This document shows, one piece after another, positions 1 through 64,000 of a stretch of DNA of 64,000 nt (position 1 is its first letter; every line of letters begins with the position of its first letter). This DNA comes from Thermoactinomyces sp. (lineage in GTDB: Bacteria > Bacillota > Bacilli > Thermoactinomycetales > Thermoactinomycetaceae). The notes beneath the pieces are model-generated. The model was not told the DNA's origin. It ran no database searches and worked only from the letters and a program-made list of their open reading frames with translations. The stretch is taken from positions 34,118 to 98,117 of the forward strand of contig JBAVDL010000074.1 in the NCBI GenBank assembly GCA_049587175.1. The letters are read 5' to 3'. A program made the position numbers and the translations under genes.

Positions 1-552
1 AAGCGGAAAAGCAAAAAACATGGCATACCAGGTAATAACTGCAATCAATGAACCGAGGATCGGACTGAGCACTTTTCCGAAGGCGTTTGAAGCTTCAAGA
101 ATTCCAAGGGCTTTGCTTCGTTGTTCTCCCTGATATAAATCGCCAAGCAAAACCATGGCGATCGGAGAGGTGCCCGCTGCGCCGACTCCCTGAATAATCC
201 TTGAAATCAGCACAAAAGTATAGGATCCTCCCTGATAAACTGAAGAAAATCCGGCCAAAAGTCCACCCAGACCATACAGAAGCAAACTGTAAAAAACGAT
301 TTTTTTACGGCCGATCCGATCAGCCAGAATTCCGGCGATGGGAATTGCCACTGCGGCCGGAATGGAAAACAGCGTGATCAAAAGACTGATCTGAAAAGAG
401 TTTACGTCAAGGGCTTTCTCAGCAGTGGGCAATACCGGAATTAACATGGAGTTTCCCAAAACCATGATAAATGGAATCGAACTGAGTGTTATTAATGCCG
501 CTACTTGCAGTTGTTGGTCTTTTTTCCCTTTTGCAGCTTGACTTGGAGGCAT
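1..552 (-). CDS. MFS-type transporter, partial (C-terminus lies beyond the window edge)
   Basis: Not in the ORF track because it runs off the window edge. My minus-strand translation from the ATG at 552-550 gives MPPSQAAKGKKDQQLQVAALITLSSIPFIMVLGNSMLIPVLP...IAGILADRIGRKKIVFYS. It has hydrophobic helices and an MFS motif-A-like G-x-L-A-D-R-x-G-R-K. SD aaggtgggg lies upstream. Confidence 0.7.
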   Translation of the reverse strand, partial: MPPSQAAKGKKDQQLQVAALITLSSIPFIMVLGNSMLIPVLPTAEKALDVNSFQISLLITLFSIPAAVAIPIAGILADRIGRKKIVFYSLLLYGLGGLLAGFSSVYQGGSYTFVLISRIIQGVGAAGTSPIAMVLLGDLYQGEQRSKALGILEASNAFGKVLSPILGSLIAVITWYAMFFAFPL

Positions 553-693
553 TCAATTCACCCCACCTTTTTTTATGGATTATAGGATACCCAAAATTGC
601 CCCATTTCTTGTTTCCATTTATTGAGGTGTTTTTTGGTCATTTAAACAGGCACACTATAAAAAAGTAAAGAAATGGCTGTGAGGTGAAATGAC

Positions 694-1110
694 ATGTATG
701 AAAGATTAAAACGGGATTTATCCTATATTCAGGGGATGCTGGAAGGAGATGTCAATCATCAGGAGCACATTGAATATAAAGCGGTTCAGCGCCTGCTCGA
801 TGTGACGGATCAACTGGTGGAGGTTTCCGAACAGATGGACCGCCGCCTCTCGGAATTGGAGGAATATGTTGAAGCAGTAGATGAAGATTTGAATGATCTG
901 GAATTATTGGTTTATGATGATGAAGAGGATTTGGAAGATGACGAAATGATTACCGTCACCTGTCCCGATTGTGGAGATGAGGTTTTGATTGATGCTGAGG
1001 ATCTTGAGGACGATTCTATTGAACTTTTGTGCCCGAAATGCAATACGGTTCTGGAATTGGAAGATATCAATGACGATGACGTGGATGAAATTATTATGGA
1101 AGAAGCATAG
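694..1110 (+). CDS. Highly acidic zinc-ribbon protein of unknown function
   Basis: 138-aa ORF, very D/E-rich, with two CxxC pairs (CPDCG ... CPKCN). It has its own terminator directly downstream. Confidence 0.6.
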   Translation: MYERLKRDLSYIQGMLEGDVNHQEHIEYKAVQRLLDVTDQLVEVSEQMDRRLSELEEYVEAVDEDLNDLELLVYDDEEDLEDDEMITVTCPDCGDEVLIDAEDLEDDSIELLCPKCNTVLELEDINDDDVDEIIMEEA

Positions 1111-1126
1111 CAGCATTTCCAAAAAA

Positions 1127-1157
1127 GGAGCGAACGGAGAGCGGTCGCTCCTTTTTA
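1127..1157 (+). terminator. Intrinsic terminator after the zinc-ribbon gene
   Basis: GGAGCGA 1127-1133 pairs with TCGCTCC 1145-1151, followed by TTTTT. Confidence 0.7.
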
Positions 1158-1245
1158 TTACGTAAAACGGATGTATTTCAAGTAAAAGATGTTGAAATAA
1201 TTGTTCCTTTTTGCCTTTCGAGATCAGTTTTGTGCGAACTGCTTG

Positions 1246-1274
1246 TCATATTAAGAACAAGTCCACATATGAAT
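1246..1274 (+). promoter_or_regulatory. Candidate sigma-E type promoter for spoIIIA
   Basis: TCATATT (1246-1252), 13 nt spacer, then CATATGAAT (1266-1274). This resembles the mother-cell sigma-E consensus (ATA...CATACA-T) and sits about 35 nt upstream of spoIIIAA. Partial match only. Confidence 0.35.
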
Positions 1275-1308
1275 GGGAATAAAAAAGGTTCAGGACAGGA
1301 GGTGTTCC

Positions 1309-2283
1309 ATGTCAATCAAGCCGATTTTCCAGATACTTCCGCTTTCCATTCGTGATGTGATTCAATCATTGCCGGCTTCCGTTCTGGAACGCCTGGAAGA
1401 AGTTCGTGTCCGGCAGGGCAGACCGCTGGAAATCATTACATCCGAGCAGTCATGGTTTGTCAGCCGGTTTGCCCATCTTTCAAAAAAACCGTATGAAGCG
1501 ATGATTCCGAGCAAAGAGGATTGCCTCAATCTGTTAAATCTGGTCAGCAATCATTCATTGTATACGATGGATGAAGAATTGCGGCAAGGCTATGTTACTG
1601 TCGAAGGCGGGCACCGAGTCGGTCTGGTTGGAAAAGTGGTGGTAGAGGGCGGAAAGGTAAAGCATCTTCGGGAGATTACAGGTTTTAATGTGCGAATTGC
1701 CCGGCAGGTTGTCGGAGTTGCCGATCCATTGATTCCATACCTGTTTGGGCAGTCCAGAGTGGAAAATGTATTGATTGTTTCTCCCCCCCAATGCGGAAAA
1801 ACCACTTTAATCCGGGATCTGGCACGTCATGTCAGTATGGGGAGCCAAAGCATTCCTGCTCACAAGGTTGGAATTGTCGATGAGAGATCCGAAATTGCCG
1901 GCTGTGTGGCAGGCGTTCCCCAACATGATGTGGGGCCCCGAACCGATATATTGGACGGTTGTCCCAAGGCTGAAGGAATGATGATGCTGATCCGTTCCAT
2001 GTCCCCGGATGTTCTGGTTGTTGATGAGATAGGGCGAAAGGCCGACAGTGAAGCGATTCATGAAGCCATTTACGCGGGAGTTCATCTGTTTGCTACCGTA
2101 CACGGCCAGTCCATCAAGGAAATTACACGACGGCCGGTACTGCGGGAACTGCTTCAGGAAAAGGTGTTTACCAGGCTGGTATTGCTCAGCCGAAGAAAGG
2201 GACCTGGAACGGTCGAGGGAATTTACAACCAGTTTATTGAGCGCCTGGACAACAGGATTGGAAAGATGGGAAGTATATGTTGA
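1309..2283 (+). CDS. spoIIIAA: Stage III sporulation protein AA (ATPase)
   Basis: ATG at 1309 follows SD aggagg; the track ORF starts earlier at 1273. Walker A motif SPPQCGKTT. First gene of an eight-gene spoIIIA-ordered cluster. Confidence 0.9.
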   Translation: MSIKPIFQILPLSIRDVIQSLPASVLERLEEVRVRQGRPLEIITSEQSWFVSRFAHLSKKPYEAMIPSKEDCLNLLNLVSNHSLYTMDEELRQGYVTVEGGHRVGLVGKVVVEGGKVKHLREITGFNVRIARQVVGVADPLIPYLFGQSRVENVLIVSPPQCGKTTLIRDLARHVSMGSQSIPAHKVGIVDERSEIAGCVAGVPQHDVGPRTDILDGCPKAEGMMMLIRSMSPDVLVVDEIGRKADSEAIHEAIYAGVHLFATVHGQSIKEITRRPVLRELLQEKVFTRLVLLSRRKGPGTVEGIYNQFIERLDNRIGKMGSIC

Positions 2284-2795
2284 AGCTGTTGGGAGCCGTT
2301 CTTGTCATCTTGACAACCTCATGGATCGGTTTTCAACTGGCTGCGGAACTTCGTTTGCGTACGCGGCAAATTCAGGAATTGCGTTCCAGTTTGGCGCTGT
2401 TAAAAACAGAGATCGATTATGGTACAAGGCCGCTTGCAGAAGCATGGGAACGGATTGCAGAGGTTGCAGACAGTGACCTGAGGCGGTTGTTTCGCCGTTT
2501 TGGGAGGAATTTGAGAACGATGAATGGCCAGTCAACTTATGAATGTTTACGGTTGGCTATTGACAGCGAGTGGCAAAAAACAGCCATGGGAAAGGATGAA
2601 AAAGGAATCCTCCTCAAATTATGCCAGGTATTGGGAAGCTCCAACCGTTCCGATCAACTGCACCATTTGGAAATAGTCGCTGAAAATTTGCTGATGGAGG
2701 AACAGAAAGCCAGGGAAGAACAGGAAAAATATGAAAAAATGGTTAAAACGCTTGGGATTTTGTCAGGGGCGCTGCTGGTGATTCTGATGTATTAA
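2277..2795 (+). CDS. spoIIIAB: Stage III sporulation protein AB
   Basis: 172 aa with N- and C-terminal TM segments. Overlaps the spoIIIAA stop. Position in the operon fits. Confidence 0.85.
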   Translation: MLKLLGAVLVILTTSWIGFQLAAELRLRTRQIQELRSSLALLKTEIDYGTRPLAEAWERIAEVADSDLRRLFRRFGRNLRTMNGQSTYECLRLAIDSEWQKTAMGKDEKGILLKLCQVLGSSNRSDQLHHLEIVAENLLMEEQKAREEQEKYEKMVKTLGILSGALLVILMY

Positions 2796-2819
2796 AACTT
2801 TTCATGGAGGGGTGGCTTT

Positions 2820-3026
2820 ATGCCATACCATTTGGATTCTGTTTTTCAGATTGCCGGGATCGGGATTATTGTAGCCATGATTCACACAGTGTTAAAGCAA
2901 ATGGGTAAAGAGGATTTTGCGCACTGGGTCACCTTGTTCGGTTTTGTTGTTGTTCTGTTTATGGTTGCCATGTTGCTGCAGGATCTGTTTCAGACGATTA
3001 AAAATGTATTCCTGTTCCGAACCTGA
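2820..3026 (+). CDS. spoIIIAC: Stage III sporulation protein AC
   Basis: 68-aa two-TM protein. ...VFQIAGIGIIVAMIHTVLKQMGKEDFAHWVTL... closely resembles B. subtilis SpoIIIAC as I recall it. Confidence 0.9.
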   Translation: MPYHLDSVFQIAGIGIIVAMIHTVLKQMGKEDFAHWVTLFGFVVVLFMVAMLLQDLFQTIKNVFLFRT

Positions 3027-3041
3027 CAGGGGGCGATCCGC

Positions 3042-3431
3042 TTGGAAATCATCCAGGTGGTGGGCCTTGGCCTGATCACTACATTTCTGATCCTTGCGGT
3101 AAAAGAACAAAATCCGGTATTTGCTTTTTCGTTGGCAATGTTTGTCGGGGTAGTCATTTTCATCTCTCTGGCCGGCAAAGTGGGGGAAGTGGTTGGGATT
3201 TTGCAAAATCTGGCACGGCTGGCGCGAGTCAATGAACTGTTTCTGGAAACCATCCTCAAAATTATCGGTATTGCTTATATTGCCGAATTTGGCGCTCAGG
3301 TTACCCGGGATGCCGGACAGGAAAGTATTGCAGCAAAGATTGAACTGGCGGGAAAAGTATTGATTATGGTAATGGCAATTCCAATTATTACAGTGATTAT
3401 CGAAACAATTGTGCAAATTCTGCCTGCGTAA
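3042..3431 (+). CDS. spoIIIAD: Stage III sporulation protein AD
   Basis: 129 aa. ETILKIIGIAYIAEFGAQ...IELAGKVLIMVMAIPI matches the conserved SpoIIIAD core. Confidence 0.9.
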   Translation: MEIIQVVGLGLITTFLILAVKEQNPVFAFSLAMFVGVVIFISLAGKVGEVVGILQNLARLARVNELFLETILKIIGIAYIAEFGAQVTRDAGQESIAAKIELAGKVLIMVMAIPIITVIIETIVQILPA

Positions 3432-3437
3432 GGATGT

Positions 3438-4628
3438 ATGGAAATGAGAAGAAAGTTTTTCCTTTGTATGATGTTTTTTTGCTTGTTTTGGATTCCTTTG
3501 GCAGCTGCGGAAGAAAGCGGGGAAAAGCCACCGGCAATCAATGAAGTGGTTCGTTCCCAGCTGGATCATTTGCAGACGCAGGAAGTGGAGAATTTTTGGC
3601 AACAGTTGTCCCAGGATTATGGACCATATTTGGGTGGGCAGAATTCACAGAATCTCTTCGACTGGATTCTCTCCGGAAAAGCGGAACTGAGCTTTAAACA
3701 TGTGTTGATGGGTTTGTTGAGATATTTTTTTCACGAAATTCTTTATAACGGGAAACTGTTGGGAAGTATCATCATCCTTACTGTTTTCAGCATGATCCTG
3801 CAAACACTGCAAACTGCTTTTGAACACAACCAGGTAAGCAAGGTAGCCTATGCTATTGTGTTTATGGTGCTCATTGTCCTGGCTATCAACAGTTTCCATG
3901 TAGCCGTCGATTCAGCCAGGTTGGCAATCGGACGCATGATTGGATTTATGATAGCTTTGATTCCTCTTATGCTGACTTTGATGGTTACAATGGGAAACGT
4001 TGTTTCTGTCACGCTTTTTCATCCCATGATCGTATTCATGATTCATGTTATTGGAACATTTATCTATACGGTTATTTTTCCGCTTCTTTTCTTTGCGGCC
4101 ATTTTAAGCATTGTAAGCAGCCTGACGGACAAATATAAAGTAAATCATCTGGCCGGATTGATGCAAAAAGTCGGGGTAACTTTACTGGGTGGACTGCTGG
4201 CCATTTTTTTGGGAGTAATCTCCATTCAGGGAGCAACCAGTGCGGTTGCAGACGGGGTAACGTTAAGAACAGCAAAGTATATTACGGGAAATTTTGTCCC
4301 GATCATTGGCAGAACCATTTCGGATGCGGCGGATACAGTGATGAATGCCTCTTTGCTGGTCAAAAACACGATTGGACTGGCTGGAGTTATCATACTTCTC
4401 CTGATATGTGCTTTTCCGGCATTGAAGATTTTATCTCTTGCCTTTATTTACAATTTTACGGCTGCCATCATGCAACCTTTGGGAAACAGCCCCATTATTG
4501 AAAGCCTGAATGCAATCGGGAAGACACTGATTTTTATATTTGCCGCACTGGCCGCTGTGGGACTGATGTTTTTTTTGGCTGTGACCATTCTGGTAACTGC
4601 CGGAAATATATCGGCAATGATCAGGTAG
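3438..4628 (+). CDS. spoIIIAE: Stage III sporulation protein AE
   Basis: 396 aa with a signal peptide followed by a polytopic membrane domain. Position in the operon fits. Confidence 0.85.
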   Translation: MEMRRKFFLCMMFFCLFWIPLAAAEESGEKPPAINEVVRSQLDHLQTQEVENFWQQLSQDYGPYLGGQNSQNLFDWILSGKAELSFKHVLMGLLRYFFHEILYNGKLLGSIIILTVFSMILQTLQTAFEHNQVSKVAYAIVFMVLIVLAINSFHVAVDSARLAIGRMIGFMIALIPLMLTLMVTMGNVVSVTLFHPMIVFMIHVIGTFIYTVIFPLLFFAAILSIVSSLTDKYKVNHLAGLMQKVGVTLLGGLLAIFLGVISIQGATSAVADGVTLRTAKYITGNFVPIIGRTISDAADTVMNASLLVKNTIGLAGVIILLLICAFPALKILSLAFIYNFTAAIMQPLGNSPIIESLNAIGKTLIFIFAALAAVGLMFFLAVTILVTAGNISAMIR

Positions 4629-5309
4629 GTGTTTGACATGGTCTCCTGGATGAGCGATTGGTTAAAACAGATTGTGCTGCTTGTACTGATTGCTACTTTT
4701 ATTGATTTGATTTTGCCAAACAGCCGGCTGGACCGATATGTGAAGCTGGTTATGGGACTTCTGATCATTATGGCCGTCCTGGGGCCGATCTTCCAATTGC
4801 TCTCAGATGACCTTGACTTGCGATCACTAGCTTTTCTCCCTTCCGTTCCGGCCTTTTCACAAATGGATTCGATGGAAGAAATTGAACAGAACAGCAAAAC
4901 ATTAAAGCAGGAACAACAGCAAATTGTACGGCAACAGGCAGAACTCAGGCTTGGCGAGGCAATAAAAACCGAATTGGAAAAACATTTTCCCGTTGAGGTT
5001 AAGAAAGCCGAGGTGAAATTGCAAATAAGCAGCAATGCCAGTGAAAATGAAGTAGAAAAAATACATGTTTCCCTGTTGCCTCAAAAATCGGAATCATCCC
5101 TTGGAATGAAACCGGTGGAGCCTGTTAACATTGATTGGAATTCGGAAAGTGCTCCGAATAAGGAAACAAAACCGGACCTAAAGTCGCTTGAACAGGATGT
5201 GATGCAATATATTGAAAAAAACTGGAATATACAGGTGGAGAAAGTTGATGTTGAGATCCATGCAGAGACTGAAACCTCTTTTATGGATCACCGGATTTAC
5301 CTGACGTAA
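4629..5309 (+). CDS. spoIIIAF: Stage III sporulation protein AF
   Basis: N-terminus WLKQIVLLVLIATFIDLILPN is typical of SpoIIIAF. Start is GTG 4629 or ATG 4638. Confidence 0.8.
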   Translation: MFDMVSWMSDWLKQIVLLVLIATFIDLILPNSRLDRYVKLVMGLLIIMAVLGPIFQLLSDDLDLRSLAFLPSVPAFSQMDSMEEIEQNSKTLKQEQQQIVRQQAELRLGEAIKTELEKHFPVEVKKAEVKLQISSNASENEVEKIHVSLLPQKSESSLGMKPVEPVNIDWNSESAPNKETKPDLKSLEQDVMQYIEKNWNIQVEKVDVEIHAETETSFMDHRIYLT

Positions 5310-5329
5310 ATGATGGGGGTGAACAAGGA

Positions 5330-5953
5330 ATGTTAAAAAAATTATGGCAAAAGTGGGAGCAGAAATGGGAAGGAGATGAGAAACAGAAAAAGCGGTTTGG
5401 ATGGATTCTGATTATGGGAGCGTCCGGCCTGGCGATTATGATTTTTTCCCAGTTTATACAGGTAAGAGAAGCTTCGTTGCCGCCAGGAAAGAATGAGTCT
5501 CCCGCTGCAGAAACAGAGGCAAAGCCGTTATCTTCTTCAAAGGAAGAGGATACCATGGTGCAATATGAACAGATGTACGAAGAAGAACTGGAAAAGGTGT
5601 TGAGCAAGATTGTCGGGGTTGATGATGTTTCCGTCATTGTCAATCTGGATTCCACAGTGGAAGAGGTTGTGCAAGTAGACAAGCGGGAGTCACGCCAGGT
5701 TACAACCGAGACAGACAAAAATGGCGGAAAGCGTTCAATCACCCAGGATACGGAAGATCAGAAAACTGCATACTATCGCAGTGAGAATGGAGAAAAACCA
5801 GTTGTGATCAAAAAATTGAAACCGGAAGTTCGGGGTGTGCTCGTAGTTGCTCGCGGGGTGGAAAATCTGAAGGTAAAAGCGGTTGTAATTGAGGCCGTTC
5901 AAAGAACGCTGGATGTACCGATGCACCGGATTTCCGTACTGCCAAAAGGATAA
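5330..5953 (+). CDS. spoIIIAG: Stage III sporulation protein AG
   Basis: 207 aa with one TM segment followed by a ring-forming-type soluble domain. Position in the operon fits. Confidence 0.8.
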   Translation: MLKKLWQKWEQKWEGDEKQKKRFGWILIMGASGLAIMIFSQFIQVREASLPPGKNESPAAETEAKPLSSSKEEDTMVQYEQMYEEELEKVLSKIVGVDDVSVIVNLDSTVEEVVQVDKRESRQVTTETDKNGGKRSITQDTEDQKTAYYRSENGEKPVVIKKLKPEVRGVLVVARGVENLKVKAVVIEAVQRTLDVPMHRISVLPKG

Positions 5954-5967
5954 AGGAGGAAACACGG

Positions 5968-6531
5968 ATGTCAGTCAACAAACAAACAGTCTGGTTGGTG
6001 ACCATGTTGTCAGTGATGGTGGTTTTATCTGCCTATTATATTGTGACAGGCCCGGTTGAACCGGCCAGACAGGTAGCTGAGACCGCCAAGGAAACTGCCT
6101 CAGACATCGATGTGAATATCAAGCCGATCGATGAACCTGTTTCATCGTCCGGGAAAACCGAAGAGATGCTCGATCAACAGGCAAACAGTGATTTTTTTGT
6201 TGGGTATCAGTTGCAGCGCAGTACCTTGCGGCAAAAAATGGTAGAAGAATATATGCAGGTATTGACTGATCCCAATTCTTCGGAAAAGGAACTGGAAGAA
6301 GCGAATCAAAAAATCCAGCAACTGATGAAAATTGACAATCAAGAAACGGTATTGGAAGAACTGATCCGAAAACAGGGATACAGGGATGCGGTTGTTGTGA
6401 CAAATAATCCGCATGTAGATGTCGTCGTGCAAAGTGAAAAATTGAGCAGGAAACAGGTGGTTCAATTGATCAGCCTTGTCCGTCAGCATTTGCAGGTTGA
6501 TCCGCAAAATGTTTCAGTAGCCTTTCGTTAG
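5968..6531 (+). CDS. spoIIIAH: Stage III sporulation protein AH
   Basis: 187 aa with an N-terminal TM segment and a C-terminal YscJ/FliF-like region. Last gene of the cluster, with a terminator downstream. Confidence 0.75.
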   Translation: MSVNKQTVWLVTMLSVMVVLSAYYIVTGPVEPARQVAETAKETASDIDVNIKPIDEPVSSSGKTEEMLDQQANSDFFVGYQLQRSTLRQKMVEEYMQVLTDPNSSEKELEEANQKIQQLMKIDNQETVLEELIRKQGYRDAVVVTNNPHVDVVVQSEKLSRKQVVQLISLVRQHLQVDPQNVSVAFR

Positions 6532-6564
6532 ATTGTAAAATAAAGAATAATTCAGATTTTATGC

Positions 6565-6594
6565 CCGGTTTCTGTATTGAAACTGGTTTTTTTT
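6565..6594 (+). terminator. Intrinsic terminator after spoIIIAH
   Basis: CCGGTTTC 6565-6572 pairs with GAAACTGG 6579-6586 (one G-U pair), followed by T8. Confidence 0.7.
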
Positions 6595-6728
6595 AACCAT
6601 CGATTTTATTGGGAAAAATAAATGGAACCAGTTAATTGCGGAGTAAAAAGCTAGTCAAAATACTGAAAATAAGTTATGCTATTAGCAATGTAATTATGAA
6701 AAGGTAGATTCTAAGGGGGAAACTGGAT

Positions 6729-7268
6729 ATGAAATTTAAACCTTATGAGATTCGCGAGTTGATTCGCTTGATCGATGAATCGAATATTGAAGAGTTTGAA
6801 ATCGAGTATGAAGGCAACAAACTGGCTATCAAAAAATCAGGAAGAAAAGCCAATACAGCTCCCGTTTTGCAGACAGCAGCACAACCGGTAGCTGAACCTG
6901 TACCGGTACAGGCTGCTGCTCCGGCACCCAAAGCACCGGTTCAGGAAAAGGTTGCTGCAGCGGAAACCGCTGAAAAACAGGAGCCTGCTCCAAAGGCTGC
7001 AGATGAACAGGCAGAGGACGATTCAACCTTACATAAAATTGTTTCACCCATGGTGGGAACATTCTATCGCGCACCTGCACCTGATGCTGATCCATACGTA
7101 AAAGAAGGGGACACTGTTCAAAATAATACGATTGTATGTATTGTTGAAGCCATGAAACTGATGAATGAAATAGAAGCAGAAGTTAATGGCACCATTGTCA
7201 AGGTTCTGGTAGAAAACGGACAGTTGGTTGAGTATGGCCAACCTTTATTTTTGGTTAAGACAACATAA
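6729..7268 (+). CDS. accB: Acetyl-CoA carboxylase biotin carboxyl carrier protein
   Basis: Biotinylation motif [11 protein letters not shown] and a Pro/Ala-rich linker. Located upstream of accC. Confidence 0.9.
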
Positions 7269-7291
7269 TTGACCGCGGAAGGAGGATATTG

Positions 7292-8659
7292 ATGTTTAAA
7301 AAAATCTTGATTGCAAACCGCGGTGAAATTGCTGTAAGAATTATTCGTGCCTGTCGTGAGCTTGGGATTCCGACTGTAGCTGTTTATTCGGAAGCAGATC
7401 GAGACGCCTTGCATGTTACCCTGGCGGATGAAGCCTATTGTATCGGTCCCGCCCCAAGCAAAGACAGTTATTTGAACATGACAAATCTTTTAAGTACGGC
7501 AACGCTGGTTGGAGCCGATGCCATTCACCCGGGATACGGGTTTTTATCTGAGAATAGCGATTTTGCCGAATTATGTGCGGCTTGCAATATCACGTTTATT
7601 GGCCCTTCACCGGAAGCAATCCGAAAAATGGGAGACAAGACCACCGCGCGTGAAACAATGAAAGCGGCCGGAGTTCCTGTCGTTCCCGGTTCAGAAGGGG
7701 TTATTGAAGATTTGGATCTGGCCGTGGCAAGAGCCAGGGAAATCGGTTTTCCCGTCATTGTAAAAGCAACAGCAGGCGGCGGCGGAAAAGGAATGCGTAT
7801 TGTCCATCACGAAGATGAATTAAAACGTGCCATCAGTCTTGCCCAGAAAGAAGCAGAAGCCAATTTCGGCAATCCGGGCGTTTACCTGGAGAAATTTTTG
7901 ACGGAGCCCCGTCATGTGGAAATACAGGTGTTGGCTGACAAACACGGCAATGTCATTCATCTGGGGGAACGGGACTGTTCCATCCAGCGCCGTTATCAAA
8001 AGCTGGTTGAAGAGGCACCCTCTCCGGCATTAACCCCGGAATTGCGTGAGCGTATGGGGGAAGCAGCAGTAAAAGCAGCCAGATCGGTAAAATATTCTGG
8101 AGCAGGTACCGTCGAGTTTCTGTTGAATCATGATGGCAACTTTTATTTCATGGAAATGAATACCCGGATTCAGGTTGAGCATCCTGTTACTGAGTTGATT
8201 ACCGGCGTTGATCTGATAAAAGAACAAATCAGGATTGCAGAAGGCGAAGAACTTGCCCTGACCCAGGAAGATATAAAAATCAACGGCTGGTCAATAGAGT
8301 GCCGGATTAATGCGGAAAGACCGGACAAAAATTTCATGCCGTCACCAGGTAAAATCAACTTTTATTTGCAGCCTGGAGGCAATGGTGTACGAATCGACAG
8401 TGCCTGTTATCAGGGCTACACAATTTCTCCATTTTATGATTCAATGGTTGCGAAGCTGATTGTTTGGGGAAAAGATCGTAATGAAGCGATCAAGCGTATG
8501 AACCGTGCCTTGAGGGAATTTGTAATTGATGGAGTTCATACGACAATCCCCTTCCACTTGAAACTGTTAAATCACCCTCAGTTTATCAGTGGAGATTTCA
8601 ATATTCGCTTCCTGGAACAAAATAATCTGAATGAGGAGAGTTCAAACAAAAATGAGTGA
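7292..8659 (+). CDS. accC: Acetyl-CoA carboxylase biotin carboxylase subunit
   Basis: [20 protein letters not shown]..., ATP-grasp motifs, about 455 aa. The ATG follows SD aggagg. Confidence 0.95.
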
Positions 8660-9050
8660 AGCCTACGAACATGAAAACAACTCCATTGGCAAAATTGAAA
8701 TTGCGCCGGAAGTCATTCAAATCATTTCCGGAATTGCGGCTGCCTCTGTTGAGGGAGTCATCGGTCTCAGCGGCGGGGCTGCAGCCAATATCAACCAGCT
8801 GTTGGGACGCAAAAATTTAAGGAAGGGAATTCAAGTAGACCTGGGAGACCAACTCTCTGTTCAACTGGCGATCGTCGTTCAATATGGTTACAACATTCCG
8901 GATATTGGCCGCAAGGTACAGGAAGAAGTAAAAACAGCGATTGAGAATATGACGGGTCTTCTTGTGGATAGTGTATCTGTACGGATCGATGGAATCAAAA
9001 TGCCTGCTGACTCCAAGGAAACCGAAACGGGCAGTCAACGTGTCCAATAA
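8652..9050 (+). CDS. Asp23/Gls24-family alkaline shock-like protein (YqhY-like by position)
   Basis: [19 protein letters not shown]...VEGV is the Asp23-family N-terminus. The ATG at 8652 overlaps the accC stop. It sits between accC and nusB, as in B. subtilis. Confidence 0.8.
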
Positions 9051-9171
9051 GAAAGTTGAATAAAGATAGAAAAAGATATTTCAGGTTAAAATAAGAACAT
9101 GATATGATCAGTCATGGACAACAGAACCGGGCTCAAAAAAGCTCGGGTTTCTTTTTGGAGGAAGATTTTTA

Positions 9172-9588
9172 ATGAGCAGAAGAAGTGTAAGAGAAAAAGT
9201 TATTCAAACTTTGTATGAATGTGAATTCCATACCGATCGGAAGCAGGAGGTAGTTATATCGCGCAACTCCCAACTGGGCGAAAGGGAACGGCCATTTTTC
9301 CTGCATTTGATCAATGGTGTGATGGAACATGTAACGCAATTGGATGATGCGATTCGTTCTTACCTGAAAAAAGGATGGTCCCTGGAAAGATTGTCAACCG
9401 TAGACAAAATGATTTTGCGACTGGCTGCCTTTGAGTTGCTGTATGAGCCGGATACTCCGCATGGTGCGGTGATCAATGAAGCGGTGGAACTGGCAAAGTC
9501 ATTTGGGGGGGAAGATTCCGGCCGTTTTGTTAACGGTGTTTTGGGAAAATTGGCGGAAAATCGTCAAACACACAGCAAAGAAATATAG
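9172..9588 (+). CDS. nusB: Transcription antitermination factor NusB
   Basis: MSRRSVREKVIQTLY...ERLSTVDKMILRLAAFELLY...AVINEAVELAK are NusB hallmarks. Confidence 0.9.
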   Translation: MSRRSVREKVIQTLYECEFHTDRKQEVVISRNSQLGERERPFFLHLINGVMEHVTQLDDAIRSYLKKGWSLERLSTVDKMILRLAAFELLYEPDTPHGAVINEAVELAKSFGGEDSGRFVNGVLGKLAENRQTHSKEI

Positions 9589-9671
9589 CTTGTCAAGGTG
9601 TACCCTATGGCTTAAGGGGCAGGATTTTTCCGGTCTCCTTTTCCGGATTTCTGAAAAAGGCATGTTTTTCA

Positions 9672-9699
9672 TTGATAAGTGGTAGTCTTTACATAGAAT
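9672..9699 (+). promoter_or_regulatory. Candidate sigma-A promoter for folD
   Basis: TTGATA (9672-9677), 16 nt spacer, TAGAAT (9694-9699). Confidence 0.3.
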
Positions 9700-9763
9700 A
9701 AAGAACCATATAAACTGAACAATGACTAGTCAATTAACCTTTAATGTTAAGGAAGTGAGTTTA

Positions 9764-10618
9764 TTGACTTATCAATTAATCAATGGAAAACAGATCGCAA
9801 AAGAAATCCGGATGGAACTGAAACAGGAAGTCGAACAACTGAAAAATAAAGGGTTACAACCGGGACTGGCTGTCATTCTGGTGGGGAACAATCCTGCTTC
9901 AGAAACTTATGTACGAGGAAAAATCCGCGCTTCGGAAGAAGTCGGAATCCACTCCCGATTAATTCGAATGAATGATACAATTGCGGAGGAGGAATTGCTG
10001 GCAAAGGTTCACGAATTAAATGGGGATCCGAATATTCATGGAATATTGGTACAATTGCCTCTTCCAGACCATATTGACCCGGATAAAGTAATCGAAGCCA
10101 TCTCCCCGGCCAAGGATGTAGACGGGTTTACACCGATTAACATGGGGAAACTGGTCATCGGCCAAAGAGGACTTTTGCCCTGTACGCCTTATGGGATCAT
10201 GCAGATGCTGGAACGTACGGGAATCCCGCTTGAGGGCAAACATGCTGTTGTAGTGGGCCGCAGCAACATTGTGGGCAAGCCGATGGCGCTCCTGTTGCAG
10301 CAGGCCAATGCAACCGTAACATGTTGCCACTCCCGGACGGTTGATTTACCGCATTATACAAGACAGGCGGACCTGATTATTGCTGCCGTAGGCAAACTTG
10401 GTCTGATTACGAAAGAGCATGTCAAACCGGGCGCCGTCGTGATCGATGTGGGGATGAACCGGAATGAGGCCGGCAAATTGGCAGGGGATGTCAAGTTTGA
10501 AGAAGTTGCCCCGTTGACATCTGCCATTACTCCTGTACCGGGCGGAGTGGGACCGATGACGATTGCCATGCTTATGAAAAATACAGTATCTGCTGCAAAG
10601 GCCATTTGGAAATGCTAG
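9764..10618 (+). CDS. folD: Bifunctional methylenetetrahydrofolate dehydrogenase/cyclohydrolase
   Basis: LINGKQIAKEIR...GRSNIVGKPMALLL...PGGVGPMTIAML. The TTG at 9764 after ggaagtgag gives a typical 284 aa. The track ORF starts at 9722. Confidence 0.9.
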   Translation: MTYQLINGKQIAKEIRMELKQEVEQLKNKGLQPGLAVILVGNNPASETYVRGKIRASEEVGIHSRLIRMNDTIAEEELLAKVHELNGDPNIHGILVQLPLPDHIDPDKVIEAISPAKDVDGFTPINMGKLVIGQRGLLPCTPYGIMQMLERTGIPLEGKHAVVVGRSNIVGKPMALLLQQANATVTCCHSRTVDLPHYTRQADLIIAAVGKLGLITKEHVKPGAVVIDVGMNRNEAGKLAGDVKFEEVAPLTSAITPVPGGVGPMTIAMLMKNTVSAAKAIWKC

Positions 10619-10637
10619 AAACAGGAAATTGTTTTGG

Positions 10638-10677
10638 AAGAGGCGATCCCGTTTGTTGGGGAAGCCTCTTTTTCTTC
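10638..10677 (+). terminator. Terminator-like hairpin after folD
   Basis: AAGAGGC 10638-10644 pairs with GCCTCTT 10664-10670, with inner CCC/GGG pairing, then a T-rich tract. Confidence 0.5.
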
Positions 10678-10707
10678 TGATATTTTTTGGCAAAGTGAGG
10701 GGAAGTT

Positions 10708-12072
10708 ATGTTCCGTGAGCCGGAACGAGACATTTGGTCCGTATCTGATTTGGTTGAGTACCTGTATACAACGCTTTCCATGGATGAACAACTGCAAAGA
10801 ATCTGGCTGGAAGGTGAAATTACCAATTTCTCAAAACACGGCAAAAGCCGCCATATGTATTTTACAATCAAGGATGAACAGGCAGCAATTGATGCCGTTA
10901 TGTTTGCGGGAAATAACCGGCGTCTTAGATTTCAGCCCAAAAATGGCGATCGTGTGCTGGTACGGGGTTATGTTTCCCTGTATATGAAAGACGGCCATCT
11001 GCAATTTTATGTACAGGACATGCGGTTAAGCGGAATGGGTGAACTTCATATCGCTTTCCAGCGGCTGAAGGAGCAGTTGATGAAAGAAGGGCTGTTTGAC
11101 CAGCCCAAAAAACCGTTGCCCAAATATCCGCGCAAAGTGGGGGTAATTACCTCTGCCAGCGGGGCTGCTGTTCGTGATATTATTGTAACGATGAAACGGC
11201 GTTACCCCATTGCCTCTATTCTTTTATACCCGGTTTCCGTACAGGGGGACCAGGCAGCTCAGGAAATCGCCAGGGCCATTGACCATTTGAATGAGCTGAA
11301 TGATGTAGATGTGATCATCGTTGGCAGAGGCGGCGGGTCTTTGGAGGAATTGTGGGCTTTTAACGAGGAAGTGGTCGCCCGTAGTATTTACCGTTCCCTT
11401 TTGCCTGTTGTTTCAGCTGTTGGACACGAAACGGATTTTACAATCAGTGATCTGGTTGCCGACAAGCGCGCTCCCACCCCGACAGCAGCTGCCGAATTGG
11501 TGGTTCCGCAAATTGAAGAACTGAGGAATCAGGTTGTACAGTTTGCCCAACGCTTGTACCAGTCGCAGGTTACCTTGTTGGATCGCCTGAAAGACCGTTT
11601 GGAAAGCAAAGTAAATCGTCCTGTTTTCAAGGATCCCAAAGCACGTTTGTATCAATATTTTCAACGGCTCGATTATATGGAGACCCGCCTGGAACATGCT
11701 ATGCACAAATTGCTCGAAAGCAGGGACAGAAGGCTGGGAGAAGCCAAATTGCAATTAAAGTCTTGCCATCCGTCACAAAAATTGTCTAAACTGAATGAGC
11801 GGCTGCAGTTTTTGGTCAGGGATTGTTGTGTCCATATGATCCAGCAGTTGAAAACACAAAAGCAATTGTACCAACATCAAGTGGCAAAACTGGATGCACT
11901 GAGCCCCTTGAAAGTAATGAAAAGAGGCTACTCACTGGTATACCGTTTTGATAATAATCAGTTGGTCAAGTCAACCCGGCAAATAAAGGCGGGAGATCTG
12001 ATCCGGGTGCGCCTGGCAGACGGACAGTTAAAATGTCAGGTCTGGAAATCGGAGGGGGAAAACGATGAGTGA
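10708..12072 (+). CDS. xseA: Exodeoxyribonuclease VII large subunit
   Basis: 454 aa with an OB-fold N-terminus (WLEGEITNFSKH..GHLYF-like) and GRGGGS motif. Followed by an overlapping xseB. Confidence 0.9.
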   Translation: MFREPERDIWSVSDLVEYLYTTLSMDEQLQRIWLEGEITNFSKHGKSRHMYFTIKDEQAAIDAVMFAGNNRRLRFQPKNGDRVLVRGYVSLYMKDGHLQFYVQDMRLSGMGELHIAFQRLKEQLMKEGLFDQPKKPLPKYPRKVGVITSASGAAVRDIIVTMKRRYPIASILLYPVSVQGDQAAQEIARAIDHLNELNDVDVIIVGRGGGSLEELWAFNEEVVARSIYRSLLPVVSAVGHETDFTISDLVADKRAPTPTAAAELVVPQIEELRNQVVQFAQRLYQSQVTLLDRLKDRLESKVNRPVFKDPKARLYQYFQRLDYMETRLEHAMHKLLESRDRRLGEAKLQLKSCHPSQKLSKLNERLQFLVRDCCVHMIQQLKTQKQLYQHQVAKLDALSPLKVMKRGYSLVYRFDNNQLVKSTRQIKAGDLIRVRLADGQLKCQVWKSEGENDE

Positions 12073-12325
12073 AGCAAAGGATTTGTCCGCTCTGGAGTCG
12101 ATGCCGTTTGAGAAAGCGATCAAGCGTCTTGAAGAGGTTGTGCAAAAACTGGAGAAAGGGGACACACCTCTGGAACAGGCGATCCAGTTGTTTGATGAAG
12201 GGATGAAATTGGCTCATGTTTGCGGAAAGAAACTGGAATGGGCTGAACATCAGGTGGAAATGCTTGTCAAGGAAAATGGGAAATGGCTGAAAAAGCCGTT
12301 TGACATAGAGGAGGATTCGGAATAA
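12065..12325 (+). CDS. xseB: Exodeoxyribonuclease VII small subunit
   Basis: 86 aa. FEKAIKRLEEVVQKLEKGDTPLEQAIQLFDEGMKL is the XseB signature. Confidence 0.9.
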   Translation: MSEAKDLSALESMPFEKAIKRLEEVVQKLEKGDTPLEQAIQLFDEGMKLAHVCGKKLEWAEHQVEMLVKENGKWLKKPFDIEEDSE

Positions 12326-13222
12326 GTGCTATCGATTACATCATATATAAAGGAACAAGCAGAACGGGTTCACCAGGCACTGGATGAATACATGGAAAAG
12401 ATGGACAGCCTGCCTTCCGTTTTACGCGATTCGATGCGCTATTCTTTGCTGGCCGGGGGGAAAAGATTGCGGCCGGTATTGGTGCTTGCAACGGTTGAGT
12501 CTCTTGGAGGAAACCCCGCGAAAGCGTTGCCGTTTGCCTGTTCAGTAGAAATGATTCATACTTATTCACTGATCCATGATGATTTGCCAAGCATGGATGA
12601 CGATGACTACCGGAGAGGAAAGCCCACCAATCATAAGGTTTTTGGCGAGGCCCAGGCCATTTTGGCCGGTGACGCCCTGTTAACCGAAGCGTTTGGTTTG
12701 ATGGCTTCAGGCGCAAAAGAAATCTCCTTGCCAGGCGAAATTGCCCTGACCATTATTGAAGAAGGCGCACGGTGTGCAGGGGCCCGTGGTATGGTTGGGG
12801 GGCAGGTGGATGACCTGTTGAGCGAAAACAGGCTGATTGGCATAGATGAACTGGAAAGTATCCATAGACGAAAAACAAGCGATCTGATTGTTTTTTCCGT
12901 TCGCCTTGGAGCTTATTTGTGCCAGGCAAACCGGAATTTGCTGGAGGCCTTGACCCGATTTGCCTGCCAGCTTGGATTGGCCTTTCAGATCCAGGATGAT
13001 ATTCTTGATGTGACCAGTACCAGGGAAGTGATGGGAAAATCGGCCGGAAGCGATTTGAAACGGAACAAGGCGACTTACCCGGCCTTGATCGGTTTGGAAG
13101 CATCACAGAGAAAGTTGAAAGAAATTACAGATAATGCCAAACAGCAGATCATGAACAAGCCTGGTCTGCAATCCCGGAAGCTGCTGGAGATAGCCGATTA
13201 TCTGTTATCCCGCGACCATTAA
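12326..13222 (+). CDS. ispA: Farnesyl diphosphate synthase
   Basis: DDxxD motifs LIHDDLPSMDDDDYRRGKPT and FQIQDDILD. Confidence 0.9.
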   Translation: MLSITSYIKEQAERVHQALDEYMEKMDSLPSVLRDSMRYSLLAGGKRLRPVLVLATVESLGGNPAKALPFACSVEMIHTYSLIHDDLPSMDDDDYRRGKPTNHKVFGEAQAILAGDALLTEAFGLMASGAKEISLPGEIALTIIEEGARCAGARGMVGGQVDDLLSENRLIGIDELESIHRRKTSDLIVFSVRLGAYLCQANRNLLEALTRFACQLGLAFQIQDDILDVTSTREVMGKSAGSDLKRNKATYPALIGLEASQRKLKEITDNAKQQIMNKPGLQSRKLLEIADYLLSRDH

Positions 13223-13274
13223 GGGCAAAACATGCCAAAGAGAACACCATATGCTATAATAAAATATATTTTAC

Positions 13275-13895
13275 AAGAGTGGTGCAGTATTCTAGTCAGT
13301 CGGTCATTTCTGAAGGCGGGGCTAAAAATCCGCTAAAGGGCACATCGATGAAGTTTCTGGTGTTGGCTTGCGGCGCCCAGCTGCGGGCTGATGCTGGGAG
13401 TTAAGGATTAAGGGCGATCCGCAAGGGCATGCGGGCGTAGACCCTTTTTCCGTGGAGGCCCAAGTACGTTGCGGCAAGGACAGCCTTGAAGTGACGGCTT
13501 GGGGGATGAACCTGCATTCCGGGAGTCTCTGGGTGTAGCGTAGCCTGCCTTGAGTGATGGTGCGGGGATGCTTTTCCAAAGCTGAAAGCACTGTTGCAAA
13601 AGAGGCTAGGAAATGAACTTAGACTGTTGAGGAAATCTCCTAGACTGTTTGCAAGGGCAAAGCTGTCCAGGGATTAAAGTGCGGACTAAGTGGCAATCCA
13701 GTCCGGCGGATGGCGACACCGCCGGGAAAGGTTATAAAAGGAAACTGCCTGATTGGCAACGATCAGGATACCTTTCCGGGAAATCCTACTGGACCTTAAG
13801 CCGCAGAGTTTACCTGGACAGTTTCCACTCTTTCCTATGTGTTTTTTGGATGGTTTTACCGGAAAAATACATATAAGTCGTTATAAGAAACGATG
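13275..13895 (+). ncRNA. ole: OLE (ornate, large, extremophilic) RNA candidate; boundaries approximate
   Basis: About 620 nt of ORF-poor, visibly GC-richer sequence between ispA and a membrane-protein gene. Perfect nested helices: 13703-09/13719-25; 13725-32/13770-77 enclosing 13748-53/13762-67; 13376-81/13393-98. The context ispA-[RNA]-membrane protein-dxs-tlyA-nadK-argR-recN is the published OLE context. Confidence 0.7.
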
Positions 13896-13903
13896 AAAAT
13901 TTA

Positions 13904-13927
13904 CCGGTCCTTGAGACCGGCATTTTT
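13904..13927 (+). terminator. Terminator-like hairpin at the 3' side of the OLE candidate
   Basis: CCGGTC 13904-09 pairs with GACCGG 13915-20, followed by CATTTTT. The stem is short, so it could be a partial terminator or a 3'-end stabiliser. Confidence 0.4.
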
Positions 13928-13949
13928 CTGGGATGCCCTATAGCAAGGG

Positions 13950-14588
13950 ATGGATGAATGTATGTTTTCGTTACTCCGAAAATCATTGCGCTGGTCTGTT
14001 GGTATCGGGTTGATCACAGCCCTGATTGCCATGGTACTATCATTATCGTCAACAACCTTGATGAAAGATTTCTCCTGGCAGGGTGGAATGATTGTACTTT
14101 TTATCATTATTGGAATCGGGATCTTTTTTGATATGCTGGGGATTGCGGCGGCTGCAGCCAAAGAGCAGCCTTTTCATGCCATGGCCGCCAAAAAAATTCC
14201 CGGTTCGAAAGAGGCAATCGGGATTGTACGCCGGGCAGACCAGTTTTCCAACTTTTGTAATGATGTAGTAGGGGATATAAGCGGCGTAATAAGCGGAGCA
14301 GCTGCCCTGGTGGTGATTGCTTCCATTATGCGTTCTGCTCCTTCATGGCAGGAGATTGCATGGCTGGAGGATGGTTTGAATGTACTCCTGGTTTCTGTAA
14401 TTTCTGCCATAACCGTAGGAGGAAAAGCATTGGGAAAAAGTTTGTCCATTCATTTTGCTAATCAGATTGTTTTTCAGGTTGGTAGAATATTTTTCTTTAT
14501 TAATAAGAAATTTCATTTATCCATATTTCATGTAAATAAGAAAAGAAAGCGAAAGCGGGGCGGTTTTCGTGGACCTCGAGCAAATTAA
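13950..14588 (+). CDS. oapA: OLE-associated membrane protein A candidate
   Basis: 212 aa with about 4 TM helices and a basic tail (KKRKRKRGG). Lies immediately downstream of the RNA and overlaps the dxs GTG start by 20 nt. The position matches oapA. Start could also be 13962. Confidence 0.7.
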
Positions 14589-16464
14589 TTCACCGGCTGA
14601 TTTAAAGAGGTTGCCAGTAGAAGAACTTCCAAAACTGGCATCTGAAATTCGCCAGTTTCTCATTGAAAGTCTCTCAAAAACAGGAGGGCATCTGGCTTCC
14701 AACCTGGGAGTTGTTGAACTGACGATTGCCCTTCACTATTTGTTTGACAGTCCAAGAGACAAGATTTTGTGGGATGTGGGCCATCAGGCTTATGTGCATA
14801 AAATTTTGACAGGACGCCGGCACCTGTTTCCAACCTTGCGTCAATACAAGGGACTTTGCGGTTTTCCGAAAATGAGGGAGTCTGTGCATGATTGCTGGGA
14901 AACCGGGCATAGCAGTACTTCATTATCCGGAGCAATGGGAATGGTGGCGGCCCGCGATCTGAAAGGGGAAAATTTCAGGGTAATTCCTGTTATCGGAGAT
15001 GGGGCCCTAACCGGCGGAATGGCTCTGGAAGCCCTGAATCATATTGGAGAATCGCAAAGCAATATGATTGTGATATTAAATGATAATGAGATGTCGATCA
15101 GCCCCAATGTGGGCGCGCTTCATAATCATCTGGCTCGACTTCGCACGAACAAGAGCTACAACAAAATGAAAGAGGAAGTTCAATATCTTCTGAAAAAAAT
15201 CCCTACGGTTGGCGTACCGTTTGCCAAAACACTGGAAAGAATAAAAGACAGTCTCAAATATCTGGTTGTTTCCGGTGTCTTTTTTGAGACATTGGGATTT
15301 ACCTATCTAGGTCCCGTTGATGGCCACAACCTTCCTGATTTGATGGAAAGCTTGCGGCTGGCAGGAAAAACCCGGGGCCCTGTTCTGGTGCATGTCGTAA
15401 CCAGAAAAGGATATGGTTACAAGCCCGCGGAGAATGACTCTGTTATCTATCATGGGGTCGGGACATACAAGATTGAATCGGGGGCTTTCAAGAAAAAAGG
15501 AGGACCGCCTTCCTATCCGGCAGTCTTTGGCAAAACCATGGTCAGACTGGCTGAACAGGATGAGCGGATTGTAGCAATTACTCCGGCAATGTTAACCGGA
15601 TCAAAACTGGAACAGTTTAACGAGAAATTTCCTGACCGCTGTTTTGATGTAGGAATTGCTGAGCAACATGCTGTTACCTTTGCTGCCGGAATGGCCACCC
15701 AGGGGTATAAACCGGTGCTCTCGATTTACTCCACCTTTTTGCAGCGCGGCTATGATCAGCTGGTTCATGATGTTTCCAAGCAAAATCTGAATGTCGTGTT
15801 TGCTGTCGACCGTGCCGGATTTGTAGGTGAGGACGGCGAAACCCACCAGGGAATTTATGACATCAGTTTTATGCGGAGTCAGCCCAATATGGTTATCATG
15901 ATGCCGAAAGATGAGAATGAACTTCAGCATATGTTGTATACTGCTGTCCAATATAATGATGGACCGGTTGCAGTCCGCTATTCCAAAAGTGCCGGTATTG
16001 GCGTATCCATGGATGAAAATTTCAAGCTCTTGCCAATCGGCAAGTCTGAGACTGTCAAGGAAGGAAGAGACGCGGCCATTGTTGCATTTGGGAATATGGT
16101 GCCAATCGCACTTGAAGCTGCAGCCTCCCTGCAACGGAACGGACTGGATGTGCGTGTGATCAATGCCCGGTTTGCCAAGCCGTTGGATACGGAGATGCTT
16201 GATCAACTGGCGTTGGAGAAAATTCCTGTAGTCACGGTAGAGGAAGCTGCAATGGCCGGCGGTTTTGGCAGTGCCGTGCTGGAATATTACCAGGAAAAAG
16301 AAGTATTTGATCTTCCCGTCAAAATCATGGGGATTCCGGATATGTATGTGGAACATGGAACAATTGAGGAACAGAGGAGAGAAACAGGGTTAACTGTCGA
16401 AAACATTGCCGATACTGTAAACAGGCTCATTATGCAAAGAAAGCCGGAAAACATGAGGGCTTGA
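14569..16464 (+). CDS. dxs: 1-deoxy-D-xylulose-5-phosphate synthase
   Basis: 631 aa. Typical N-terminus ..[10 protein letters not shown].., TPP motif [15 protein letters not shown]. Confidence 0.95.
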
Positions 16465-16465
16465 T

Positions 16466-17281
16466 ATGGAAAAGGAACGCATTGATTCACTGTTGGTCAG
16501 AAAAGGTTTTTTTTCCAGCCGGGAGCAGGCCAAACGTTCCATTATGGCCGGGCTTGTTTATACGAATAATGAACGGATTGACAAGGCCGGAACAAAGGTT
16601 CCCGTTGATGTTTCCATCGAAGTAAAAGGGCAGCTTCATCCATATGTAAGCCGCGGGGGATTGAAACTGGAAGAAGCAATCCGTTCCTTCGGGCTTCGGT
16701 TGGAAAACAGGGTGGTGCTGGATATTGGTGCTTCAACCGGCGGGTTTACGGATTGTGCCTTGCAAAACGGAGCCAGAATGGTTTATGCGGTTGATGTGGG
16801 TTATGGCCAGTTGGCCTGGAAATTGCGGCAGGATCCGCGGGTTTTTGTCATGGAGCGAACCAATTTCCGGTATTTGAATCCGGAGGACCTGACCGGAGAA
16901 ATCCCTGACTTTGCTGTGGCCGATGTTTCCTTTATTTCCCTGAAGCATATTCTTCCCAATATAAAGCGCTTGCTTCAAACAGGCGGGGAAGCGGTTGTCC
17001 TGGTAAAACCCCAGTTTGAAGCGGGCAGGGAAGAGGTAGGGAAAAAGGGGATTGTAAAAGACCCCAAGGTACATCGGCAGGTGCTTTTAAATACGGTTTC
17101 TCTGGCTGATTCACTCGGGTACAGTATAAAAGGGCTGATTCCGTCCCCGATCCAGGGCGGGGAAGGAAATATCGAGTTTTTATGCTATCTGAAGCTTTCA
17201 TCGGAAGAGAAACAGGATATCTCCATGTGGGAATCCCGGATCGGGGAAGTAGTCAGAGAAGCGCATCAACGTTTTCACTAA
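16466..17281 (+). CDS. tlyA: TlyA-family rRNA 2'-O-methyltransferase (YqxC-like)
   Basis: S4-like N-terminus RIDSLLVRKGFFSSREQAKRSI and SAM motif LDIGASTGGFTD. Confidence 0.85.
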   Translation: MEKERIDSLLVRKGFFSSREQAKRSIMAGLVYTNNERIDKAGTKVPVDVSIEVKGQLHPYVSRGGLKLEEAIRSFGLRLENRVVLDIGASTGGFTDCALQNGARMVYAVDVGYGQLAWKLRQDPRVFVMERTNFRYLNPEDLTGEIPDFAVADVSFISLKHILPNIKRLLQTGGEAVVLVKPQFEAGREEVGKKGIVKDPKVHRQVLLNTVSLADSLGYSIKGLIPSPIQGGEGNIEFLCYLKLSSEEKQDISMWESRIGEVVREAHQRFH

Positions 17282-17349
17282 TTTGTTTTTAATTGGGAGA
17301 AGGGTAAACCCGCATGACTTCGAATTAGTAGTTAAAGGAGGGGGAGACA

Positions 17350-17865
17350 GTGACCCGGCCGGGTGATACCCTTGTGCTTTTTCTGCTAATCGGAGTCATC
17401 TTTTATTTTGTTTTAAGGAAATTACCGTTGCCATACCGAAAAAAAGAAGATGAGAACAGCGAGATCAGAGGAGAAATTCCAAGTTTGTTGCGCAGCCACG
17501 GATATGAGGTAGTGGGCGCCAAGGAAAGAATTCCGTTTGAAATTGATTTTGCCGGACGAACCTATGAGAGCCGGCTTTTTATTGATTATATCGCTCGTCG
17601 GGACGATGAATGGTATATTGTGATTGTATCCAGGCAACGCAAGCCGGTTCGTGAATCCGGAGCAGGCTTGAGGGAGTATTTTCTTCCCTATTACCTGCTC
17701 TACCGCCCTGCTGCCATTTTATATGTGGATCGTGATCAGGGACTGATCAAGGAAATTGAATTTGACATTCCCGATGTTTCACTTGGAAAGAAACAAAACT
17801 GGACTTGGCTGATTTTTCTGGCGGTTGGATTGATCCTGCTGGTTGCTTTGATTTTAACATCATGA
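17350..17865 (+). CDS. Hypothetical protein with N- and C-terminal TM anchors
   Basis: Strong SD aaaggaggggg precedes GTG 17350. TM helices at both ends. The central domain (GYEVVG...FIDYIARRDDEWYIVIV) vaguely resembles a restriction-endonuclease-like fold but lacks a clear (D/E)xK. Confidence 0.55.
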   Translation: MTRPGDTLVLFLLIGVIFYFVLRKLPLPYRKKEDENSEIRGEIPSLLRSHGYEVVGAKERIPFEIDFAGRTYESRLFIDYIARRDDEWYIVIVSRQRKPVRESGAGLREYFLPYYLLYRPAAILYVDRDQGLIKEIEFDIPDVSLGKKQNWTWLIFLAVGLILLVALILTS

Positions 17866-17883
17866 GCGCTTTGTTTATATGGG

Positions 17884-18807
17884 GTGGAATTGTTGAAAAC
17901 AATCGGGATTAAGGTAAACAGATACAAACCGAAAGCCTTTCAAGTGGCTGAAGAAATGAGACAAGAGTTGGAAAAAAGAGGTGTTGCTGCTTTTTTTGAG
18001 CCAGATATTGCAACCGAGATGGGCTGCCCTGAATTGGGACTTCCATTTCATGAGTTTGCCGAACATGTTGAAGTGGTGTTTGTTTTGGGCGGTGATGGAA
18101 CATTGCTCGGCGCGGCACGGGAAGTTGCAAAATACCGCCTGCCGATTCTCGGATTTAACCTGGGGCATCTCGGTTTTTTGTCGGAAGCAGAGACAGTTGA
18201 TATTGCCAGAACCATTGACCGTGTGCTGGCTGGTGACTTTTTTATTGAACGCCGCCTGATGCTTGAGGCCGAAGTTATTAGAAACGGCCAGGCTATTGCA
18301 TCCGGAGTTGCCCTGAACGATGTCGGGATTGCCAAAGGGTCATTTGGCCGAATGATTACTTGCATCACTTACATGGATGGAGTTTATCTCGATACCTATT
18401 CGGGCGACGGGATTATCGTCTCAACACCGACCGGTTCTACCGCTTATTCGCTGGCTTGCGGGGGACCGATTGTTTATCCGGGGATCCAAACGCTTCTGCT
18501 CACGCCCATTTGTTCGCATACGTTAACGTCCCGCCCCATGGTTCTTCCGTCTGAATCGGTTATAGAAATAAAGGTAACAGCGGTTCATAAGGAAATGGGA
18601 ATAACAATTGACGGCCAGATCGGTTATGATTTAAAAGAGGGAGATCTGGTAAAAGTAAAGAGGTCAAAAGATGATGCCTTACTTATAAAATGGCGGGATC
18701 GTTCATTTTTCGAAGTGGTTCGCCAAAAACTGCAAGGCGAATGCAGTGTTGATGTTAGCAGGGTAGGTGGAATGGATGAAGGCACAACGACATATAAAAA
18801 TTCGTGA
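17884..18807 (+). CDS. nadK: NAD kinase
   Basis: GGDGTLL motif and a conserved NAD-kinase C-terminal half. Start is ambiguous (GTG 17884, TTG 17890 or 17893). The 3' end overlaps argR. Confidence 0.9.
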
Positions 18808-19225
18808 GATAATTACAAACAAGGAAATTGAAACACAGGATGAACTGGTGGAGGAACTGAAAAAAGCCGGTTTTAATGTCACGCAGGCAACAGTATCCAG
18901 AGACATTAAGGAATTGCATCTGATCAAGGTGCCTACAGAAAGCGGAATCTATAAATATTCACTGCCAACGGAGGAAAAACGGTTCAATCCTGAAAAAAAA
19001 CTGAAACGGACTCTTCAGGAGTCATTTGTAAGCATAGACCAAAGCGAAAATTTTATCTTGTTGAAAACGTTGCCGGGGAATGCGCAGGCAGTAGCGGCGA
19101 TATTGGATCATCTTGACTGGGAAGAGATGATGGGGACAATCGCCGGAGATGACACCATTCTGATTATTGCACGCCATAAAGACCGGGCCCCCGAATTGAT
19201 GCAGCGCTTCCTGGATTTGCTGTAG
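18776..19225 (+). CDS. argR: Arginine repressor
   Basis: [47 protein letters not shown]. The ATG at 18776 after ggtaggtgg gives 149 aa. Confidence 0.9.
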
Positions 19226-19237
19226 GAGGCGATTTCA

Positions 19238-20944
19238 ATGCTGAGGGAACTCGTTATTCGCCATTTTGCCATTATTGAAGAGGTACACTTGCAGTTTGAC
19301 TACGGGTTTCATGTTTTGACTGGCGAAACGGGCGCCGGGAAATCCATCCTTATCGATGCATTGGGTTTGATTATCGGCGGCAGGGCTTCAACCGATTTTG
19401 TCCGCCATGGGGAAGGGAAGGCGGAAATTGAAGCGGTGTTTGAACTGGAGCAAAGCCACCCTGCCCGTCCCTCTTTGCTGGAATGGGGCTTTGACGACGA
19501 GGATCTGGATCAGGTGATTGTTCGTCGGGAGATATCAGCGGCCGGAAAAAGTACCTGCCGGATCAACGGACGAATTGTCACTCTGGCATTGCTCAAAAAA
19601 ATTGGGCCTTTCCTGATTGATATTTCCGGGCAACATGAACACCAGTCCTTGTTGCATACCGATGAGCATTTGGAGTGGCTTGATCATTTTGGCGGCAAAG
19701 GCTTGCTTCGGTTACGCAAAGAATATGAACGAATTTACAAGACGTATGAGGAATTGCACCGTCAATTGGAGCAATTGCGGAAAAGCCAGCGTGATTTGGC
19801 TCGCCGTCTGGATCTGCTCAAATTTCAGGCTGATGAAATCGAATCTGCTTCGTTAACGCCCGGTGAAGACGAAGAATTGGAACAGGAACGAAACCGCCTG
19901 TCACACGCTGAAAAATTAATCATGCATGGTGCGCAGGCTTATGAAAGCCTGAACGGCGATCAAGGTGGCCTAAACCTGATCCAGGAAGCGATTTCCCATT
20001 TGGAACAGATTGCGGAAGTGGATAATTCATTGCAGAACATACTTGAACTTGCCCAGACTGCTTATTATCAACTGGAAGAAGTATCCCGTGCAATCGCTGT
20101 GTACAAGGATGATTTTGAATTTGATCCGGAACGTTTATATGAGGTAGAGGAAAGGCTGCATCTGATCAGGCAACTGAAACGCAAATACGGGGATCGGATT
20201 GAGGAAATTCTTGCCTATGGCAAGCAGGTTGAGAAGGAAATCCATGTGCTGGAAAATCATGAAGAAAAAGAAGCGGAGCTTGTACATAAACTGGATCAAC
20301 TGAGGGAACAATTGAAAAAGCTGGCATATCAGCTGACACAGGAACGGAAAAAAGCGGCTGTCCAGTTAAAAAACAGGGTGGAGGCAGAACTGAAGGATCT
20401 GAATATGGGTTCAACGGTTTTTCATGTTGCTTTTTTGCATGAGCCTCACCAGAAACAAAGGTTTTATTCCAACGGACAGGATAAAGTGGAATTCCAGATT
20501 GCTCCCAATCCGGGTGAACCGTTAAAACCTCTGGCCAGGATTGCTTCAGGAGGAGAATTGTCCCGCTTGATGCTGGCGCTCAAATGTATTTTTGCCGAAG
20601 TCGATCAGGTTCATACCCTGATTTTTGATGAAATCGATACCGGAGTCAGTGGGCGCACGGCTCAGGCCATTGCCGAAAAAATTGCCTTCCTGTCCCGGAA
20701 GTACCAGGTGCTTTGTGTAACACACTTGCCCCAGGTGGCTTGCATGGCAGACTGTCATCTGTATATTTCAAAAGAAGTGTTGCAAGCCAAGACCCGAACT
20801 CGAGTGGAAAAACTGGACAGGGAAGGACGGACATTGGAATTGGCCCGTATGCTTGGCGGGGTGGAAGTTACCAGTACGACCCTTAATCATGCGCGGGAAA
20901 TGCTTCGGCTGGCTGATGAAGCCAAGAAAAAACGGGCAGAGTAG
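19238..20944 (+). CDS. recN: DNA repair protein RecN
   Basis: 568 aa, Walker A GETGAGKSI, coiled-coil middle, SGGELSR signature. Confidence 0.95.
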   Translation: MLRELVIRHFAIIEEVHLQFDYGFHVLTGETGAGKSILIDALGLIIGGRASTDFVRHGEGKAEIEAVFELEQSHPARPSLLEWGFDDEDLDQVIVRREISAAGKSTCRINGRIVTLALLKKIGPFLIDISGQHEHQSLLHTDEHLEWLDHFGGKGLLRLRKEYERIYKTYEELHRQLEQLRKSQRDLARRLDLLKFQADEIESASLTPGEDEELEQERNRLSHAEKLIMHGAQAYESLNGDQGGLNLIQEAISHLEQIAEVDNSLQNILELAQTAYYQLEEVSRAIAVYKDDFEFDPERLYEVEERLHLIRQLKRKYGDRIEEILAYGKQVEKEIHVLENHEEKEAELVHKLDQLREQLKKLAYQLTQERKKAAVQLKNRVEAELKDLNMGSTVFHVAFLHEPHQKQRFYSNGQDKVEFQIAPNPGEPLKPLARIASGGELSRLMLALKCIFAEVDQVHTLIFDEIDTGVSGRTAQAIAEKIAFLSRKYQVLCVTHLPQVACMADCHLYISKEVLQAKTRTRVEKLDREGRTLELARMLGGVEVTSTTLNHAREMLRLADEAKKKRAE

Positions 20945-21061
20945 AATTTGTGTCTCGGCAACATTGCTGTTTGAAAGCGGCGTTAAACCCGTTTGCGCTG
21001 TATACCCTGGCAAGAAGGATTTGGAAGCATGCATCAGATGAACAGCTTTTGGCCTTTAACC

Positions 21062-21097
21062 GATGTGTTAAAGGCTTTTTGTTTTTTGGAAAACAGG
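21062..21097 (+). terminator. Intrinsic terminator downstream of recN
   Basis: GCCTTTAAC 21062-70 pairs with GTTAAAGGC 21077-85, followed by TTTTTGTTTTTT. Confidence 0.65.
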
Positions 21098-21205
21098 ATC
21101 ATATACAGGATGAATTTGTTGGACATAAAAGCAGGGAGAGGAGGTTAACTTAATAGTAAGCTGCACCTTTCAAACGGCGAAAGGAAAGGCGGGAAGCTCA
21201 GGAGA

Positions 21206-22693
21206 GTGGTAAGATTGCAAAGACAAGGGAAGCAAAAATGGTTTGGTTTTCTCCTGGTGCTTCTCCTCATAATGGGAAGTACTACCAATGCTTTTCAACA
21301 GTTTACCCAGTTTCCACAGGAAATCCGGCTTTTTCAGGGTGAGTGGAAACAATTGCATTTGTCAATACCGGCTACTGCGGATGTGTCGGATCCCGGCATC
21401 CTGCACATAGACGGATCGGATCAGACGCAAAACCTGAAAAATCTTCGCCATTCCTTCACTTTATTTACCAAAACTGCAGGCAAGACCTGGCTTACAGTAA
21501 AATTGTTCGGTACCCTCCCGATTAAAAAAGTACAAATTCAGGTCTATCCCCGGTTAAAGGTTATTCCCGGCGGCCAATCCATAGGTGTCAAGCTGCACTC
21601 AAAAGGAGTGATTGTTGTCGGGCATCACCGTGTGCAAACGGGTGGTTACAAAGTAAAATCACCCGCCGAAACCGCAGATATACGTGTAGGGGATTACCTG
21701 ATTGAACTGAATGGCCAAGCGGTACGCCGGGTCCAGGATGTTTCCAATATTGTGGAAAAATCAGGAACGAAACCGATCCGTGTAACACTGCTGCGCGACG
21801 GGAAAAGGAAAATAACCACAATTCAGGCTGTGCGGGATGTAAAAGATCATTGTTACCGTCTGGGGTTGTACATTCGTGATTCAGCAGCCGGTGTGGGAAC
21901 TCTTACTTTTTTTGATCCAAAACAGCATGTTTATGGGGCATTGGGACATGTCGTTACCGATCTGGATACAGGTCACCCCATTTTGGTTGGAGATGGGAAA
22001 ATTGTCAAATCCAATGTGACATCGATCCAAAAAGGGGAATCGGGAGAACCGGGTGAAAAAAGAGCGATTTTCTTCCAGGAAAATCAGGTGTTAGGGAATA
22101 TCAAGCAGAATACCCCATTCGGGATTTTTGGCCAAATGGAAAAAGCACCGGATAACGGCAAATTTGACAAGCCTATCCCGATTGCTCTGGCGGAGCAGGT
22201 AAAAGAAGGGCCGGCCAAAATCCTGACAGTGGTTGAGGGACAGAAAGTGGAGGAATACGATATTGAAATTGTGCACGTCATCAAGCAAAAGTATCCGGCA
22301 ACCAAAGGCTTGATCATCCGAGTGACCGATCCGCGTTTATTAAAGAAAACAGGTGGTATTGTACAAGGAATGAGTGGAAGTCCGATTATCCAGGATGGCA
22401 AACTGATTGGCGCCGTTACCCATGTTTTTGTTAATGATCCAACTTCGGGATATGGAACATTTATTGAATGGATGTTGCAAGACGCAGGGGTTATTCAATC
22501 CACAGCGGCTACGAATGATCGTAGCCGCTTTTTTTACAGCCCGATTTTAGGAACTTGCCTTTTTAAGCGAACAACTGCTTTGCTCTTTCCAGTCGTTGTA
22601 AAAGGAAGCATTGATAAAAGCAAACAATGGGACAAACAACATATTGACAAACATTACTACCAGGGCGATCACGAGATAGCGGTCGGTGATTAA
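21206..22693 (+). CDS. spoIVB: SpoIVB peptidase (S55); the annotated 3' end is suspect
   Basis: Signal/TM segment, PDZ region, catalytic-serine motif GMSGSPII...THVFVNDP. Start is GTG 21206 or TTG 21215. The frame stays open through its own terminator hairpin to 22693 (see findings). Confidence 0.85.
   Translation: MVRLQRQGKQKWFGFLLVLLLIMGSTTNAFQQFTQFPQEIRLFQGEWKQLHLSIPATADVSDPGILHIDGSDQTQNLKNLRHSFTLFTKTAGKTWLTVKLFGTLPIKKVQIQVYPRLKVIPGGQSIGVKLHSKGVIVVGHHRVQTGGYKVKSPAETADIRVGDYLIELNGQAVRRVQDVSNIVEKSGTKPIRVTLLRDGKRKITTIQAVRDVKDHCYRLGLYIRDSAAGVGTLTFFDPKQHVYGALGHVVTDLDTGHPILVGDGKIVKSNVTSIQKGESGEPGEKRAIFFQENQVLGNIKQNTPFGIFGQMEKAPDNGKFDKPIPIALAEQVKEGPAKILTVVEGQKVEEYDIEIVHVIKQKYPATKGLIIRVTDPRLLKKTGGIVQGMSGSPIIQDGKLIGAVTHVFVNDPTSGYGTFIEWMLQDAGVIQSTAATNDRSRFFYSPILGTCLFKRTTALLFPVVVKGSIDKSKQWDKQHIDKHYYQGDHEIAVGD
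22504..22536 (+). terminator. Canonical intrinsic terminator lying inside the open spoIVB frame
   Basis: Perfect 10-bp stem AGCGGCTACG 22504-13 / CGTAGCCGCT 22520-29, 6-nt loop, then T7 (22530-36). Confidence 0.8.
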
Positions 22694-23242
22694 AAAGGCA
22701 AGCATTTGGGCAACCCATTCGATCGCCCACTCAACCACTGCAAAACCGAAAATAATCGCGAACAGTTTCCAAAAATTTTTCTTGCCAAACTGAAACGCCA
22801 ATTTGAAGGCTTGCCACCATTTTTTCTTTTCCAAAATGACGACATACGGGAAAGTATAGAACAGAACCATGAATATCAACCCCGGGATGATAAAAAGAAA
22901 TGTCCCGGTCGTGACCCCAAGGGTGTAGATCACTCCCATTACAAACACCATAAATCCGTATTCCCAGAAGCTTCCATAAACTGTGGCAAAGTCAATGTAT
23001 TCCCTTTTTTTGTAACACTCCAGCATTTTAATAAATGGAATTTGCACCACTGAGGTAGCCAGCAGTATATTGATTCCATAAAACATTTCAGCCACATAGA
23101 TTTGCGTTGAACCATAGTATGTATAAAAATAGTTGTTGATCATCAGACAAAGGAATTGCACCGGAAATACCACGAGCAGGCCAAGCAACAGAATCTTGCC
23201 AAACTCTTCCCGATACAATTGCAGCGAATCACGGATCAGCAT
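22547..23242 (-). CDS. Polytopic membrane protein, unknown function (third gene of the cassette)
   Basis: 231 aa, about 6 TM helices rich in aromatic residues. SD aaaggagagg precedes the ATG, 20 nt after the upstream stop. Confidence 0.6.
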   Translation of the reverse strand: MLIRDSLQLYREEFGKILLLGLLVVFPVQFLCLMINNYFYTYYGSTQIYVAEMFYGINILLATSVVQIPFIKMLECYKKREYIDFATVYGSFWEYGFMVFVMGVIYTLGVTTGTFLFIIPGLIFMVLFYTFPYVVILEKKKWWQAFKLAFQFGKKNFWKLFAIIFGFAVVEWAIEWVAQMLAFLITDRYLVIALVVMFVNMLFVPLFAFINASFYNDWKEQSSCSLKKASS

Positions 23243-23262
23243 AAAGTCCTCTCCTTTTAAAC

Positions 23263-24090
23263 TTAACCTCTGGGGTTGCGGATTTTTTCGATCAATTTTT
23301 TTCGTGTTTGTTCTGTTGCTTTTTCTCTGGAAACATCAGCTTTAAATTTTTTATATTCAGCCAAGGTTGCCGAATCGGCGTTTAACCAACGATGAAATTT
23401 ATAAAGCCGCAAGTACAGAAACCATTTTTGCAAATCCGACAAAGGAATTGCTTTTCTTAATTTTTTTAGAAATTGTTTTCGTTCTTTTTTCGTTTCGATC
23501 TGTACTTCAAATTGTTTTTTCATAGTTTCCATCATTTGCAAGTGATTTTTGTCTACTTTTTTGAAATAATCTTTGGTCATAAGATAGTCGGTGGTTAATT
23601 CTCGATAAAGATCTTTTGCCTTTTCTACGATTTCTTTTAACTGATCTTGTGTTTCAAATATGACTTGTGGTATGGAACAAAATAACTCATATCCTTTTTT
23701 CAAATCTTTATCATCCGAAGCATGGACAAGTTCAGCAAATGACTCCAGAAGAGATTGTCCTTTCTTCCATATTTCCATTGGTCTTTGTGACCACTCTAAA
23801 CCATAAATAAATATATTTTCTAATTCTGCGTCTACAGTAGCGACGTAGTCTAGAATCTCAATAACGTTTTTGTGAATGGGGATATTTCCATTCTCATGGA
23901 TGATTAATATGCCGGTTAAATGATCTTCTCTGGGATAAAAACTGACATAATAGTATTTTTCATTATTGCATATGATTTTATGTGGAAATACATTATAGGT
24001 TTCTCCCTTTTTTACGTAAGAACGTGCTACCTTTTTGATCAATTCCGGCGGTTCAGGATTGGGATTAACTCTTAATTCTTCCAGGTTCAT
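23263..24090 (-). CDS. Hypothetical cytosolic protein, Lys/Glu-rich helical C-terminal half (second gene of the cassette)
   Basis: 275 aa with no TM segment. SD taggggg precedes the ATG, 17 nt after the upstream stop. Looks AT-rich by eye. I recognise no motif. Confidence 0.6.
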   Translation of the reverse strand: MNLEELRVNPNPEPPELIKKVARSYVKKGETYNVFPHKIICNNEKYYYVSFYPREDHLTGILIIHENGNIPIHKNVIEILDYVATVDAELENIFIYGLEWSQRPMEIWKKGQSLLESFAELVHASDDKDLKKGYELFCSIPQVIFETQDQLKEIVEKAKDLYRELTTDYLMTKDYFKKVDKNHLQMMETMKKQFEVQIETKKERKQFLKKLRKAIPLSDLQKWFLYLRLYKFHRWLNADSATLAEYKKFKADVSREKATEQTRKKLIEKIRNPRG

Positions 24091-24107
24091 CGATCTAACC
24101 CCCTATA

Positions 24108-25079
24108 TTAACCAAAAATTTTGTTCCAAGCTGATTTTACACCATTTATTGCTTTTTTAACTCCTTTTTTAATCCCCTCCCGATGGGTGTACAAAGCGCT
24201 TCCTGCCCACAATACCGTTCCTGCACCCATTAAAAAGACTCCCGGACCTGTGGGGCCCAATATTTGCCCTCCGGCAATCAGCATTTCGCCTACACTTCCA
24301 ACACCCTTGGCAATCGACTTATAGGCTTCATCAGAGTTATCAGCTTTAAAGGCATCCACAAAATTTTTGCCGGCATCAATGGCCGAGATCCCCAAACTGG
24401 CAAATCCCACTCCTTTGGCGAATTTGGTGACTGTTTTCAGGCTGCCAATCTTTTTCTGGATTTCGGCTTTCTGAAAGATTGATATTGTAGTCGATTCATT
24501 CATCCGTTGCAGCGTATTAATTTCTCTCAAAGTTTTATATTTGTTCCAGGCATCCAATGTTTTTTCTGCTCCGTCCCATGTATCGATTGCGATTTTTCCA
24601 ATGGAACCGTCCTGGAAATACAAGTTTCCCAACAGGGAGCGCGGCACTTTGACAAGAGAGGTATAAAGAATACCATTAGCATTGGGATTTTCCCATTGGC
24701 CGGTAATTATATCATAACGTGCTTCATTGTAGATATTGGGTTCAATGGCAGCGGCGGTGTCTGTTACAACATCCTTGGACATGAATTTCAATACATCCCA
24801 AATGCCCGGCCCGTCATCTTCCTTTGTCTCCTGTTTTGCGGGCTGTTTTTGATCTTTTGCTTGTATCTGTGTATTTGTACCATTTATTGGTTGATGCGGT
24901 TTTGGTTTCTCTCCTTCCTTTGGCTGATAGAAATCCTCGTTAATGGGAGGAGCATTGAAACTTCCTTCTCCTTCTGCAAAAACAACAAAGCCGGGTCCAA
25001 AGGAAATGCTTATGCTGACCAAAGCGATCAGAAAACCCATCATCCAGCGATAAATCGATTTTCTATTCATGCGCGTCAT
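24108..25079 (-). CDS. Secreted or anchored protein with Pro/Lys/Gln linker and C-terminal glycine-zipper-like hydrophobic region (first gene of the cassette)
   Basis: 323 aa. N-terminus MNRKSIYRWMMGFLIALVSISISFGPGFVVFAEG looks like a signal peptide. C-terminus GVGFASLGISAIDAG...GVGSVGEMLIAGGQILGPTGPGVFLMGAGTVLWAGSALY. No clear SD at either candidate start. Confidence 0.55.
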   Translation of the reverse strand: MTRMNRKSIYRWMMGFLIALVSISISFGPGFVVFAEGEGSFNAPPINEDFYQPKEGEKPKPHQPINGTNTQIQAKDQKQPAKQETKEDDGPGIWDVLKFMSKDVVTDTAAAIEPNIYNEARYDIITGQWENPNANGILYTSLVKVPRSLLGNLYFQDGSIGKIAIDTWDGAEKTLDAWNKYKTLREINTLQRMNESTTISIFQKAEIQKKIGSLKTVTKFAKGVGFASLGISAIDAGKNFVDAFKADNSDEAYKSIAKGVGSVGEMLIAGGQILGPTGPGVFLMGAGTVLWAGSALYTHREGIKKGVKKAINGVKSAWNKIFG

Positions 25080-25899
25080 GTCATATTTTTACGGAAAACC
25101 GGAAATTATCAATAAGTTTTGCCTGGGGTTCCCCTATGTATAAAATTGTTTTCCGTACCCTGTTCACCTTCCTTTTTGTCTGTTTGTTCATCAAAACGAC
25201 AATCCAAAGAGACAGACTGAACCATTGGTTCACCCTGTTAAATAAGTAAGTTCAATTTGTTTTTGCACTGCTGTGTTCCCGGTCATGGGTAACGTTGGAA
25301 AAATAAAGATAAAGGAATTATACCTGTATTTCAAATATTTTAACGCAAATATATTTGTACAAATTGTTAAAATTTTTATCCGTATTTAGCCAGATTTGTT
25401 TTCAAGCGGGGAATTATCTGATAAATAGAATAAATTTCATGGTCATCTTTGGTCATTTAGCAAATCAAACATGGGATTTATCCGCAATGAGAGAGAGAAA
25501 ACTTTTGAAAGAGAAGGCGGCAAAGAGATCGTTGCGATCCGGTACTAACAGAGTAGTAGCAGAAGGGGGAAATCAGGAAACAACGGGTATGGTGTTTTTT
25601 GGTATCCAATAAAGAAAACTTTTGCATAGAGTGCTGCTTCTATAAACAGAATTGATGCAATTATAATTTACAAAATGGAATTTATTATTTATCAAATTAA
25701 GTAAATGTAAACTGAAACAAAAATGTATTATGTTAAAAATGAATAGAAGAACGACTATTTTGGATAGATTTGAAGGAAAACCAATGATTTAACCCATAGA
25801 TGTTCCTTAATGGGTTTAAGCCGGTTTCACCGGGGAACATCCGGAGGAATACGGATTGCAAAGACCGGGGAAAGATGTTATTTTATGATCTGTTGTTCC

Positions 25900-25931
25900 G
25901 AAAAAAAACTGCTGTATAAAGTACAGCAGTT
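25900..25931 (-). terminator. Intrinsic terminator of the transporter gene
   Basis: ACTGCTGTA 25908-16 pairs with TACAGCAGT 25922-30. The plus-strand A-run 25901-07 gives a U-tract on the minus strand. It directly abuts the stop codon. Confidence 0.7.
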
Positions 25932-27205
25932 TAAGCGGCTTTACGGAGTTCCTCAATATATATTTGCGCTTTGTTTTCATTAAATTGTTTTTCCCATTTG
26001 GACATGACAACAGAAGCCAGTGAATTTCCCATTACGTTTACAACAGTACGCATCATGTCCATAATGCGGTCTACCCCGGCGATAAAGGCCAGTCCTTCTG
26101 GCGGAATGCCGACAACGTGCAAAGTCGCCATCAAGACAACGAAAGAAACACCTGGCACACCGGCAATTCCTTTTGAAGTAACCATTAAGGTAAGAAGCAA
26201 GGTGATTTGTTGGCTGATCGTCAAATCAATCCCGTACATTTGAGCGATAAAGATTGCAGCAATTGCCTGATACAGGGTGGAACCATCCAGATTAAACGAA
26301 TAGCCGGTCGGAATGACGAATGAAGTGATTGCTTTCGGGCATCCGTATCGTTCCATTTTCTCCATTAATTTCGGTAATACTGTCTCCGAGCTGGAAGTGG
26401 AATAAGCCAGAATCAATTCATCTTTTAAAATCCTCATTAAATGGAAAATATTGACACCAACTATTTTTGCAGTCAAGCCAAATATGACCACGACGAAAAA
26501 GATCATGGTTAAGTATACAAGAATAACCAGTTTACTGAGCGGAATCAACGATTCAATCCCAAATTTGGATACCGTTACACCGATTAGGGCAAATACGCCA
26601 AAAGGTGCAAATTTCATGATCAGATTGGTCATGTAAAACATGGCATCAGCTGTTGCCTGAAAAAAATTTAATACGGGTTTCCCTTTTTCACCAATTGCGG
26701 CAATGCTCAAACCGAACATGACAGAGAAAAAGATAATTGCCAGCATATCTCCATCAGTCATTGAACTGAATAAATTATCAGGAACAATATGAACAAAGGT
26801 ATCAACTATACTGTGACTTTCCACTTCTTTGGTAGTTTGTGAATATTGACTGATATCCGTTTGCTGGATAGCGTTCATGTCGATCCCGTTGCCAGGTTGA
26901 AATATGTTTGCTGCAAGCAATCCGACCAAAAGTGCTACCGTTGTAATGATTTCAAAATATAAAATTGTTTTTCCGCCAAGTTTGCCAAGCTTTTTAATAT
27001 CGCCTACTCCGGCAACACCGACAATAATACTGGAGACGACGATCGGAATAACGATCATTTTAATAAGACGTAGAAAAATATCGCCAATTGGCTGTAAAAT
27101 TCTTTCAACAGAGGGATTTCCAAAAAAAATAGCACCTACTGCAATCCCAAATATCAAACCGATAAAAATTTGCCATGCAAGGCTGATTTTCAGCTTTTTC
27201 ATCAA
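25931..27205 (-). CDS. Dicarboxylate/amino acid:cation symporter (DAACS, GltP/GltT-like)
   Basis: 424 aa. N-terminus MKKLKISLAWQIFIGLIFGIAVG and conserved core ...PTGYSFNLDGSTLYQ...AGVPG... are typical of the family. Substrate not assignable. Confidence 0.9.
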   Translation of the reverse strand: MMKKLKISLAWQIFIGLIFGIAVGAIFFGNPSVERILQPIGDIFLRLIKMIVIPIVVSSIIVGVAGVGDIKKLGKLGGKTILYFEIITTVALLVGLLAANIFQPGNGIDMNAIQQTDISQYSQTTKEVESHSIVDTFVHIVPDNLFSSMTDGDMLAIIFFSVMFGLSIAAIGEKGKPVLNFFQATADAMFYMTNLIMKFAPFGVFALIGVTVSKFGIESLIPLSKLVILVYLTMIFFVVVIFGLTAKIVGVNIFHLMRILKDELILAYSTSSSETVLPKLMEKMERYGCPKAITSFVIPTGYSFNLDGSTLYQAIAAIFIAQMYGIDLTISQQITLLLTLMVTSKGIAGVPGVSFVVLMATLHVVGIPPEGLAFIAGVDRIMDMMRTVVNVMGNSLASVVMSKWEKQFNENKAQIYIEELRKAA

Positions 27206-27399
27206 ATCACCTCACTATATAAATATACATAGCTTAGAATAATTATAGATGCTTTTGACATTTTTTTAATTAACAAAGTAAACAAGTGACAACTAACATC
27301 TTAAAATAATTTAAAATATAAATCAACCTTTATAATAATAATTTTATAACTTAGAATTTGATTTTTTTTCTAAATAGAATTTATATAAAGGTTTTGAAC

Positions 27400-27434
27400 T
27401 ATAAAAGGCACCGGGACAGTTTTTGCCCGGTGCC
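27400..27434 (-). terminator. Intrinsic terminator of the small SspM-like gene
   Basis: GGCACCGGG 27407-15 pairs with CCCGGTGCC 27426-34. A T-rich tract follows on the minus strand. Confidence 0.6.
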
Positions 27435-27442
27435 TATGCAGG

Positions 27443-27580
27443 TCAGGTAGATGGCCGGTCAGGCCCTTCCAGTTTTTTATCTCCGAAACCAGTTGCCGTT
27501 TCATTTTCAATTTTGTTTTGCGGAACAGGTTTATTTAATTTTTTCTTTTGGTTTAAGCTGGATGATGATTTTTTGTCCAT
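27443..27580 (-). CDS. Small hydrophilic protein, minor SASP SspM-like (45 aa; below the ORF-track cutoff)
   Basis: My translation: MDKKSSSSLNQKKKLNKPVPQNKIENETATGFGDKKLEGPDRPST. SD aaaggagcg lies 9 nt upstream and a terminator lies downstream. The C-terminus resembles B. subtilis SspM (...DKKLGGPNRPST) as I recall it. Confidence 0.5.
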   Translation of the reverse strand: MDKKSSSSLNQKKKLNKPVPQNKIENETATGFGDKKLEGPDRPST

Positions 27581-27704
27581 TCTTTACTTCGCTCCTTTCT
27601 ATTGATAATATGCTTCAAATTATATATTTATAAACGATTTTTCTTTTACTTTGTAAAGTGTTTTCCATATTATTGAAAAATATGAATTGGACGGAAAGCG
27701 GCAT

Positions 27705-27731
27705 GCAGGAAGTTTTAATTGTTTGTCGAAT
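27705..27731 (+). promoter_or_regulatory. Candidate sigma-H type spo0A promoter overlapping a 0A box
   Basis: GCAGGAAGT (27705-13) and CGAAT (27727-31) have AGGA-to-GAAT spacing of 21 nt, which fits the sigma-H consensus. TGTCGAA (27724-30) equals the Spo0A-box consensus. Located about 45 nt upstream of spo0A. Confidence 0.45.
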
Positions 27732-27774
27732 GGAAAATGTAAACTGTTTTTTGGACGATTAGGAGGTTCTTTCA

Positions 27775-28569
27775 TTGAACAAGATTCGTGTCATATTGGC
27801 TGATGATAATCGGGAATTTGCCGATTTGTTAAAAGAACATTTGACAAATCAGGGCGATATTGAAGTGATTGGTGTGGCCCACCACGGGGGTGAAGTGATC
27901 GACCTGTTAAAGAAAGAAATTCCGGATGTTCTTGTACTTGATATCATTATGCCTCATCTGGACGGACTTGGCGTATTGGAACAAATTCATCAAATGGATC
28001 TGGAAGTTTTGCCAAAAGTAATCATGCTGACAGCCTTTGGACAGGAAAATATTACCCATCGGGCGGTAGAACTGGGAGCGTCATATTATATATTGAAGCC
28101 TTTTGATTTGGATGTGCTTACACATCGAATCCGGCAGATGAAGGGAATTTCCTCGAAGCCCGCGTTTATAAAAACGGGTGCTTCCACAGCTGTTTCCTCA
28201 GCCGGACAGAAAACAAACAATCTGGATGCCAATATTACCAATGTGATCCATGAAATTGGAGTTCCCGCCCATATCAAAGGCTATCTGTACCTGCGTGAAG
28301 CAATATCCATGGTTTATAACGAAGTGGATTTGCTGGGTGCGATCACCAAATCGTTGTATCCCCGGATTGCGGCCAAGTATAACACAACTCCCAGCCGGGT
28401 TGAACGGGCCATCCGTCATGCGATTGAGGTAGCATGGAACCGCGGGAACATGGATTCCATCCGTAATCTGTTTGGTTACACAATCAACGTGACAAAAGCA
28501 AAACCGACAAACAGCGAATTTATTGCCATGGTTGCGGACAAATTGCGAATTGAACATAAAGTCGTATAA
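27775..28569 (+). CDS. spo0A: Sporulation master regulator Spo0A
   Basis: Receiver domain (ILADDN...[10 protein letters not shown]) and the hallmark effector helix [19 protein letters not shown] start sits 8 nt after AGGAGG. Confidence 0.95.
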
Positions 28570-28587
28570 GCATTGTCAAATGTACCT

Positions 28588-28615
28588 GCCACTTCCTTGC
28601 AAGGGGTGGCTTTTT
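28588..28615 (+). terminator. Intrinsic terminator after spo0A
   Basis: GCCAC 28588-92 pairs with GTGGC 28606-10, with inner CCTT/AAGG pairing, then TTTTT. Confidence 0.6.
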
Positions 28616-28624
28616 GCGTATTTT

Positions 28625-28864
28625 TCAGCGGATTCGGACCCATTCGCAGCGATGTTGCCATAAACGATGTTGTTTTCGTGCCTCGACGATCTCCTTGTAA
28701 ATCATTTGCGCTTCTTCATAATTTTTGGCCTTTAAGGCCTGGCGAAATCTTTTGGTCAGCGGAGCCAATACCTCATGGTCAAAGATATTTGCCCGGGAGG
28801 TATATCTTGGTTTGGACGGGCGGTTTTCCTTAGCATTGCCGGAAGTTCTTTTTTTCCTGGCCAT
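28625..28864 (-). CDS. Small basic hypothetical protein (79 aa)
   Basis: ATG at 28864 follows SD aagggggag. MARKKRTSGNAKENRPSKPRYTS... The track ORF extends to 28906 without an SD. Confidence 0.5.
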   Translation of the reverse strand: MARKKRTSGNAKENRPSKPRYTSRANIFDHEVLAPLTKRFRQALKAKNYEEAQMIYKEIVEARKQHRLWQHRCEWVRIR

Positions 28865-28934
28865 ATTTTCTCCCCCTTTTTTGTAACAGGATATGTGCCG
28901 GGGCAAGAAAAGTGAAAAGGGGGAAATCGGTTAA

Positions 28935-28961
28935 AATAAAAAAATCCGCAACTGTGCGGAT
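28935..28961 (-). terminator. Intrinsic terminator of the small membrane-protein gene
   Basis: ATCCGCA 28944-50 pairs with TGCGGAT 28955-61. The plus-strand A8 gives a U-tract on the minus strand. Confidence 0.6.
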
Positions 28962-28967
28962 CAAAAA

Positions 28968-29228
28968 TCAGGGTGATGGTTGATGCCGGTTGTTTCGGAT
29001 ACGGTTTTTTTTGTAGTCGCGATAGTATATAAAACTGGCCGTGATTGCAATTCCGATCAGGAATAAAAGCATGCTTCCCAAAAAAAACAACCAGTCAAAG
29101 GGTTTTCCGGCAAAAAAATTATGCAGAATATCTTGCATCCATTGCCAGCCAAATATGGCGACAAGTCCGGGAATACAGACAATCAGGATAGCCATGATTC
29201 GCTCATGGATTGGTTTCAGGGGCTTCAT
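28968..29228 (-). CDS. Small two-TM membrane protein (YqzF/DUF2627-like by position upstream of bkdR)
   Basis: MKPLKPIHERIMAILIVCIPGLVAIFGWQW...LFFLGSMLLFLIGIAITASFIYY. The family guess is from memory and is tentative. The track start at 29294 lacks an SD. Confidence 0.5.
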   Translation of the reverse strand: MKPLKPIHERIMAILIVCIPGLVAIFGWQWMQDILHNFFAGKPFDWLFFLGSMLLFLIGIAITASFIYYRDYKKNRIRNNRHQPSP

Positions 29229-29351
29229 GAATACTGGAACCGTCCTTTCTTCGTCTCTGAAAAAATAATAACGCAATTGGCTGAATATTTCCACCGGGTT
29301 TAAAAAACAACAATATGATAAGATAGATGCGGGTGAAAGGAGGGATTCTCT

Positions 29352-31409
29352 ATGCAGACGTTTCTGATTGTAGGGGGCGGCCAGGGAGGAGTTGCCATTC
29401 TGAAAACCCTGCTGGCTGCTGAATCGGTTCGGGTGATCGGTGTAGTTGACTTGCGTTCAGATGCTCCTGCAATTCTGGAAGCCAAAAAACATGGAATCCC
29501 GACCGGTGAAAGAGTGGAACCGTTTCTGAAATTGGCGCCAGATGTAATCATGGAAGCAACAGGCAATCCCCAGGTGCTGGAAATGCTTGAAGAGCTGAAG
29601 GATGAAAGTGCTCTTCTGATTTCGGGAACGGTCATCAATCTGTTTATCCGTCTGATTGAAGAAAAAGAGCAATGGTTTATCGCATGGAAACAAAGACAGC
29701 AGGAACTGGAGACAATTCTGGATTCGATGCATGATGGTATGATTGCCGTCAACGGGCAGGCGAGGATTACGTTGTTTAACCGGGCGGCAGAGCGGATGAT
29801 CGGCATGTCTGTCAACTCCGTTCTGGGCCGGAAAATTACAGAAGTGATTCCCAATTCCCGTTTGGAGTGGGTTTTATTAAATGGACGACCGGAATTAAAC
29901 AAGAAATTTGTGCTGCCTGGCGGGATGGAAATTGTAACCAATCGTGTGCCGGTTACCGATCAGGGCGGAAAAGTGATTGGAGCTGTAGCCGTATTTCGGG
30001 ATATAAGTGAACTTAAAAATCTGTCCCAGCAAATTATTGACCTGGAAAGTATGAAGAGTCTGCTGCAAGCCATTATAGATTCTTCCGAAGATGCCATCTC
30101 AGTGGTTGATGCCAATGGAACAGGTATTCTGATTAATCCTGCATATACCCGCCTGACGGGCCTCAAGCCGGAAGATATTATTGGCAAACCGGCGGAAACA
30201 GATATTTCTGAGGGAGAAAGCATGCACAGGAAGGTGCTGCGGACGAAACAGCCGGTACGTGGTGTACAAATGAAGGTTGGGCCCAATCGGAAAGAGGTTT
30301 TTGTTAATGTGGCACCGATTGTGATCGATGGTGAATTAAAAGGCAGTGTGGGAATTATATATGATGTTTCGGAGATCAAGCAGTTGTACAAGGATCTGGA
30401 GCGGGCACGCCGGATTATTCGTACTCTGGAGGCAAAATATACATTTGATGATATCATTGGCAACTCGGAAGCAATGAAGGTTTGTATTGAGCAGGCTAAA
30501 CAGGCTGCGAAGACGAGGGCTACCGTCCTGTTGAGAGGGGAATCAGGAACGGGCAAGGAACTGTTTGCCCATGCGATCCATAATGCAAGCGACCGTAAAT
30601 ACAACCAGTTTGTACGGGTGAATTGTGCGGCTTTGTCGGAAACATTACTGGAAAGTGAGCTGTTTGGATATGAAGAAGGCGCTTTTACCGGTGCCAGGAG
30701 GGGGGGAAAAAAAGGCCTGTTTGAGGAAGCGAATGGCGGGACCATTTTTCTTGATGAAATTGGCGAGTTAAAACCGAGTACGCAGGCAAAGTTGTTGCGT
30801 GTGTTGCAGGAAAAAGAGGTTTTGCGTGTAGGAGGCACCAAATCAATTCCAATTGACGTCCGGGTCATCGCTGCCACCAATGTATACCTGGAAAAGGCGA
30901 TCCAGGAAAAAAGGTTCCGGGAAGATCTGTTTTATCGGTTAAATGTATTGCCAATCCAGATTTCTCCCCTGCGCATGCGGAAAGAAGATCTTGTCGATCT
31001 GGCCATGCACTTGATCAAGAAGTTTAACCAGGAATATGGAAGAAATGTAGAAGAGATAGATATGGAAGCTGTTCAGACTCTGCTTCAGTACTCCTGGCCG
31101 GGAAATGTCCGTGAGCTTGAAAATGTTTTGGGGCGGGCGATGATCAATATGAAGTTTAATGAGGTTGTCATGAGAAAAAAACATTTGCCTCCCCTGGATT
31201 TATATCAGATCAAGGAAACCGGAAAGGATAGTGACACACTGGATCCGGATGAGACAAGGCCTCTGAAAGAGGTACTTTCCGAAACGGAAAAAATGTATAT
31301 CAAAAAAATCTATGAAAAGACCGGAAAAAACAAGACAGAAACAGCCCGGTTACTGGAGATTTCCGTAAGAAATTTGTATTATAAACTGGAGCGATATAAT
31401 TTGCTTTGA
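29352..31409 (+). CDS. bkdR: Sigma-54-dependent transcriptional activator BkdR (PAS domains, AAA+, HTH)
   Basis: 685 aa. GESGTGKE Walker A, GAFTGA loop (EGAFTGA), C-terminal Fis-type HTH. Located upstream of the ptb-bkd operon. Confidence 0.9.
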   Translation: MQTFLIVGGGQGGVAILKTLLAAESVRVIGVVDLRSDAPAILEAKKHGIPTGERVEPFLKLAPDVIMEATGNPQVLEMLEELKDESALLISGTVINLFIRLIEEKEQWFIAWKQRQQELETILDSMHDGMIAVNGQARITLFNRAAERMIGMSVNSVLGRKITEVIPNSRLEWVLLNGRPELNKKFVLPGGMEIVTNRVPVTDQGGKVIGAVAVFRDISELKNLSQQIIDLESMKSLLQAIIDSSEDAISVVDANGTGILINPAYTRLTGLKPEDIIGKPAETDISEGESMHRKVLRTKQPVRGVQMKVGPNRKEVFVNVAPIVIDGELKGSVGIIYDVSEIKQLYKDLERARRIIRTLEAKYTFDDIIGNSEAMKVCIEQAKQAAKTRATVLLRGESGTGKELFAHAIHNASDRKYNQFVRVNCAALSETLLESELFGYEEGAFTGARRGGKKGLFEEANGGTIFLDEIGELKPSTQAKLLRVLQEKEVLRVGGTKSIPIDVRVIAATNVYLEKAIQEKRFREDLFYRLNVLPIQISPLRMRKEDLVDLAMHLIKKFNQEYGRNVEEIDMEAVQTLLQYSWPGNVRELENVLGRAMINMKFNEVVMRKKHLPPLDLYQIKETGKDSDTLDPDETRPLKEVLSETEKMYIKKIYEKTGKNKTETARLLEISVRNLYYKLERYNLL

Positions 31410-31542
31410 TTTTGCAAAAAACTTCATGAAAAAAATTTCACACTATGTGCAAATGATTGCAAAAAAGTTAAGCTTGGATCAAGCGGTTAAAATATCAATA
31501 AATATTAATAAAATCACCGCTTGTTCATTCTTTCTTCAAAGT

Positions 31543-31558
31543 TGGCATAGCTTTTGCA
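31543..31558 (+). promoter_or_regulatory. Sigma-54 (-24/-12) promoter of the ptb-bkd operon
   Basis: TGGCAT-agctt-TTGCA has canonical GG-N10-GC spacing (GG 31544-45, GC 31556-57). Located about 85 nt upstream of ptb. Confidence 0.8.
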
Positions 31559-31643
31559 TAATTGCAGGATGACCGGCGAAACTGATAGTATTAATTTCTT
31601 TTTAAAAAAACATGGCAAATTGCCGGGATGAGAGGTGTGCAGG

Positions 31644-32549
31644 ATGATTAGAACATTTGATGAGGTACTGAAAAAAGCCGAGTCCTTGCCTTCCGTTACA
31701 GTTGCCGTAGCAGCAGCAGATGACAGGGATGTGCTGGAGGCTGTCCAAAATGCGATTTCGCATGGGATTGCGGAATTCCTGCTGTTTGGGAACAAGGAAA
31801 AAATCAGGGAAATCAGTCAGGAAATCGGCTTGCAACTGGATGAGGACCGGATTTTCCATGCGGATTCTGCCGGACAAGCTTCCAGGATGGCTGTTGCTGC
31901 TGTGCGGGATCAAAAAGCGGATGTTGTAATGAAAGGGATGGTTCAAACTGCAGATTTTCTGCGTGCCATTCTCAACAAGGAAAAGGGACTGAGAACAGGC
32001 AAGGTTTTGAGCCATGTTGCTACATTTGAAGTACCAGGATACGATTATCTCATTCATGTAACAGATCCGGCATTAAATGTAGCACCTGCCTTGCCGGAGA
32101 AAGTACAAATCGTTGAAAATGTCATTCAGTATTGCCATTCCCTTGGAAATGAAAATCCAAAAGTGGCTGTATTAGGTGCTGTTGAAGTGGTCAATCCAAA
32201 CATGGAAGCAACACTGGATGCAGCAGCCCTTTCACAAATGAATCGCCGCGGTCAAATCAAGGGTGCTGTCATCGACGGGCCTTTTGCGCTGGATAACGCT
32301 GTTTCTGTCAAAGCTGCCGAGCATAAAGGAATTGAAAGCCCCGTGGCCGGCAAGGCTGACGTGCTGTTGGTTCCGGACATTAATGCAGGAAACATGCTGT
32401 ACAAATCAATGGTATACTTTGCAAAAAGCAAAATTGGCGCGGTCGTATTGGGAGCAGCAGCACCTGTTGTATTGACATCCCGTGCAGATTCTCCTGAATC
32501 CAAACTTTATTCAATTGCTTTGGCAGTTGTTCAATCTGCCTATAAATAA
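31644..32549 (+). CDS. ptb: Phosphate butyryltransferase
   Basis: MIRTFDEVLKKA...; Pta/Ptb fold. First gene after the sigma-54 promoter, as in B. subtilis. Confidence 0.9.
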   Translation: MIRTFDEVLKKAESLPSVTVAVAAADDRDVLEAVQNAISHGIAEFLLFGNKEKIREISQEIGLQLDEDRIFHADSAGQASRMAVAAVRDQKADVVMKGMVQTADFLRAILNKEKGLRTGKVLSHVATFEVPGYDYLIHVTDPALNVAPALPEKVQIVENVIQYCHSLGNENPKVAVLGAVEVVNPNMEATLDAAALSQMNRRGQIKGAVIDGPFALDNAVSVKAAEHKGIESPVAGKADVLLVPDINAGNMLYKSMVYFAKSKIGAVVLGAAAPVVLTSRADSPESKLYSIALAVVQSAYK

Positions 32550-32581
32550 TAAGAAACATTCTTCAATTGGATTCCTGGAAT

Positions 32582-32637
32582 AAAAAAAGAAAAAAAGTAG
32601 TACCTCCTGTTAAAAGGCTATTAACAGTGGAGGTACT
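32582..32637 (-). terminator. Strong hairpin whose U-tract exists only on the minus strand (ptb-bcd spacer)
   Basis: AGTACCTCC 32599-607 pairs with GGAGGTACT 32629-37, plus TGTTAA/TTAACA. The plus strand has the A-run (32582-96) before the stem and no T-run after it. Confidence 0.45.
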
Positions 32638-32858
32638 CAATTGAGAGCATTCTTGCAATTTAGCAATTTGGCAAATGAATGATTCAAGTTAATTTTATGT
32701 AGTTTTTTTGCAAAAAACAAGCATCTTGCAAATTTTCTAAACAAATTTATTTTAATTTTGGCTGAAATGACTTTGATATAGATAATCTTTTGGGGTTCAA
32801 GGCGGTTTCTGACTTTTGGCATGAAGCAAAACCGTCTGTTTCAAGTATTGGTCTTGTT

Positions 32859-32873
32859 TGGCATTTTCTTGCA
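32859..32873 (+). promoter_or_regulatory. Sigma-54-like element upstream of bcd (spacing 1 nt short)
   Basis: TGGCAT-tttc-TTGCA. GG 32860-61 to GC 32871-72 is offset 11, whereas the canonical offset is 12. Confidence 0.3.
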
Positions 32874-32971
32874 GTACAACTAAAAAGAGGGTTGGAAAGC
32901 AAATAATATATAGTATACGGATAGTAAAGCTGATTGATCGGTAAAAAAGCACATTAGAGGGATGATACAAA

Positions 32972-34072
32972 ATGATTATTTTTGATTACATGGAAAAATA
33001 TGATTATGAACAATTGGTTTTCTGTCATGATGAAGCGTCCGGGCTCAAGGCGATTATCTGTATCCATGACACTACCCTGGGGCCGGCTTTGGGCGGAACG
33101 CGCATGTGGACCTATGATTCTGAAGAAGCAGCGATTGAGGATGCGCTTCGCCTGGGCAGGGGAATGACCTACAAAAATGCTGCTGCCGGGTTGAATCTTG
33201 GCGGGGGCAAAACCGTCGTGATCGGGGATCCAAAAAAAGATAAAAACGAAGAGATGTTCCGGGCATTGGGACGCTTTATCCAAGGGTTAAACGGACGTTA
33301 TATTACGGCTGAAGATGTAGGAACAACTGTGGAAGATATGGATATTATCCATGAAGAAACCCGCTATGTTACAGGAGTTTCCCCCGCTTTCGGTTCAAGC
33401 GGCAACCCGTCACCGGTAACGGCCTATGGTGTATACCGCGGAATGAAAGCGGCTTCAAAAGAAGCATTTGGTGACGATTCACTCAAAGATAGAGTGATTG
33501 CCATTCAAGGGGTCGGGCATGTCGCATATACTTTGTGTAAATACCTGCATGAAGAGGGTGCGAAATTGGTTGTAACAGATATCAACAAGGAAAATGCAGA
33601 ACGTGCGGTGAAAGAATTTGGCGCTGAAGCGGTTGATCCGGATAAAATCTATGATGTGGAATGTGACATTTTTTCTCCATGTGCCCTGGGTGCTGTAATC
33701 AATGATGAAACAATCGACCGGTTGAAATGCAAAGTCGTAGCAGGATCGGCCAATAACCAGTTAAAGGAAGAACGCCACGGGGACATGCTTGAAGAAAAAG
33801 GGATTGTATATGCACCCGATTATGTCATCAATGCCGGTGGCGTGATCAATGTGGCTGACGAACTCCTTGGTTATAACCGGGAACGGGCCATGAAAAAAGT
33901 GGAAGGAATCTATGACAATATCCTGAAAGTTTTCGAAATCGCAAAACGGGACGGGATTCCAAGTTATCTCGCAGCTGATCGTATGGCTGAAGAACGGATT
34001 GAAAAAATACGTAAAACTAGAAGTAATTTCTTGCAAAACGAACGAAGTCTATTAAACTTTAATTTGAAATAA
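32972..34072 (+). CDS. bcd: Leucine (branched-chain amino acid) dehydrogenase
   Basis: 366 aa. Catalytic-lysine region [14 protein letters not shown]. Glu/Leu/Phe/Val dehydrogenase fold. Confidence 0.9.
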
Positions 34073-34103
34073 CAGTTTAAATTGAGGGCTAACTAGAAAT
34101 GGA

Positions 34104-35219
34104 GTGTTGAAGGTGGAACCGATTCGGGTTTTGGCGATTAACCCAGGGTCAACTTCAACAAAAATTGGCGTCTTTGACGATGAAAAGTCAATTTTGGTTG
34201 AAACGTTGCGACATAATGCAGATGAGATTGCACAGTTTGACGAGTTGTTTGATCAGTATCCGTTTCGCAAGCAGGTAATACTGGATACCCTTGATCATGA
34301 AGGAATTAACCTGAATCGGCTTGATGCTGTGGTGGCACGCGGGGGATTATTGAGACCGATTCCCGGTGGAACTTATGAGGTTAGCGACGAAATGATCAAG
34401 GATTTGCGGTCTGAGAAATATGGTGTTCACGCCTCCAATCTCGGTGCAATTATAGCACAGGAAATCGCTGGTCAACTGAATATTCCCTCGTATATTGTTG
34501 ATCCCGTCGTTGTAGATGAAATGGAGCCGGTTGCCCGGCTTTCGGGTATTCCGCAAATTGAACGGAAGAGCATTTTCCATGCGCTAAACCAAAAGGCAGT
34601 TGCCCGGCGGGTAGCGAAAAAGATTGGCCAATCCTATGAAGAGAGCCGGTTTATCGTGGTTCATATGGGAGGCGGCATTACTGTCGGGATACACAAAAAT
34701 GGCCGGGTAATTGATGTGAATAACGGGTTGAATGGAGATGGTCCTTTCTCTCCTGAACGTTCCGGTACGCTTCCGGTGGCTGATCTTGTTTCTCTTTGCT
34801 TTTCCGGTAAATATCGTTTGGGCGAAATCATGCAAATGATTGTCGGCCGCGGGGGACTGGTTGGTTATTTGGGTACCAACGATGCTCGTGATGTAGAAGA
34901 GATGATTGAAAAAGGAGATAAAAAAGCTGCTCTTGTCTATGAGGCAATGGCCTATCAGGTAGCAAAAGAGGTCGGATCGGCTTCCACGGTGTTGTCCGGG
35001 AATGTGGATGCGATTATTCTTACCGGCGGTTTGGCCTATGGAGAATCATTTGTTCAAATGATTCGAAAGCGGGTCGACTGGATTGCTCCTGTTCATATCT
35101 TCCCGGGAGAAAATGAATTGCAGGCTTTGGCAGAAGGGGCTCTTCGTGTGATACGCGGTGAAGAAGACGCCAAAACATATCCACCTTTGGAAAAAGGAGT
35201 CGAGGTAATACATGGCTGA
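34104..35219 (+). CDS. buk: Butyrate (branched-chain acyl) kinase
   Basis: [22 protein letters not shown] motif. Start may be GTG 34113. Confidence 0.9.
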
Positions 35220-36636
35220 GAATTACGATCTCGTCGTGTTGGGGGCAGGGCCCGGCGGTTATGTTGCCGCTGCCCGCGCCGCCCAACTGGGGATGAAAGT
35301 TGCTGTCGTCGAGAAGGAAAAAGTGGGTGGCGTTTGTTTGCATAAAGGATGTATCCCGACAAAAACACTTCTCAGAAGTGCGGAAATGTATCAGGGTATA
35401 AAGGAAAGCCGGGACTACGGAATCAAAGTCGGGGAAGTTGAACTGGATTTTGGTCTGGTACAAAAACGGAAGCAAAAAGTGGTTGATCAGTTGCACAAAG
35501 GAGTGCAAGGTCTGTTAAAGAAAAACAGGGTTGATGTTTATTACGGTACAGGCCGCATATTGGGGACTTCGATTTTTTCGCCGCTTCCGGGTACCATTTC
35601 TGTGGAAAAAAATGATGGCAGTGAACCCGTGATTCTGGTGCCCAAACATGTGTTAATTGCAACAGGATCAAGGCCAAAAACACTTCCAGGTCTGGAAATA
35701 GATGGCGAATTTGTAATGAATTCTGATCATGCACTAAATATGGACAAATTGCCGGAATCGATCGTCATTATTGGAGGAGGCGTAATCGGGGTTGAGTGGG
35801 CTTCCCTGCTGAGTGACTTTGGCGTGGAAGTTACGATTGTCGAATACCTGGATCGCATCTTGCCGCTTGAAGACGAAGAAGTAAGCAAAGAGATTACACG
35901 AATCTTCAAGAAACGAAAAATAAAAATCATGACCAGCACCAGGGTACTTCCTGAAACCGTTTCCATTGAAGACGGAAAAGTTACCCTGCAGGCGGAAAAG
36001 GGTGGAAAAACCGTCACATTGACGGCAGACCGTGCGCTGGTATCAGTCGGGCGCGAGGCAAATATTGATGATATTGGTCTGAACAACACCGCCATCAAAA
36101 TTGAAAAAGGTGTTATTCAGGTAAACCGGTTTATGCAGACCGAGGAAAGCCATATTTATGCCATAGGTGATGTTACAGGAGGATACCAGCTGGCGCATGT
36201 TGCTTCCCATGAGGGAATCCTCGCTGTAGAACATATGGCTGGAAGGAAAACGGATCCGATTGATCCGTTAACAATCCCGCGTTGCACATACAGCCGTCCG
36301 GAAGTGGGAAGCATTGGTCTGACCGAAACGCAGGCAAAGGAACAGGGCTATGAAGTGAAAGTCGGGAAATTCCCGTTCCGTGCCATTGGCAAATCATTGG
36401 TAATGGGGGAATTGGACGGATTCGTAAAAATCATTTCCGACCGGAAAACGGATGATCTGCTGGGTGTTCATATCATTGGTCCGCATGCAACCGAATTAAT
36501 TTCCGAAGCAGGTTTGGCTAAAATTCTGGATGCAACTGCCTGGGAGATTGCCCATACGATTCATCCGCATCCAACTCTGTCTGAAGTTTATATGGAGGCT
36601 GCGTTGTCAGTTGATAGCAAACCGATTCACGGATGA
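35212..36636 (+). CDS. lpdV: Dihydrolipoyl dehydrogenase (E3) of the BCKDH complex
   Basis: [13 protein letters not shown] motif and redox disulfide [13 protein letters not shown]. Confidence 0.9.
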
Positions 36637-36650
36637 AAGGAGAAAGGCAG

Positions 36651-37640
36651 ATGAGCCAATTAAACCACCGGAACCTGGGATTGAGTGATGATCAGGTTTT
36701 GGAAATGTATCGCTATATGCTTTTGGCCCGTAAAATTGATGAACGCATGTGGCTTTTGAACAGGGCAGGCAAAATTCCTTTTGTTATTTCCTGTCAGGGG
36801 CAGGAAGCCATTCAGGTGGGGGCTGCATTTGCGCTGGATCGTAAAAAAGACTGGCTTTGCCCTTATTATCGTGATCTGGGCATGATTTTGGCATTTGGCC
36901 AGACAGCCAAAGAACAAATGTTGTCGGCCTTTGCCAAAGCGGGAGATCCAAACAGCGGCGGACGTCAAATGCCTGGGCATTACGGCGATAAACGATTCCG
37001 CATTCTGACCGGTTCCAGTCCTGTTACCACGCAGGTACTGCATGCTGTAGGGATTGCGTATGCCGGGAAGTTGCAACAGAAAGATCATGTTGTACTGACC
37101 ACAAACGGTGATGGTTCCAGCAACCAGGGAGATTGGCATGAAGCCTGCAACTTTGCCGGTGTTCACAAGTTGCCGGTCATCTTTATGGTAGAGAACAACC
37201 AGTATGCGATTTCGGTGCCGCTGAAAAAACAGGTAGCCGGCGGTGAGATCTGGAAACGCGCAGAAGGATACGGATTCCCGGGAATAAAAGTGGACGGAAA
37301 CAATCCTTTGGCTGTCTATCAGGCAGTGAAAGAAGCTGCAGCACGTGCCCGGAACGGCGAAGGCCCCACATTGATCGAAGCGGTCGCCTATCGGCTTGTT
37401 CCTCATTCCAGTGATGATGATGACCGTACCTACCGGACACGGGAAGAAGTGGAAGAGGCCAAGAAAAAAGACCCGATGATCCAGTTCAGGAACTATCTGA
37501 TTGAACAGGGGGTTTTGAGCGACGAACTGGATCAGGAGATCAACAAGGCTATTACAAGTGAGGTTAATGAAGCAACGGATTATGCAGAAAAAGCACCTTA
37601 TCCGGAGCCTGAAACAATTTGCAACCATGTATATGCCTAA
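36651..37640 (+). CDS. bkdAA: Branched-chain 2-oxoacid dehydrogenase E1 alpha
   Basis: TPP motif GDGSSNQGDWHEACNFAG. The ATG at 36651 follows aaaggagaaagg; the track start is 36633. Confidence 0.9.
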   Translation: MSQLNHRNLGLSDDQVLEMYRYMLLARKIDERMWLLNRAGKIPFVISCQGQEAIQVGAAFALDRKKDWLCPYYRDLGMILAFGQTAKEQMLSAFAKAGDPNSGGRQMPGHYGDKRFRILTGSSPVTTQVLHAVGIAYAGKLQQKDHVVLTTNGDGSSNQGDWHEACNFAGVHKLPVIFMVENNQYAISVPLKKQVAGGEIWKRAEGYGFPGIKVDGNNPLAVYQAVKEAAARARNGEGPTLIEAVAYRLVPHSSDDDDRTYRTREEVEEAKKKDPMIQFRNYLIEQGVLSDELDQEINKAITSEVNEATDYAEKAPYPEPETICNHVYA

Positions 37641-37661
37641 TATAAGCAGGGGGAGAAAACT

Positions 37662-38645
37662 ATGCCAGTCATTTCCTATATAGATGCGGTGACACAAGCG
37701 CTTATGGAAGAAATGAGACGGGATCCAAGTGTCTTCGTGCTTGGAGAAGATGTTGGTGTCCGGGGCGGCGTCTTTCGTGCCACAGTCGGCCTTTATGAAG
37801 AGTTCGGCTCTGACCGGGTGCTTGATACGCCGCTGACGGAATCTGCAATCGTCGGCGTTGGAATCGGTGCAGCGGCATATGGTATGCGTCCGGTTGCAGA
37901 AATCCAGTTTGCAGATTTTATCATGCCGGCATTTAACCAGATTGTTAGTGAAGCTGCAAGAATCCGTTATCGTTCAAACGGGGACTGGAATGTACCAATG
38001 GTGATTCGCGCGCCTTACGGCGGCGGTGTCCACGGAGCATTGTACCATTCGCAAAGCGTGGAAAAACTTTTTACCGGCGTACCCGGATTGAAAATTGTTA
38101 TGCCTTCTACCCCATACGATGTGAAAGGATTGTTAAAGGCGGCCATACGTGATGACGATCCCGTGCTGTTTTTCGAGCACAAACGCTGTTACCGGCTGAT
38201 CAAGGGCGACGTGCCTGTTGAGGATTATACGCTGCCGATTGGCAAGGCTGATGTAAAACGGGAAGGAAGCGATGTGACCGTCATTACCTATGGGCTGATG
38301 GTACATTATGCATTGCAGGCGGCTGAGCAACTGGAAAAAGAGGGTATCAGCACACATGTGCTTGATTTGCGCACGTTGATTCCACTTGATAAAGAAGCGG
38401 TTCTGGAAGCAGTCAAAAAAACCGGCAAAGTACTGATTGTACACGAGGATAACAAAACCGGCGGATTTGGCGGGGAAGTAGCTGCTGTTATTTCCGAAGA
38501 AGCCTTCTTTGAATTGGATGCTCCCATCCAGCGCCTTTGCGGTCCGGATGTTCCGGCAATGCCGTATAGTCCGCCCCTTGAAAGAGAGTTTATGTTAAAT
38601 CCGGATAAAATTGCGGATGCAATTCGCGAACTTGCAGAATTCTAA
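37662..38645 (+). CDS. bkdAB: Branched-chain 2-oxoacid dehydrogenase E1 beta
   Basis: 327 aa. VFVLGEDVG..GGVFR...TPLTE transketolase-like beta subunit. Confidence 0.95.
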   Translation: MPVISYIDAVTQALMEEMRRDPSVFVLGEDVGVRGGVFRATVGLYEEFGSDRVLDTPLTESAIVGVGIGAAAYGMRPVAEIQFADFIMPAFNQIVSEAARIRYRSNGDWNVPMVIRAPYGGGVHGALYHSQSVEKLFTGVPGLKIVMPSTPYDVKGLLKAAIRDDDPVLFFEHKRCYRLIKGDVPVEDYTLPIGKADVKREGSDVTVITYGLMVHYALQAAEQLEKEGISTHVLDLRTLIPLDKEAVLEAVKKTGKVLIVHEDNKTGGFGGEVAAVISEEAFFELDAPIQRLCGPDVPAMPYSPPLEREFMLNPDKIADAIRELAEF

Positions 38646-38665
38646 GCAAATGAGGAGGTTCCTGT

Positions 38666-39937
38666 ATGGTGACCGATATTGTGATGCCTCAGCTTGGGGA
38701 AAGCGTAACAGAAGGCACCATCACAACCTGGCTGAAAAAACCGGGTGACACTGTTGCAAAATATGAACCCATCTGTGAAGTAACAACGGACAAGGTGAAT
38801 GCGGAAGTTCCTTCAACCGTTGAGGGAACCGTTACGGAGATCATCGCGGAAGAAGGGGAAACGGTGGAGGTTGGACAATTGATTTGCCGGATTGATGTCA
38901 GCGGTGAAGATGCCGGGGAAGCAAACGGGGAAACCCGGGCGCCTGCCGAAGCGACGAAACCGGCGGCCAACGCCGCAGACGATTCGCAAAAAAATCGTTA
39001 CTCCCCGGCAGTACTTCGACTGGCCCGGGAAAACAACATTGATTTGACGCAACTGGTCGGCAGTGGCAAGGGAGGCCGGATCACCCGCAAAGATGTGCTT
39101 CGTGCCATTGAAGAAGGGATTGGACAATTGCGGGCGGCTCAGGCAACACCCGCAGCAGTACAGGAAAAACCGGCAGAAGCGAAAAAGGACATCAAAAAGG
39201 AAACGGCAACACTGGCAGCCGATTCCGGAACCGTTTTGGGAAACGGCGATATTGAAGTGCCTGTATCCGGTGTCCGCCGCACGATAGCCAATCGCATGGT
39301 AGAAAGCAAACATGAAGCGCCGCATGCCTGGACAATGATGGAAGTTGATGTAACCGGACTGGTTGAGCTGCGCAATCGCATGAAAAAGGACTTCCAGGAG
39401 CGTGAAGGGGTAAAACTGACTTTCATGCCTTTCTTCATCAAAGCCGTTGTCGACTCCCTGAAAGAATTTCCTTATCTCAATTCCGTCTGGGCAGAAGACA
39501 AGATCATTCTGAAGAAGCGGATCAACATTTCCATTGCCGTTGCGACAGAGGATGCGTTGTATGTACCGGTAATCCATGATGCCGATGAGAAAAATATCCT
39601 GGGACTGGCCAAGGCTGTCCAGAATCTGGTCGAAAAAACCCGTACGGGCAAATTGGAAGTTTCCGATATAAAGGGTGGAACCTTTACCGTCAATAATACC
39701 GGATCTTTTGGATCGATCCAGTCGCAACCGATTATCAATTCTCCACAGGCAGCGATTTTGTCTTTCGAATCAATCGTCAAACGTCCTGTTGTTATTAACA
39801 ACATGATTGCGGTCCGGGATATGATGAATATCTGTATGTCATTGGATCATCGGATTCTTGACGGACTGATGGCGGGGAAATTCCTAAAACGCGTAAAAGA
39901 ACGCCTGGAATCTTACGAACCGGATTCAAAGTTCTGA
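38666..39937 (+). CDS. bkdB: Lipoamide acyltransferase E2 of the BCKDH complex
   Basis: Lipoyl-lysine motif EVTTDKVNAEVPS, a PSBD region, catalytic DHRILDG. Confidence 0.9.
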   Translation: MVTDIVMPQLGESVTEGTITTWLKKPGDTVAKYEPICEVTTDKVNAEVPSTVEGTVTEIIAEEGETVEVGQLICRIDVSGEDAGEANGETRAPAEATKPAANAADDSQKNRYSPAVLRLARENNIDLTQLVGSGKGGRITRKDVLRAIEEGIGQLRAAQATPAAVQEKPAEAKKDIKKETATLAADSGTVLGNGDIEVPVSGVRRTIANRMVESKHEAPHAWTMMEVDVTGLVELRNRMKKDFQEREGVKLTFMPFFIKAVVDSLKEFPYLNSVWAEDKIILKKRINISIAVATEDALYVPVIHDADEKNILGLAKAVQNLVEKTRTGKLEVSDIKGGTFTVNNTGSFGSIQSQPIINSPQAAILSFESIVKRPVVINNMIAVRDMMNICMSLDHRILDGLMAGKFLKRVKERLESYEPDSKF

Positions 39938-39949
39938 CCGAAATATATG

Positions 39950-39983
39950 AAGGCACCCACTGAACCCGGGTGCCTTGTTTATT
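39950..39983 (+). terminator. Intrinsic terminator of the bkd operon
   Basis: AAGGCACCC 39950-58 pairs with GGGTGCCTT 39968-76, then a T-rich tract. Confidence 0.7.
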
Positions 39984-40058
39984 CAAACAGGGTTTAAAAA
40001 ATTTCAAGGAAATGAACCGATTTTCTTTGCAAAACTGGAGGGAATAATCGAAACAGAG

Positions 40059-40463
40059 TCAGCTCTTTCTTGCAGAAAATTTTTTTGCGATCAGGCACCA
40101 AGTTCCTGTGACAACAAAAATTATTCCTGGAAAGATCAGTGGAGAAAGAGGATTTCCGCCGCTATAAGGCAACCTGGTTAGCCCGGTATACATAATGCTC
40201 CCCAAACATAATAAACCTGTTAAAGCAAAAGCCCATCCGCTTCTTGCAGAATGAGTTTTCAACTGTTTTGGAAAGGAAAAATGGAAAACCGGCAACGTCA
40301 AAACAAGTAAAAGCCAGTACAGGGGGATGCAAGAGTCCTGGGACTCTGCAACCCCTTCATTAAATATAGTTTCACCAAATAGCACCAGTATCGATCCCCC
40401 GAGCAAGAACAGGGATCCCAGCCCATTTAACACAAAGACAATCGCCGTACTCCATTTGTTCAT
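40059..40463 (-). CDS. Hypothetical 4-TM membrane protein
   Basis: ATG at 40463 follows SD ggagg. MNKWSTAIVFVLNGLGSLFLLGG... Hydrophobic throughout. Confidence 0.5.
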   Translation of the reverse strand: MNKWSTAIVFVLNGLGSLFLLGGSILVLFGETIFNEGVAESQDSCIPLYWLLLVLTLPVFHFSFPKQLKTHSARSGWAFALTGLLCLGSIMYTGLTRLPYSGGNPLSPLIFPGIIFVVTGTWCLIAKKFSARKS

Positions 40464-41018
40464 CCTGTTTCCTCCAAATACCATATTGTGAATTTTTGTC
40501 TTGATGCTGAAACTGGCAACCGGGGCAATGAAATGTGTTGAGCGTATCGTTTTCTGCTTCTTTCAGGCAGATAAAGATGTATTGGCCAAAGAAATGCTAA
40601 AAACGCCGGGAGAATCATGAAGAAGTTGTCCGGCTTGCTGCTGCTTTTTCCGGGGTGCCGGTGTTTATAAGTTTTCCTTGCTGTTAACCAAAGAAATAGA
40701 TAGAACCTGCCGGGTTGGAGATATCGGACAGTGTGGGAATTGATAAAATTGTTCTGTATGCGCATTCCTTTTGGGGACAGACCTGCTGCTTATCATACTG
40801 GCAGGTGTTTTTTAATCAAATCAGGATTGAAAGGATCGTACCAAGAGAAGAAACATATGTGCAATTATCGTATTTCAAAAAGAAGAGGCCAAGAAAAAGG
40901 AATTTTATTAAAAATAGAAAACTTCCAGATAAAAGCAGACAGCCTGACTTCTTATTCGTTACATTTATTATTGTAATTCAAAAGGGGTTTGGCTGATGCG
41001 GCTGGCATAAAGTGTTGC

Positions 41019-41058
41019 AAAAAAATCAAGGTTTTCACCGACATGGTGAAAACCTTGA
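41019..41058 (-). terminator. Very strong intrinsic terminator (14-bp perfect stem)
   Basis: TCAAGGTTTTCACC 41026-39 pairs with GGTGAAAACCTTGA 41045-58. The plus-strand A7 (41019-25) gives a U-tract on the minus strand. Confidence 0.75.
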
Positions 41059-41076
41059 CTGAATTTTACGGAGTAA

Positions 41077-41238
41077 TTAAAGTCCGATAAAGAAATCGTA
41101 CAAAGCCAGTAAGGTTACCCCGGTAATCCCCAGCGAAAAAAGTCCGCCGAGAACAAGACCGGGTTTGTTCCCGGTTTTTTTGTTGTACCATGTTCCCCAA
41201 AGGGCAAAGATACTGATTAATACAAGAAGGGGTACCAT
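41077..41238 (-). CDS. Small two-TM membrane protein (53 aa) candidate
   Basis: MVPLLVLISIFALWGTWYNKKTGNKPGLVLGGLFSLGITGVTLLALYDFFIGL. The stop lies 18 nt before the strong terminator. SD is weak. Confidence 0.4.
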   Translation of the reverse strand: MVPLLVLISIFALWGTWYNKKTGNKPGLVLGGLFSLGITGVTLLALYDFFIGL

Positions 41239-41583
41239 AAAATAATCCACTTTTTGCACCTGCTTTCTTTTTTGTATTAAACAAGTCGTTTCAATTTTCA
41301 GTATAAACGAATATTTTGCCCTTTGAAAGTAAGTCGGAAGAAAATCAGAACAGGAAGATGCTTGATGCCAGTGTTGTAACAATCATTGTCAGGATAATCA
41401 AATAAACAATTGTTTTGATCCAGGCTGGTTTCAAAATCATTCACCTCAAAATCATATTTTAATCAACATTTTTTTGCTTGTCCACGTGATTAGCCATTGC
41501 AAATAACATTCCAAACAAGCATAATATTTGGTATATTAAAAAGTAAAAATGTTTTATACAATATTGAGAGGAGATCGTAAAAT

Positions 41584-43233
41584 ATGAAGAAAAAGACTTT
41601 GGAAGAAGAAGAGCTTTTCAAAAATTGGAAAGAAAAGACGGAACAACTCCTGCAAAAAAGACCGGAACGGAAAAACAGGTTTCAAACAATGTCTGATATT
41701 GAAGTGAAACGTATTTATACAGAGGCGGACCGGCCAGAGGAAAGCCCGGGGCTGCCCGGAGTGTTTCCTTATACCCGCGGCATCCATCCGACCATGTATC
41801 GCAGCCGGTTATGGACAATGCGCCAATATGCCGGTTTTGGTTCGGCAGAGGAAACCAACAAACGCTTTCGTTATCTTTTGGAGCAGGGACAGACGGGATT
41901 AAGCGTTGCTTTTGATTTGCCGACACAAATTGGTTTTGATTCCGATGATCCCATGTCCTCGGGAGAAGTGGGGAAAGTAGGAGTAGCCATTGACTCTCTC
42001 AAGGATATGGAGAAACTGTTTGAAGGCATTCCGCTTGATCAGGTAAGTACTTCCATGACCATCAATGCTCCGGCGTCCGTTTTATTGGCCATGTATATTG
42101 CCGTAGGTGAAAAACAGGGAGTCAAATCCCGGGATTTGCGAGGAACCATCCAAAACGATATTTTAAAAGAATATATTGCCCGCGGAACTTATATTTTCCC
42201 GCCAAAACCATCCATGCGGCTGATTACCGATGTGTTTAAATATTGTGCCGAATTTGTGCCAAAATGGAATACGATCAGTATCAGCGGGTATCACATACGG
42301 GAAGCCGGTTCTACCGCTGTTCAGGAAGTTGCTTTTACGCTGTCCGACGGTATTGCCTATGTGGAAGCCGCCATTCGGGCAGGGCTGGAAGTAGATCAGT
42401 TTGCTCCCCGTTTATCCTTTTTCTTTAATGCACACAATAATTTCTTTGAAGAAATTGCCAAATTCCGTGCAGCACGCCGGATATGGGCCAAAATCATGAA
42501 AGAGCGTTTTCACGCGTCGAACGAGCGCTCGTTACAATTACGCTTTCATACGCAAACGGGTGGTTCTACCTTGACTGCCCAACAGCCGGACAACAATATA
42601 GTCCGTGTAACTCTGCAAGCTTTGGCAGCAGTACTGGGCGGCACACAAAGTCTGCATACCAATTCACGCGATGAAGCCCTGGCGCTGCCAACCGAAGAAT
42701 CAGCCCGGATTGCCCTGCGCACCCAGCAAATTATTGCTTACGAAAGTGGTGTGGCCGATACCGTTGATCCATTGGGCGGATCTTACTATATTGAGGCATT
42801 AACCAAACAAATGGAAGAGGAAATCTGGCGTTACATTGAAAAGATCGATGAGATGGGCGGTGCCGTAAATGCGGTTGAGCAGGGATATATGCAGCAGGAG
42901 ATTCATCGCGCCGCATTGGAAACACAAAGACGGATTGAATCGGGAGAAGAGGTGGTTGTCGGGTTGAACCGATATCAGATTGAACAGGAAGCAGAACCCC
43001 AGCTGCTTCGGGTAGACCCGTCAATTGAGAAACAGCAATTGGCAAAATTGTCGGAACTGAAAGCGAATCGCAACTTGTCGGAAGTAGAGGAAAAGTTGGA
43101 CAGACTTAAAAAAGCTGCTGAAAGTACAGACAATTTGATGCCCCATATTTTAAGTGCGGTCAAAGCATATTGCACGGTCGGAGAGATCTGCCATGCATTG
43201 CGTGAAGTTTTTGGAGAGTATCGTGCTGTATAA
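41584..43233 (+). CDS. Methylmalonyl-CoA mutase, catalytic (large) subunit of a split enzyme
   Basis: 549 aa. [25 protein letters not shown]...[17 protein letters not shown]. Followed by a separate B12-binding subunit, an epimerase and a carboxyltransferase. Confidence 0.9.
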
Positions 43234-43250
43234 AAAGAGGAGGAAGGAAA

Positions 43251-43664
43251 ATGGAACGACCTATTCGTGTATTGATTGCCAAGCCGGGACTGGATGGCCA
43301 TGACCGGGGAGCACTGGTGATTGCCCAGGCTTTGAGGGATGAGGGAATGGAAGTCATTTATACAGGATTGCGCCAAACGCCTGCGCAAATTGCAGCTGCA
43401 GCTGTTCAGGAGGATGTTGATGTGGTTGGACTGTCCTGTCTGTCCGGTGCGCATAACGAGTTGTTTCCTGAAGTTGTGCGCTTGCTGAAAGAACAGGATG
43501 CAGGAGACATTCTGGTTATTGCCGGCGGGGTCATCCCGAAAGAAGATATAGCCTATCTCAAAAAACACGAAATTGCGGAAGTGTTCACTCCGGGGACACC
43601 CACCAGGGCAATCGCGGACTTTATCCGGCAAGCAATTGCCGAAAAGGAGAAATTGTCGTTATGA
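43251..43664 (+). CDS. Methylmalonyl-CoA mutase B12-binding (small) subunit
   Basis: 137 aa with the DxHxxG cobalamin motif (GLDGHDRGA). Confidence 0.9.
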   Translation: MERPIRVLIAKPGLDGHDRGALVIAQALRDEGMEVIYTGLRQTPAQIAAAAVQEDVDVVGLSCLSGAHNELFPEVVRLLKEQDAGDILVIAGGVIPKEDIAYLKKHEIAEVFTPGTPTRAIADFIRQAIAEKEKLSL

Positions 43665-44086
43665 GCACAGTAAATCCCCAAAAAATTAGTCATATCGGAA
43701 TTGCTGTCAAAAGCCTGGATGAGGCAATCCCTTTTTACCGTGATGTACTGGGACTTGTCTATGAGGGTGAAGAAACGGTTGGAAGCGAACAGGTACGGGT
43801 TGCTTTCTTTCAGATTGGCGAAAGCCGGATCGAACTCCTGGAACCATTATCTGAAGAAAGCGCCATTTATAAATTCTTGCAAAATAGAGGCGAAGGCATT
43901 CATCATTTGGCATTGGAAGTAAGCGATATAAAACAGAGAATATCTGACCTGAAACAAAAAGGAATCCGCATGATTCAGGAAAATCCCAAAAAAGGAGCAC
44001 ACCGGATGAATATCGCTTTTCTGCATCCCGGATCAACAGGCCGGGTTCTGATTGAAATTTGTGAACCGCAGCATGGAGAGGAGTAA
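43661..44086 (+). CDS. mce: Methylmalonyl-CoA epimerase (VOC/glyoxalase fold)
   Basis: 141 aa. ISHIGIAVKSLDEAIPFY...GEGIHHLALEV. ATGA overlap with the upstream gene. Confidence 0.85.
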   Translation: MSTVNPQKISHIGIAVKSLDEAIPFYRDVLGLVYEGEETVGSEQVRVAFFQIGESRIELLEPLSEESAIYKFLQNRGEGIHHLALEVSDIKQRISDLKQKGIRMIQENPKKGAHRMNIAFLHPGSTGRVLIEICEPQHGEE

Positions 44087-44093
44087 ACATCAG

Positions 44094-45644
44094 ATGAATA
44101 TGCATCTAAAAATCGAGGAATTGTATAAAAGGCGGCGAAAAGTTGAATTGGGCGGCGGAGAAAAGCGAATCCGCGCACAATACAATAAAGGAAAATTGAC
44201 AGCCCGCGAACGGATCGATTTGTTGCTGGATGATGACAGTTTTGTTGAGTTGAATCCTTTTATTGAACATCGGGCCGTTCATTTTGGAATGGATCAAAAA
44301 GAAGCACCGGGCGAAGGGGTTGTTACAGGATACGGGAAAATTAACGGGCGAGACGTTTATGTATTTGCCCAGGATTTTACAGTTTTTGGCGGGGCATTGG
44401 GAGAAATGCACGCCCTTAAAATCGCACGGTTAATGGATCTGGCGGCAAAGAACGGGGCTCCGGTCATCGGCCTGAACGATTCGGGGGGAGCGAGAATTCA
44501 GGAAGGTGTTGTTTCTCTGGACGGGTACGGGCATATCTTTTACCGCAACTCCATTTACTCTGGTGTAATCCCGCAAATCTCAGTCATTATGGGGCCATGT
44601 GCCGGTGGAGCCGTTTATTCGCCAGCGATTACCGACTTTGTATTTATGGTTGAAAAAACCAGCCAAATGTTTATAACCGGGCCCAAGGTAATTGAAGCCG
44701 TAACAAAGGAGAAAATTTCTTCAGAATCTTTGGGCGGTGCGAAGGTTCATGCCAGTGTAAGCGGGAATGCCCATTTTACTGCAGCAAGTGAACCGGAAGT
44801 ATTGGAACAGGTTCGCCGACTGATCGGTTTCCTGCCTCAAAATCATAAGGAATCCCCGCCACAGCTCCCATTTGAAGAAAAAGACGATGACTGGATTGAG
44901 GAACTGGCTGAAATTGTACCTGTGGAAGAAACAAAAGTATATGATGTGCGAAAAGTGATCGAACTTGTTGTGGATCATGGAGATTTTATGGAGGTACACG
45001 AACAGTTTGCCCGAAACATGGTAGTGGGTTTTGCCCGGATTGGCGGCCGGACTGTTGGAATAGCTGCCAATCAGCCAAAAGTGATGGCTGGCAGTCTCGA
45101 TATTGATTCTTCTGATAAACTGAGCCGGTTTATTCGTTTTTGCGACAGTTTCAACATTCCCATTATAACTTTTGAAGATGTAACCGGGTTTTTTCCGGGA
45201 GTTAATCAGGAACACCGTGGTATAATACGACATGGAGCAAAGATTTTATACGCTTATTCGGAAGCTACTGTTCCCAAAATTACAGTTATTTTGCGAAAAG
45301 CATTCGGAGGCGCTTATGTTGCCTTAAACAGCAAGGCAATCGGAGCTGATCTGGTTTTTGCCTGGCCAAGCGCAGAGATTGCGGTGATGGGTGCACAAGG
45401 GGCAGCCAATATTATTTTCAGCCGGGATATCAGAGAAAGCGAGAATCCGGAACAAACCAGACAGGAACGAATTGCAGAATATAAAGAGAAATTTTCAAAT
45501 CCATATGTAGCAGCCAGCCATGGCATGGTTGATGATGTGATCGATCCACGGGAAACAAGACATAAACTGAAACAGGCATTAAACATGTTGCAAAATAAAG
45601 AGGAATATCGCCCTGCCAAAAAACATGGCAATATTCCGTTATAA
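44094..45644 (+). CDS. Acyl-CoA carboxylase carboxyltransferase subunit (propionyl-CoA carboxylase beta / methylmalonyl-CoA carboxyltransferase, YqjD-like)
   Basis: About 516 aa, crotonase-like tandem CT domains (GGARIQEGV...). The ATG at 44094 follows ggagagg. Confidence 0.9.
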   Translation: MNMHLKIEELYKRRRKVELGGGEKRIRAQYNKGKLTARERIDLLLDDDSFVELNPFIEHRAVHFGMDQKEAPGEGVVTGYGKINGRDVYVFAQDFTVFGGALGEMHALKIARLMDLAAKNGAPVIGLNDSGGARIQEGVVSLDGYGHIFYRNSIYSGVIPQISVIMGPCAGGAVYSPAITDFVFMVEKTSQMFITGPKVIEAVTKEKISSESLGGAKVHASVSGNAHFTAASEPEVLEQVRRLIGFLPQNHKESPPQLPFEEKDDDWIEELAEIVPVEETKVYDVRKVIELVVDHGDFMEVHEQFARNMVVGFARIGGRTVGIAANQPKVMAGSLDIDSSDKLSRFIRFCDSFNIPIITFEDVTGFFPGVNQEHRGIIRHGAKILYAYSEATVPKITVILRKAFGGAYVALNSKAIGADLVFAWPSAEIAVMGAQGAANIIFSRDIRESENPEQTRQERIAEYKEKFSNPYVAASHGMVDDVIDPRETRHKLKQALNMLQNKEEYRPAKKHGNIPL

Positions 45645-45675
45645 TTTTTAATACAGGAACTGAAAACAGTTGCAG

Positions 45676-45716
45676 GAAAGTGGGAAACAATATTTGTTTG
45701 CCACTTTCTTTTGTAT
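45676..45716 (+). terminator. Intrinsic terminator after the carboxyltransferase gene
   Basis: GAAAGTGGGAAACA 45676-89 pairs with TGTTTGCCACTTTC 45695-708 (13 of 14 positions), then a T-rich tract. Confidence 0.6.
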
Positions 45717-46003
45717 TTAAAAGTGGTTCTGGCAGTAAGAAATAGACAAAAAATGGGTAATAAAGGAAAAAAATGAGGAAATAAATCTTAAAAAATTATG
45801 TTGAAAAATGGTAAAATAAAGGATGGTTAATTGGATTTACAAGTATACAGGTTGGATTTATCGTTTCAAGAGATCTTCATGTAACCGTTTTATTTGGCTT
45901 TAAATCTTTATCTGTCAAACAATCCCCCCGGTTCCTGTCCAGTCCGTTTCCGAAATCGCCAGGATGACAGGATAAAAATTTTTTAGTGAATGGAGGCATT
46001 TCA

Positions 46004-47152
46004 TTGGTAGATCAACAGCGACTCTTTAATGAATTTATTGAACTGGTTAAAACGGATAGCGAAACAGGTGATGAACGGGAAATCTGCGATTTGCTGAAAG
46101 GAAAATTGACAGCACTCGGTTTTGAAGTAGTGGAAGACGATTCGGCTGAGAAAACGGGACATGGGGCAGGAAATCTTGTAGCCACATTAAATGGTACATT
46201 GGATAACGCTCCCAAGATTTATTTTACCTGTCATATGGATACCGTTGCTCCGGGAAAAGGAATTAAACCGATCCTGAAGGACGGCTATTTTGAATCGAAT
46301 GGGACAACCATTCTGGGAAGCGATGATAAGGCCGGTCTGGCAGCCCTGATGGAAGGAATTCGTTTGATGAAAGAACAAAATATCCCGCATGGTCAAATCC
46401 AGCTTGTAATTACCGCCGGAGAGGAATCTGGCCTGGCAGGTTCAAGGCATCTGGATACAAGCCTGGTTGATGCGGATTTTGGATTTGCAATCGATTCAAA
46501 CGGGCCAGTCGGGGAAATTATTATTTCTGCTCCTTCCCAGGTCAAAATTTTTACAACGATTCATGGAAAAGCAGCTCACGCTGGCGTTAATCCGGAAGAT
46601 GGCATCAGCGCCATCCAAGTTGCCAGCCGCGCTATTTCCAAAATGCGTCTGGGCAGGATCGACAGTGAGACAACGGCCAATGTCGGTTTTTTCAAGGGAG
46701 GAACAGCCAGCAATGTTGTTCCGGACAAAGTGGAGATCGTTTCTGAAGCACGCAGCCGCAATGAAATCAAACTGAAAGCGCAAGTAAAACATATGGAGAA
46801 AACTTTCAAGGAAGTAGCGGAAGAGTTTGGGGCCAGGGCCGAAGTTGAGACCAGGGTTTTATATCCTTCATTCAAGTTTTCGGAAGAGGATCTGGTTGTG
46901 AAGAAGGCAATTGCAGCGGTTGAAAAAATTGGGCGAACTCCCAAAGTAACCGTAAGCGGCGGTGGCAGTGATGCCAACGTTATGGCTGGATACGGCTTCC
47001 CCACTGTAAACCTTGGCATCGGTTATGAAAACATCCATACAACCAGTGAACGGATGCCGGTCAAAGAACTGATTAAAGCGGTGGAACTTGTTCTTGCCCT
47101 GATTGAAGAAAGTGCCAAAGTTCCTTCCGGAAGTACTGAGGTTACCCAATAA
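46004..47152 (+). CDS. M20-family peptidase (PepT/YqjE-like tripeptidase or deacylase)
   Basis: ..FIELVKTDSETGDEREI..., HMDTV metal site, GSDDKAG, ITAGEE. The TTG at 46004 follows aatggagg; the track start is 45986. Confidence 0.8.
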   Translation: MVDQQRLFNEFIELVKTDSETGDEREICDLLKGKLTALGFEVVEDDSAEKTGHGAGNLVATLNGTLDNAPKIYFTCHMDTVAPGKGIKPILKDGYFESNGTTILGSDDKAGLAALMEGIRLMKEQNIPHGQIQLVITAGEESGLAGSRHLDTSLVDADFGFAIDSNGPVGEIIISAPSQVKIFTTIHGKAAHAGVNPEDGISAIQVASRAISKMRLGRIDSETTANVGFFKGGTASNVVPDKVEIVSEARSRNEIKLKAQVKHMEKTFKEVAEEFGARAEVETRVLYPSFKFSEEDLVVKKAIAAVEKIGRTPKVTVSGGGSDANVMAGYGFPTVNLGIGYENIHTTSERMPVKELIKAVELVLALIEESAKVPSGSTEVTQ

Positions 47153-47167
47153 CAAGGGATTTCCGGG

Positions 47168-47211
47168 AAAAAAGAGAACCCTGCAGGTTTCCGGGGTTCT
47201 CTGTTTTTTTA
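47168..47211. terminator. Bidirectional intrinsic terminator between convergent genes
   Basis: AGAGAACCC 47173-81 pairs with GGGTTCTCT 47194-202, flanked by A6 upstream and T8 downstream. Confidence 0.75.
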
Positions 47212-47249
47212 TTGATGGATCGGGATTGAATATGTATCATCATTGCAAA

Positions 47250-48098
47250 TCAGGTAAAAAAATCTTTACTGTAACCAGGGGCAATGATTTTTAATTTTTC
47301 CATAATCCTCCGTTTCCGGTACAGCATCATTCCTGCTTCTGCCACTTCCTCAATGGTAAACCGATTGATGATTGCCCCGAAAACAATGCCGATGACAGGA
47401 ACAAGCTGAAAAAGCTTTTTCCAACCGTAATTGTCACCATAGTTAATTATTACTTCCCTCCAGCCCTGAAACTCGGAAATGGCTTCCCGCTGAACTTTGC
47501 CTGAATCGGTCTCTGCCAGTTGCTCCAGAATGGTTTTTTTCCCGACGAAATCAGAAGATGCAAATTGCAGGCATTTGACAATAAAGATACGTTCTTTTTT
47601 TTCACGGGGCTGGTAACCATAGATCAATGCCATTTCCTGAAGTACCCGCAGGGATATTCCAACCAAGGCCGGAATATCAATGGCAAGTGTAAATATGCCT
47701 CCAAAACCGGTGGTTGCTCCTTGCATGGTTGCAATCTGTTTGTGATGTTCCTTGGTCTCTTCGGCAACCTTGTTTAACACGGACAGGGGAACGTGGGCAA
47801 CCTCTTCAAGAGAGAGAGAGCCGTTTTTGATTCCCGCCGCTTTGGAAACACGATTTAACGTTTCTTGATCGTTGATCAGATACTGTCCGCCAGTTTGAAT
47901 GTAGCTTCCCAATTCATCCAGGAGTTTTCCGAGCATTTCCTGTACTTTTTTGGGGATCAATTTATCCAGGAGCACAAAGGGGAGACGCCCGATTTTTTCC
48001 CAGAACCATAAATCTTTTTGATCTTTTTCCCAACGACGGATCGCTTCCAGTTCTTGCAATAAGACCTCTTTGCTTTCAAGCGGAAATAAATAGTTCAT
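47250..48098 (-). CDS. EcsC-family protein
   Basis: 282 aa. Overall pattern (RWEKD...WFWEKIGRLPF...LIYGY...RRI) resembles the EcsC family. Assigned by recollection only. Confidence 0.55.
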   Translation of the reverse strand: MNYLFPLESKEVLLQELEAIRRWEKDQKDLWFWEKIGRLPFVLLDKLIPKKVQEMLGKLLDELGSYIQTGGQYLINDQETLNRVSKAAGIKNGSLSLEEVAHVPLSVLNKVAEETKEHHKQIATMQGATTGFGGIFTLAIDIPALVGISLRVLQEMALIYGYQPREKKERIFIVKCLQFASSDFVGKKTILEQLAETDSGKVQREAISEFQGWREVIINYGDNYGWKKLFQLVPVIGIVFGAIINRFTIEEVAEAGMMLYRKRRIMEKLKIIAPGYSKDFFT

Positions 48099-48119
48099 TT
48101 ATCCAGCCCTCACCTCTTC

Positions 48120-48884
48120 TCAGGATATTAACAAATTTTTGCAAGCTTTGAGCAGTTTTTCCCCGTAAGCTTGACGCAACGGCTTATGTTCATTTTTGTC
48201 GAGGCTTTTATCAATCGTGCTGATGATCGCCAATACAGCGCGTACTTTCAGATCAATGCCAGATACGGTTTCCTGGTCTCCCTGGATCAGCAATCGGCAA
48301 TTTTGATTTTCATCTTCAATAAAGGTGCCTTTTTTGACGGAAAGATACTGATCTTTGGCTGCCATGGTTTCTTCGGCGATCCGGTAAGCTTCTTCCATGA
48401 GATCAAACAGGAACAAATCGGAGGGGGAACTGTCAGTCTCCAGCTCTTTCCGAAGTCTTTGCAATTCTTTCATGCGATGCTGCAAATACCGGTTTTCCAG
48501 ATTGTATATTGCCTCGACCGGAGTGGTTGTGTGACTTTTTTTTGCGGGAAATGGTTGTGTTGCTTCAATGGCTTTGATCTTGTACATCGTGTGAAACTGA
48601 AGATTTTTCCCTGTATTAGTTGAGCCAATACTGGACAATTCAATCAAATCCTTTTCCACAAGACGTGTCAAGGCTCGCCGGATGGTGGAACGGGTCAAAT
48701 CCAGATATTTTTCCAGCTTTTTGTAGGAAATAATCGCAGATCCCCTGGGAAGCGGGATACCGGTATTTTCATCAATCGTATCTTCATTGGATGCCAGACG
48801 AACCAGTTCAAAATAGGTTTGCCGTTCCCGTGGAGTCAGGCTGTTTAATTTGGCTTGATAGAGAAGATGTTCGCTTTGTTTCAT
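48120..48884 (-). CDS. Winged-HTH-like N-terminal domain protein with coiled-coil C-terminus, unknown function
   Basis: ATG at 48884 follows aaaggag. ISYKKLEKYLDLTRSTIRRALTRLVEKDLIEL is wHTH-like. Lies 21 nt upstream of the EcsC-like gene. Confidence 0.5.
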   Translation of the reverse strand: MKQSEHLLYQAKLNSLTPRERQTYFELVRLASNEDTIDENTGIPLPRGSAIISYKKLEKYLDLTRSTIRRALTRLVEKDLIELSSIGSTNTGKNLQFHTMYKIKAIEATQPFPAKKSHTTTPVEAIYNLENRYLQHRMKELQRLRKELETDSSPSDLFLFDLMEEAYRIAEETMAAKDQYLSVKKGTFIEDENQNCRLLIQGDQETVSGIDLKVRAVLAIISTIDKSLDKNEHKPLRQAYGEKLLKACKNLLIS

Positions 48885-49622
48885 AAACGTGCTCCTTTCT
48901 GCAAACAACTTCTAAGGCAGCATTCTTATTTTATAATAAAATTTATAACATGTATTAAGTATAGATTGAATTCTAACGAATTTTCTATTATAAATGCCGG
49001 CTAAACTTCTTTGCTGAAAGTATTATCAGGGAAAACTTGTTTGCATACTCCATATTGAAAAAGCTTGATATCATCCTCACGCTGCTCCAAACATGTTTCA
49101 GGGTGTTTCCTCCCCGTTTTGTTCCCGTTTCATTAATAGAAAGTTTCACCCGCAACCGTTAACGCCCGCCCCGAATAAAATCCTCACATCCAATTTTCCA
49201 CTGGTCAGGCTGCCCCTGACAGGGCCGGTTTCATTTGTTTCGGTCATCACTGTCGGAAGCCGCTCCGCTTCTTGAAATCGTCTTTATTTATATGTTTTCT
49301 CCAGTCTCAAGCCGGGTTGCCCCGACTCTGTTTTTAGAGGAAGAAGCCTGATCATTTTCAAATGGCGGAGGGTTTCCTTCCAAAAAGGTGCAGGAAGGGG
49401 CAGGACTTGAAATGACTCGATCGGAAGTATTTGGATTTTAAAATTTATAAAATTAATATATGCTTTTATTTATAAATATAGTTGTACAATCCAGTCGACC
49501 CAATAGATTAAATCGTATATCGAAAATATCTGTACAACAATCAAATATCAGTAGTTATTTTCAGATTATAAAAATTGTAATAAGTCATTTATTTTTTTCA
49601 TAACGTTCAACGGGCTTCCATA

Positions 49623-49648
49623 ACTTTTGTGATAAAAGTCACAAAAGT
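49623..49648. promoter_or_regulatory. Perfect inverted repeat with TGTGA-N6-TCACA core (Rex or Crp/Fnr-type operator candidate)
   Basis: ACTTTTGTGA 49623-32, taaaag, TCACAAAAGT 49639-48. Located about 200 nt upstream of the 49847 ORF. Confidence 0.5.
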
Positions 49649-49846
49649 AATCGCTTTTTCGAAATAAGCTACAATTGTAAACGTTGTCCAGTCAATGAAG
49701 AGCAATTTGTGTAGTTTTGTCGGAGAGTCTGGGAGAGAAAAAGCATTTGATTGGAGGGGATCTGTTCAGACAACCTTGGGTTTTGATGTCAGGCCATGTA
49801 GACTTGCAGCCAAAAATGATGAACCAAAAAGGAGGGAATCTGAATC

Positions 49847-50482
49847 ATGACTCTGTTTGACCGGTTGATACTTCTTGTTACAGGTCTTGTCGCTATTTAC
49901 CTGATTGTTCATTTTTATCGGAAATATCGGCAAGCCGATGGCAAAGCCAAATATAACCTTTATTATCTTGTTGCTTTTGCTGTCCTTCTGGTCGCGGGCC
50001 TGCTTCTTATTGCCCTGGGTTATGATATTCTGGCCAATCCCCTTGTAGTCATTGTATCGTCTTTCATTCCGGCATTGCTGGCTACAGGATTGGTTGCCCA
50101 GTTTTATCCCAGGAGTGAACGGGCCTTTCTTATTTTTGCCATTCTTGGTGTTCTGGGAATAGCGCTTACTCGCCTGGGAGGTGAACCGGGAGGTCTGGCG
50201 ACAGTGATCCTGGCAACTGTTCACAGTATTTTTGGGTTAACTATCTTCTTCCTCCCCATTATCGCTACCCGTAAAGGGGAAGTTACATCTTTCTTCCCAT
50301 GGGTGACAGTAGGCGGGACGCTGATCAGCATTGGCGGAATTGCTCTGGCTTTTCTGAAAGCCGGCATGCCGATTCTTTCGCAGGAAATGATTCTCACGAT
50401 TCTTGCGCCGTTGCTTCTGTTGATGGCGATCAGTTATGCCCTGGGTTTTGTAAAGGGAAATGCATCCCCCAAAAAAACCTGA
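49847..50482 (+). CDS. Hypothetical 6-TM membrane protein
   Basis: 211 aa. Strong SD aaaaggaggg. Six hydrophobic helices. No motif recognised. Confidence 0.6.
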   Translation: MTLFDRLILLVTGLVAIYLIVHFYRKYRQADGKAKYNLYYLVAFAVLLVAGLLLIALGYDILANPLVVIVSSFIPALLATGLVAQFYPRSERAFLIFAILGVLGIALTRLGGEPGGLATVILATVHSIFGLTIFFLPIIATRKGEVTSFFPWVTVGGTLISIGGIALAFLKAGMPILSQEMILTILAPLLLLMAISYALGFVKGNASPKKT

Positions 50483-50600
50483 AGAAGCAAAGGCGTAATC
50501 GTACTGCAATTCGGTAAGATCCAGGTATAACTTCTACTCCTACGTTAAACGGCTGCTCATTCACAATTGTGTGCAGAGCAGAGTTCTTATGATGCTTTGT

Positions 50601-50661
50601 CGGGCGTGATCAGGAACAATTTGTTCAGTTTTTTGAAACAGGAGTCACGCCCGCTCTTTTT
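50601..50661 (+). terminator. Long-loop terminator-like structure between the 6-TM and 12-TM genes
   Basis: CGGGCGTGA 50601-09 pairs with TCACGCCCG 50645-53, with an internal small hairpin, then CTCTTTTT. Confidence 0.4.
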
Positions 50662-50718
50662 CAAATCTCATTGGTAAATGCCTTGAAATGTACATTCCTC
50701 GGAAAGAGGTGATATGAA

Positions 50719-52281
50719 ATGACTGGATTGGGCCAACGCTTAAAATATCTGTTTACTTCAACAAAAGGACTGGTTCTTACTGCCGTCGCTCTTGTCGGTC
50801 TGGTGGCAGCCGTGATGAGCACACTCTCCGGACCGATGGTGGAGTGGGGTGTCAAGGATATTACTGTAAACCTGTTGGGCATGGATCTGGTAGAATCCGA
50901 GCGCGAGGGCCGGATCGTCATGTTGTATCATTGCTTCGCCATGCCGGTTATTGCCGTTCTTGTCTATTTCATTACGGCCAACGTGCGCCTCAAGGAACAT
51001 TGGCCCCCTATCATCAACGGAACGATAACGGTTGGATATATAACAGCCATGTTTTCCGGTTTGGGATATGCCTATTTCGGCCATGATCAAACATTGCACG
51101 GGCTCTATCTGGTTGGTTTATCCCTGATCTTCTTTGCAGGTGTCATGCTTGCCGTTGCTCTGTGGCCCTGGAATAAAGAATATTATTTGCCGAAAGATTC
51201 GCCGTATTCCCGCACCCGGAAAGGTCTTGATCTGGAGCGGCTCTCTTTTTGGCTTGTAACGGTCGCAACGCTGGGCTCTGCCGTGTTAGGCGCCTGGGCA
51301 GGCTCCCATTATGGCAGCGGTTTTGAAACGTTTCTGGCAGAGGACGTGGTTCGGATTCCTCACAAGACAGCCCATGAACTGGCGGTGATCGGACACCTGC
51401 ATATCATGCTGGCTTTAATGGGGGTTGCCATTACCCTTGTGATGGGACGCTGGTTTAATTTCAGAGGTTTTTGGCATGCACTGGCCATGCCCTCAATGGT
51501 TATCGGTACGTTAACCCTCACCCTGGGTGCCTGGTCAGTTGTGCCCTATGAAAATATTGCTCACACCATTATCTATGTGGGTGCTGTCTTTAGCCTGTTG
51601 GGAGGTCTTTTCCTGGTTATTTTCAGCTTGCCGGCCATTATGAAAGATCGTCTGAAAGAATTGGGAATCAGTAAACCGACAACCGGGCAAAAGATCAGGG
51701 CGCTTTTGCATGACCCTTTGAAATTCGGTGTTCTGTGGCAAATGATTTATATGAATTTTGTCACCAGTTTTGTGGGAATCTTTATGGCCATCAAGCTGGA
51801 TGACATTTTCCGTGTATGGCCGCATCGCGATGAACGTATCGAATTGGTCGGACACTGGCATATTCTCGCAACGATAATTGCGATCATGATTCTGTTCTAT
51901 TTTGCAGATCGGGTCGGGTTAAGAGGCAAACCGCGCCAGATATTTGGCTGGACGATTATCATTGGTTCTGATCTCGCATTCGCTGCTGTAACCGTTTTTG
52001 CCATGAAACGTCTTTTTGTAAGCGAGTATATGCAGCAACCAATTGTAAACACAACGATGATTTTGACAGATATCGGGCTTGCGCTGGTAATGATTTTCCT
52101 CGCTATCTTTTTGTGTTGGCGCTTGATTGATCTTTTCAAAGCCGACGGATTCTGGAAAAGAGAGTTGGAAACGGGCGGTTTTGATCCGACTCCTGCAGGC
52201 CCCGCAGGGCAAGAAACTGTACCGGCACGGGAGAAAACTTCTGTGGACAAGGCCGACAAGCCGGTAGCAGACGGCAAATAA
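50719..52281 (+). CDS. 12-TM membrane protein with duplicated His/Glu motif, unknown family
   Basis: 520 aa. Two similar motifs, RIPHKTAHELAVIGHLHI (aa 212-229) and RVWPHRDERIELVGHWHI (aa 365-382), each at the entry of a TM helix, plus a His in TM2 (LYHCFAMP). SD aagaggtga. Confidence 0.7.
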   Translation: MTGLGQRLKYLFTSTKGLVLTAVALVGLVAAVMSTLSGPMVEWGVKDITVNLLGMDLVESEREGRIVMLYHCFAMPVIAVLVYFITANVRLKEHWPPIINGTITVGYITAMFSGLGYAYFGHDQTLHGLYLVGLSLIFFAGVMLAVALWPWNKEYYLPKDSPYSRTRKGLDLERLSFWLVTVATLGSAVLGAWAGSHYGSGFETFLAEDVVRIPHKTAHELAVIGHLHIMLALMGVAITLVMGRWFNFRGFWHALAMPSMVIGTLTLTLGAWSVVPYENIAHTIIYVGAVFSLLGGLFLVIFSLPAIMKDRLKELGISKPTTGQKIRALLHDPLKFGVLWQMIYMNFVTSFVGIFMAIKLDDIFRVWPHRDERIELVGHWHILATIIAIMILFYFADRVGLRGKPRQIFGWTIIIGSDLAFAAVTVFAMKRLFVSEYMQQPIVNTTMILTDIGLALVMIFLAIFLCWRLIDLFKADGFWKRELETGGFDPTPAGPAGQETVPAREKTSVDKADKPVADGK

Positions 52282-52368
52282 CCAATAACAGTACGCAAGT
52301 ACGATGGATTATAACCGATTGGAATCAACAATTTCAGACAATTGGGCGTAGGGAGGTGTCCATTGCAA

Positions 52369-53289
52369 ATGAAAAAGTTTACCCTATTCGCTTCATTGCT
52401 GCTGTTTGTTCTTCTGTTGTCCGGCTGCGGTGAGATTCCGGAAAAAACGGATGCTGTAACGCAAATTACGGATTCCGGTGTGAATCCGGATTCCTGGGCA
52501 AAGGTTCCGGCTGGTGCCTTTTTAAAGGGGCAATTTAACAAGCCGGCCAAGATCGATTATGACTATGAAATAATGGTAACGGAAGTTACCAATTCCCAAT
52601 ATGCAACTTATCTCGGTGAGGCGCTGGCAAAGGGAAAAATCAAAATGCATGATGGAAAAATCATGGGCTATTATCCCGGGGATAAATTTAATGGCGGGAA
52701 GCACGAAAAGAAGATAGAGGCCAAGGACTATCTGCATATTGATCTCAACGATCCGGCAAGCCGGATTACTTACGACGGAAAGAGGTTCAGCGTAAAACCG
52801 GGCTATGAAAATCATCCTGTCACCATGGTTACCTGGTTTGGCGCGAAAGCCTATTGTGATTTTTATGGTTATCGGCTGCCTACAGACGATGAATGGGAAA
52901 AAGCAGCCCGCGGTACGGATGGTCGTCCTTTCCCGTGGGGAGAAGAAGTTTCCCATGCCAATCTGAATTATTACCACAGCAAAGATCCGTTTGAGACAGA
53001 CGGAGGTTACAGTGACACGACTCCGGTAGGTTTTTATAACGGTAAAAGATATGGGGATTTCCAGACAGTTGATTCTGCAAGTCCTTACGGCTTGTATGAC
53101 ATGGCAGGAAATGTCGGCGAATGGACAGGCAATCTGCATTATCAGGTCCACTACCGCAATATCCGCGGCGGAAGCAAAGCTACATATGCAATTGATGCAA
53201 GAGTTTGGAAAACTAACAGTTCCCAGCCGGATTATGCTGGCCCCAGTACCGGATTTCGCTGTGTACGGGATCCCATTGTGACCAAATAG
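52369..53289 (+). CDS. Lipoprotein with FGE-sulfatase (SUMF1/formylglycine-generating-enzyme-like) domain
   Basis: Lipobox LLLSGC after MKKFTLFASLLLFV. Also ...HPVTMVTWFGAKAYC...RLPTDDEWEKAARG...YGLYDMAGNVGEW...IRGGS...GFRCVRD. The track start is 52342. Confidence 0.8.
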   Translation: MKKFTLFASLLLFVLLLSGCGEIPEKTDAVTQITDSGVNPDSWAKVPAGAFLKGQFNKPAKIDYDYEIMVTEVTNSQYATYLGEALAKGKIKMHDGKIMGYYPGDKFNGGKHEKKIEAKDYLHIDLNDPASRITYDGKRFSVKPGYENHPVTMVTWFGAKAYCDFYGYRLPTDDEWEKAARGTDGRPFPWGEEVSHANLNYYHSKDPFETDGGYSDTTPVGFYNGKRYGDFQTVDSASPYGLYDMAGNVGEWTGNLHYQVHYRNIRGGSKATYAIDARVWKTNSSQPDYAGPSTGFRCVRDPIVTK

Positions 53290-53314
53290 TCATCAAGCCT
53301 GAAGGAGGAAGCAG

Positions 53315-54205
53315 ATGAGCGTTTATCAGCAAATTTTCTCGAAAGGTCGCCTGATGCTTGCCAAAATGCGCGCCTATTGGGTATTAACCAAGTTCAGACA
53401 GAGCATGCTCCTGCTGATAACGGGTTTGGCAGGATATAACAGTGCGACCGGTCATCTGGCAGGCAATGGAGAGCTGTATCCCATGCTGGGAAGCCTGTAC
53501 CTGGCAATTTGCGGCAGTACAGTACTTAATATGGTGATTGACCGCGATATTGACAGGAAGATGAACCGGACTGCCAAACGTCCTTTGGCCACCGGGGTTT
53601 TGAGTGTAAAAGAAGCGCTTGCATTTGGTCTTGTTCTCTCCGTCGCAGGGATCGGATGGGCCTTTGCCTTAAGTGCGCTGTACGGCTGGATCGTCGCCAT
53701 CGGTTTGTTTATTGACGTGGTAGTCTACTCCGTCTGGTTGAAAAGGCGAACCCCCTTCTCGATTGTCCTGGGAGGTATATCCGGCGGGATGCCGATTCTG
53801 GCAGGACGGGCCCTGGGTTTGGGCAGTGTCGACCTGATTGGTGTTCTTCTGGTTCTGGCGATCCTGTTGTGGATTCCAACCCATATCCTGACGTTCAGTA
53901 TCAAGTATGCTGAAGATTACAAGCGCGCTGGTATCCCTACCTTTTTCTCCGAATATGGAGAAAAAATAACGCGGCTCATTATTGTATGGTCTACCGCGCT
54001 GGCAAGTATTGATATGATTGTAGCCGTTCATTTGATTGGCATGAAAAGCTATTACTTTGCTGCATTATTTTTATCTGTGCTAACCTTGATCGGATTTGCC
54101 GTCATTTGCTTTTTTCATCCCTCTCCAAAACGGAACTTCGGGTTGTTTAAAGCTGCCTCTACGTACATGTTAATCTCGATGTTGCTTATCAGCATGACGA
54201 TGTAG
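53315..54205 (+). CDS. UbiA-family prenyltransferase, protoheme IX farnesyltransferase (heme O synthase)-like
   Basis: NMVIDRDIDRKMNRTAKRPLATG matches the CtaB/CyoE signature (N..DRDID..M.RT..RP). Second motif YAEDYKRAGIP. About 8-9 TM helices. Confidence 0.8.
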   Translation: MSVYQQIFSKGRLMLAKMRAYWVLTKFRQSMLLLITGLAGYNSATGHLAGNGELYPMLGSLYLAICGSTVLNMVIDRDIDRKMNRTAKRPLATGVLSVKEALAFGLVLSVAGIGWAFALSALYGWIVAIGLFIDVVVYSVWLKRRTPFSIVLGGISGGMPILAGRALGLGSVDLIGVLLVLAILLWIPTHILTFSIKYAEDYKRAGIPTFFSEYGEKITRLIIVWSTALASIDMIVAVHLIGMKSYYFAALFLSVLTLIGFAVICFFHPSPKRNFGLFKAASTYMLISMLLISMTM

Positions 54206-54357
54206 AGAGCTGATTTGGACAAGGATGGCAGTACTGCAATTTTCAGTGCCAACCTGTTTGGTATGCACAGATTGAATATGACTGTTCAAGTTCAAACCAA
54301 AACCCGTCCTGTGTTCAGACTGCACACAAACACAGCAAGGCGGAAATCAATTCAAGT

Positions 54358-54382
54358 GGGTTCCAGGGAACCCGCTTTTTTA
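54358..54382 (+). terminator. Intrinsic terminator ending the three-gene operon
   Basis: GGGTTC 54358-63 pairs with GAACCC 54368-73, then GCTTTTTT. Confidence 0.6.
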
Positions 54383-54440
54383 ATATGGCATGATCCCGTT
54401 TAACTGTCGATGGTGCCTGTGTTTTCAGGGCTTCATATGA

Positions 54441-55307
54441 TTAAACGTAAGTGTCCAATATGTAATCGACAGATCTGCCGTAAGACTCTCCGAAAAGGTT
54501 CAGATGAACCAGCAAATAATAGAGTTGATAGATCGGTTTGCGTTCAGGATAATTTTTGTCAAGTGGCTTTACTTCTTGATAATAGTCATAAAATGAAGCT
54601 GGAAATCCTCCAAATAACTCGGTAAAAGCAATTTCCAACTCATGATGGGCATAATTTGTTGCCGGATCGATGAGATAAGGTCTGCCGCCCTCCCCGATTA
54701 TCCAGTTTCCTCCCCACAAATCCCCATGGATCAGGGATGGTTCAGGGTTTGGGGGAAGCCACTGGTCCAGCCGGGCAAACAACTTTTCCAGTCTTTTTCT
54801 TCGGATTCCCTGAATCGTTTTCCGCTTTATGCCCAGTTCGTACTGGACTTTCAGGCGCTGGTCCCGGTAGAAGGTAATCCAGTCTGCTGTCCAGGGGTTG
54901 GGTTGGGGAAGTGATCCGATAAAATTATCCTCTTCAAATCCAAAAGCGTGTCCTTTTACCTGATGGAGACGGGCAAGCCCTTGCCCTAACTGCGGGATTG
55001 TGTTTTTTGCTTTGTTTCCCTGGATCCATTCCAAAAAGAAGAGAGCCGTTCCGGTTTCCGGTTCATAGAAGGTTCCGTAAATTCGGGGTACTGGCAAGGT
55101 CCGGGTTTGCGCAATGGCGGTCAGACCGTTAAGTTCCTTTTGAAAAAATGTTTCGGGAACAGGCCGGTTCAGTTTTACAAAATATTGCCGTTTGGCAGTT
55201 TTCACCTGATAGGCCTGATTGATATCACCTCCGGAAACAGAGCGGATCCCGATCAGGTCGCTTTGATCCTTCAATTGGCGAAGTGCATCCTTGATAATCT
55301 TTTTCAT
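54441..55307 (-). CDS. Fructosamine/ketosamine-3-kinase family protein
   Basis: 288 aa. SGGDINQAY...FVK... and catalytic HGDLWGGN...IDPA. Confidence 0.85.
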   Translation of the reverse strand: MKKIIKDALRQLKDQSDLIGIRSVSGGDINQAYQVKTAKRQYFVKLNRPVPETFFQKELNGLTAIAQTRTLPVPRIYGTFYEPETGTALFFLEWIQGNKAKNTIPQLGQGLARLHQVKGHAFGFEEDNFIGSLPQPNPWTADWITFYRDQRLKVQYELGIKRKTIQGIRRKRLEKLFARLDQWLPPNPEPSLIHGDLWGGNWIIGEGGRPYLIDPATNYAHHELEIAFTELFGGFPASFYDYYQEVKPLDKNYPERKPIYQLYYLLVHLNLFGESYGRSVDYILDTYV

Positions 55308-55636
55308 ATTGCTCCCTCCTGTGATTATTGTATCAGAGACAGGGAGCCGAATTTGATCTGTTTATTTGATTCGGACCAAAAAAGGATTCTGTTTATGGCG
55401 CTGGCAAATATATTGCTTTACGGTAAGCGGATGGGCAGCCATTTTTCTCAGGCAGGAGCGGATTTGTCCGGCTTTGCCTGCCATTTTAATACGGTTCCGG
55501 TTTATGGTCAATTTCATTGGATCTCCTCCAGACTGGATTCTTCTTATTCTTTTTTTACGCCTGAATGGTCCTGATTATACGGTTATGTTCCTTGTGCGTT
55601 ATAATGGAGTGGACTTGGGAAACAGGAGTGAATAAG

Positions 55637-56176
55637 ATGAAACAGGATTTGGAAGAAAAAACCGTTTCAACAAAAAAAATATTTGAGGGCAAAGTAATTC
55701 AGGTACAGGTAGATGAAGTGCGCCTGCCAAATGGTCATCTCTCAAAAAGGGAAATTGTCAGGCATCCCGGTGCTGTTGCGGTGGTCGCCGTAACGGATGA
55801 AAATAAACTGGTGCTGGTCCGCCAATTCCGCAAGCCGCTTGAAAAAACCATTCTGGAGATTCCGGCCGGCAAACTGGAAAAGAATGAAGACCCTCGGAAC
55901 TGTGCCAAAAGAGAATTGGAAGAGGAAACAGGGTATACGGCAGCGCAACTGGAAAAAATTGCTTCATTTTATACTTCTCCCGGCTTTGCCGACGAAGAAA
56001 TACATCTTTACAGAGCGACGGGCCTTCAAAAGGGGAGAAAGTGCCTGGATGAGGACGAGTTTGTGGAACTGGCAGAACTGACGCTGGAGGAATGTTTCAA
56101 ATGTGTGGAGACAGGTGAAATCTGTGATGCCAAAACCATGTTCGCTCTTTATTATTGGAGAAATGTTCAGGAATGA
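55637..56176 (+). CDS. nudF: ADP-ribose pyrophosphatase (Nudix)
   Basis: Nudix box GKLEKNEDPRNCAKRELEEETGY. The ATG at 55637 follows aggagtg; the track start is 55565. Confidence 0.85.
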   Translation: MKQDLEEKTVSTKKIFEGKVIQVQVDEVRLPNGHLSKREIVRHPGAVAVVAVTDENKLVLVRQFRKPLEKTILEIPAGKLEKNEDPRNCAKRELEEETGYTAAQLEKIASFYTSPGFADEEIHLYRATGLQKGRKCLDEDEFVELAELTLEECFKCVETGEICDAKTMFALYYWRNVQE

Positions 56177-57366
56177 GCCTGAAAAAGATTTATGCCGATC
56201 TTCATATCCACATCGGGAGAACCAGTCACAATCTGCCTGTGAAAATTACTGCTGCCAGAAACCTGACCTTTGAAAATATTGTAAAAGAAGCCTATCATCG
56301 CAAAGGATTGGAAATGATCGGCGTTATTGATGCCCAGTCTCCTCCGGTTCAGGAAGACATTATAAAGGGACTTGAGTCCGGACTATACAAGGAACATCCG
56401 GATGGAGGAATTATTTACGGGGAAACCACCTGCCTGTTGGGAGCAGAAATTGAGATCAGGGAACCGGATTTTGGGCCGGCCCATGTTCTCGTTTACCTGA
56501 AAACACTGGCCCGCATGCAGCAATTTACGGACTGGTGCCGGAAATCGATGAAAAATATCCAGTTAAGTACACAAAGGCTTTATCAGCCGGTACGGGTACT
56601 GCAGCAAAAAGTGGAGGAACTGGACGGGATTTTTATTCCCGCTCATGTTTTTACCCCGTTTAAAAGCATTTATGGCAGTGCAACGGATCAAATGGGGAAA
56701 CTTCTTGATCTGGATAAAGTTTCAGCCGTGGAACTGGGACTCAGTTCAGACTCGGATCTGGCTGACCGGATATCGGAGTTGAACCGGTTTCCGTTTGTAA
56801 CCAATTCGGATGCCCATTCCTTGCCCAAAATCGGGCGTGAGTATAATCAACTGTTGGTAAAAGAACCAAGTTTTGAAGAATTTCGCAAGGCCCTGACCGG
56901 ACAGGACGGGCGCAAAATTCTGGCCAACTGCGGATTACATCCGAAACTGGGAAAATATTATCGGTCGCGATGTTTGCAGTGTGACAGTTACTGGCCGGAA
57001 AGTGAACCGGAAAAATGTCCTGTCTGCGGAAGTACAAAGAAGGTGAAAGGCGTATACGATCGTATCCTTGAATTGAGTGATCAGTCTTGTCAACATCCGC
57101 CTTTTCGTCCTCCTTACAGGTATCAGGTGCCGCTGGAGTTTATCCCCAAATTGGGTAAAAAGACACTGGATAAACTTCTCGCAGCATTTGGAACGGAAAT
57201 GAAAGTGCTCAACCAGATACCGGTTGAAAAAATTGCAGACATTGCCAGAGAAGGGATTGCAAGGCAGATCCAGCTGGCACGGGAACAACGGTTGGAATTT
57301 GAAGAAGGGGGCGGCGGAATATACGGCCGGGTAAAAACAACCGGATATTCCGCAAAAAAAAGCTGA
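56173..57366 (+). CDS. PHP-domain protein with C-terminal zinc ribbon, Endonuclease Q-like (YqxK-like by position)
   Basis: ADLHIHIGRT N-terminal PHP-type His cluster, CLQCDSYW...CPVCGS zinc ribbon. ATGA overlap with the nudF stop. Family assignment is from memory. Confidence 0.65.
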   Translation: MSLKKIYADLHIHIGRTSHNLPVKITAARNLTFENIVKEAYHRKGLEMIGVIDAQSPPVQEDIIKGLESGLYKEHPDGGIIYGETTCLLGAEIEIREPDFGPAHVLVYLKTLARMQQFTDWCRKSMKNIQLSTQRLYQPVRVLQQKVEELDGIFIPAHVFTPFKSIYGSATDQMGKLLDLDKVSAVELGLSSDSDLADRISELNRFPFVTNSDAHSLPKIGREYNQLLVKEPSFEEFRKALTGQDGRKILANCGLHPKLGKYYRSRCLQCDSYWPESEPEKCPVCGSTKKVKGVYDRILELSDQSCQHPPFRPPYRYQVPLEFIPKLGKKTLDKLLAAFGTEMKVLNQIPVEKIADIAREGIARQIQLAREQRLEFEEGGGGIYGRVKTTGYSAKKS

Positions 57367-57389
57367 CCACACTGGTGGTCGGCTTTTTC
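57353..57389. terminator. Bidirectional intrinsic terminator
   Basis: AGCTGACCAC 57361-70 pairs with GTGGTCGGCT 57375-84 (one G-U pair), flanked by A8 and T5. Confidence 0.7.
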
Positions 57390-57768
57390 AATCCCGCGCT
57401 CCATGCTTCTTCAGGATTTGTTCAGCTTTTTCCCTGTCTTCTTCATGAAAGAAAACGGTAACGGATACGTCTTCCAGGGAAGACAAGGCTTGTCCGCCGG
57501 ACAACCCGCTGGCATCCGGATGGGCTGCACGAAGAATTCCTGTATCCTGTCTGATTTCCGGTCCGCCCAGAACAGATTCTGTCAATGACATCGGAGATTT
57601 GCGAAAAGGGTTATTTAAATCATCATCCTGCAAATCATGCCGGTCTCCGCCTCCGATCGGGGAAAAGCGGTCCACATAAACTTCAAATCCGTTTGCTTTC
57701 AATTCCTCGGCTGCCTGCCTGGCTGCATCGAGTGTCCGAAAATAGCCGAACAAATATTTTTCTGGCAT
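57388..57768 (-). CDS. Hypothetical protein (YflT/general-stress-like N- and C-terminal alpha/beta modules)
   Basis: 126 aa. SD aaggaggg. GYFRTLDAARQAAEELKANGFEVYV... Tentative. Confidence 0.5.
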   Translation of the reverse strand: MPEKYLFGYFRTLDAARQAAEELKANGFEVYVDRFSPIGGGDRHDLQDDDLNNPFRKSPMSLTESVLGGPEIRQDTGILRAAHPDASGLSGGQALSSLEDVSVTVFFHEEDREKAEQILKKHGARD

Positions 57769-57990
57769 ATTTTTCCCTCCTTGTCAGTTATTAATGGACT
57801 TTTTTGAAAGATTTATTCGCAGCGTACAAAATAGTGAATTCTTCCCTTTTGTTGTTTCCGGCATCAGATCCGGTGATTTTCATAGTATAATGTACACATA
57901 TTGATCCTTGGTCCAGATCGATTTTTTTGAACAAGCTGATGAAATGAGGAAGGAAAAGCCGAGCAGAAGCTGGAAATTTGGAGTGATTGG

Positions 57991-58443
57991 ATGTCTTATA
58001 TGGAATGGTCAGAAAAGCTGATGAAAATTGGTTGGTCTGGGATCCTGTTTTGTGCAATTCTATTAATCTTTCTCAAATTGCTTATTTTCCTTTTGCGCAA
58101 AAGGAAATTGGCTGTTTTCATCGCTTGTTTCAGGGGAATATGGGTTATATTTTTTATCATCTATTATGGATTGTTAGGCGTATTTATTTATCAATTTCTT
58201 GTTTCCTCTTCTTTCGAAGGTTTCCGGTTCCGCGAAATGATGATTTCCCTGGTGATTATCCTGCTGGCAATCCTGTTTTGGGTGGGGCCGGTGCGAGGAA
58301 TGCTGGGGCTGAAAATGCAAAAAGTACATCCAAAAACAACCAAAAGTTCCAGAGATGGATGGATCATCAAAAGTTTGTGGGGAGAAGAGGCTTTGCTTGA
58401 TCGTAACGGTGAAATGAATGGCTTGAAACAAAAAAAAGAATGA
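57991..58443 (+). CDS. Hypothetical 4-TM membrane protein
   Basis: 150 aa. SD ggagtg. Hydrophobic helices. Divergent from the 57768 gene. Confidence 0.45.
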   Translation: MSYMEWSEKLMKIGWSGILFCAILLIFLKLLIFLLRKRKLAVFIACFRGIWVIFFIIYYGLLGVFIYQFLVSSSFEGFRFREMMISLVIILLAILFWVGPVRGMLGLKMQKVHPKTTKSSRDGWIIKSLWGEEALLDRNGEMNGLKQKKE

Positions 58444-58518
58444 AACCCGGAATTGCTTTCCGTATATTTTTTCCTTGTCCCACATAGTTTCATAGTGATG
58501 GACAAGGAGGCAGAAAAC

Positions 58519-59172
58519 ATGAAAAAGAAACCAGGCACATTCGGGCATTCATTTCAGGCGTATATGGAAAACCAGGGGTCATTGGTGATTTTTGTTACAG
58601 TGCTGTTTATGACGGGAGTAATTTTTGGCGCTGTACTGGTGAATTCGTTGGATTCTTCGCAAAAAGAAGGATTGCTTCATTATCTGGGCTTCTTTTTTCA
58701 GGGATTGAGTGAAGACGCCATTGCAGATTCCAAAGTGGCTTTTCAGCATTCACTGGGGGATCATTTGAAAACGATCGGGTTAATGTGGATTTTGGGTTTG
58801 TCTGTCGTTGGAATTCCTGTATTGCTGGTACTGCTTTTCCTGAAAGGACTGGTGATTGGTTTTACGGTAGGTTTTCTCGTTCACCAGTTATCCTGGCAGG
58901 GGCTGTGGTTTGCCTTTGTCTCGGTCGTGCCGCAAAATCTGCTTATTATTCCGGCAATGATTATTATCACGATGTCCGGAATACGCTTTTCCATTTTGTT
59001 GCTTAAAAATCGCCTTATTCATCATCGCGGAGCCATCTACCCGCATTTTGTTTCCTTTTCGTTACTGGTAACGGGAATGGCAATCATCATGCTATTTTCT
59101 TCGATTTTTGAAGCATACGTATCACCTGTATTAATGAAAGAAGCTATTCCAACAAATATTTCCTTTAAATAA
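58519..59172 (+). CDS. spoIIM: Stage II sporulation protein M
   Basis: ATG at 58519 follows aaggagg. About 5 TM helices with ...GLMWILGLSVVGIPVLL..KGLVIGFTVGFL... Located directly upstream of fur, as in B. subtilis. Confidence 0.8.
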   Translation: MKKKPGTFGHSFQAYMENQGSLVIFVTVLFMTGVIFGAVLVNSLDSSQKEGLLHYLGFFFQGLSEDAIADSKVAFQHSLGDHLKTIGLMWILGLSVVGIPVLLVLLFLKGLVIGFTVGFLVHQLSWQGLWFAFVSVVPQNLLIIPAMIIITMSGIRFSILLLKNRLIHHRGAIYPHFVSFSLLVTGMAIIMLFSSIFEAYVSPVLMKEAIPTNISFK

Positions 59173-59287
59173 TTCAAAAATCAATTTCATGTTAAAATAA
59201 CTATTACATTGTATTTAGTTTTGTTTGGTTTGACTTCCTATGGTTTCCTAAAATATAATGGTGTAAGATAGGCGGGGGGTGTCTTCA

Positions 59288-59767
59288 TTGAAAAATCGGG
59301 TGAATCAGATAAAACAACAATTGTCCGCCCATAATTATAAATTGACCCCCCAACGGGAAGCGACGGTCCGTGTGCTTTTGGAAAATGAAGAAGATCATTT
59401 GAGCGCAGAGGATGTCTACCTGTTGGTGAAGGAAAAGGCTCCAGAAATCGGATTGGCTACTGTTTATCGGACTTTGGAGCTTTTAAGCGAGCTTCAGATC
59501 ATTCATAAATTAAATTTCGGAGATGGCGTTACGCGGTATGAATTCAGAGCTGAAGGGGCGGAACATCACCATCATCACCTCATCTGTCTCCACTGCGGTT
59601 CAGTTGACGAAATTACCGAAGATTGGTTAGGCCCGATAGAAGCACGGGTTGAAAAAGAATATGACTTTCACATTATGGATCACCGATTAACCTTCCACGG
59701 TATCTGTCATCGTTGCAAAGGGAAGGTTTCCAATCTGGAAAAAATAGCTAAATCCAAGGTGACGTGA
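59288..59767 (+). CDS. fur: Ferric uptake regulator Fur
   Basis: YKLTPQREATVRVLLENEEDHLSAEDVYLLVKEKAPEIGLATVYRTLELL...HHHHLICLHCG...HGICHRC is almost identical in pattern to B. subtilis Fur. Start is TTG 59288 or GTG 59279. Confidence 0.9.
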   Translation: MKNRVNQIKQQLSAHNYKLTPQREATVRVLLENEEDHLSAEDVYLLVKEKAPEIGLATVYRTLELLSELQIIHKLNFGDGVTRYEFRAEGAEHHHHHLICLHCGSVDEITEDWLGPIEARVEKEYDFHIMDHRLTFHGICHRCKGKVSNLEKIAKSKVT

Positions 59768-59795
59768 GATCTTTTCATGGATCTCACGTTTTTTG
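59763..59795 (+). terminator. Intrinsic terminator of fur
   Basis: CGTGAGATC 59763-71 pairs with GATCTCACG 59780-88, then T6. The stop codon lies inside the stem. Confidence 0.8.
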
Positions 59796-59912
59796 TTTGT
59801 CCCGGCTCAGGATGGAACCGGTTTGGACAACAGGGTGAAGTGGTTTTTTCAGTGCTTAAACGGGGGTCTTTAACATACGTTATAACAACAATATGAAAAG
59901 GACGGGTTTGTA

Positions 59913-60158
59913 ATGGTAATTTCTCTTCGCAAAATCAAGCATTGGGCAAAATTTTTTCTGTTATTTGTCTTGTTTACACTGCTGTTATATCAGTTTTTTT
60001 CTGTACTTGCCCCTTTTTTCAAGCCGGAATTCCTGTATGAAAAACCATCAGAAGGTGCGGTAAAAGTGATTGCCCGGGAAAGCACAACTGCCGAATCTGA
60101 ATCTGCTTTTGAAGAAATGAAAGAGCGGTTGCTGATTTTTTACTGGATGGGTGAGTAA
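59913..60158 (+). CDS. Small membrane protein (YqzK/DUF4227-like by position)
   Basis: 81 aa with one N-terminal TM helix. Follows fur, as yqzK does in B. subtilis (recollection). Confidence 0.5.
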   Translation: MVISLRKIKHWAKFFLLFVLFTLLLYQFFSVLAPFFKPEFLYEKPSEGAVKVIARESTTAESESAFEEMKERLLIFYWMGE

Positions 60159-60300
60159 CAAAAAAGTTACTTTTGTTTAAGGATGCCTATAATAAAGATG
60201 AAACGGACAAGACGGCGAGAGAGCCAAAAGGTTGCCTTCAAAGGACGTTGTACGTTCTTTTTTTTCTTATTTATAATGGGAATGGAAGGAGTTGTGAAAG

Positions 60301-61479
60301 ATGAAATCATTTTCTAGAGTGGCACTGGTTGTGCTTGACAGTGTCGGCATTGGCGCATTGCCTGATGCTGTGGAATATAATGATGAGGGTGCTTTTACAC
60401 TGGGGCATATTGCCGAACACAGAAACGGGCTGAATATGCCGAATATGGAAAAATTGGGGTTGGGAAACATAGAGCCGGTCAAAGGGATCCAACCAGTGGA
60501 AAATCCCCTTGCCTGTTATGGGAAAATGATGGAGATGTCAAAAGGAAAAGATACTTCCACAGGACATTGGGAATTTATGGGCATTTATACAGACAAGCCC
60601 TTCAAAACCTATCCCGACGGGTTTCCGGATGAATTGATCCGGCAGTTTGAGAAAAAAACCGGGCGCAAAGTGATCGGGAACAAACCTGCTTCCGGAACTG
60701 AAATTATTAAAGAACTGGGAAAAGAGCATATGGAAACAGGCGCGCTGATTGTTTATACATCCGCTGACAGTGTATTTCAGATTGCCGCTCATGAAGAGAT
60801 TGTGCCGCTTGAGGAACTGTATCGAATCTGCGAGATTGCCAGGGAATTGACTCTGGATGAAAAATACGCTGTCGTTCGTGTCATTGCCCGGCCGTTTGTG
60901 GGAGAGCCCGGGAATTTCACCCGTACCGCCAATCGCAAGGATTATTCCTTAAAGCCTCCTGCAAAAACAGTGCTCAACTTTCTTGAGGATGCCGGCAAGG
61001 ATGTGATCGCTATCGGGAAAATCTCGGATATTTATGCCGGGGAAGGGATTACAGAATCCATACATACCAAATCAAATATGGATGGAGTAGACCAGTTGCT
61101 CAAAGTGATGAAAAAGGAGTTTGATGGCCTTGCGTTTGTCAATCTGGTCGATTTTGATGCCAAATATGGTCATCGCCGTGATCCCGAAGGTTATGCCGAT
61201 GCGCTGGAGGCTTTTGATGCCCGGGTACCGGAAATTTTGTCTTCTTTAAGAGAAAATGATCTGCTGATTATTACCGCTGATCATGGAAATGATCCAACCC
61301 ACCATGGCACGGATCATACTCGAGAGCATACGCCTTTGCTGGTATACAGCAATCAATTGTCCAAACCGGGCTCTCTTGGTGTACGCAAAAGTTTTGCAGA
61401 TGTGGGAGCAACCATTGCCGAGAATTTTGATGTGCAGATTCCTGAAATTGGAACCAGTTTTTTGGGAGAGTTGAAATAA
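60301..61479 (+). CDS. deoB: Phosphopentomutase
   Basis: 392 aa. [14 protein letters not shown]..., ...[17 protein letters not shown]. Confidence 0.95.
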
Positions 61480-61492
61480 AAGGGGCGAATCA

Positions 61493-62320
61493 ATGATGCA
61501 TTTTACGATGGAAGAAGTAAGGGAAGCAGCGAGAGTTATCTGCGGGCAAATGAAGGAAGAGCCCGCCATTGGCCTGATTCTGGGATCCGGCCTGGGGGTA
61601 TTGGTTGAGGAAATCGGGAACCCGCTTTCAATCAGTTATGAGGATATCCCGCATTTTCCGGTATCCACAGTGGAAGGGCATGCCGGAAAACTGATTCTGG
61701 GAAAACTGGAGAATCGGAATATCCTCGTCATGGCTGGCAGGTTTCACCTTTATGAAGGCCATGATCCTGTAACCGTTTCTTTCCCTATTCGCGTCATGAA
61801 GGAGCTGGGAGTAAAAACGCTGGTTGTGACAAATGCGGCGGGCGGTGTGAATCTGTCCTATGAACCTGGAGATTTGATGGTTATACAGGACCATATTAAC
61901 CTGATGTTCCGCAATCCTTTGGTTGGCTTGAACAATAAAGAGTTTGGCGAAACCTTTCCGGACATGTCGGCTGCTTATGACCCGGAATTGCGTGAACTGG
62001 CGCATGAGGTGGCAAAACAGCAGGGATTCTCTCTCCGGGAAGGGGTTTATGCTGCGGTTTTGGGGCCATCATACGAAACACCTGCCGAGATCCGCATGAT
62101 TCGGACGTTGGGAGGAGATGCCGTAGGAATGTCAACCGTGCCAGAAGTGATTGTAGCCCGCCATGCCGGAATCCGTGTATTGGGCCTGTCCTGTATAACC
62201 AATATGGCTGCAGGAATTTTACCCCGGCCTTTGTCGCATGAGGAAGTAATTGAGACGGCCAATCGGGTTAAAGACCGATTCACCACTCTGGTTAAAGGAA
62301 TTTTGCAGCGCTTGCCATAA
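61493..62320 (+). CDS. punA: Purine nucleoside phosphorylase (PNP-I/PunA type)
   Basis: 275 aa. ..GLILGSGLG...VEGHAGKL..G......GRFHLYEG... and ..GMSTVPEVIVA.. Confidence 0.9.
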   Translation: MMHFTMEEVREAARVICGQMKEEPAIGLILGSGLGVLVEEIGNPLSISYEDIPHFPVSTVEGHAGKLILGKLENRNILVMAGRFHLYEGHDPVTVSFPIRVMKELGVKTLVVTNAAGGVNLSYEPGDLMVIQDHINLMFRNPLVGLNNKEFGETFPDMSAAYDPELRELAHEVAKQQGFSLREGVYAAVLGPSYETPAEIRMIRTLGGDAVGMSTVPEVIVARHAGIRVLGLSCITNMAAGILPRPLSHEEVIETANRVKDRFTTLVKGILQRLP

Positions 62321-62333
62321 TGGTTGTCAGTTG

Positions 62334-62372
62334 GACGGGTCTTGCTTCAGCCGGGACCCGTCTTTTTATTTT
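62334..62372 (+). terminator. Intrinsic terminator after punA
   Basis: GACGGGTC 62334-41 pairs with GACCCGTC 62355-62, then TTTTTATTTT. Confidence 0.75.
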
Positions 62373-62402
62373 GAAGCCATTCCTCCGGTAACGGCATAGC
62401 GT

Positions 62403-62436
62403 TAATTTTATATAATTTTATATTTTTATAAAATTA
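62403..62436. repeat. AT-rich 10-mer present twice directly and once inverted upstream of the protease gene
   Basis: TAATTTTATA 62403-12 and 62413-22, then TTTT, then its reverse complement TATAAAATTA 62427-36. Confidence 0.5.
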
Positions 62437-62540
62437 AAATTTAATTAATCAAAATGTTATATATCAATTTCATTGAAAAAAAATTTACATAATTTATAAT
62501 TATATATGTATTTAACAGTTCAACAAAAGGGGGAAACAGT

Positions 62541-64000
62541 TTGAAAAAAATCTGGAAAGCGGTGGCTGTTTTTTTAACATTGCTGCTGCTCAGTGCAGCA
62601 GCAATTGCCCCGTTCAGCGCGGAGATGGCTCAGGCCGAAGCAAGAGCGGCAAATGAGGAAGTACATGTTGACCTGGCTTTGGTGAATGAAATCGCCCTGA
62701 TTCGCTCATTGAAAGAGCGGGGAGTTCTGGCTGAGGATGCCACGCCTGAAGAAGTCAGTCAGGCAATCAGGAAGTATGTGACAGCCGGAAGGATTCCCAA
62801 CAGCAAAACGGAAGGTATTGATATTTCCTCAGAATTTGGCAGACGAGCCTATAAAGGAAAAAAAGCGATTCAGAAGCAGGCTGCCGATAAAATCTCCCAA
62901 CATGATGAAGAAACTGTTACACAGGAAAAACTGGGAAAAAAACAATTTACGGATCATGCTGTTGTCGCATTGATCGAGTTTCCTGATTTTAAACATAATT
63001 CCATTAAAAAGAAAAAAAATCAATTTTGGGTAGAGGACTTTAATGAGCGACACTATCAGCAACTGCTGTTCAACAAGGATGGTTTCAGGATGGATGATGG
63101 AACCCGCCTTCCTTCTTTCCGGCAATTTTATCTGGAACAGTCAGCGGGTTACTGGAACGTTGTCGGGAAGGTAACGCCCTGGATCCTGGCCAGGAATGAA
63201 GCCAGATACTATGGAGAGCATCTGGATCACGGGGATTATGAGCTGAGCGATGCACGCCCGCAGGAATTGGTCAAGGAAACCCTGGCGGCAGTCGGAAAAC
63301 AGATTGCCGGGGAAGAAAAAAATTATGACAAACGGGATCCTTATGACCATGACGGAGATGGCGATGTGATGGAACCGGACGGTTTGCTGGATAACCTGTT
63401 TGTCGTGCATTCCGGCGAGGGAGAAGAAGCGGGGGGCGGTGACCTGGGTGAAAATGCGATTTGGTCCCATCGCTCGGTAGTAGGTCCTGAACCTGTCCCG
63501 ATTCCGGGGACAAGTCTGAAAGCATTTGATTACATTATTCAGCCCGAAGATGGAGCAGCCGGTGTATTTACCCATGAATACGGACACAACCTCGGATTGC
63601 CTGACGAATATGATACGGGCTATACGGGTTCGGGAGCACCGGTTGAAGCCTGGTCACTTATGTCTTATGGCAGCTGGACGGGGGATATTCCCGGAACGGA
63701 ACCAACCGGTTTCAGTCCCTGGGCTAAATTGTTCTTCCAGGAAACCTACGGCGGCACCTGGCCAACCGCTACTGCCATTGATTTTGACAAGTTAAACAAG
63801 AAACGGACCGTTCCGTTGCTGGAAGCTGTAGCAATGACGAAAAAAGGCAAAATACTCAAGGTAAACCTTCCGGATCGCCTTGTTGATCCGCCTACCCAGC
63901 CACGTGGCAAAAAAGCATATTTTTCTACAAAAGGAAATATGCTGGATACAAAGCTGATTTCTCCGGAAATTGACTTGACAGGACTTGACCGTGCTGAACT
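62541..64000 (+). CDS. inhA: Immune inhibitor A-like M6 metalloprotease, partial (continues beyond the window)
   Basis: Not in the ORF track because there is no stop in the window. The TTG at 62541 follows aaaggggga. Signal peptide KKIWKAVAVFLTLLLLSAAAIAPFSA. Zinc motif HEYGHNLGLPDEYD. Confidence 0.85.
   Translation, partial: MKKIWKAVAVFLTLLLLSAAAIAPFSAEMAQAEARAANEEVHVDLALVNEIALIRSLKERGVLAEDATPEEVSQAIRKYVTAGRIPNSKTEGIDISSEFGRRAYKGKKAIQKQAADKISQHDEETVTQEKLGKKQFTDHAVVALIEFPDFKHNSIKKKKNQFWVEDFNERHYQQLLFNKDGFRMDDGTRLPSFRQFYLEQSAGYWNVVGKVTPWILARNEARYYGEHLDHGDYELSDARPQELVKETLAAVGKQIAGEEKNYDKRDPYDHDGDGDVMEPDGLLDNLFVVHSGEGEEAGGGDLGENAIWSHRSVVGPEPVPIPGTSLKAFDYIIQPEDGAAGVFTHEYGHNLGLPDEYDTGYTGSGAPVEAWSLMSYGSWTGDIPGTEPTGFSPWAKLFFQETYGGTWPTATAIDFDKLNKKRTVPLLEAVAMTKKGKILKVNLPDRLVDPPTQPRGKKAYFSTKGNMLDTKLISPEIDLTGLDRAE

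Follow-up and report, generated by a model that had tools for sequence, protein, structure and literature searches.

An OLE RNA gene with a compact P9 and an adjacent oapA gene between ispA and dxs

Results

Gene content of the locus

The analysed DNA, called the window here, is one stretch of 64,000 nucleotides. Within it, 727 nt separate the stop codon of ispA from the next real CDS, which is oapA (Table 1), in agreement with the gap of about 700 nt reported in the initial annotation. That annotation had also claimed that the gap holds no SD-led ORF and looks richer in GC than other spacers, and both statements were confirmed. Each plus-strand frame of the gap carried 9–14 stop codons, and the ORFs inside it were mechanical ones of 41–89 aa. 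The GC content was 0.492 in the gap and 0.517 in its OLE part, compared with 0.448 in the window and 0.33–0.43 in five neighbouring spacers. The 212-aa multi-TM ORF that had been described after the gap was likewise recovered, with four hydrophobic segments and an end that overlaps the start of dxs by 20 nt. The reported order nusB-folD-xseAB-ispA-[ole-oapA]-dxs-tlyA-nadK-argR-recN held overall, but it does not match "exactly" as had been stated, since an unannotated ORF lies between tlyA and nadK.

Table 1. Coordinates of the features at and around the ole-oapA locus.
Feature	Position	Strand	Evidence or description
ispA (farnesyl diphosphate synthase)	12326–13222	+	Pfam PF00348; NCBIfam NF045485, 385 bits
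Proximal ole promoter (predicted)	13232–13260	+	-35-like ATGCCA 13232–37, 17-nt spacer, extended -10 TGcTATAAT
OLE RNA gene	13263–13844	+	Extent of the Rfam RF01071 match, 582 nt
Hairpin with conserved A-rich loop CUAAAAAU	13315–13334	+	Consensus helix, 99% of cells paired
20-bp consensus hairpin with conserved GCCCA loop (13375–79)	13354–13400	+	13354–74 pairs with 13380–400
P9, strongly shortened	13547–13606	+	2 nt replace 41 consensus positions (local end in the model alignment)
P13, primary OapB site (predicted)	13703–13725	+	GCGA (GNRA) tetraloop 13713–16
P14 enclosing P14.1	13725–13777	+	P14 13725–32/13770–77; P14.1 13747–55/13760–68, GCAA tetraloop
ole-oapA spacer	13845–13949	+	105 nt, unusually long; median about 38 nt in 77 loci
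Terminator-like hairpin CCGGUC-CUUGA-GACCGG	13904–13929	+	About -8.9 kcal/mol, followed by CAUUUUUCU
oapA	13950–14588	+	212-aa ORF; homologues, linkage, motifs, predicted fold
dxs	14569–16464	+	TIGR00204, 913 bits; first 20 nt overlap the end of oapA
Unannotated 171-aa ORF	17350–17865		Between tlyA and nadK

The remaining content of the window was ordinary Bacillales core genes, sporulation genes included, and no oapB (ybzG), oapC (ybxF), rpsU or mpfA/CNNM gene was found in the rest of the 64 kb. The nearest named OapA homologues belong to the Thermoactinomycetaceae, order Bacillales. This family consists of aerobic, often or mostly thermophilic spore-formers, so the anaerobic lifestyle hinted at in the initial annotation found no support. 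Compared with the nearest relative, the ispA-oapA gap was 91.5% identical (OLE about 94%), while the flanking CDSs were 84.5–89.5% identical, and four compensatory pair changes separated the two sequences.

Identity and fold of the OLE RNA

The gap had been proposed to hold an OLE ribonucleoprotein locus, and a search with the Rfam OLE covariance model had been named as the check. The model RF01071 matched at full length, from position 1 to 616 of 616 and not truncated, with 514.1 bits (E = 6.8e-148) against a gathering threshold of 50 bits. It was the only Rfam family matched in the 64 kb. Together with the OLE-linked oapA family described below, this match bears out the proposal. The score fell within the range of 457–547 bits obtained for the OLEs of 20 other species. 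Of 144 consensus pairs, 135 were canonical and nine non-canonical in the window OLE. The window matched 217 of the 219 columns that are invariant in the 20 other OLEs, and the two mismatched columns pair with each other, as G-C in the window in place of the A-U of the other OLEs.

Covariation was evaluated on a MAFFT alignment of 21 sequences that was built without structural information. Pairing across the 21 OLEs reached 90% of cells, compared with 40–47% when the partners were slid by 1–3 columns. Double changes occurred at 101 of 151 pairs, a level reached in none of 500 shuffles. Members of the OLE class are about 600 nt long, hold many covariation-supported paired substructures, have about 25% of their nucleotides nearly invariant across species, carry oapA directly downstream on the same strand and occur in Bacillota hosts. 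The class is further characterised by transcripts of high abundance and great stability with a membrane location. Here, a same-strand oapA-type ORF begins 105 nt past the OLE RNA, and the host belongs to the Bacillota. The OLE RNA folds into the canonical ornate structure closed by P1. This closing stem has seven perfect pairs (13276–82/13825–31), which places the functional RNA at about 13268–13835.

The hairpin at 13315–13334 is probably P4, as judged from its loop sequence. The P4 loop (L4) makes an A-A dimer bridge in cryo-EM models (PMC12265935, PMC12286853). In the 20-bp hairpin at 13354–13400, 97% of cells were paired and 12 pairs showed double changes. J4a/5-P5 (13335–13353) and its 3' partner region were identical to the columns invariant in 21 of 21 OLEs. 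The four helices named in the initial annotation are all perfect inverted repeats, and three of them are P13, P14 and P14.1. The fourth (13376–81/13393–98) lies outside the consensus fold and is an alternative register which that fold does not use, because 13354–74 pairs with 13380–400 instead.

In P13, 95% of cells were paired, with double changes at 7 pairs. With G13709 paired to C13719, the register adopted in the initial annotation, P13 has a single bulge, A13710, two nucleotides ahead of its loop. A GNRA loop and a bulge are the published P13 determinants for OapB binding (PMC7936274), and P13 has both, which makes it a candidate OapB site on sequence grounds. The basal pair of P14 is G13725-C13777, where the 20 other OLEs and the nearest relative all have A-U.

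Promoter of ole

The predicted promoter just upstream of the OLE RNA has an extended -10 element, with TG at 13252–53 and TATAAT at 13255–60, and its sequence points to a transcription start near 13267–13269. It was the sole plus-strand promoter-like site found by the promoter scan in 12900–14700, and the same scan found no such site before dxs within oapA. A terminator scan of the interval between the ispA stop and this promoter gave no terminator-like site. The -10 was conserved in seven Thermoactinomycetaceae loci. More broadly, a TATAAT-like box 15–35 nt before the conserved 5' anchor occurred in 76 of 77 loci and was TG-extended in 63. A proximal OLE promoter has been demonstrated experimentally in B. 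halodurans (PMC3413148). A separate oapA promoter in the spacer, picked by eye as TTGGAT-16-TACATA, was rejected, as it was poor, not conserved and had no scan support.

The OapA protein

Searches of the 212-aa ORF against Pfam, NCBIfam and PDB sequences returned nothing, even at E values up to 10, and its identity thus rests on homologues, linkage, motifs and fold. Homologues numbered 2,960, and most of them start at the residue aligned with M5, so that the start is more likely ATG 13962, which would give a product of 208 aa. Full-length OLE lay directly upstream, on the same strand, of the OapA homologue in all 20 loci scanned with Rfam, and the invariant OLE 3' motif was upstream of the homologue in 77 of 80 loci.

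The ORF has hydrophobic segments at residues 12–39, 40–71, 105–131 and 136–161. It also has a DxxxD motif (D105-V-V-G-D109), which is unchanged throughout the 26 homologues aligned and has been named as distinctive of OapA (PMC11332333). The TM2-TM3 loop is rich in K/R, and the last 30 residues hold 11 K/R and no D/E, a basic tail that is conserved in the homologues. The AlphaFold model was all-helical (pLDDT 77.5). Its top four Foldseek matches in the PDB were to MtCorB (7m1t/7m1u) and were weak (probability 0.96–1.00, E 0.066–0.3, TM 0.39–0.49), and the next matches were noise. Weak precomputed PF01595 matches were present in several close homologues. The OapA of H. halodurans also matches the MtCorB structure (PMC11332333). 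The OLE-linked family, the DxxxD motif, the four TM segments and the MtCorB-like model agree with the identification as OapA made in the initial annotation.

The ole-oapA spacer and its hairpin

The spacer was at least 78 nt long in all seven Thermoactinomycetaceae loci, and a conserved block, ACCGGRRAAAWTACATA, stands at 13858–13873. Scanned against Rfam with permissive settings, the spacer matched only CRISPR-DR64, at chance level (17 bits, E = 0.71). The hairpin at 13904–13929 kept its stem and varied its loop across five species (the window, L081, L001, L002 and L054). Outside the family, a comparable spacer hairpin was seen in only about 4 of 70 loci. In the window, 13859–68 can form a helix with the U-run around both hairpins (fold z-score -2.3). 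This enclosing helix was not reproduced in Laceyella or Thermoactinomyces and the predicted folds of the rest of the spacer differed among relatives; therefore, no structured spacer element is claimed beyond the hairpin.

The hairpin probably acts as a terminator, as its conserved stem, variable loop and T-run in five species form a classic terminator signature and as Marininema has a far stronger hairpin (-28 to -30 kcal/mol) at the same place. A different role is possible, although we consider it doubtful: the hairpin could stabilise the 3' end of OLE or direct its processing, or it could belong to a clade-specific 3' extension or to a regulatory leader of oapA-dxs, with ole, oapA and dxs fully co-transcribed. 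Such a role would suit the short stem of 6 bp with its modest energy and the interrupted U-run, and also the essential dxs downstream, which has no detectable promoter of its own. The second conserved block can pair with the U-run, and the B. halodurans cluster is co-transcribed (PMC12265935). However, the failure of the enclosing helix in the relatives speaks against this role, as does the response to ethanol in B. halodurans, where OLE rises about 7-fold and oapA mRNA barely changes (PMC3413148). The two transcripts are thus partly uncoupled in B. halodurans too.

The compact P9 and the integrity of the RNA

In other OLEs, a long P9 arch ends in the palindromic L9.3 kissing loop, which forms the dimer bridge B3 (PMC12286853). 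The interior of P9 was 38 nt in the window, compared with a median of 80 nt in 71 OLEs outside the family, and it was the shortest among the 79 OLEs examined. It ends in the apical hairpin GCUUU-UCC-AAAGC with the loop UCC. No palindromic L9.3 loop (GGCC, GAUC or AGCU) was present in the window P9, whose sole AGCU sits in a stem, whereas GGCC was present in 69 of the 71 OLEs outside the family. The short P9 was common to seven other genomes of the Thermoactinomycetaceae, which indicates that the shortening is old and stable. A long P9 with L9.3 is not obligatory for the class, because P7-P9 are also reduced or missing in OLE variants described earlier (PMC11332333).

The extreme P9, the missing dimerising palindrome and the nine non-canonical pairs could suggest that ole is a decaying remnant from which no functional RNA is made. 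We consider this very improbable. The end-to-end model match scores inside the range of the 20 other species, the only exception to the invariant columns is one compensatory pair, and the OLE region is better conserved than the flanking genes, with compensatory changes relative to the nearest relative. The shortening is shared with seven other family genomes, and oapA is intact here, whereas the defective OLE genes that have been reported come from rare genomes that lack oapA (PMC11332333). We give practically no weight to a reading of the gap as a cis-regulatory leader of a common type for oapA-dxs (riboswitch, T-box or attenuator) or as a coding region for small proteins: it sits upstream of a biosynthetic gene and holds mechanical ORFs such as one of 89 aa at 13322–13591 on the minus strand, but no Rfam family other than OLE was matched, apart from CRISPR-DR64 at chance level in the spacer scan, conservation follows paired columns with compensatory changes and not codons, and the three plus frames are full of stops.

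Discussion

We assign a probability of about 0.95 to the reading that the ole-oapA locus between ispA and dxs is a functional and complete OLE RNA gene with its OapA gene. The locus is an ordinary further example of a well-described RNA class and is odd only in two family-wide features. Among bacterial RNAs of unsettled biochemical function, few are as large or as well conserved as OLE. About 2,800 members are known (PMC11332333), and one further example therefore brings that function no closer. The addition made here is modest: across a whole family of free-living spore-formers, OLE looks functional but has neither the long P9 arch nor the dimerising loop, and a conserved terminator-like hairpin parts ole from oapA and dxs in the same family. 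The short P9 and the hairpin are relevant to current structural models and to the way in which the ratio of RNA to protein is controlled. No mention of OLE together with the Thermoactinomycetaceae was found in the literature searched.

Judging from its conservation, the extended -10 promoter at 13252–60 would drive transcription of the OLE RNA, and read-through out of the upstream nusB-to-ispA genes would probably be an additional source. Most ole transcripts would probably end about 60 nt past the OLE RNA, at a weak intrinsic terminator. Some polymerases would have to pass the hairpin into oapA and the essential dxs, and such leaky termination would give a high RNA-to-protein ratio. From their sequences, the GNRA loop and bulge of P13 should recruit OapB, and J4a/5-P5, an invariant region, is expected to fold into the OapC-binding k-turn.

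Because the biochemical function of OLE is unsettled in every species, the further mechanism is borrowed from H. halodurans, with functional roles drawn from PMC12265935, PMC11332333, PMC9723947 and PMC7936274. There, OapA dimers bind OLE RNA cooperatively, and membrane localisation depends on OapA (PMC12265935). By analogy, OapA would be a CNNM-like membrane protein of four helices that has a DxxxD motif, a basic tail on the cytoplasmic side and the role of tethering OLE RNA to the membrane. The OLE-OapA particle would help the cells in the cold, in the presence of short-chain alcohols or excess Mg2+ and on poor carbon sources, most probably by modulating divalent-cation handling at the membrane and stress signalling.

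A bolder proposal, which we put forward tentatively and consider less likely to hold than to fail, is that the Thermoactinomycetaceae, together with the host here, carry a distinct compact OLE subtype, in which the P9 arch with L9.3 (B3) is dispensed with and the OapA, OapB and OapC sites are kept. In this proposal ole would be transcribed autonomously, from its own promoter to a leaky terminator, and read-through at this terminator would set the OLE:OapA:Dxs ratio. Bridge B3 would then be dispensable for OLE function, and the natural minimal OLE would be a handy construct for structural and genetic studies in hosts that are aerobic and can be cultivated.

Comparison with known systems

The closest model system is Halalkalibacterium (Bacillus) halodurans C-125, the model organism for RF01071. 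It has the same full-length fold, the same extended -10 proximal promoter, oapA directly downstream on the same strand and the same neighbourhood, nusB-folD-xseAB-ispA ... dxs-tlyA ... argR-recN. The P13 GNRA loop with a single OapB bulge is also shared, the sequence of the predicted k-turn region is invariant, and its OapA likewise has four TM helices and DxxxD, with a basic cytoplasmic surface as predicted here. Unlike H. halodurans, the host here has its relatives in the Thermoactinomycetaceae. The OLE of the window was about 65% identical to those of two Halalkalibacter species in the sample, in which the spacer is about 15–19 nt without a hairpin, compared with 105 nt and a hairpin here. 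The P9 interior and the absent GGCC kissing loop also set the window OLE apart from the usual OLE, which has about 80 interior nt.

In the OLE "variant 1" of TANB77 and other clades, the nucleotides that bind OapB are often missing from the tip of P13 (Fernando and Breaker, 2024; PMC11332333), whereas P13 keeps its GNRA loop and bulge here, and the score of the window OLE lies inside the range spanned by full-length representatives. Variant 1 hosts are reduced-genome gut symbionts, in contrast to the free-living spore-former here. On the protein side, the CNNM/MpfA/CorB Mg2+ transporters (PF01595, DUF21; archaeal MtCorB, 7M1T/7M1U) gave the only meaningful PDB matches of the OapA model, which fall on the transmembrane CNNM domain of MtCorB. 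Compared with the CNNM domains, OapA has no CBS or CorC domains, four TM helices instead of three, and a DxxxD motif that CNNM domains do not share (PMC11332333).

Identity and fold of the RNA upstream of oapA

The stop codon of ispA (farnesyl diphosphate synthase) at 13222 is separated from the next convincing CDS at 13950 by 727 nt. On the + strand this gap has no credible coding sequence, with 9-14 stop codons per frame and mechanical ORFs of only 41-89 aa. Its GC content is 0.49, and that of the RNA proper 0.517, compared with 0.448 for the window and 0.33-0.43 for five nearby spacers. The sole Rfam 15 match in the whole window was OLE (RF01071), covering model positions 1-616 of 616 with 514.1 bits (gathering score 50) and an E value of 6.8e-148. 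When the consensus structure was projected from the Rfam alignment, 135 of 144 pairs were canonical, and the closing stem P1, unannotated in the Rfam structure line, added seven perfect pairs. The features are listed in the table.

Features of the window
Feature	Position	Strand	Remarks
OLE RNA (RF01071)	13263-13844	+	
P1	13276-82/13825-31		closing stem
P13	13703-09/13719-25	+	in initial annotation; GCGA (GNRA) tetraloop 13713-16
P14	13725-32/13770-77	+	in initial annotation
P14.1 core	13748-53/13762-67	+	in initial annotation; stem with GCAA tetraloop
Conserved spacer block ACCGGRRAAAWTACATA	13858-13873		in window, nearest relative (L081), Lihuaxuella, Laceyella, Thermoactinomyces
Terminator-like hairpin	13904-13929	+	CCGGUC-loop-GACCGG then CAUUUUUCU; ~-8.9 kcal/mol
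oapA ORF	13950-14588		212 aa; overlaps dxs start by 20 nt
171-aa ORF	17350-17865	+	between tlyA and nadK; hydrophobic N- and C-terminal segments
Sporulation genes	1273-5953, 21206-22693, 27775-28569, 58453-59172		
ORFs of 211-520 aa without Pfam match	23263-24090 (-), 24108-25079 (-), 48120-48908 (-), 49847-50482 (+), 50719-52281 (+)		

The fold was evaluated on a MAFFT alignment of 21 OLE sequences, taken from the window and from 20 Rfam-scanned loci encoding OapA relatives, built without structural information and scored against the Rfam structure plus P1. Paired cells amounted to 90%, versus 40-47% when the partners were slid by 1-3 columns. Both sides had changed in 101 of 151 pairs, and none of 500 shuffles reached the observed values. 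Of the 219 columns invariant across the other 20 RNAs, the window agreed at 217. It differs only at the two partners of G13725-C13777, a pair that is A-U in all 20 others, and thus shows a compensatory double change there. This basal pair of P14, a private substitution since the nearest relative also has A-U, adjoins the four-way junction bound by the OLE-associated protein OapB.

The nearest relative (L081), a 14-kb Logan contig (SRR32539174), has its genes in the same order. Its identity to the window was 84.5-89.5% in the flanking CDSs, 91.5% in the ispA-oapA gap and ~94% in the OLE part, with compensatory changes at 13461/13501, 13665/13819, 13667/13817 and 13725/13777. These sequence comparisons indicate that purifying selection is stronger on the OLE RNA than on the protein-coding genes beside it, and that it acts on structure.

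All four helices proposed in the initial annotation are perfect inverted repeats and were correctly placed. Three are OLE stems, P13, P14 and P14.1, named after the OapB-OLE crystal structure paper (PMC7936274). The fourth, 13376-81/13393-98, is absent from the consensus: there, 13354-74 is paired with 13380-400 to enclose a conserved GCCCA loop, and covariation in the 21-sequence alignment supports this register. In P13, as originally registered, a lone nucleotide, A13710, bulges out two positions 5' of the loop. A single bulge two positions before the P13 GNRA loop is the specificity determinant of OapB (PMC7936274). The sequence determinants of the predicted OapB site are present in the window.

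The OapA protein

The ORF downstream, whose length and overlap with dxs had been reported correctly, matched no sequence in Pfam, NCBIfam or the PDB, and permissive thresholds did not change this. It has 2,960 homologues. The closest named ones (62-66% identity) belong to Lihuaxuella, Laceyella, Paenactinomyces, Thermoflavimicrobium and Staphylospora, all Thermoactinomycetaceae. Source labels include "CNNM transmembrane domain-containing protein" and "CBS domain containing-hemolysin-like protein", and several homologues had weak PF01595 hits. We retrieved 80 genomic loci in which relatives of the protein are encoded and scanned 20 with Rfam; in 20 of 20 a full-length OLE (457-547 bits) ended shortly before the homologue, in the same orientation.

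Published descriptions of OapA name a DxxxD motif, four TM helices, positive charges clustered on the cytoplasmic side and a remote resemblance to CNNM/CorB (PMC11332333, PMC12265935). All these features are present in the window protein: four hydrophobic segments, the motif DVVGD (residues 105-109), unchanged across 26 aligned sequences, and 11 K/R in the last 30 residues. For its AlphaFold model (pLDDT 77.5), the only meaningful PDB matches were four chains of the archaeal CNNM protein MtCorB, 7m1t/7m1u (E 0.066-0.3, TM 0.39-0.49). Fernando and Breaker found that H. halodurans OapA matched the same PDB entry (PMC11332333).

In most homologues the first residue aligns with M5, and the Shine-Dalgarno-like AAGGGA read from the sequence abuts ATG 13950 and is better spaced for 13962. 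The true start is therefore probably this second in-frame ATG, which would give 208 aa. In the Thermoactinomyces daqus locus (L054, ~2990-3080), the OapA match does not begin until query residue 30, and the region 3' of the terminator-like hairpin is unlike that of the other relatives; the OapA N-terminus in that assembly is either diverged or disrupted.

Gene neighbourhood and host

The gene order is spoIIIAA-AG, accB, accC, asp23, nusB, folD, xseA, xseB, ispA, ole, oapA, dxs, tlyA, the 171-aa ORF, nadK, argR, recN and spoIVB, with spo0A and the bkd operon further on. It matches the published OLE neighbourhood claimed in the initial annotation, except for the 171-aa ORF, which was overlooked there and is missing from the published list it quoted. 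This ORF matched nothing in Pfam or NCBIfam at E up to 10, and an equal-sized ORF occupies the same position in L081 (9400-9915). Together with the RF01071 match and the OapA-type ORF, this neighbourhood bears out the reading as an OLE-OapA locus. The remainder of the 64-kb window carries ordinary Bacillales core genes, with no oapB, oapC or CNNM/mpfA gene. Five further ORFs without a Pfam match (E up to 1e-5) are crude longest-ORF picks, and some are perhaps not genes. Sporulation genes are dense in the window (spoIIIAA, AB, AD, AE, AF, AG, spoIVB, spo0A and spoIIM), which fits the published phylogenetic correlation of ole with sporulation genes (PMC11332333).

The host was absent from the 185,579 GTDB r232 species representatives searched, among which the best OapA identity was 62-64% (Lihuaxuella, Laceyella). 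Coding DNA of the nearest sequence, L081, is only 85-90% identical. These values suggest that the window probably represents an undescribed lineage of genus rank close to Thermoactinomycetaceae. The anaerobic lifestyle suggested earlier finds no support, since this family is aerobic and largely thermophilic. The locus is thus a correctly identified member of a known RNA class in an unsampled relative of the family, and only its conserved terminator-like hairpin and compact P9 merit follow-up.

Transcription of ole and oapA

Scanning 12900-14700 gave a single promoter-like site on the + strand, ATGCCA-17-TATAAT, which has a TG before the -10 and ends at 13260. The extended -10 is kept in 7/7 Thermoactinomycetaceae loci. 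In 76 of 77 loci a TATAAT-like box precedes the conserved 5' anchor by 15-35 nt, and in 63 it is TG-extended. This signature agrees with the proximal OLE promoter demonstrated experimentally in B. halodurans, where 5' ends lie near the start of P1 (PMC3413148). The stretch between ispA and the ole promoter showed no terminator-like site, so upstream read-through into ole likely also occurs, as reported in B. halodurans (PMC12265935).

In the window the ole-oapA spacer measures 105 nt, and none of the seven Thermoactinomycetaceae loci has fewer than 78 nt; taken up to the beginning of the protein match, the distance has a median of ~38 nt in 77 loci. The hairpin in this spacer has an identical stem and a variable loop in the window, nearest relative, Lihuaxuella, Laceyella and Thermoactinomyces. 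Both Marininema species have a far stronger hairpin at the same place, and comparable ones occur in only ~4 of 70 loci outside the family. The ACCGGRRAAAWTACATA block can pair with the U-run of the hairpin in the window, and not every relative reproduces this helix. The simplest reading is that the hairpin is an intrinsic terminator closing the ole transcription unit. Such a terminator must be leaky, because the essential dxs lies downstream and no promoter of its own was detectable in the 12900-14700 scan. Leakiness would give a high RNA-to-protein ratio, and would fit the response of B. halodurans to ethanol, which lifts OLE ~7-fold and oapA mRNA only modestly (PMC3413148). The hairpin may instead be a 3' stabiliser or processing signal, or a leader element of oapA-dxs.

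Comparison with characterized OLE particles

The locus combines a conserved OLE fold, linkage to an OapA-type membrane protein and the promoter signature. By analogy with work in H. halodurans and Clostridium, OapA would tether the RNA, probably as a dimer, at or across the membrane, and OapB and OapC would bind P13 and the k-turn. The particle would aid growth in the cold, in short-chain alcohols, at raised Mg2+ and on poor carbon sources, plausibly via divalent-cation handling controlled by the CNNM-like OapA.

In the cmscan alignment, 41 consensus positions in P9 are replaced by 2 nt in the window. Measured between two invariant anchors in 79 OLEs, the P9 interior reaches its minimum, 38 nt, in the window and nearest relative, compared with 44-57 nt in the six remaining Thermoactinomycetaceae and a median of 80 (range 53-86) in the 71 other OLEs, 69 of which have GGCC. 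By cryo-EM, two OLE molecules are joined at bridge B3 of the dimer by a kissing loop between their P9 loops L9.3, which carry a palindrome (GGCC, with GAUC or AGCU as covarying forms; PMC12286853, PMC12265935). The apical hairpin in the window, GCUUU-UCC-AAAGC, cannot form such a kissing loop. Two Bacillaceae loci (L032, L049) also have a short P9 (53-62 nt interior) without GGCC and with UGUAUACA at the tip, and UGUAUACA may be an extra kissing-loop palindrome beyond the three published. Shortened P7-P9 is known from "variant 1" OLEs (PMC11332333); these often lose the OapB site too, whereas the window OLE retains it.

Follow-up and report, generated by a model that had tools for sequence, protein, structure and literature searches.

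Organization of the module

The window analysed here, a 64,000-nt stretch of contig JBAVDL010000074.1 from Thermoactinomyces sp., contains a locus that is best explained as a four-gene module, g0-g1-g2-g3 (Table 1). Three plus-strand open reading frames between positions 50719 and 54205 had been reported in an initial annotation, and all of them were borne out. The start of g2 is most likely the ATG at 52369, since the RBS AGGGAGGTG lies at 52350-52358 and an independent gene call likewise gave a protein of 306 aa; an alternative TTG start at 52342 would lead to 315 aa (52342-53289). The gap between g1 and g2 is 87 nt from the ATG, the 60 nt given initially being valid for the TTG start, and the g2-g3 gap of 25 nt stands. 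A terminator downstream of g3, previously placed at 54358-82, is indeed present, its hairpin being computed at the position listed in Table 1; its stem of 10 bp, five of them GC, encloses a 4-nt loop and leads into TTTTTTAATAT. As had also been noted, no convincing internal plus-strand terminator was found in g1-g3, the sole candidate being a weak 6-bp hairpin within g3.

Table 1. Genes and regulatory features of the module (window coordinates)
Feature	Position	Strand	Description
g0	49847..50482	+	211 aa, 7-helix membrane protein, conserved fourth module member
g1	50719..52281	+	520 aa, 12-TM protein with predicted fold like that of heme-copper oxidase (HCO) subunit I; putative catalytic heme-binding subunit
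g2	52369..53289	+	306 aa from ATG 52369, FGE-sulfatase-fold lipoprotein; putative extracytoplasmic subunit of g1
g3	53315..54205	+	296 aa, divergent heme O synthase (CtaB/CyoE-type UbiA prenyltransferase)
Crp/Fnr-type palindrome TGTGATAAAAGTCACA	49628..49643	.	Perfect box; candidate operator of the module
Intrinsic terminator	54354..54387	+	End of operon; hairpin 54354-54377, then T-run

The Crp/Fnr-type palindrome, overlooked in the initial annotation together with g0, lies within a 26-nt inverted repeat about 205 nt 5' of g0 and is the only exact match to TGTGA-N6-TCACA in the window, where 0.06 would be expected. Of 72 related loci, 18 carry such a box, with at most one mismatch, in the 400 nt that precede the module, and in 15 of these the match is exact; approximately 1.9 would be expected. 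Genes for Crp/Fnr regulators are neighbours of the module in 32 of 80 loci. The family responds to many signals. The regulators examined near the module lack Cys clusters, and Crp/Fnr proteins of this kind include NO sensors, such as Dnr/NnrR.

Of 80 loci, 58 have g0 homologs directly 5' of g1 and/or directly 3' of g3, and two paralogs are frequent. The protein belongs to no family in Pfam or NCBIfam, and its AF2 model (pLDDT 93.6), comprising seven helices, matches only generic 7-TM folds. H126, K171 and T108 are invariant. The putative role of g0 is that of an accessory subunit or of a factor for assembly.

Conserved partners of g1

Relatives of g1 are encoded in at least 505 species genomes; they occur mostly in anaerobic bacteria and reach into the Asgard archaea. 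The co-occurrence of the trio, a point that the initial annotation had left to be checked, proved to be strongly conserved: g1 is followed by the FGE-fold lipoprotein and then the heme O synthase in roughly 70 of 80 loci, which represent many phyla, an arrangement far from chance. The FGE partner, encoded immediately 3' of g1 in essentially all core-family loci, is limited to the core family, whereas the link to heme O synthase spans the core and the distant subfamilies, one of them in Asgard archaea, which keep that gene directly 3' of g1 and have no FGE protein. Like the Crp/Fnr-type boxes and regulator genes, several neighbours may link the module to O2 or NO: a DUF438-hemerythrin-PAS protein is linked to one g1 subfamily, the operon of the Asgard archaeon MK-D1 adjoins genes for a flavodiiron protein and a Pyr_redox_2 plus Rubredoxin_C oxidoreductase, and another Asgard operon adjoins catalase and Fur, these oxidative-stress neighbours coming from two loci only. 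No gene for a copper chaperone, CuA or a cytochrome c subunit is conserved near the module in the 80 loci, which speaks against an HCO-like enzyme.

The CtaB/CyoE motif recognised earlier in g3 is accompanied by clear family matches, to UbiA of Pfam (1e-46) and to the heme O synthase family TIGR01473 of NCBIfam (213.7 bits, cutoff 210.3). The protein is 33% identical to E. coli CyoE, with which it shares NxxxDRDIDRKMxRT (NxxxDRDIDRKMNRT in g3 itself); CyoE scores 305 bits on TIGR01473, however, about 90 bits above the 214 of g3, and the g1-linked orthologs of g3 (191-216 bits) fall on both sides of the cutoff. Neither a canonical oxidase nor a second ctaB, the latter another point raised by the initial annotation, is found in the 64,000 nt, and a COX1 gene is nearby in only 1 of 80 loci, which supports a coupling of g3 to g1 and not to standard oxidase genes. 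The Desulfitibacter module, flanked by AhbA/B and a NirJ1/AhbC-like gene of heme synthesis, is in line with a tie to heme O formation.

The description of g2 as an exported lipoprotein with an FGE-sulfatase signature holds, as judged from its match to PF03781 (6e-37) and its lipobox LLSGC, conserved in 44 of 59 orthologs, while on the specific NCBIfam FGE subfamilies it reaches only 14-54 bits, far below the cutoffs. The accompanying hint at copper- and O2-dependent FGE chemistry is not supported, since the Cu-binding Cys pair of true FGE is missing; in the comparison of 59 orthologs no Cys was found at the FGE catalytic positions of g2, and apart from the invariant H121-E122 there is no obvious metal site. 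In natural g1-g2 fusions, a 13th TM segment still joins the two halves and puts the FGE domain outside the cell.

Predicted fold and conserved residues of g1

By sequence, g1 belongs to no characterised family. No match was obtained in Pfam, NCBIfam or PDB sequences, the latter also with a profile search; the COX1, COX15-CtaA and NnrS profiles whose use had been suggested gave no match at E<=10 in 38 members of the g1 family, and Pfam COX1 matched 0 of 48 members tested. One member bears a UniRef label referring to a cytochrome oxidase subunit I profile. Structure prediction, also suggested initially, gave a 12-helix AF2 model (pLDDT 82, pTM 0.85) with the fold of HCO subunit I. In Foldseek, 16 of the 20 top PDB matches were subunit I of oxidases or NOR, and the only meaningful matches were subunit I of cbb3, aa3 and ba3 oxidases and of qNOR and cNOR (TM 0.43-0.58, probability 1.0, with E-values of only 3e-3 to 0.3), after which the TM falls to 0.1-0.2. 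An internal threefold repeat of 4 TM helices can be recognised in g1 (between units 2 and 3 the match has a probability of 95.7% and E 1e-8), and these two units match HCO unit 3 with E 3e-4 and 7e-4, respectively. With hhalign probabilities between g1 and HCO as low as 6-40%, and with COX1 and PDB profile searches empty, homology at the sequence level is not established; the best explanation is nevertheless that g1, so far without annotation, is related to HCO subunit I and has diverged from it extremely.

The conserved His and Glu residues noticed earlier in the helices of this 12-TM protein proved invariant. Across 261 relatives, with identities as low as 24%, seven histidines are retained, namely H71 in helix 2, H127 at the start of helix 4, H226 and H228 in helix 6, H282 at the start of helix 8, and H379 and H381 in helix 10; all of them lie in the outer half of the membrane. 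The same holds across these sequences for the conservation of R65, R365, E372, E208, Y70 and Y119. In hhalign, GH379WH381 of g1 is aligned with the heme ligands AH419FH421 of CyoB, and MK430R431 with the propionate-binding R481R482. g1 does not have the canonical set of CuB ligands, which comprises one helix-6 His plus an HH pair in helix 7, and a three-His metal site is not assured, because H226 and H228, being two residues apart on a helix, should face different sides. Of 259 informative sequences, 256 have a Tyr at one of two positions, 286 or 427, and 92% of those without Y286 have it at 427, a switch reminiscent of the active-site Tyr of HCOs, whose place likewise changes from one family to another.

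Possible function and comparison with known systems

The initial annotation had proposed an undescribed module dedicated to heme O and membrane redox chemistry, distinct from the cta and qox sets. This is supported by a g1 outside the characterised families, a conserved trio and a g3 coupled to g1, and no description of the module was found in the literature searched. Taken as a whole, the best explanation, a very divergent HCO-like, heme-O-dependent oxidoreductase that probably scavenges O2 or NO, is a tentative one. It is rather probable that g1 binds heme O and acts as an HCO-like redox enzyme; that its substrate is specifically O2 is plausible, with considerable doubt. A low-spin heme would most likely be ligated by H71 and H381, and H379 would bind a high-spin farnesylated heme, the heme O that g1 needs being supplied by g3. 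In the outer third of the membrane H226, H228, H282 and H127, with a second metal if any, may form a non-canonical active site together with the obligatory Tyr (286 or 427). On the outer face the lipid-anchored FGE-fold domain of g2 might stand in place of oxidase subunit II, without FGE chemistry, while the 7-TM g0 would assist as accessory or assembly subunit and a Crp/Fnr-family regulator would govern expression. The complex would most likely pass electrons from the membrane to a small oxidant. The preferred candidate is O2, either scavenged or respired under micro-oxic conditions by hosts that are mainly anaerobic, with NO as the chief alternative. The module may represent an overlooked type of oxygen- or nitric-oxide-handling enzyme.

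The same architecture could also serve an NO reductase or NO-detoxifying enzyme instead of an O2 reductase, similar to qNOR, which has no redox-active second subunit and receives its electrons from quinol. This is considered unlikely, as the g1 family is tied to heme O synthase, whereas cNOR and qNOR use heme b, and no Glu follows the helix-6 His of g1, unlike in the FeB site of cNOR. Moreover, the Tyr is almost always conserved, and nir, nor and nos genes are not conserved neighbours. In favour of NO are the NOR subunit I chains (3ayf, 6qq6, 3o0r, 6l3h) among the fold matches, the regulators without Cys clusters, the mostly anaerobic hosts and the YgbA_NO genes 6-8 kb from the module in two Asgard loci, as well as the published proposal that new HCO families devoid of the helix-6 Tyr are NORs (PMC11214002).

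Similarly improbable is a multi-heme cytochrome relaying electrons from the quinone pool, with catalysis residing, for the core family, on the FGE-fold lipoprotein outside the cell and, for other subfamilies, on partner dehydrogenases. Seven conserved histidines could ligate three bis-His hemes with one to spare, the HxH in helices 6 and 10 suggests two cofactor sites per helix, NapH/MauN-like quinol dehydrogenase genes are found in 11 loci and FAD_binding_4 and CCG/Fe-S genes in the Asgard operon, and O2-dependent chemistry is known for the FGE-fold enzymes FGE, EgtB and OvoA. The lack of the FGE Cys pair in g2 speaks against it, however, and distant subfamilies dispense with g2 but not with heme O synthase. 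Heme O is otherwise known only at the catalytic sites of oxidases. Nor could g1 wire the cytoplasm to the outside, since its conserved histidines are all in the outer half of the membrane.

Quite unlikely, too, is that g1 modifies heme O, possibly independently of O2, as a functional analogue of heme A synthase (CtaA/Cox15) delivering the modified heme to another protein. The strict pairing of g1 with g3 is like that of ctaA with ctaB, heme-biosynthesis genes (AhbA/B and a NirJ1/AhbC-like gene) adjoin the Desulfitibacter module, and the histidines in the second and fourth helices of repeat units 1 and 2 (H71/H127 and H226-228/H282) resemble the four of B. subtilis CtaA at 60/123/216/278. However, those of helices 4 and 8 lie about 5-6 residues shallower than those of helices 2 and 6, which makes bis-His ligation of one heme awkward; the 38 g1-family members searched give no Pfam COX15-CtaA match at E<=10, and CtaA structures are outside the top 50 fold matches, which 12-TM oxidase subunits dominate. 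No consumer enzyme is conserved in the neighbourhood, and a respiratory complex would better account for the external lipoprotein subunit and for the FAD/CCG dehydrogenase genes linked to the family. A transporter or permease with an incidental link to heme O synthase, suggested by the twelve TM helices and by one automated JGI label ('MFS family permease') on a homolog, is highly improbable, there being no match to MFS or another transporter family, transporter structures matching at TM 0.1-0.2 only, the conserved His, Tyr and Arg following a heme-protein pattern, and the heme O synthase synteny extending from bacteria to archaea.

Considered as a divergent HCO-like enzyme, g1 resembles subunit I of HCOs (CyoB of E. 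coli cytochrome bo3, T. thermophilus ba3, CcoN of cbb3, NorB of qNOR/cNOR) in its 12 TM helices and pseudo-threefold 4-helix repeats, in the helix-2 His and helix-10 HxH in register with heme ligands, in the basic pair after helix 11 at the heme-propionate site, and in a conserved Tyr that switches helix between subfamilies. The His spacing (71, 226/228, 282, 379, 381) closely resembles the ba3 pattern (72, 233, 282/283, 384, 386), and the genetic link to heme O synthase is that of cyoABCDE. Unlike HCO subunit I, g1 has no detectable Pfam COX1 signal (identity about 12%), carries a helix-6 HxH and one His where helix 8 begins in place of the helix-7 HH, possesses a further invariant His where helix 4 begins, and retains sequence similarity between its internal repeats; its hosts are mostly anaerobes, and it is accompanied by an FGE-fold lipoprotein and a 7-TM protein instead of CuA, cytochrome c or canonical subunits II, III or IV.

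Divergent oxidase-like proteins with altered active sites were also described by Murali et al. 2024 (PMC11214002), who proposed the families eNOR, sNOR, gNOR, nNOR, NOD and a putative N2O reductase, found mainly by metagenomics, with nitrogen oxides as their suggested substrates. Those families are presented there as branches of B- or C-type oxidases, four of them with CuA-type second subunits, whereas the g1 family, not mentioned there, is below Pfam COX1 detection and has different partners. CtaA/Cox15 shares with g1 the 4-helix repeats, histidines in alternate helices and an adjoining heme O synthase gene, but has 8 TM helices instead of 12 and neither a Pfam nor a fold match to it. CyoE/CtaB (TIGR01473) is the best family match of g3, just over the curated cutoff, although the g1-linked orthologs form a divergent branch whose partner is not a canonical oxidase. 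Finally, g2 is a complete domain with the EWEKAARG, HPV and GFRC motifs of FGE-sulfatase-fold proteins (formylglycine-generating enzyme or FGE, NirV, GldK/PorK, the EgtB C-domain) and, like NirV, is encoded beside a membrane or periplasmic redox enzyme; unlike FGE it has no catalytic Cys pair and hence no FGE copper site, and unlike other FGE-fold systems it is lipid-anchored and, in some organisms, fused to g1.

Organization and putative control of the locus

The initial annotation had described three forward-strand genes followed by a terminator, and all of these elements were found (see table): g1, encoding a 12-TM protein, g2, encoding an FGE-fold lipoprotein, and g3, a heme O synthase-type gene, which together with the upstream 7-TM protein gene g0 make up the module. 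Of the intergenic gaps of 60 and 25 nt given there, the second stands, the g2-g3 gap being 25 nt long and carrying a good ribosome-binding site (RBS). The g1-g2 gap is 87 nt and not 60 nt if g2 starts at the downstream ATG, which is taken as the true start because an RBS (AGGGAGGTG) lies at 52350-52358 and an independent gene call gives a protein of 306 aa. A separate canonical ctaB, the presence of which had been left to be checked, was not found within the 64-kb window, nor was any canonical oxidase gene.

Features of the module and its leader in the window
Feature	Position	Strand	Description
Non-coding leader	48909-49846		939 nt upstream of g0; its 26-nt inverted repeat (49623-49648) contains the palindrome
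Crp/Fnr-type palindrome	49628-49643		TGTGA-N6-TCACA, perfect; the sole one in the window, 0.06 expected
g0	49847-50482	+	211-aa ORF upstream of g1
g1	50719-52281	+	ORF, 520 aa
g2	52342-53289	+	ORF as first described; real start more likely ATG 52369
g3	53315-54205	+	ORF, 296 aa
Terminator hairpin	54354-54377		10-bp stem and T-run; ends the unit

The inverted repeat in the leader, considered as a terminator-like hairpin, was reread as a Crp/Fnr palindrome, and this box is a candidate Crp/Fnr operator of the module; a TACAAT hexamer lies 26 nt downstream of it. Among 72 related loci, 18 have a box with at most one mismatch (an exact one in 15) within 400 nt 5' of the module, against about 1.9 expected from its density in the same loci. 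Furthermore, genes for Crp/Fnr-family regulators are the commonest extra neighbour of the module (32 of 80 loci); none is found in the 64-kb window. Neither the leader (939 nt) nor the gaps between the genes matched a riboswitch or other RNA family of Rfam at E ≤ 1. Divergent from the leader lie a 262-aa gene with a weak winged-helix/HTH signal (48120-48908, reverse strand) and an EcsC-family gene (47250-48098, reverse strand), neither of which has a conserved link with the module at other loci.

The MciZ and SpoIIM genes near the module, together with an OLE RNA encoded elsewhere in the window, indicate that the host is an endospore-forming member of Bacillota. The OLE (Ornate Large Extremophilic) RNA is of full length and occupies 13263-13844 on the forward strand (Rfam RF01071, 514 bits), and a 212-aa ORF directly 3' of it (13950-14588) may encode its OapA partner. 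The region 22000-28000, with a GC content of 0.37-0.39 compared with about 0.45, a flat GC skew and several reverse-strand ORFs (22547-27205), may be a horizontally acquired island.

Fold, conserved residues and internal repeats of g1

Comparison of g1 with Pfam, NCBIfam and PDB sequences, by single-sequence phmmer and by profile, yielded no usable match. None of the families named for comparison in the initial annotation, i.e. NnrS, COX15/CtaA and subunit I of the heme-copper oxidases (HCO), was matched: Pfam COX1 (PF00115) was hit neither by g1 nor by 38 family members at E ≤ 10 nor by 10 divergent relatives, and the same result was obtained for Pfam COX15-CtaA and NnrS with 38 members (E ≤ 10) and 10 divergent relatives. 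With no Pfam match at E ≤ 10 among the 38 members, an identity of g1 with NnrS, a heme/copper 12-TM protein, was rejected. A HMMER profile run against 1.84 billion representatives retrieved no more than 354 clusters and gave no link to the canonical oxidases. In UniRef, one member of the g1 family bears the name of the PROSITE cytochrome oxidase subunit I profile.

The AlphaFold2 model of g1, computed with 38 homologs as input, is of good confidence (pLDDT 82, pTM 0.85) and contains 12 long helices, in agreement with the 12-TM architecture originally assigned. Superposition of this model on the PDB with Foldseek demonstrated that 16 of the top 20 matches are subunit I of cbb3, aa3 and ba3 oxidases or of the NO reductases qNOR and cNOR, with TM-scores of 0.43-0.58, probabilities of 0.87-1.0, modest E-values of 3e-3 to 0.3 and about 12% identity. 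Alignment of the g1 family with six canonical oxidases by hhalign was weak (E 0.006), and in this weak alignment GH379WH381 of g1 falls on AH419FH421 of E. coli CyoB, in which H419 and H421 ligate heme o3 and heme b, and M-K430-R431 falls on the propionate-binding R481-R482. An HCO-like register of g1 is thus supported by two independent details, the placement of these His and Lys-Arg residues and the COX1-profile name in UniRef.

An alignment of 261 sequences (200 of the core family and 61 that are divergent, with identities as low as 24%) bore out the conserved-looking His and Glu residues noticed in the helices at the outset. Seven histidines are essentially invariant (H71, H127, H226, H228, H282, H379 and H381), with the candidate heme ligands H71 (helix 2), H379 and H381 (helix 10) kept in 258-259 of the 261 sequences, and so are Y70, Y119, R65, R365, E372, E208 and W380. 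By the positive-inside rule, applied to the Lys and Arg counts of the loops in the model, the N-terminus would be cytoplasmic and all seven histidines would lie in the outer half of the membrane; a single invariant His stands at the outer start of helix 4 and of helix 8 (H282 in the latter). The canonical CuB/FeB set, to which helix 6 contributes one His and helix 7 an HH pair, is absent from g1, which has no HH pair and carries H226-x-H228 in its sixth helix. The positions of g1 histidines 71, 226/228, 282 and 379/381 nearly coincide with those of the T. thermophilus ba3 oxidase (72, 233, 282/283 and 384/386).

A tyrosine four residues downstream of H282 (H282-x3-Y286) is present in 196 of the 200 core sequences, and several divergent subfamilies have Asn or Trp at this position. 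Where Y286 is replaced, position 427 in the outer third of helix 11 is Tyr in 92% of sequences, compared with 13% elsewhere, and it is the sole column that behaves in this way. Tyr at either 286 or 427 is found in 256 of 259 informative sequences, a count that is not a probability since the sequences are related. An active-site tyrosine is a mark of the O2 reductases among HCOs and has been relocated between oxidase families, which the switch between positions 286 and 427 recalls.

A global hhalign against seven canonical oxidases was out of register, with the helix-6 HxH placed on the helix-10 HxH; it was discarded and prompted a repeat test, in which three four-helix units of the family alignment (residues 1-152, 160-320 and 322-485) were compared by hhalign. 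Units 2 and 3 matched with a probability of 95.7% (E 1e-8), unit 1 with units 2 and 3 at 40% and 48%, respectively. The repeat alignments equate H71 with H228 and H381, H226 with H379, and H127 with H282, so that GH226LH228IML of helix 6 matches GH379WH381ILA of helix 10. Internal repeats are not specific to g1, since the canonical oxidases used as control also gave a signal for units 1 and 3 (70%; other pairs <8%). The threefold repeat is therefore common to g1 and the oxidases, and the unusual feature of g1 is the closeness of its units 2 and 3, which, judging from the alignments, have stayed unusually similar.

Partner proteins and distribution of the module

The g2 protein matches PF03781 (FGE-sulfatase) over residues 71-309 at 6e-37, so that the FGE-sulfatase/SUMF1 assignment holds, as does its export as a lipoprotein: the N-terminus MKKFTLFASLLLFVLLLSGC is a signal peptide with the lipobox LLSGC, a lipobox is found in 44 of 59 orthologs and the lipid-anchor Cys is at least 90% conserved. 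The copper chemistry suggested on the basis of this fold was not upheld. At the place of the Cu-binding catalytic Cys pair after the GGS motif (Cys336/Cys341 in human FGE), g2 reads RGGSKATYAIDARVW and no conserved Cys occurs in the 59 orthologs, the invariant residues of which are generic fold motifs and an H121-E122 pair. For these reasons g2 is not regarded as a true formylglycine-generating or copper enzyme; it shares the FGE-sulfatase domain with true FGE and differs from it in lacking the Cu-binding pair. Several lineages encode g1-g2 fusion proteins with a hydrophobic segment kept between the two parts, and by way of this linker the FGE domain would come to lie outside the cell.

By sequence, the best match of g3 is by far heme O synthase. 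It scores 213.7 bits on TIGR01473 (cutoff 210.3; next family about 66 bits), a marginal pass, as linked orthologs score 191-216 bits and E. coli CyoE 305. Identity to CyoE is 33%, and the CtaB/CyoE motif first recognized in g3 is present as NxxxDRDIDRKMNRT, aligned with the corresponding stretch of CyoE (shared NxxxDRDIDRKMxRT). The g0 protein belongs to no known family and is modelled as a seven-helix bundle (pLDDT 93.6); it was rejected as oxidase subunit III, the fold search having given only generic 7-TM matches (GPCR, rhodopsin).

Clustered at 90% identity, the close homologs of g1 give more than 3,250 clusters, nearly all named 'hypothetical'; clustered at 50%, the full-length core family reduces to about two representatives. 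Relatives are encoded in the genomes of at least 505 GTDB species. The best 80 loci (55-75% identity to g1), compared by tblastn and ORF clustering, belong to Chloroflexota (mainly Anaerolineae), Bacillota, Ignavibacteria and Melioribacteraceae, Calditrichota, Geobacteraceae and Desulfuromonadaceae, Aminicenantes, Marinimicrobia, KSB1, Spirochaetales and Dehalococcoidales. The search for a cultured bacterial host among the close homologs gave metagenome-assembled genomes (MAGs) only, and the plasmid collection contained no homolog. The trio proved to be conserved, the order g1-g2-g3 recurring in essentially every sufficiently long locus of these 80, with g3 in 70; g0 homologs occur in 58, upstream of g1 and/or directly 3' of g3. 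Two complete tandem copies of g1-g2-g3 lie side by side in each of two MAG loci, from Bacillota (L006, 1165-8774) and Caldithrix (L007, 3-8222).

Other recurrent neighbours are four unknown membrane protein families, NapH/MauN-like Fe-S membrane proteins (11 loci), TetR and DUF423. In Desulfitibacter sp. BRH_c19 (L001, 13407-16891), the module is directly followed by genes of alternative heme synthesis, for AhbA/AhbB and a NirJ1/AhbC-like radical SAM protein, and by one for a NapH-like Fe-S membrane protein. A COX1 gene adjoins the module in only one of the 80 loci. In this Chloroflexota locus (L041, 312-8831), g1-g2-g3 is directly preceded by genes for a pair of Crp-family regulators, an unknown protein of 169 aa and a canonical COX1 oxidase subunit (208 bits).

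More distant relatives (22-48% identity) were collected by profile search and a metagenome scan with an alignment as query; the scan with the single protein P0264 gave no match. All seven histidines are kept in these relatives, one outlier excepted. A heme-O-synthase-type UbiA gene (191-205 bits on TIGR01473) lies directly 3' of the distant g1-like gene in at least 20 loci, and an FGE gene was never found at the distant-subfamily loci. In one subfamily (L130, 5911-9263; also L129, L133, L135, L140, L164 and L168), likewise with no FGE gene, the g1-like gene has downstream of it, with a 4-nt overlap, genes for a DUF438-hemerythrin-PAS_10 protein and a DUF166 protein. Another, that of Asgard archaea (Loki/Promethearchaeota, Thor-, Heimdall- and Hodarchaeota; L170-L174 and L118), counts among its members DSAG12_01126 (L170, 8001-9485) from Ca. 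Prometheoarchaeum syntrophicum MK-D1, which is in culture. The operon of the Asgard subfamily encodes, in this order, a small exported protein, the g1-like protein, a membrane protein, a FAD_binding_4 protein and an Fe-S/CCG protein, and in four MAG loci a heme-O-synthase-like UbiA gene stands inside or at the end of it; no UbiA gene lies within 8 kb of the MK-D1 operon. The latter adjoins genes for a flavodiiron protein and a Pyr_redox_2 and Rubredoxin_C oxidoreductase, and a Loki MAG operon adjoins catalase and Fur. Judged by this gene content, the ancient and universal pairing would be that of the g1-like protein with heme O synthase, to which g2 and g0 were added in the core family.

Proposed function and comparison with known systems

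The simplest account would be a self-contained enzyme in which g1 is the apoprotein, g3 its dedicated cofactor synthase, g2 an outer-face subunit and g0 an accessory membrane subunit. To our knowledge, the only other uses of heme O and heme A are in oxidases, at the catalytic sites, and in one further enzyme family. The latter is eNOR (PMC11214002). That g1 is an HCO-like redox enzyme using heme O is considered probable, if by no means assured. The oxidase-like fold, the heme-ligand register, the obligatory tyrosine, the putative Crp/Fnr control and the hemerythrin and oxidative-stress neighbours jointly favour reduction of O2 or NO, O2 being somewhat more likely; the specific assignment of O2 as the substrate is nevertheless tentative.

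That g1 is a NO reductase, qNOR and cNOR structures being among the fold matches, is a lesser possibility. A cytochrome that merely relays electrons, to g2 or to dehydrogenases acting as its partners, is a similarly minor possibility. As heme A synthase CtaA/Cox15, g1 was rejected for the lack of a COX15-CtaA match and since the 8-TM two-bundle fold of CtaA structures is not among the top 50 fold matches; a CtaA-like enzyme that modifies heme O is likewise a lesser possibility. It is unlikely that g1 is a transporter, unrelated membrane proteins coming only next in the Foldseek list, at TM 0.1-0.2.

If g1 is a heme-O-dependent reductase, many 'strict' anaerobes would consume O2 or NO in a way that has not been recognized, among them Anaerolineae, Geobacteraceae, Desulfuromonadaceae, Calditrichota, Ignavibacteria and spore-forming Bacillota, and through the sister subfamily Loki-, Thor- and Heimdall-type Asgard archaea including Ca. 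Prometheoarchaeum syntrophicum; the Asgard subfamily is directly relevant to the debated oxygen metabolism of those archaea that are related to eukaryotes. Aerobic and denitrifying capacity is inferred from genomes by the sequence families of oxidases and NO reductases, and the g1 family is invisible to Pfam and NCBIfam. If O2 or NO is its substrate, both tolerance to oxygen and turnover of N-oxides would be under-counted in anoxic sediments, bioreactors and subsurface communities. The family would also explain the heme O synthase genes often seen in oxidase-free genomes. Furthermore, the threefold repeat still visible in its sequence could be a relic of an early stage in oxidase evolution, and the similar four-helix repeats with symmetric His pairs in helices 6 and 10 make g1 a useful probe of the origin of the oxidase scaffold.

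The locus had not been recognized as a described system, and a full-text literature search of incomplete coverage, so that an earlier mention is possible, likewise found no published description of the g1 family. It is conceivable, although on balance doubtful, that it represents a new branch or sister lineage of the HCOs, namely a terminal reductase that depends on heme O, has a non-canonical active site that may lack copper, and bears an FGE-fold protein as its outer subunit. As judged from model and alignments, g1 resembles HCO subunit I in its 12-TM fold and in the ligand register, with a His in helix 2 and the HxH of helix 10, and differs from it in sequence, there being no COX1 match, and in the CuB/FeB pattern, which would place it outside every described family. 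By the usual sequence criteria and the CuB pattern, it belongs to none of the recently proposed families eNOR, sNOR, gNOR, nNOR, NOD and putative N2O reductase (PMC11214002).
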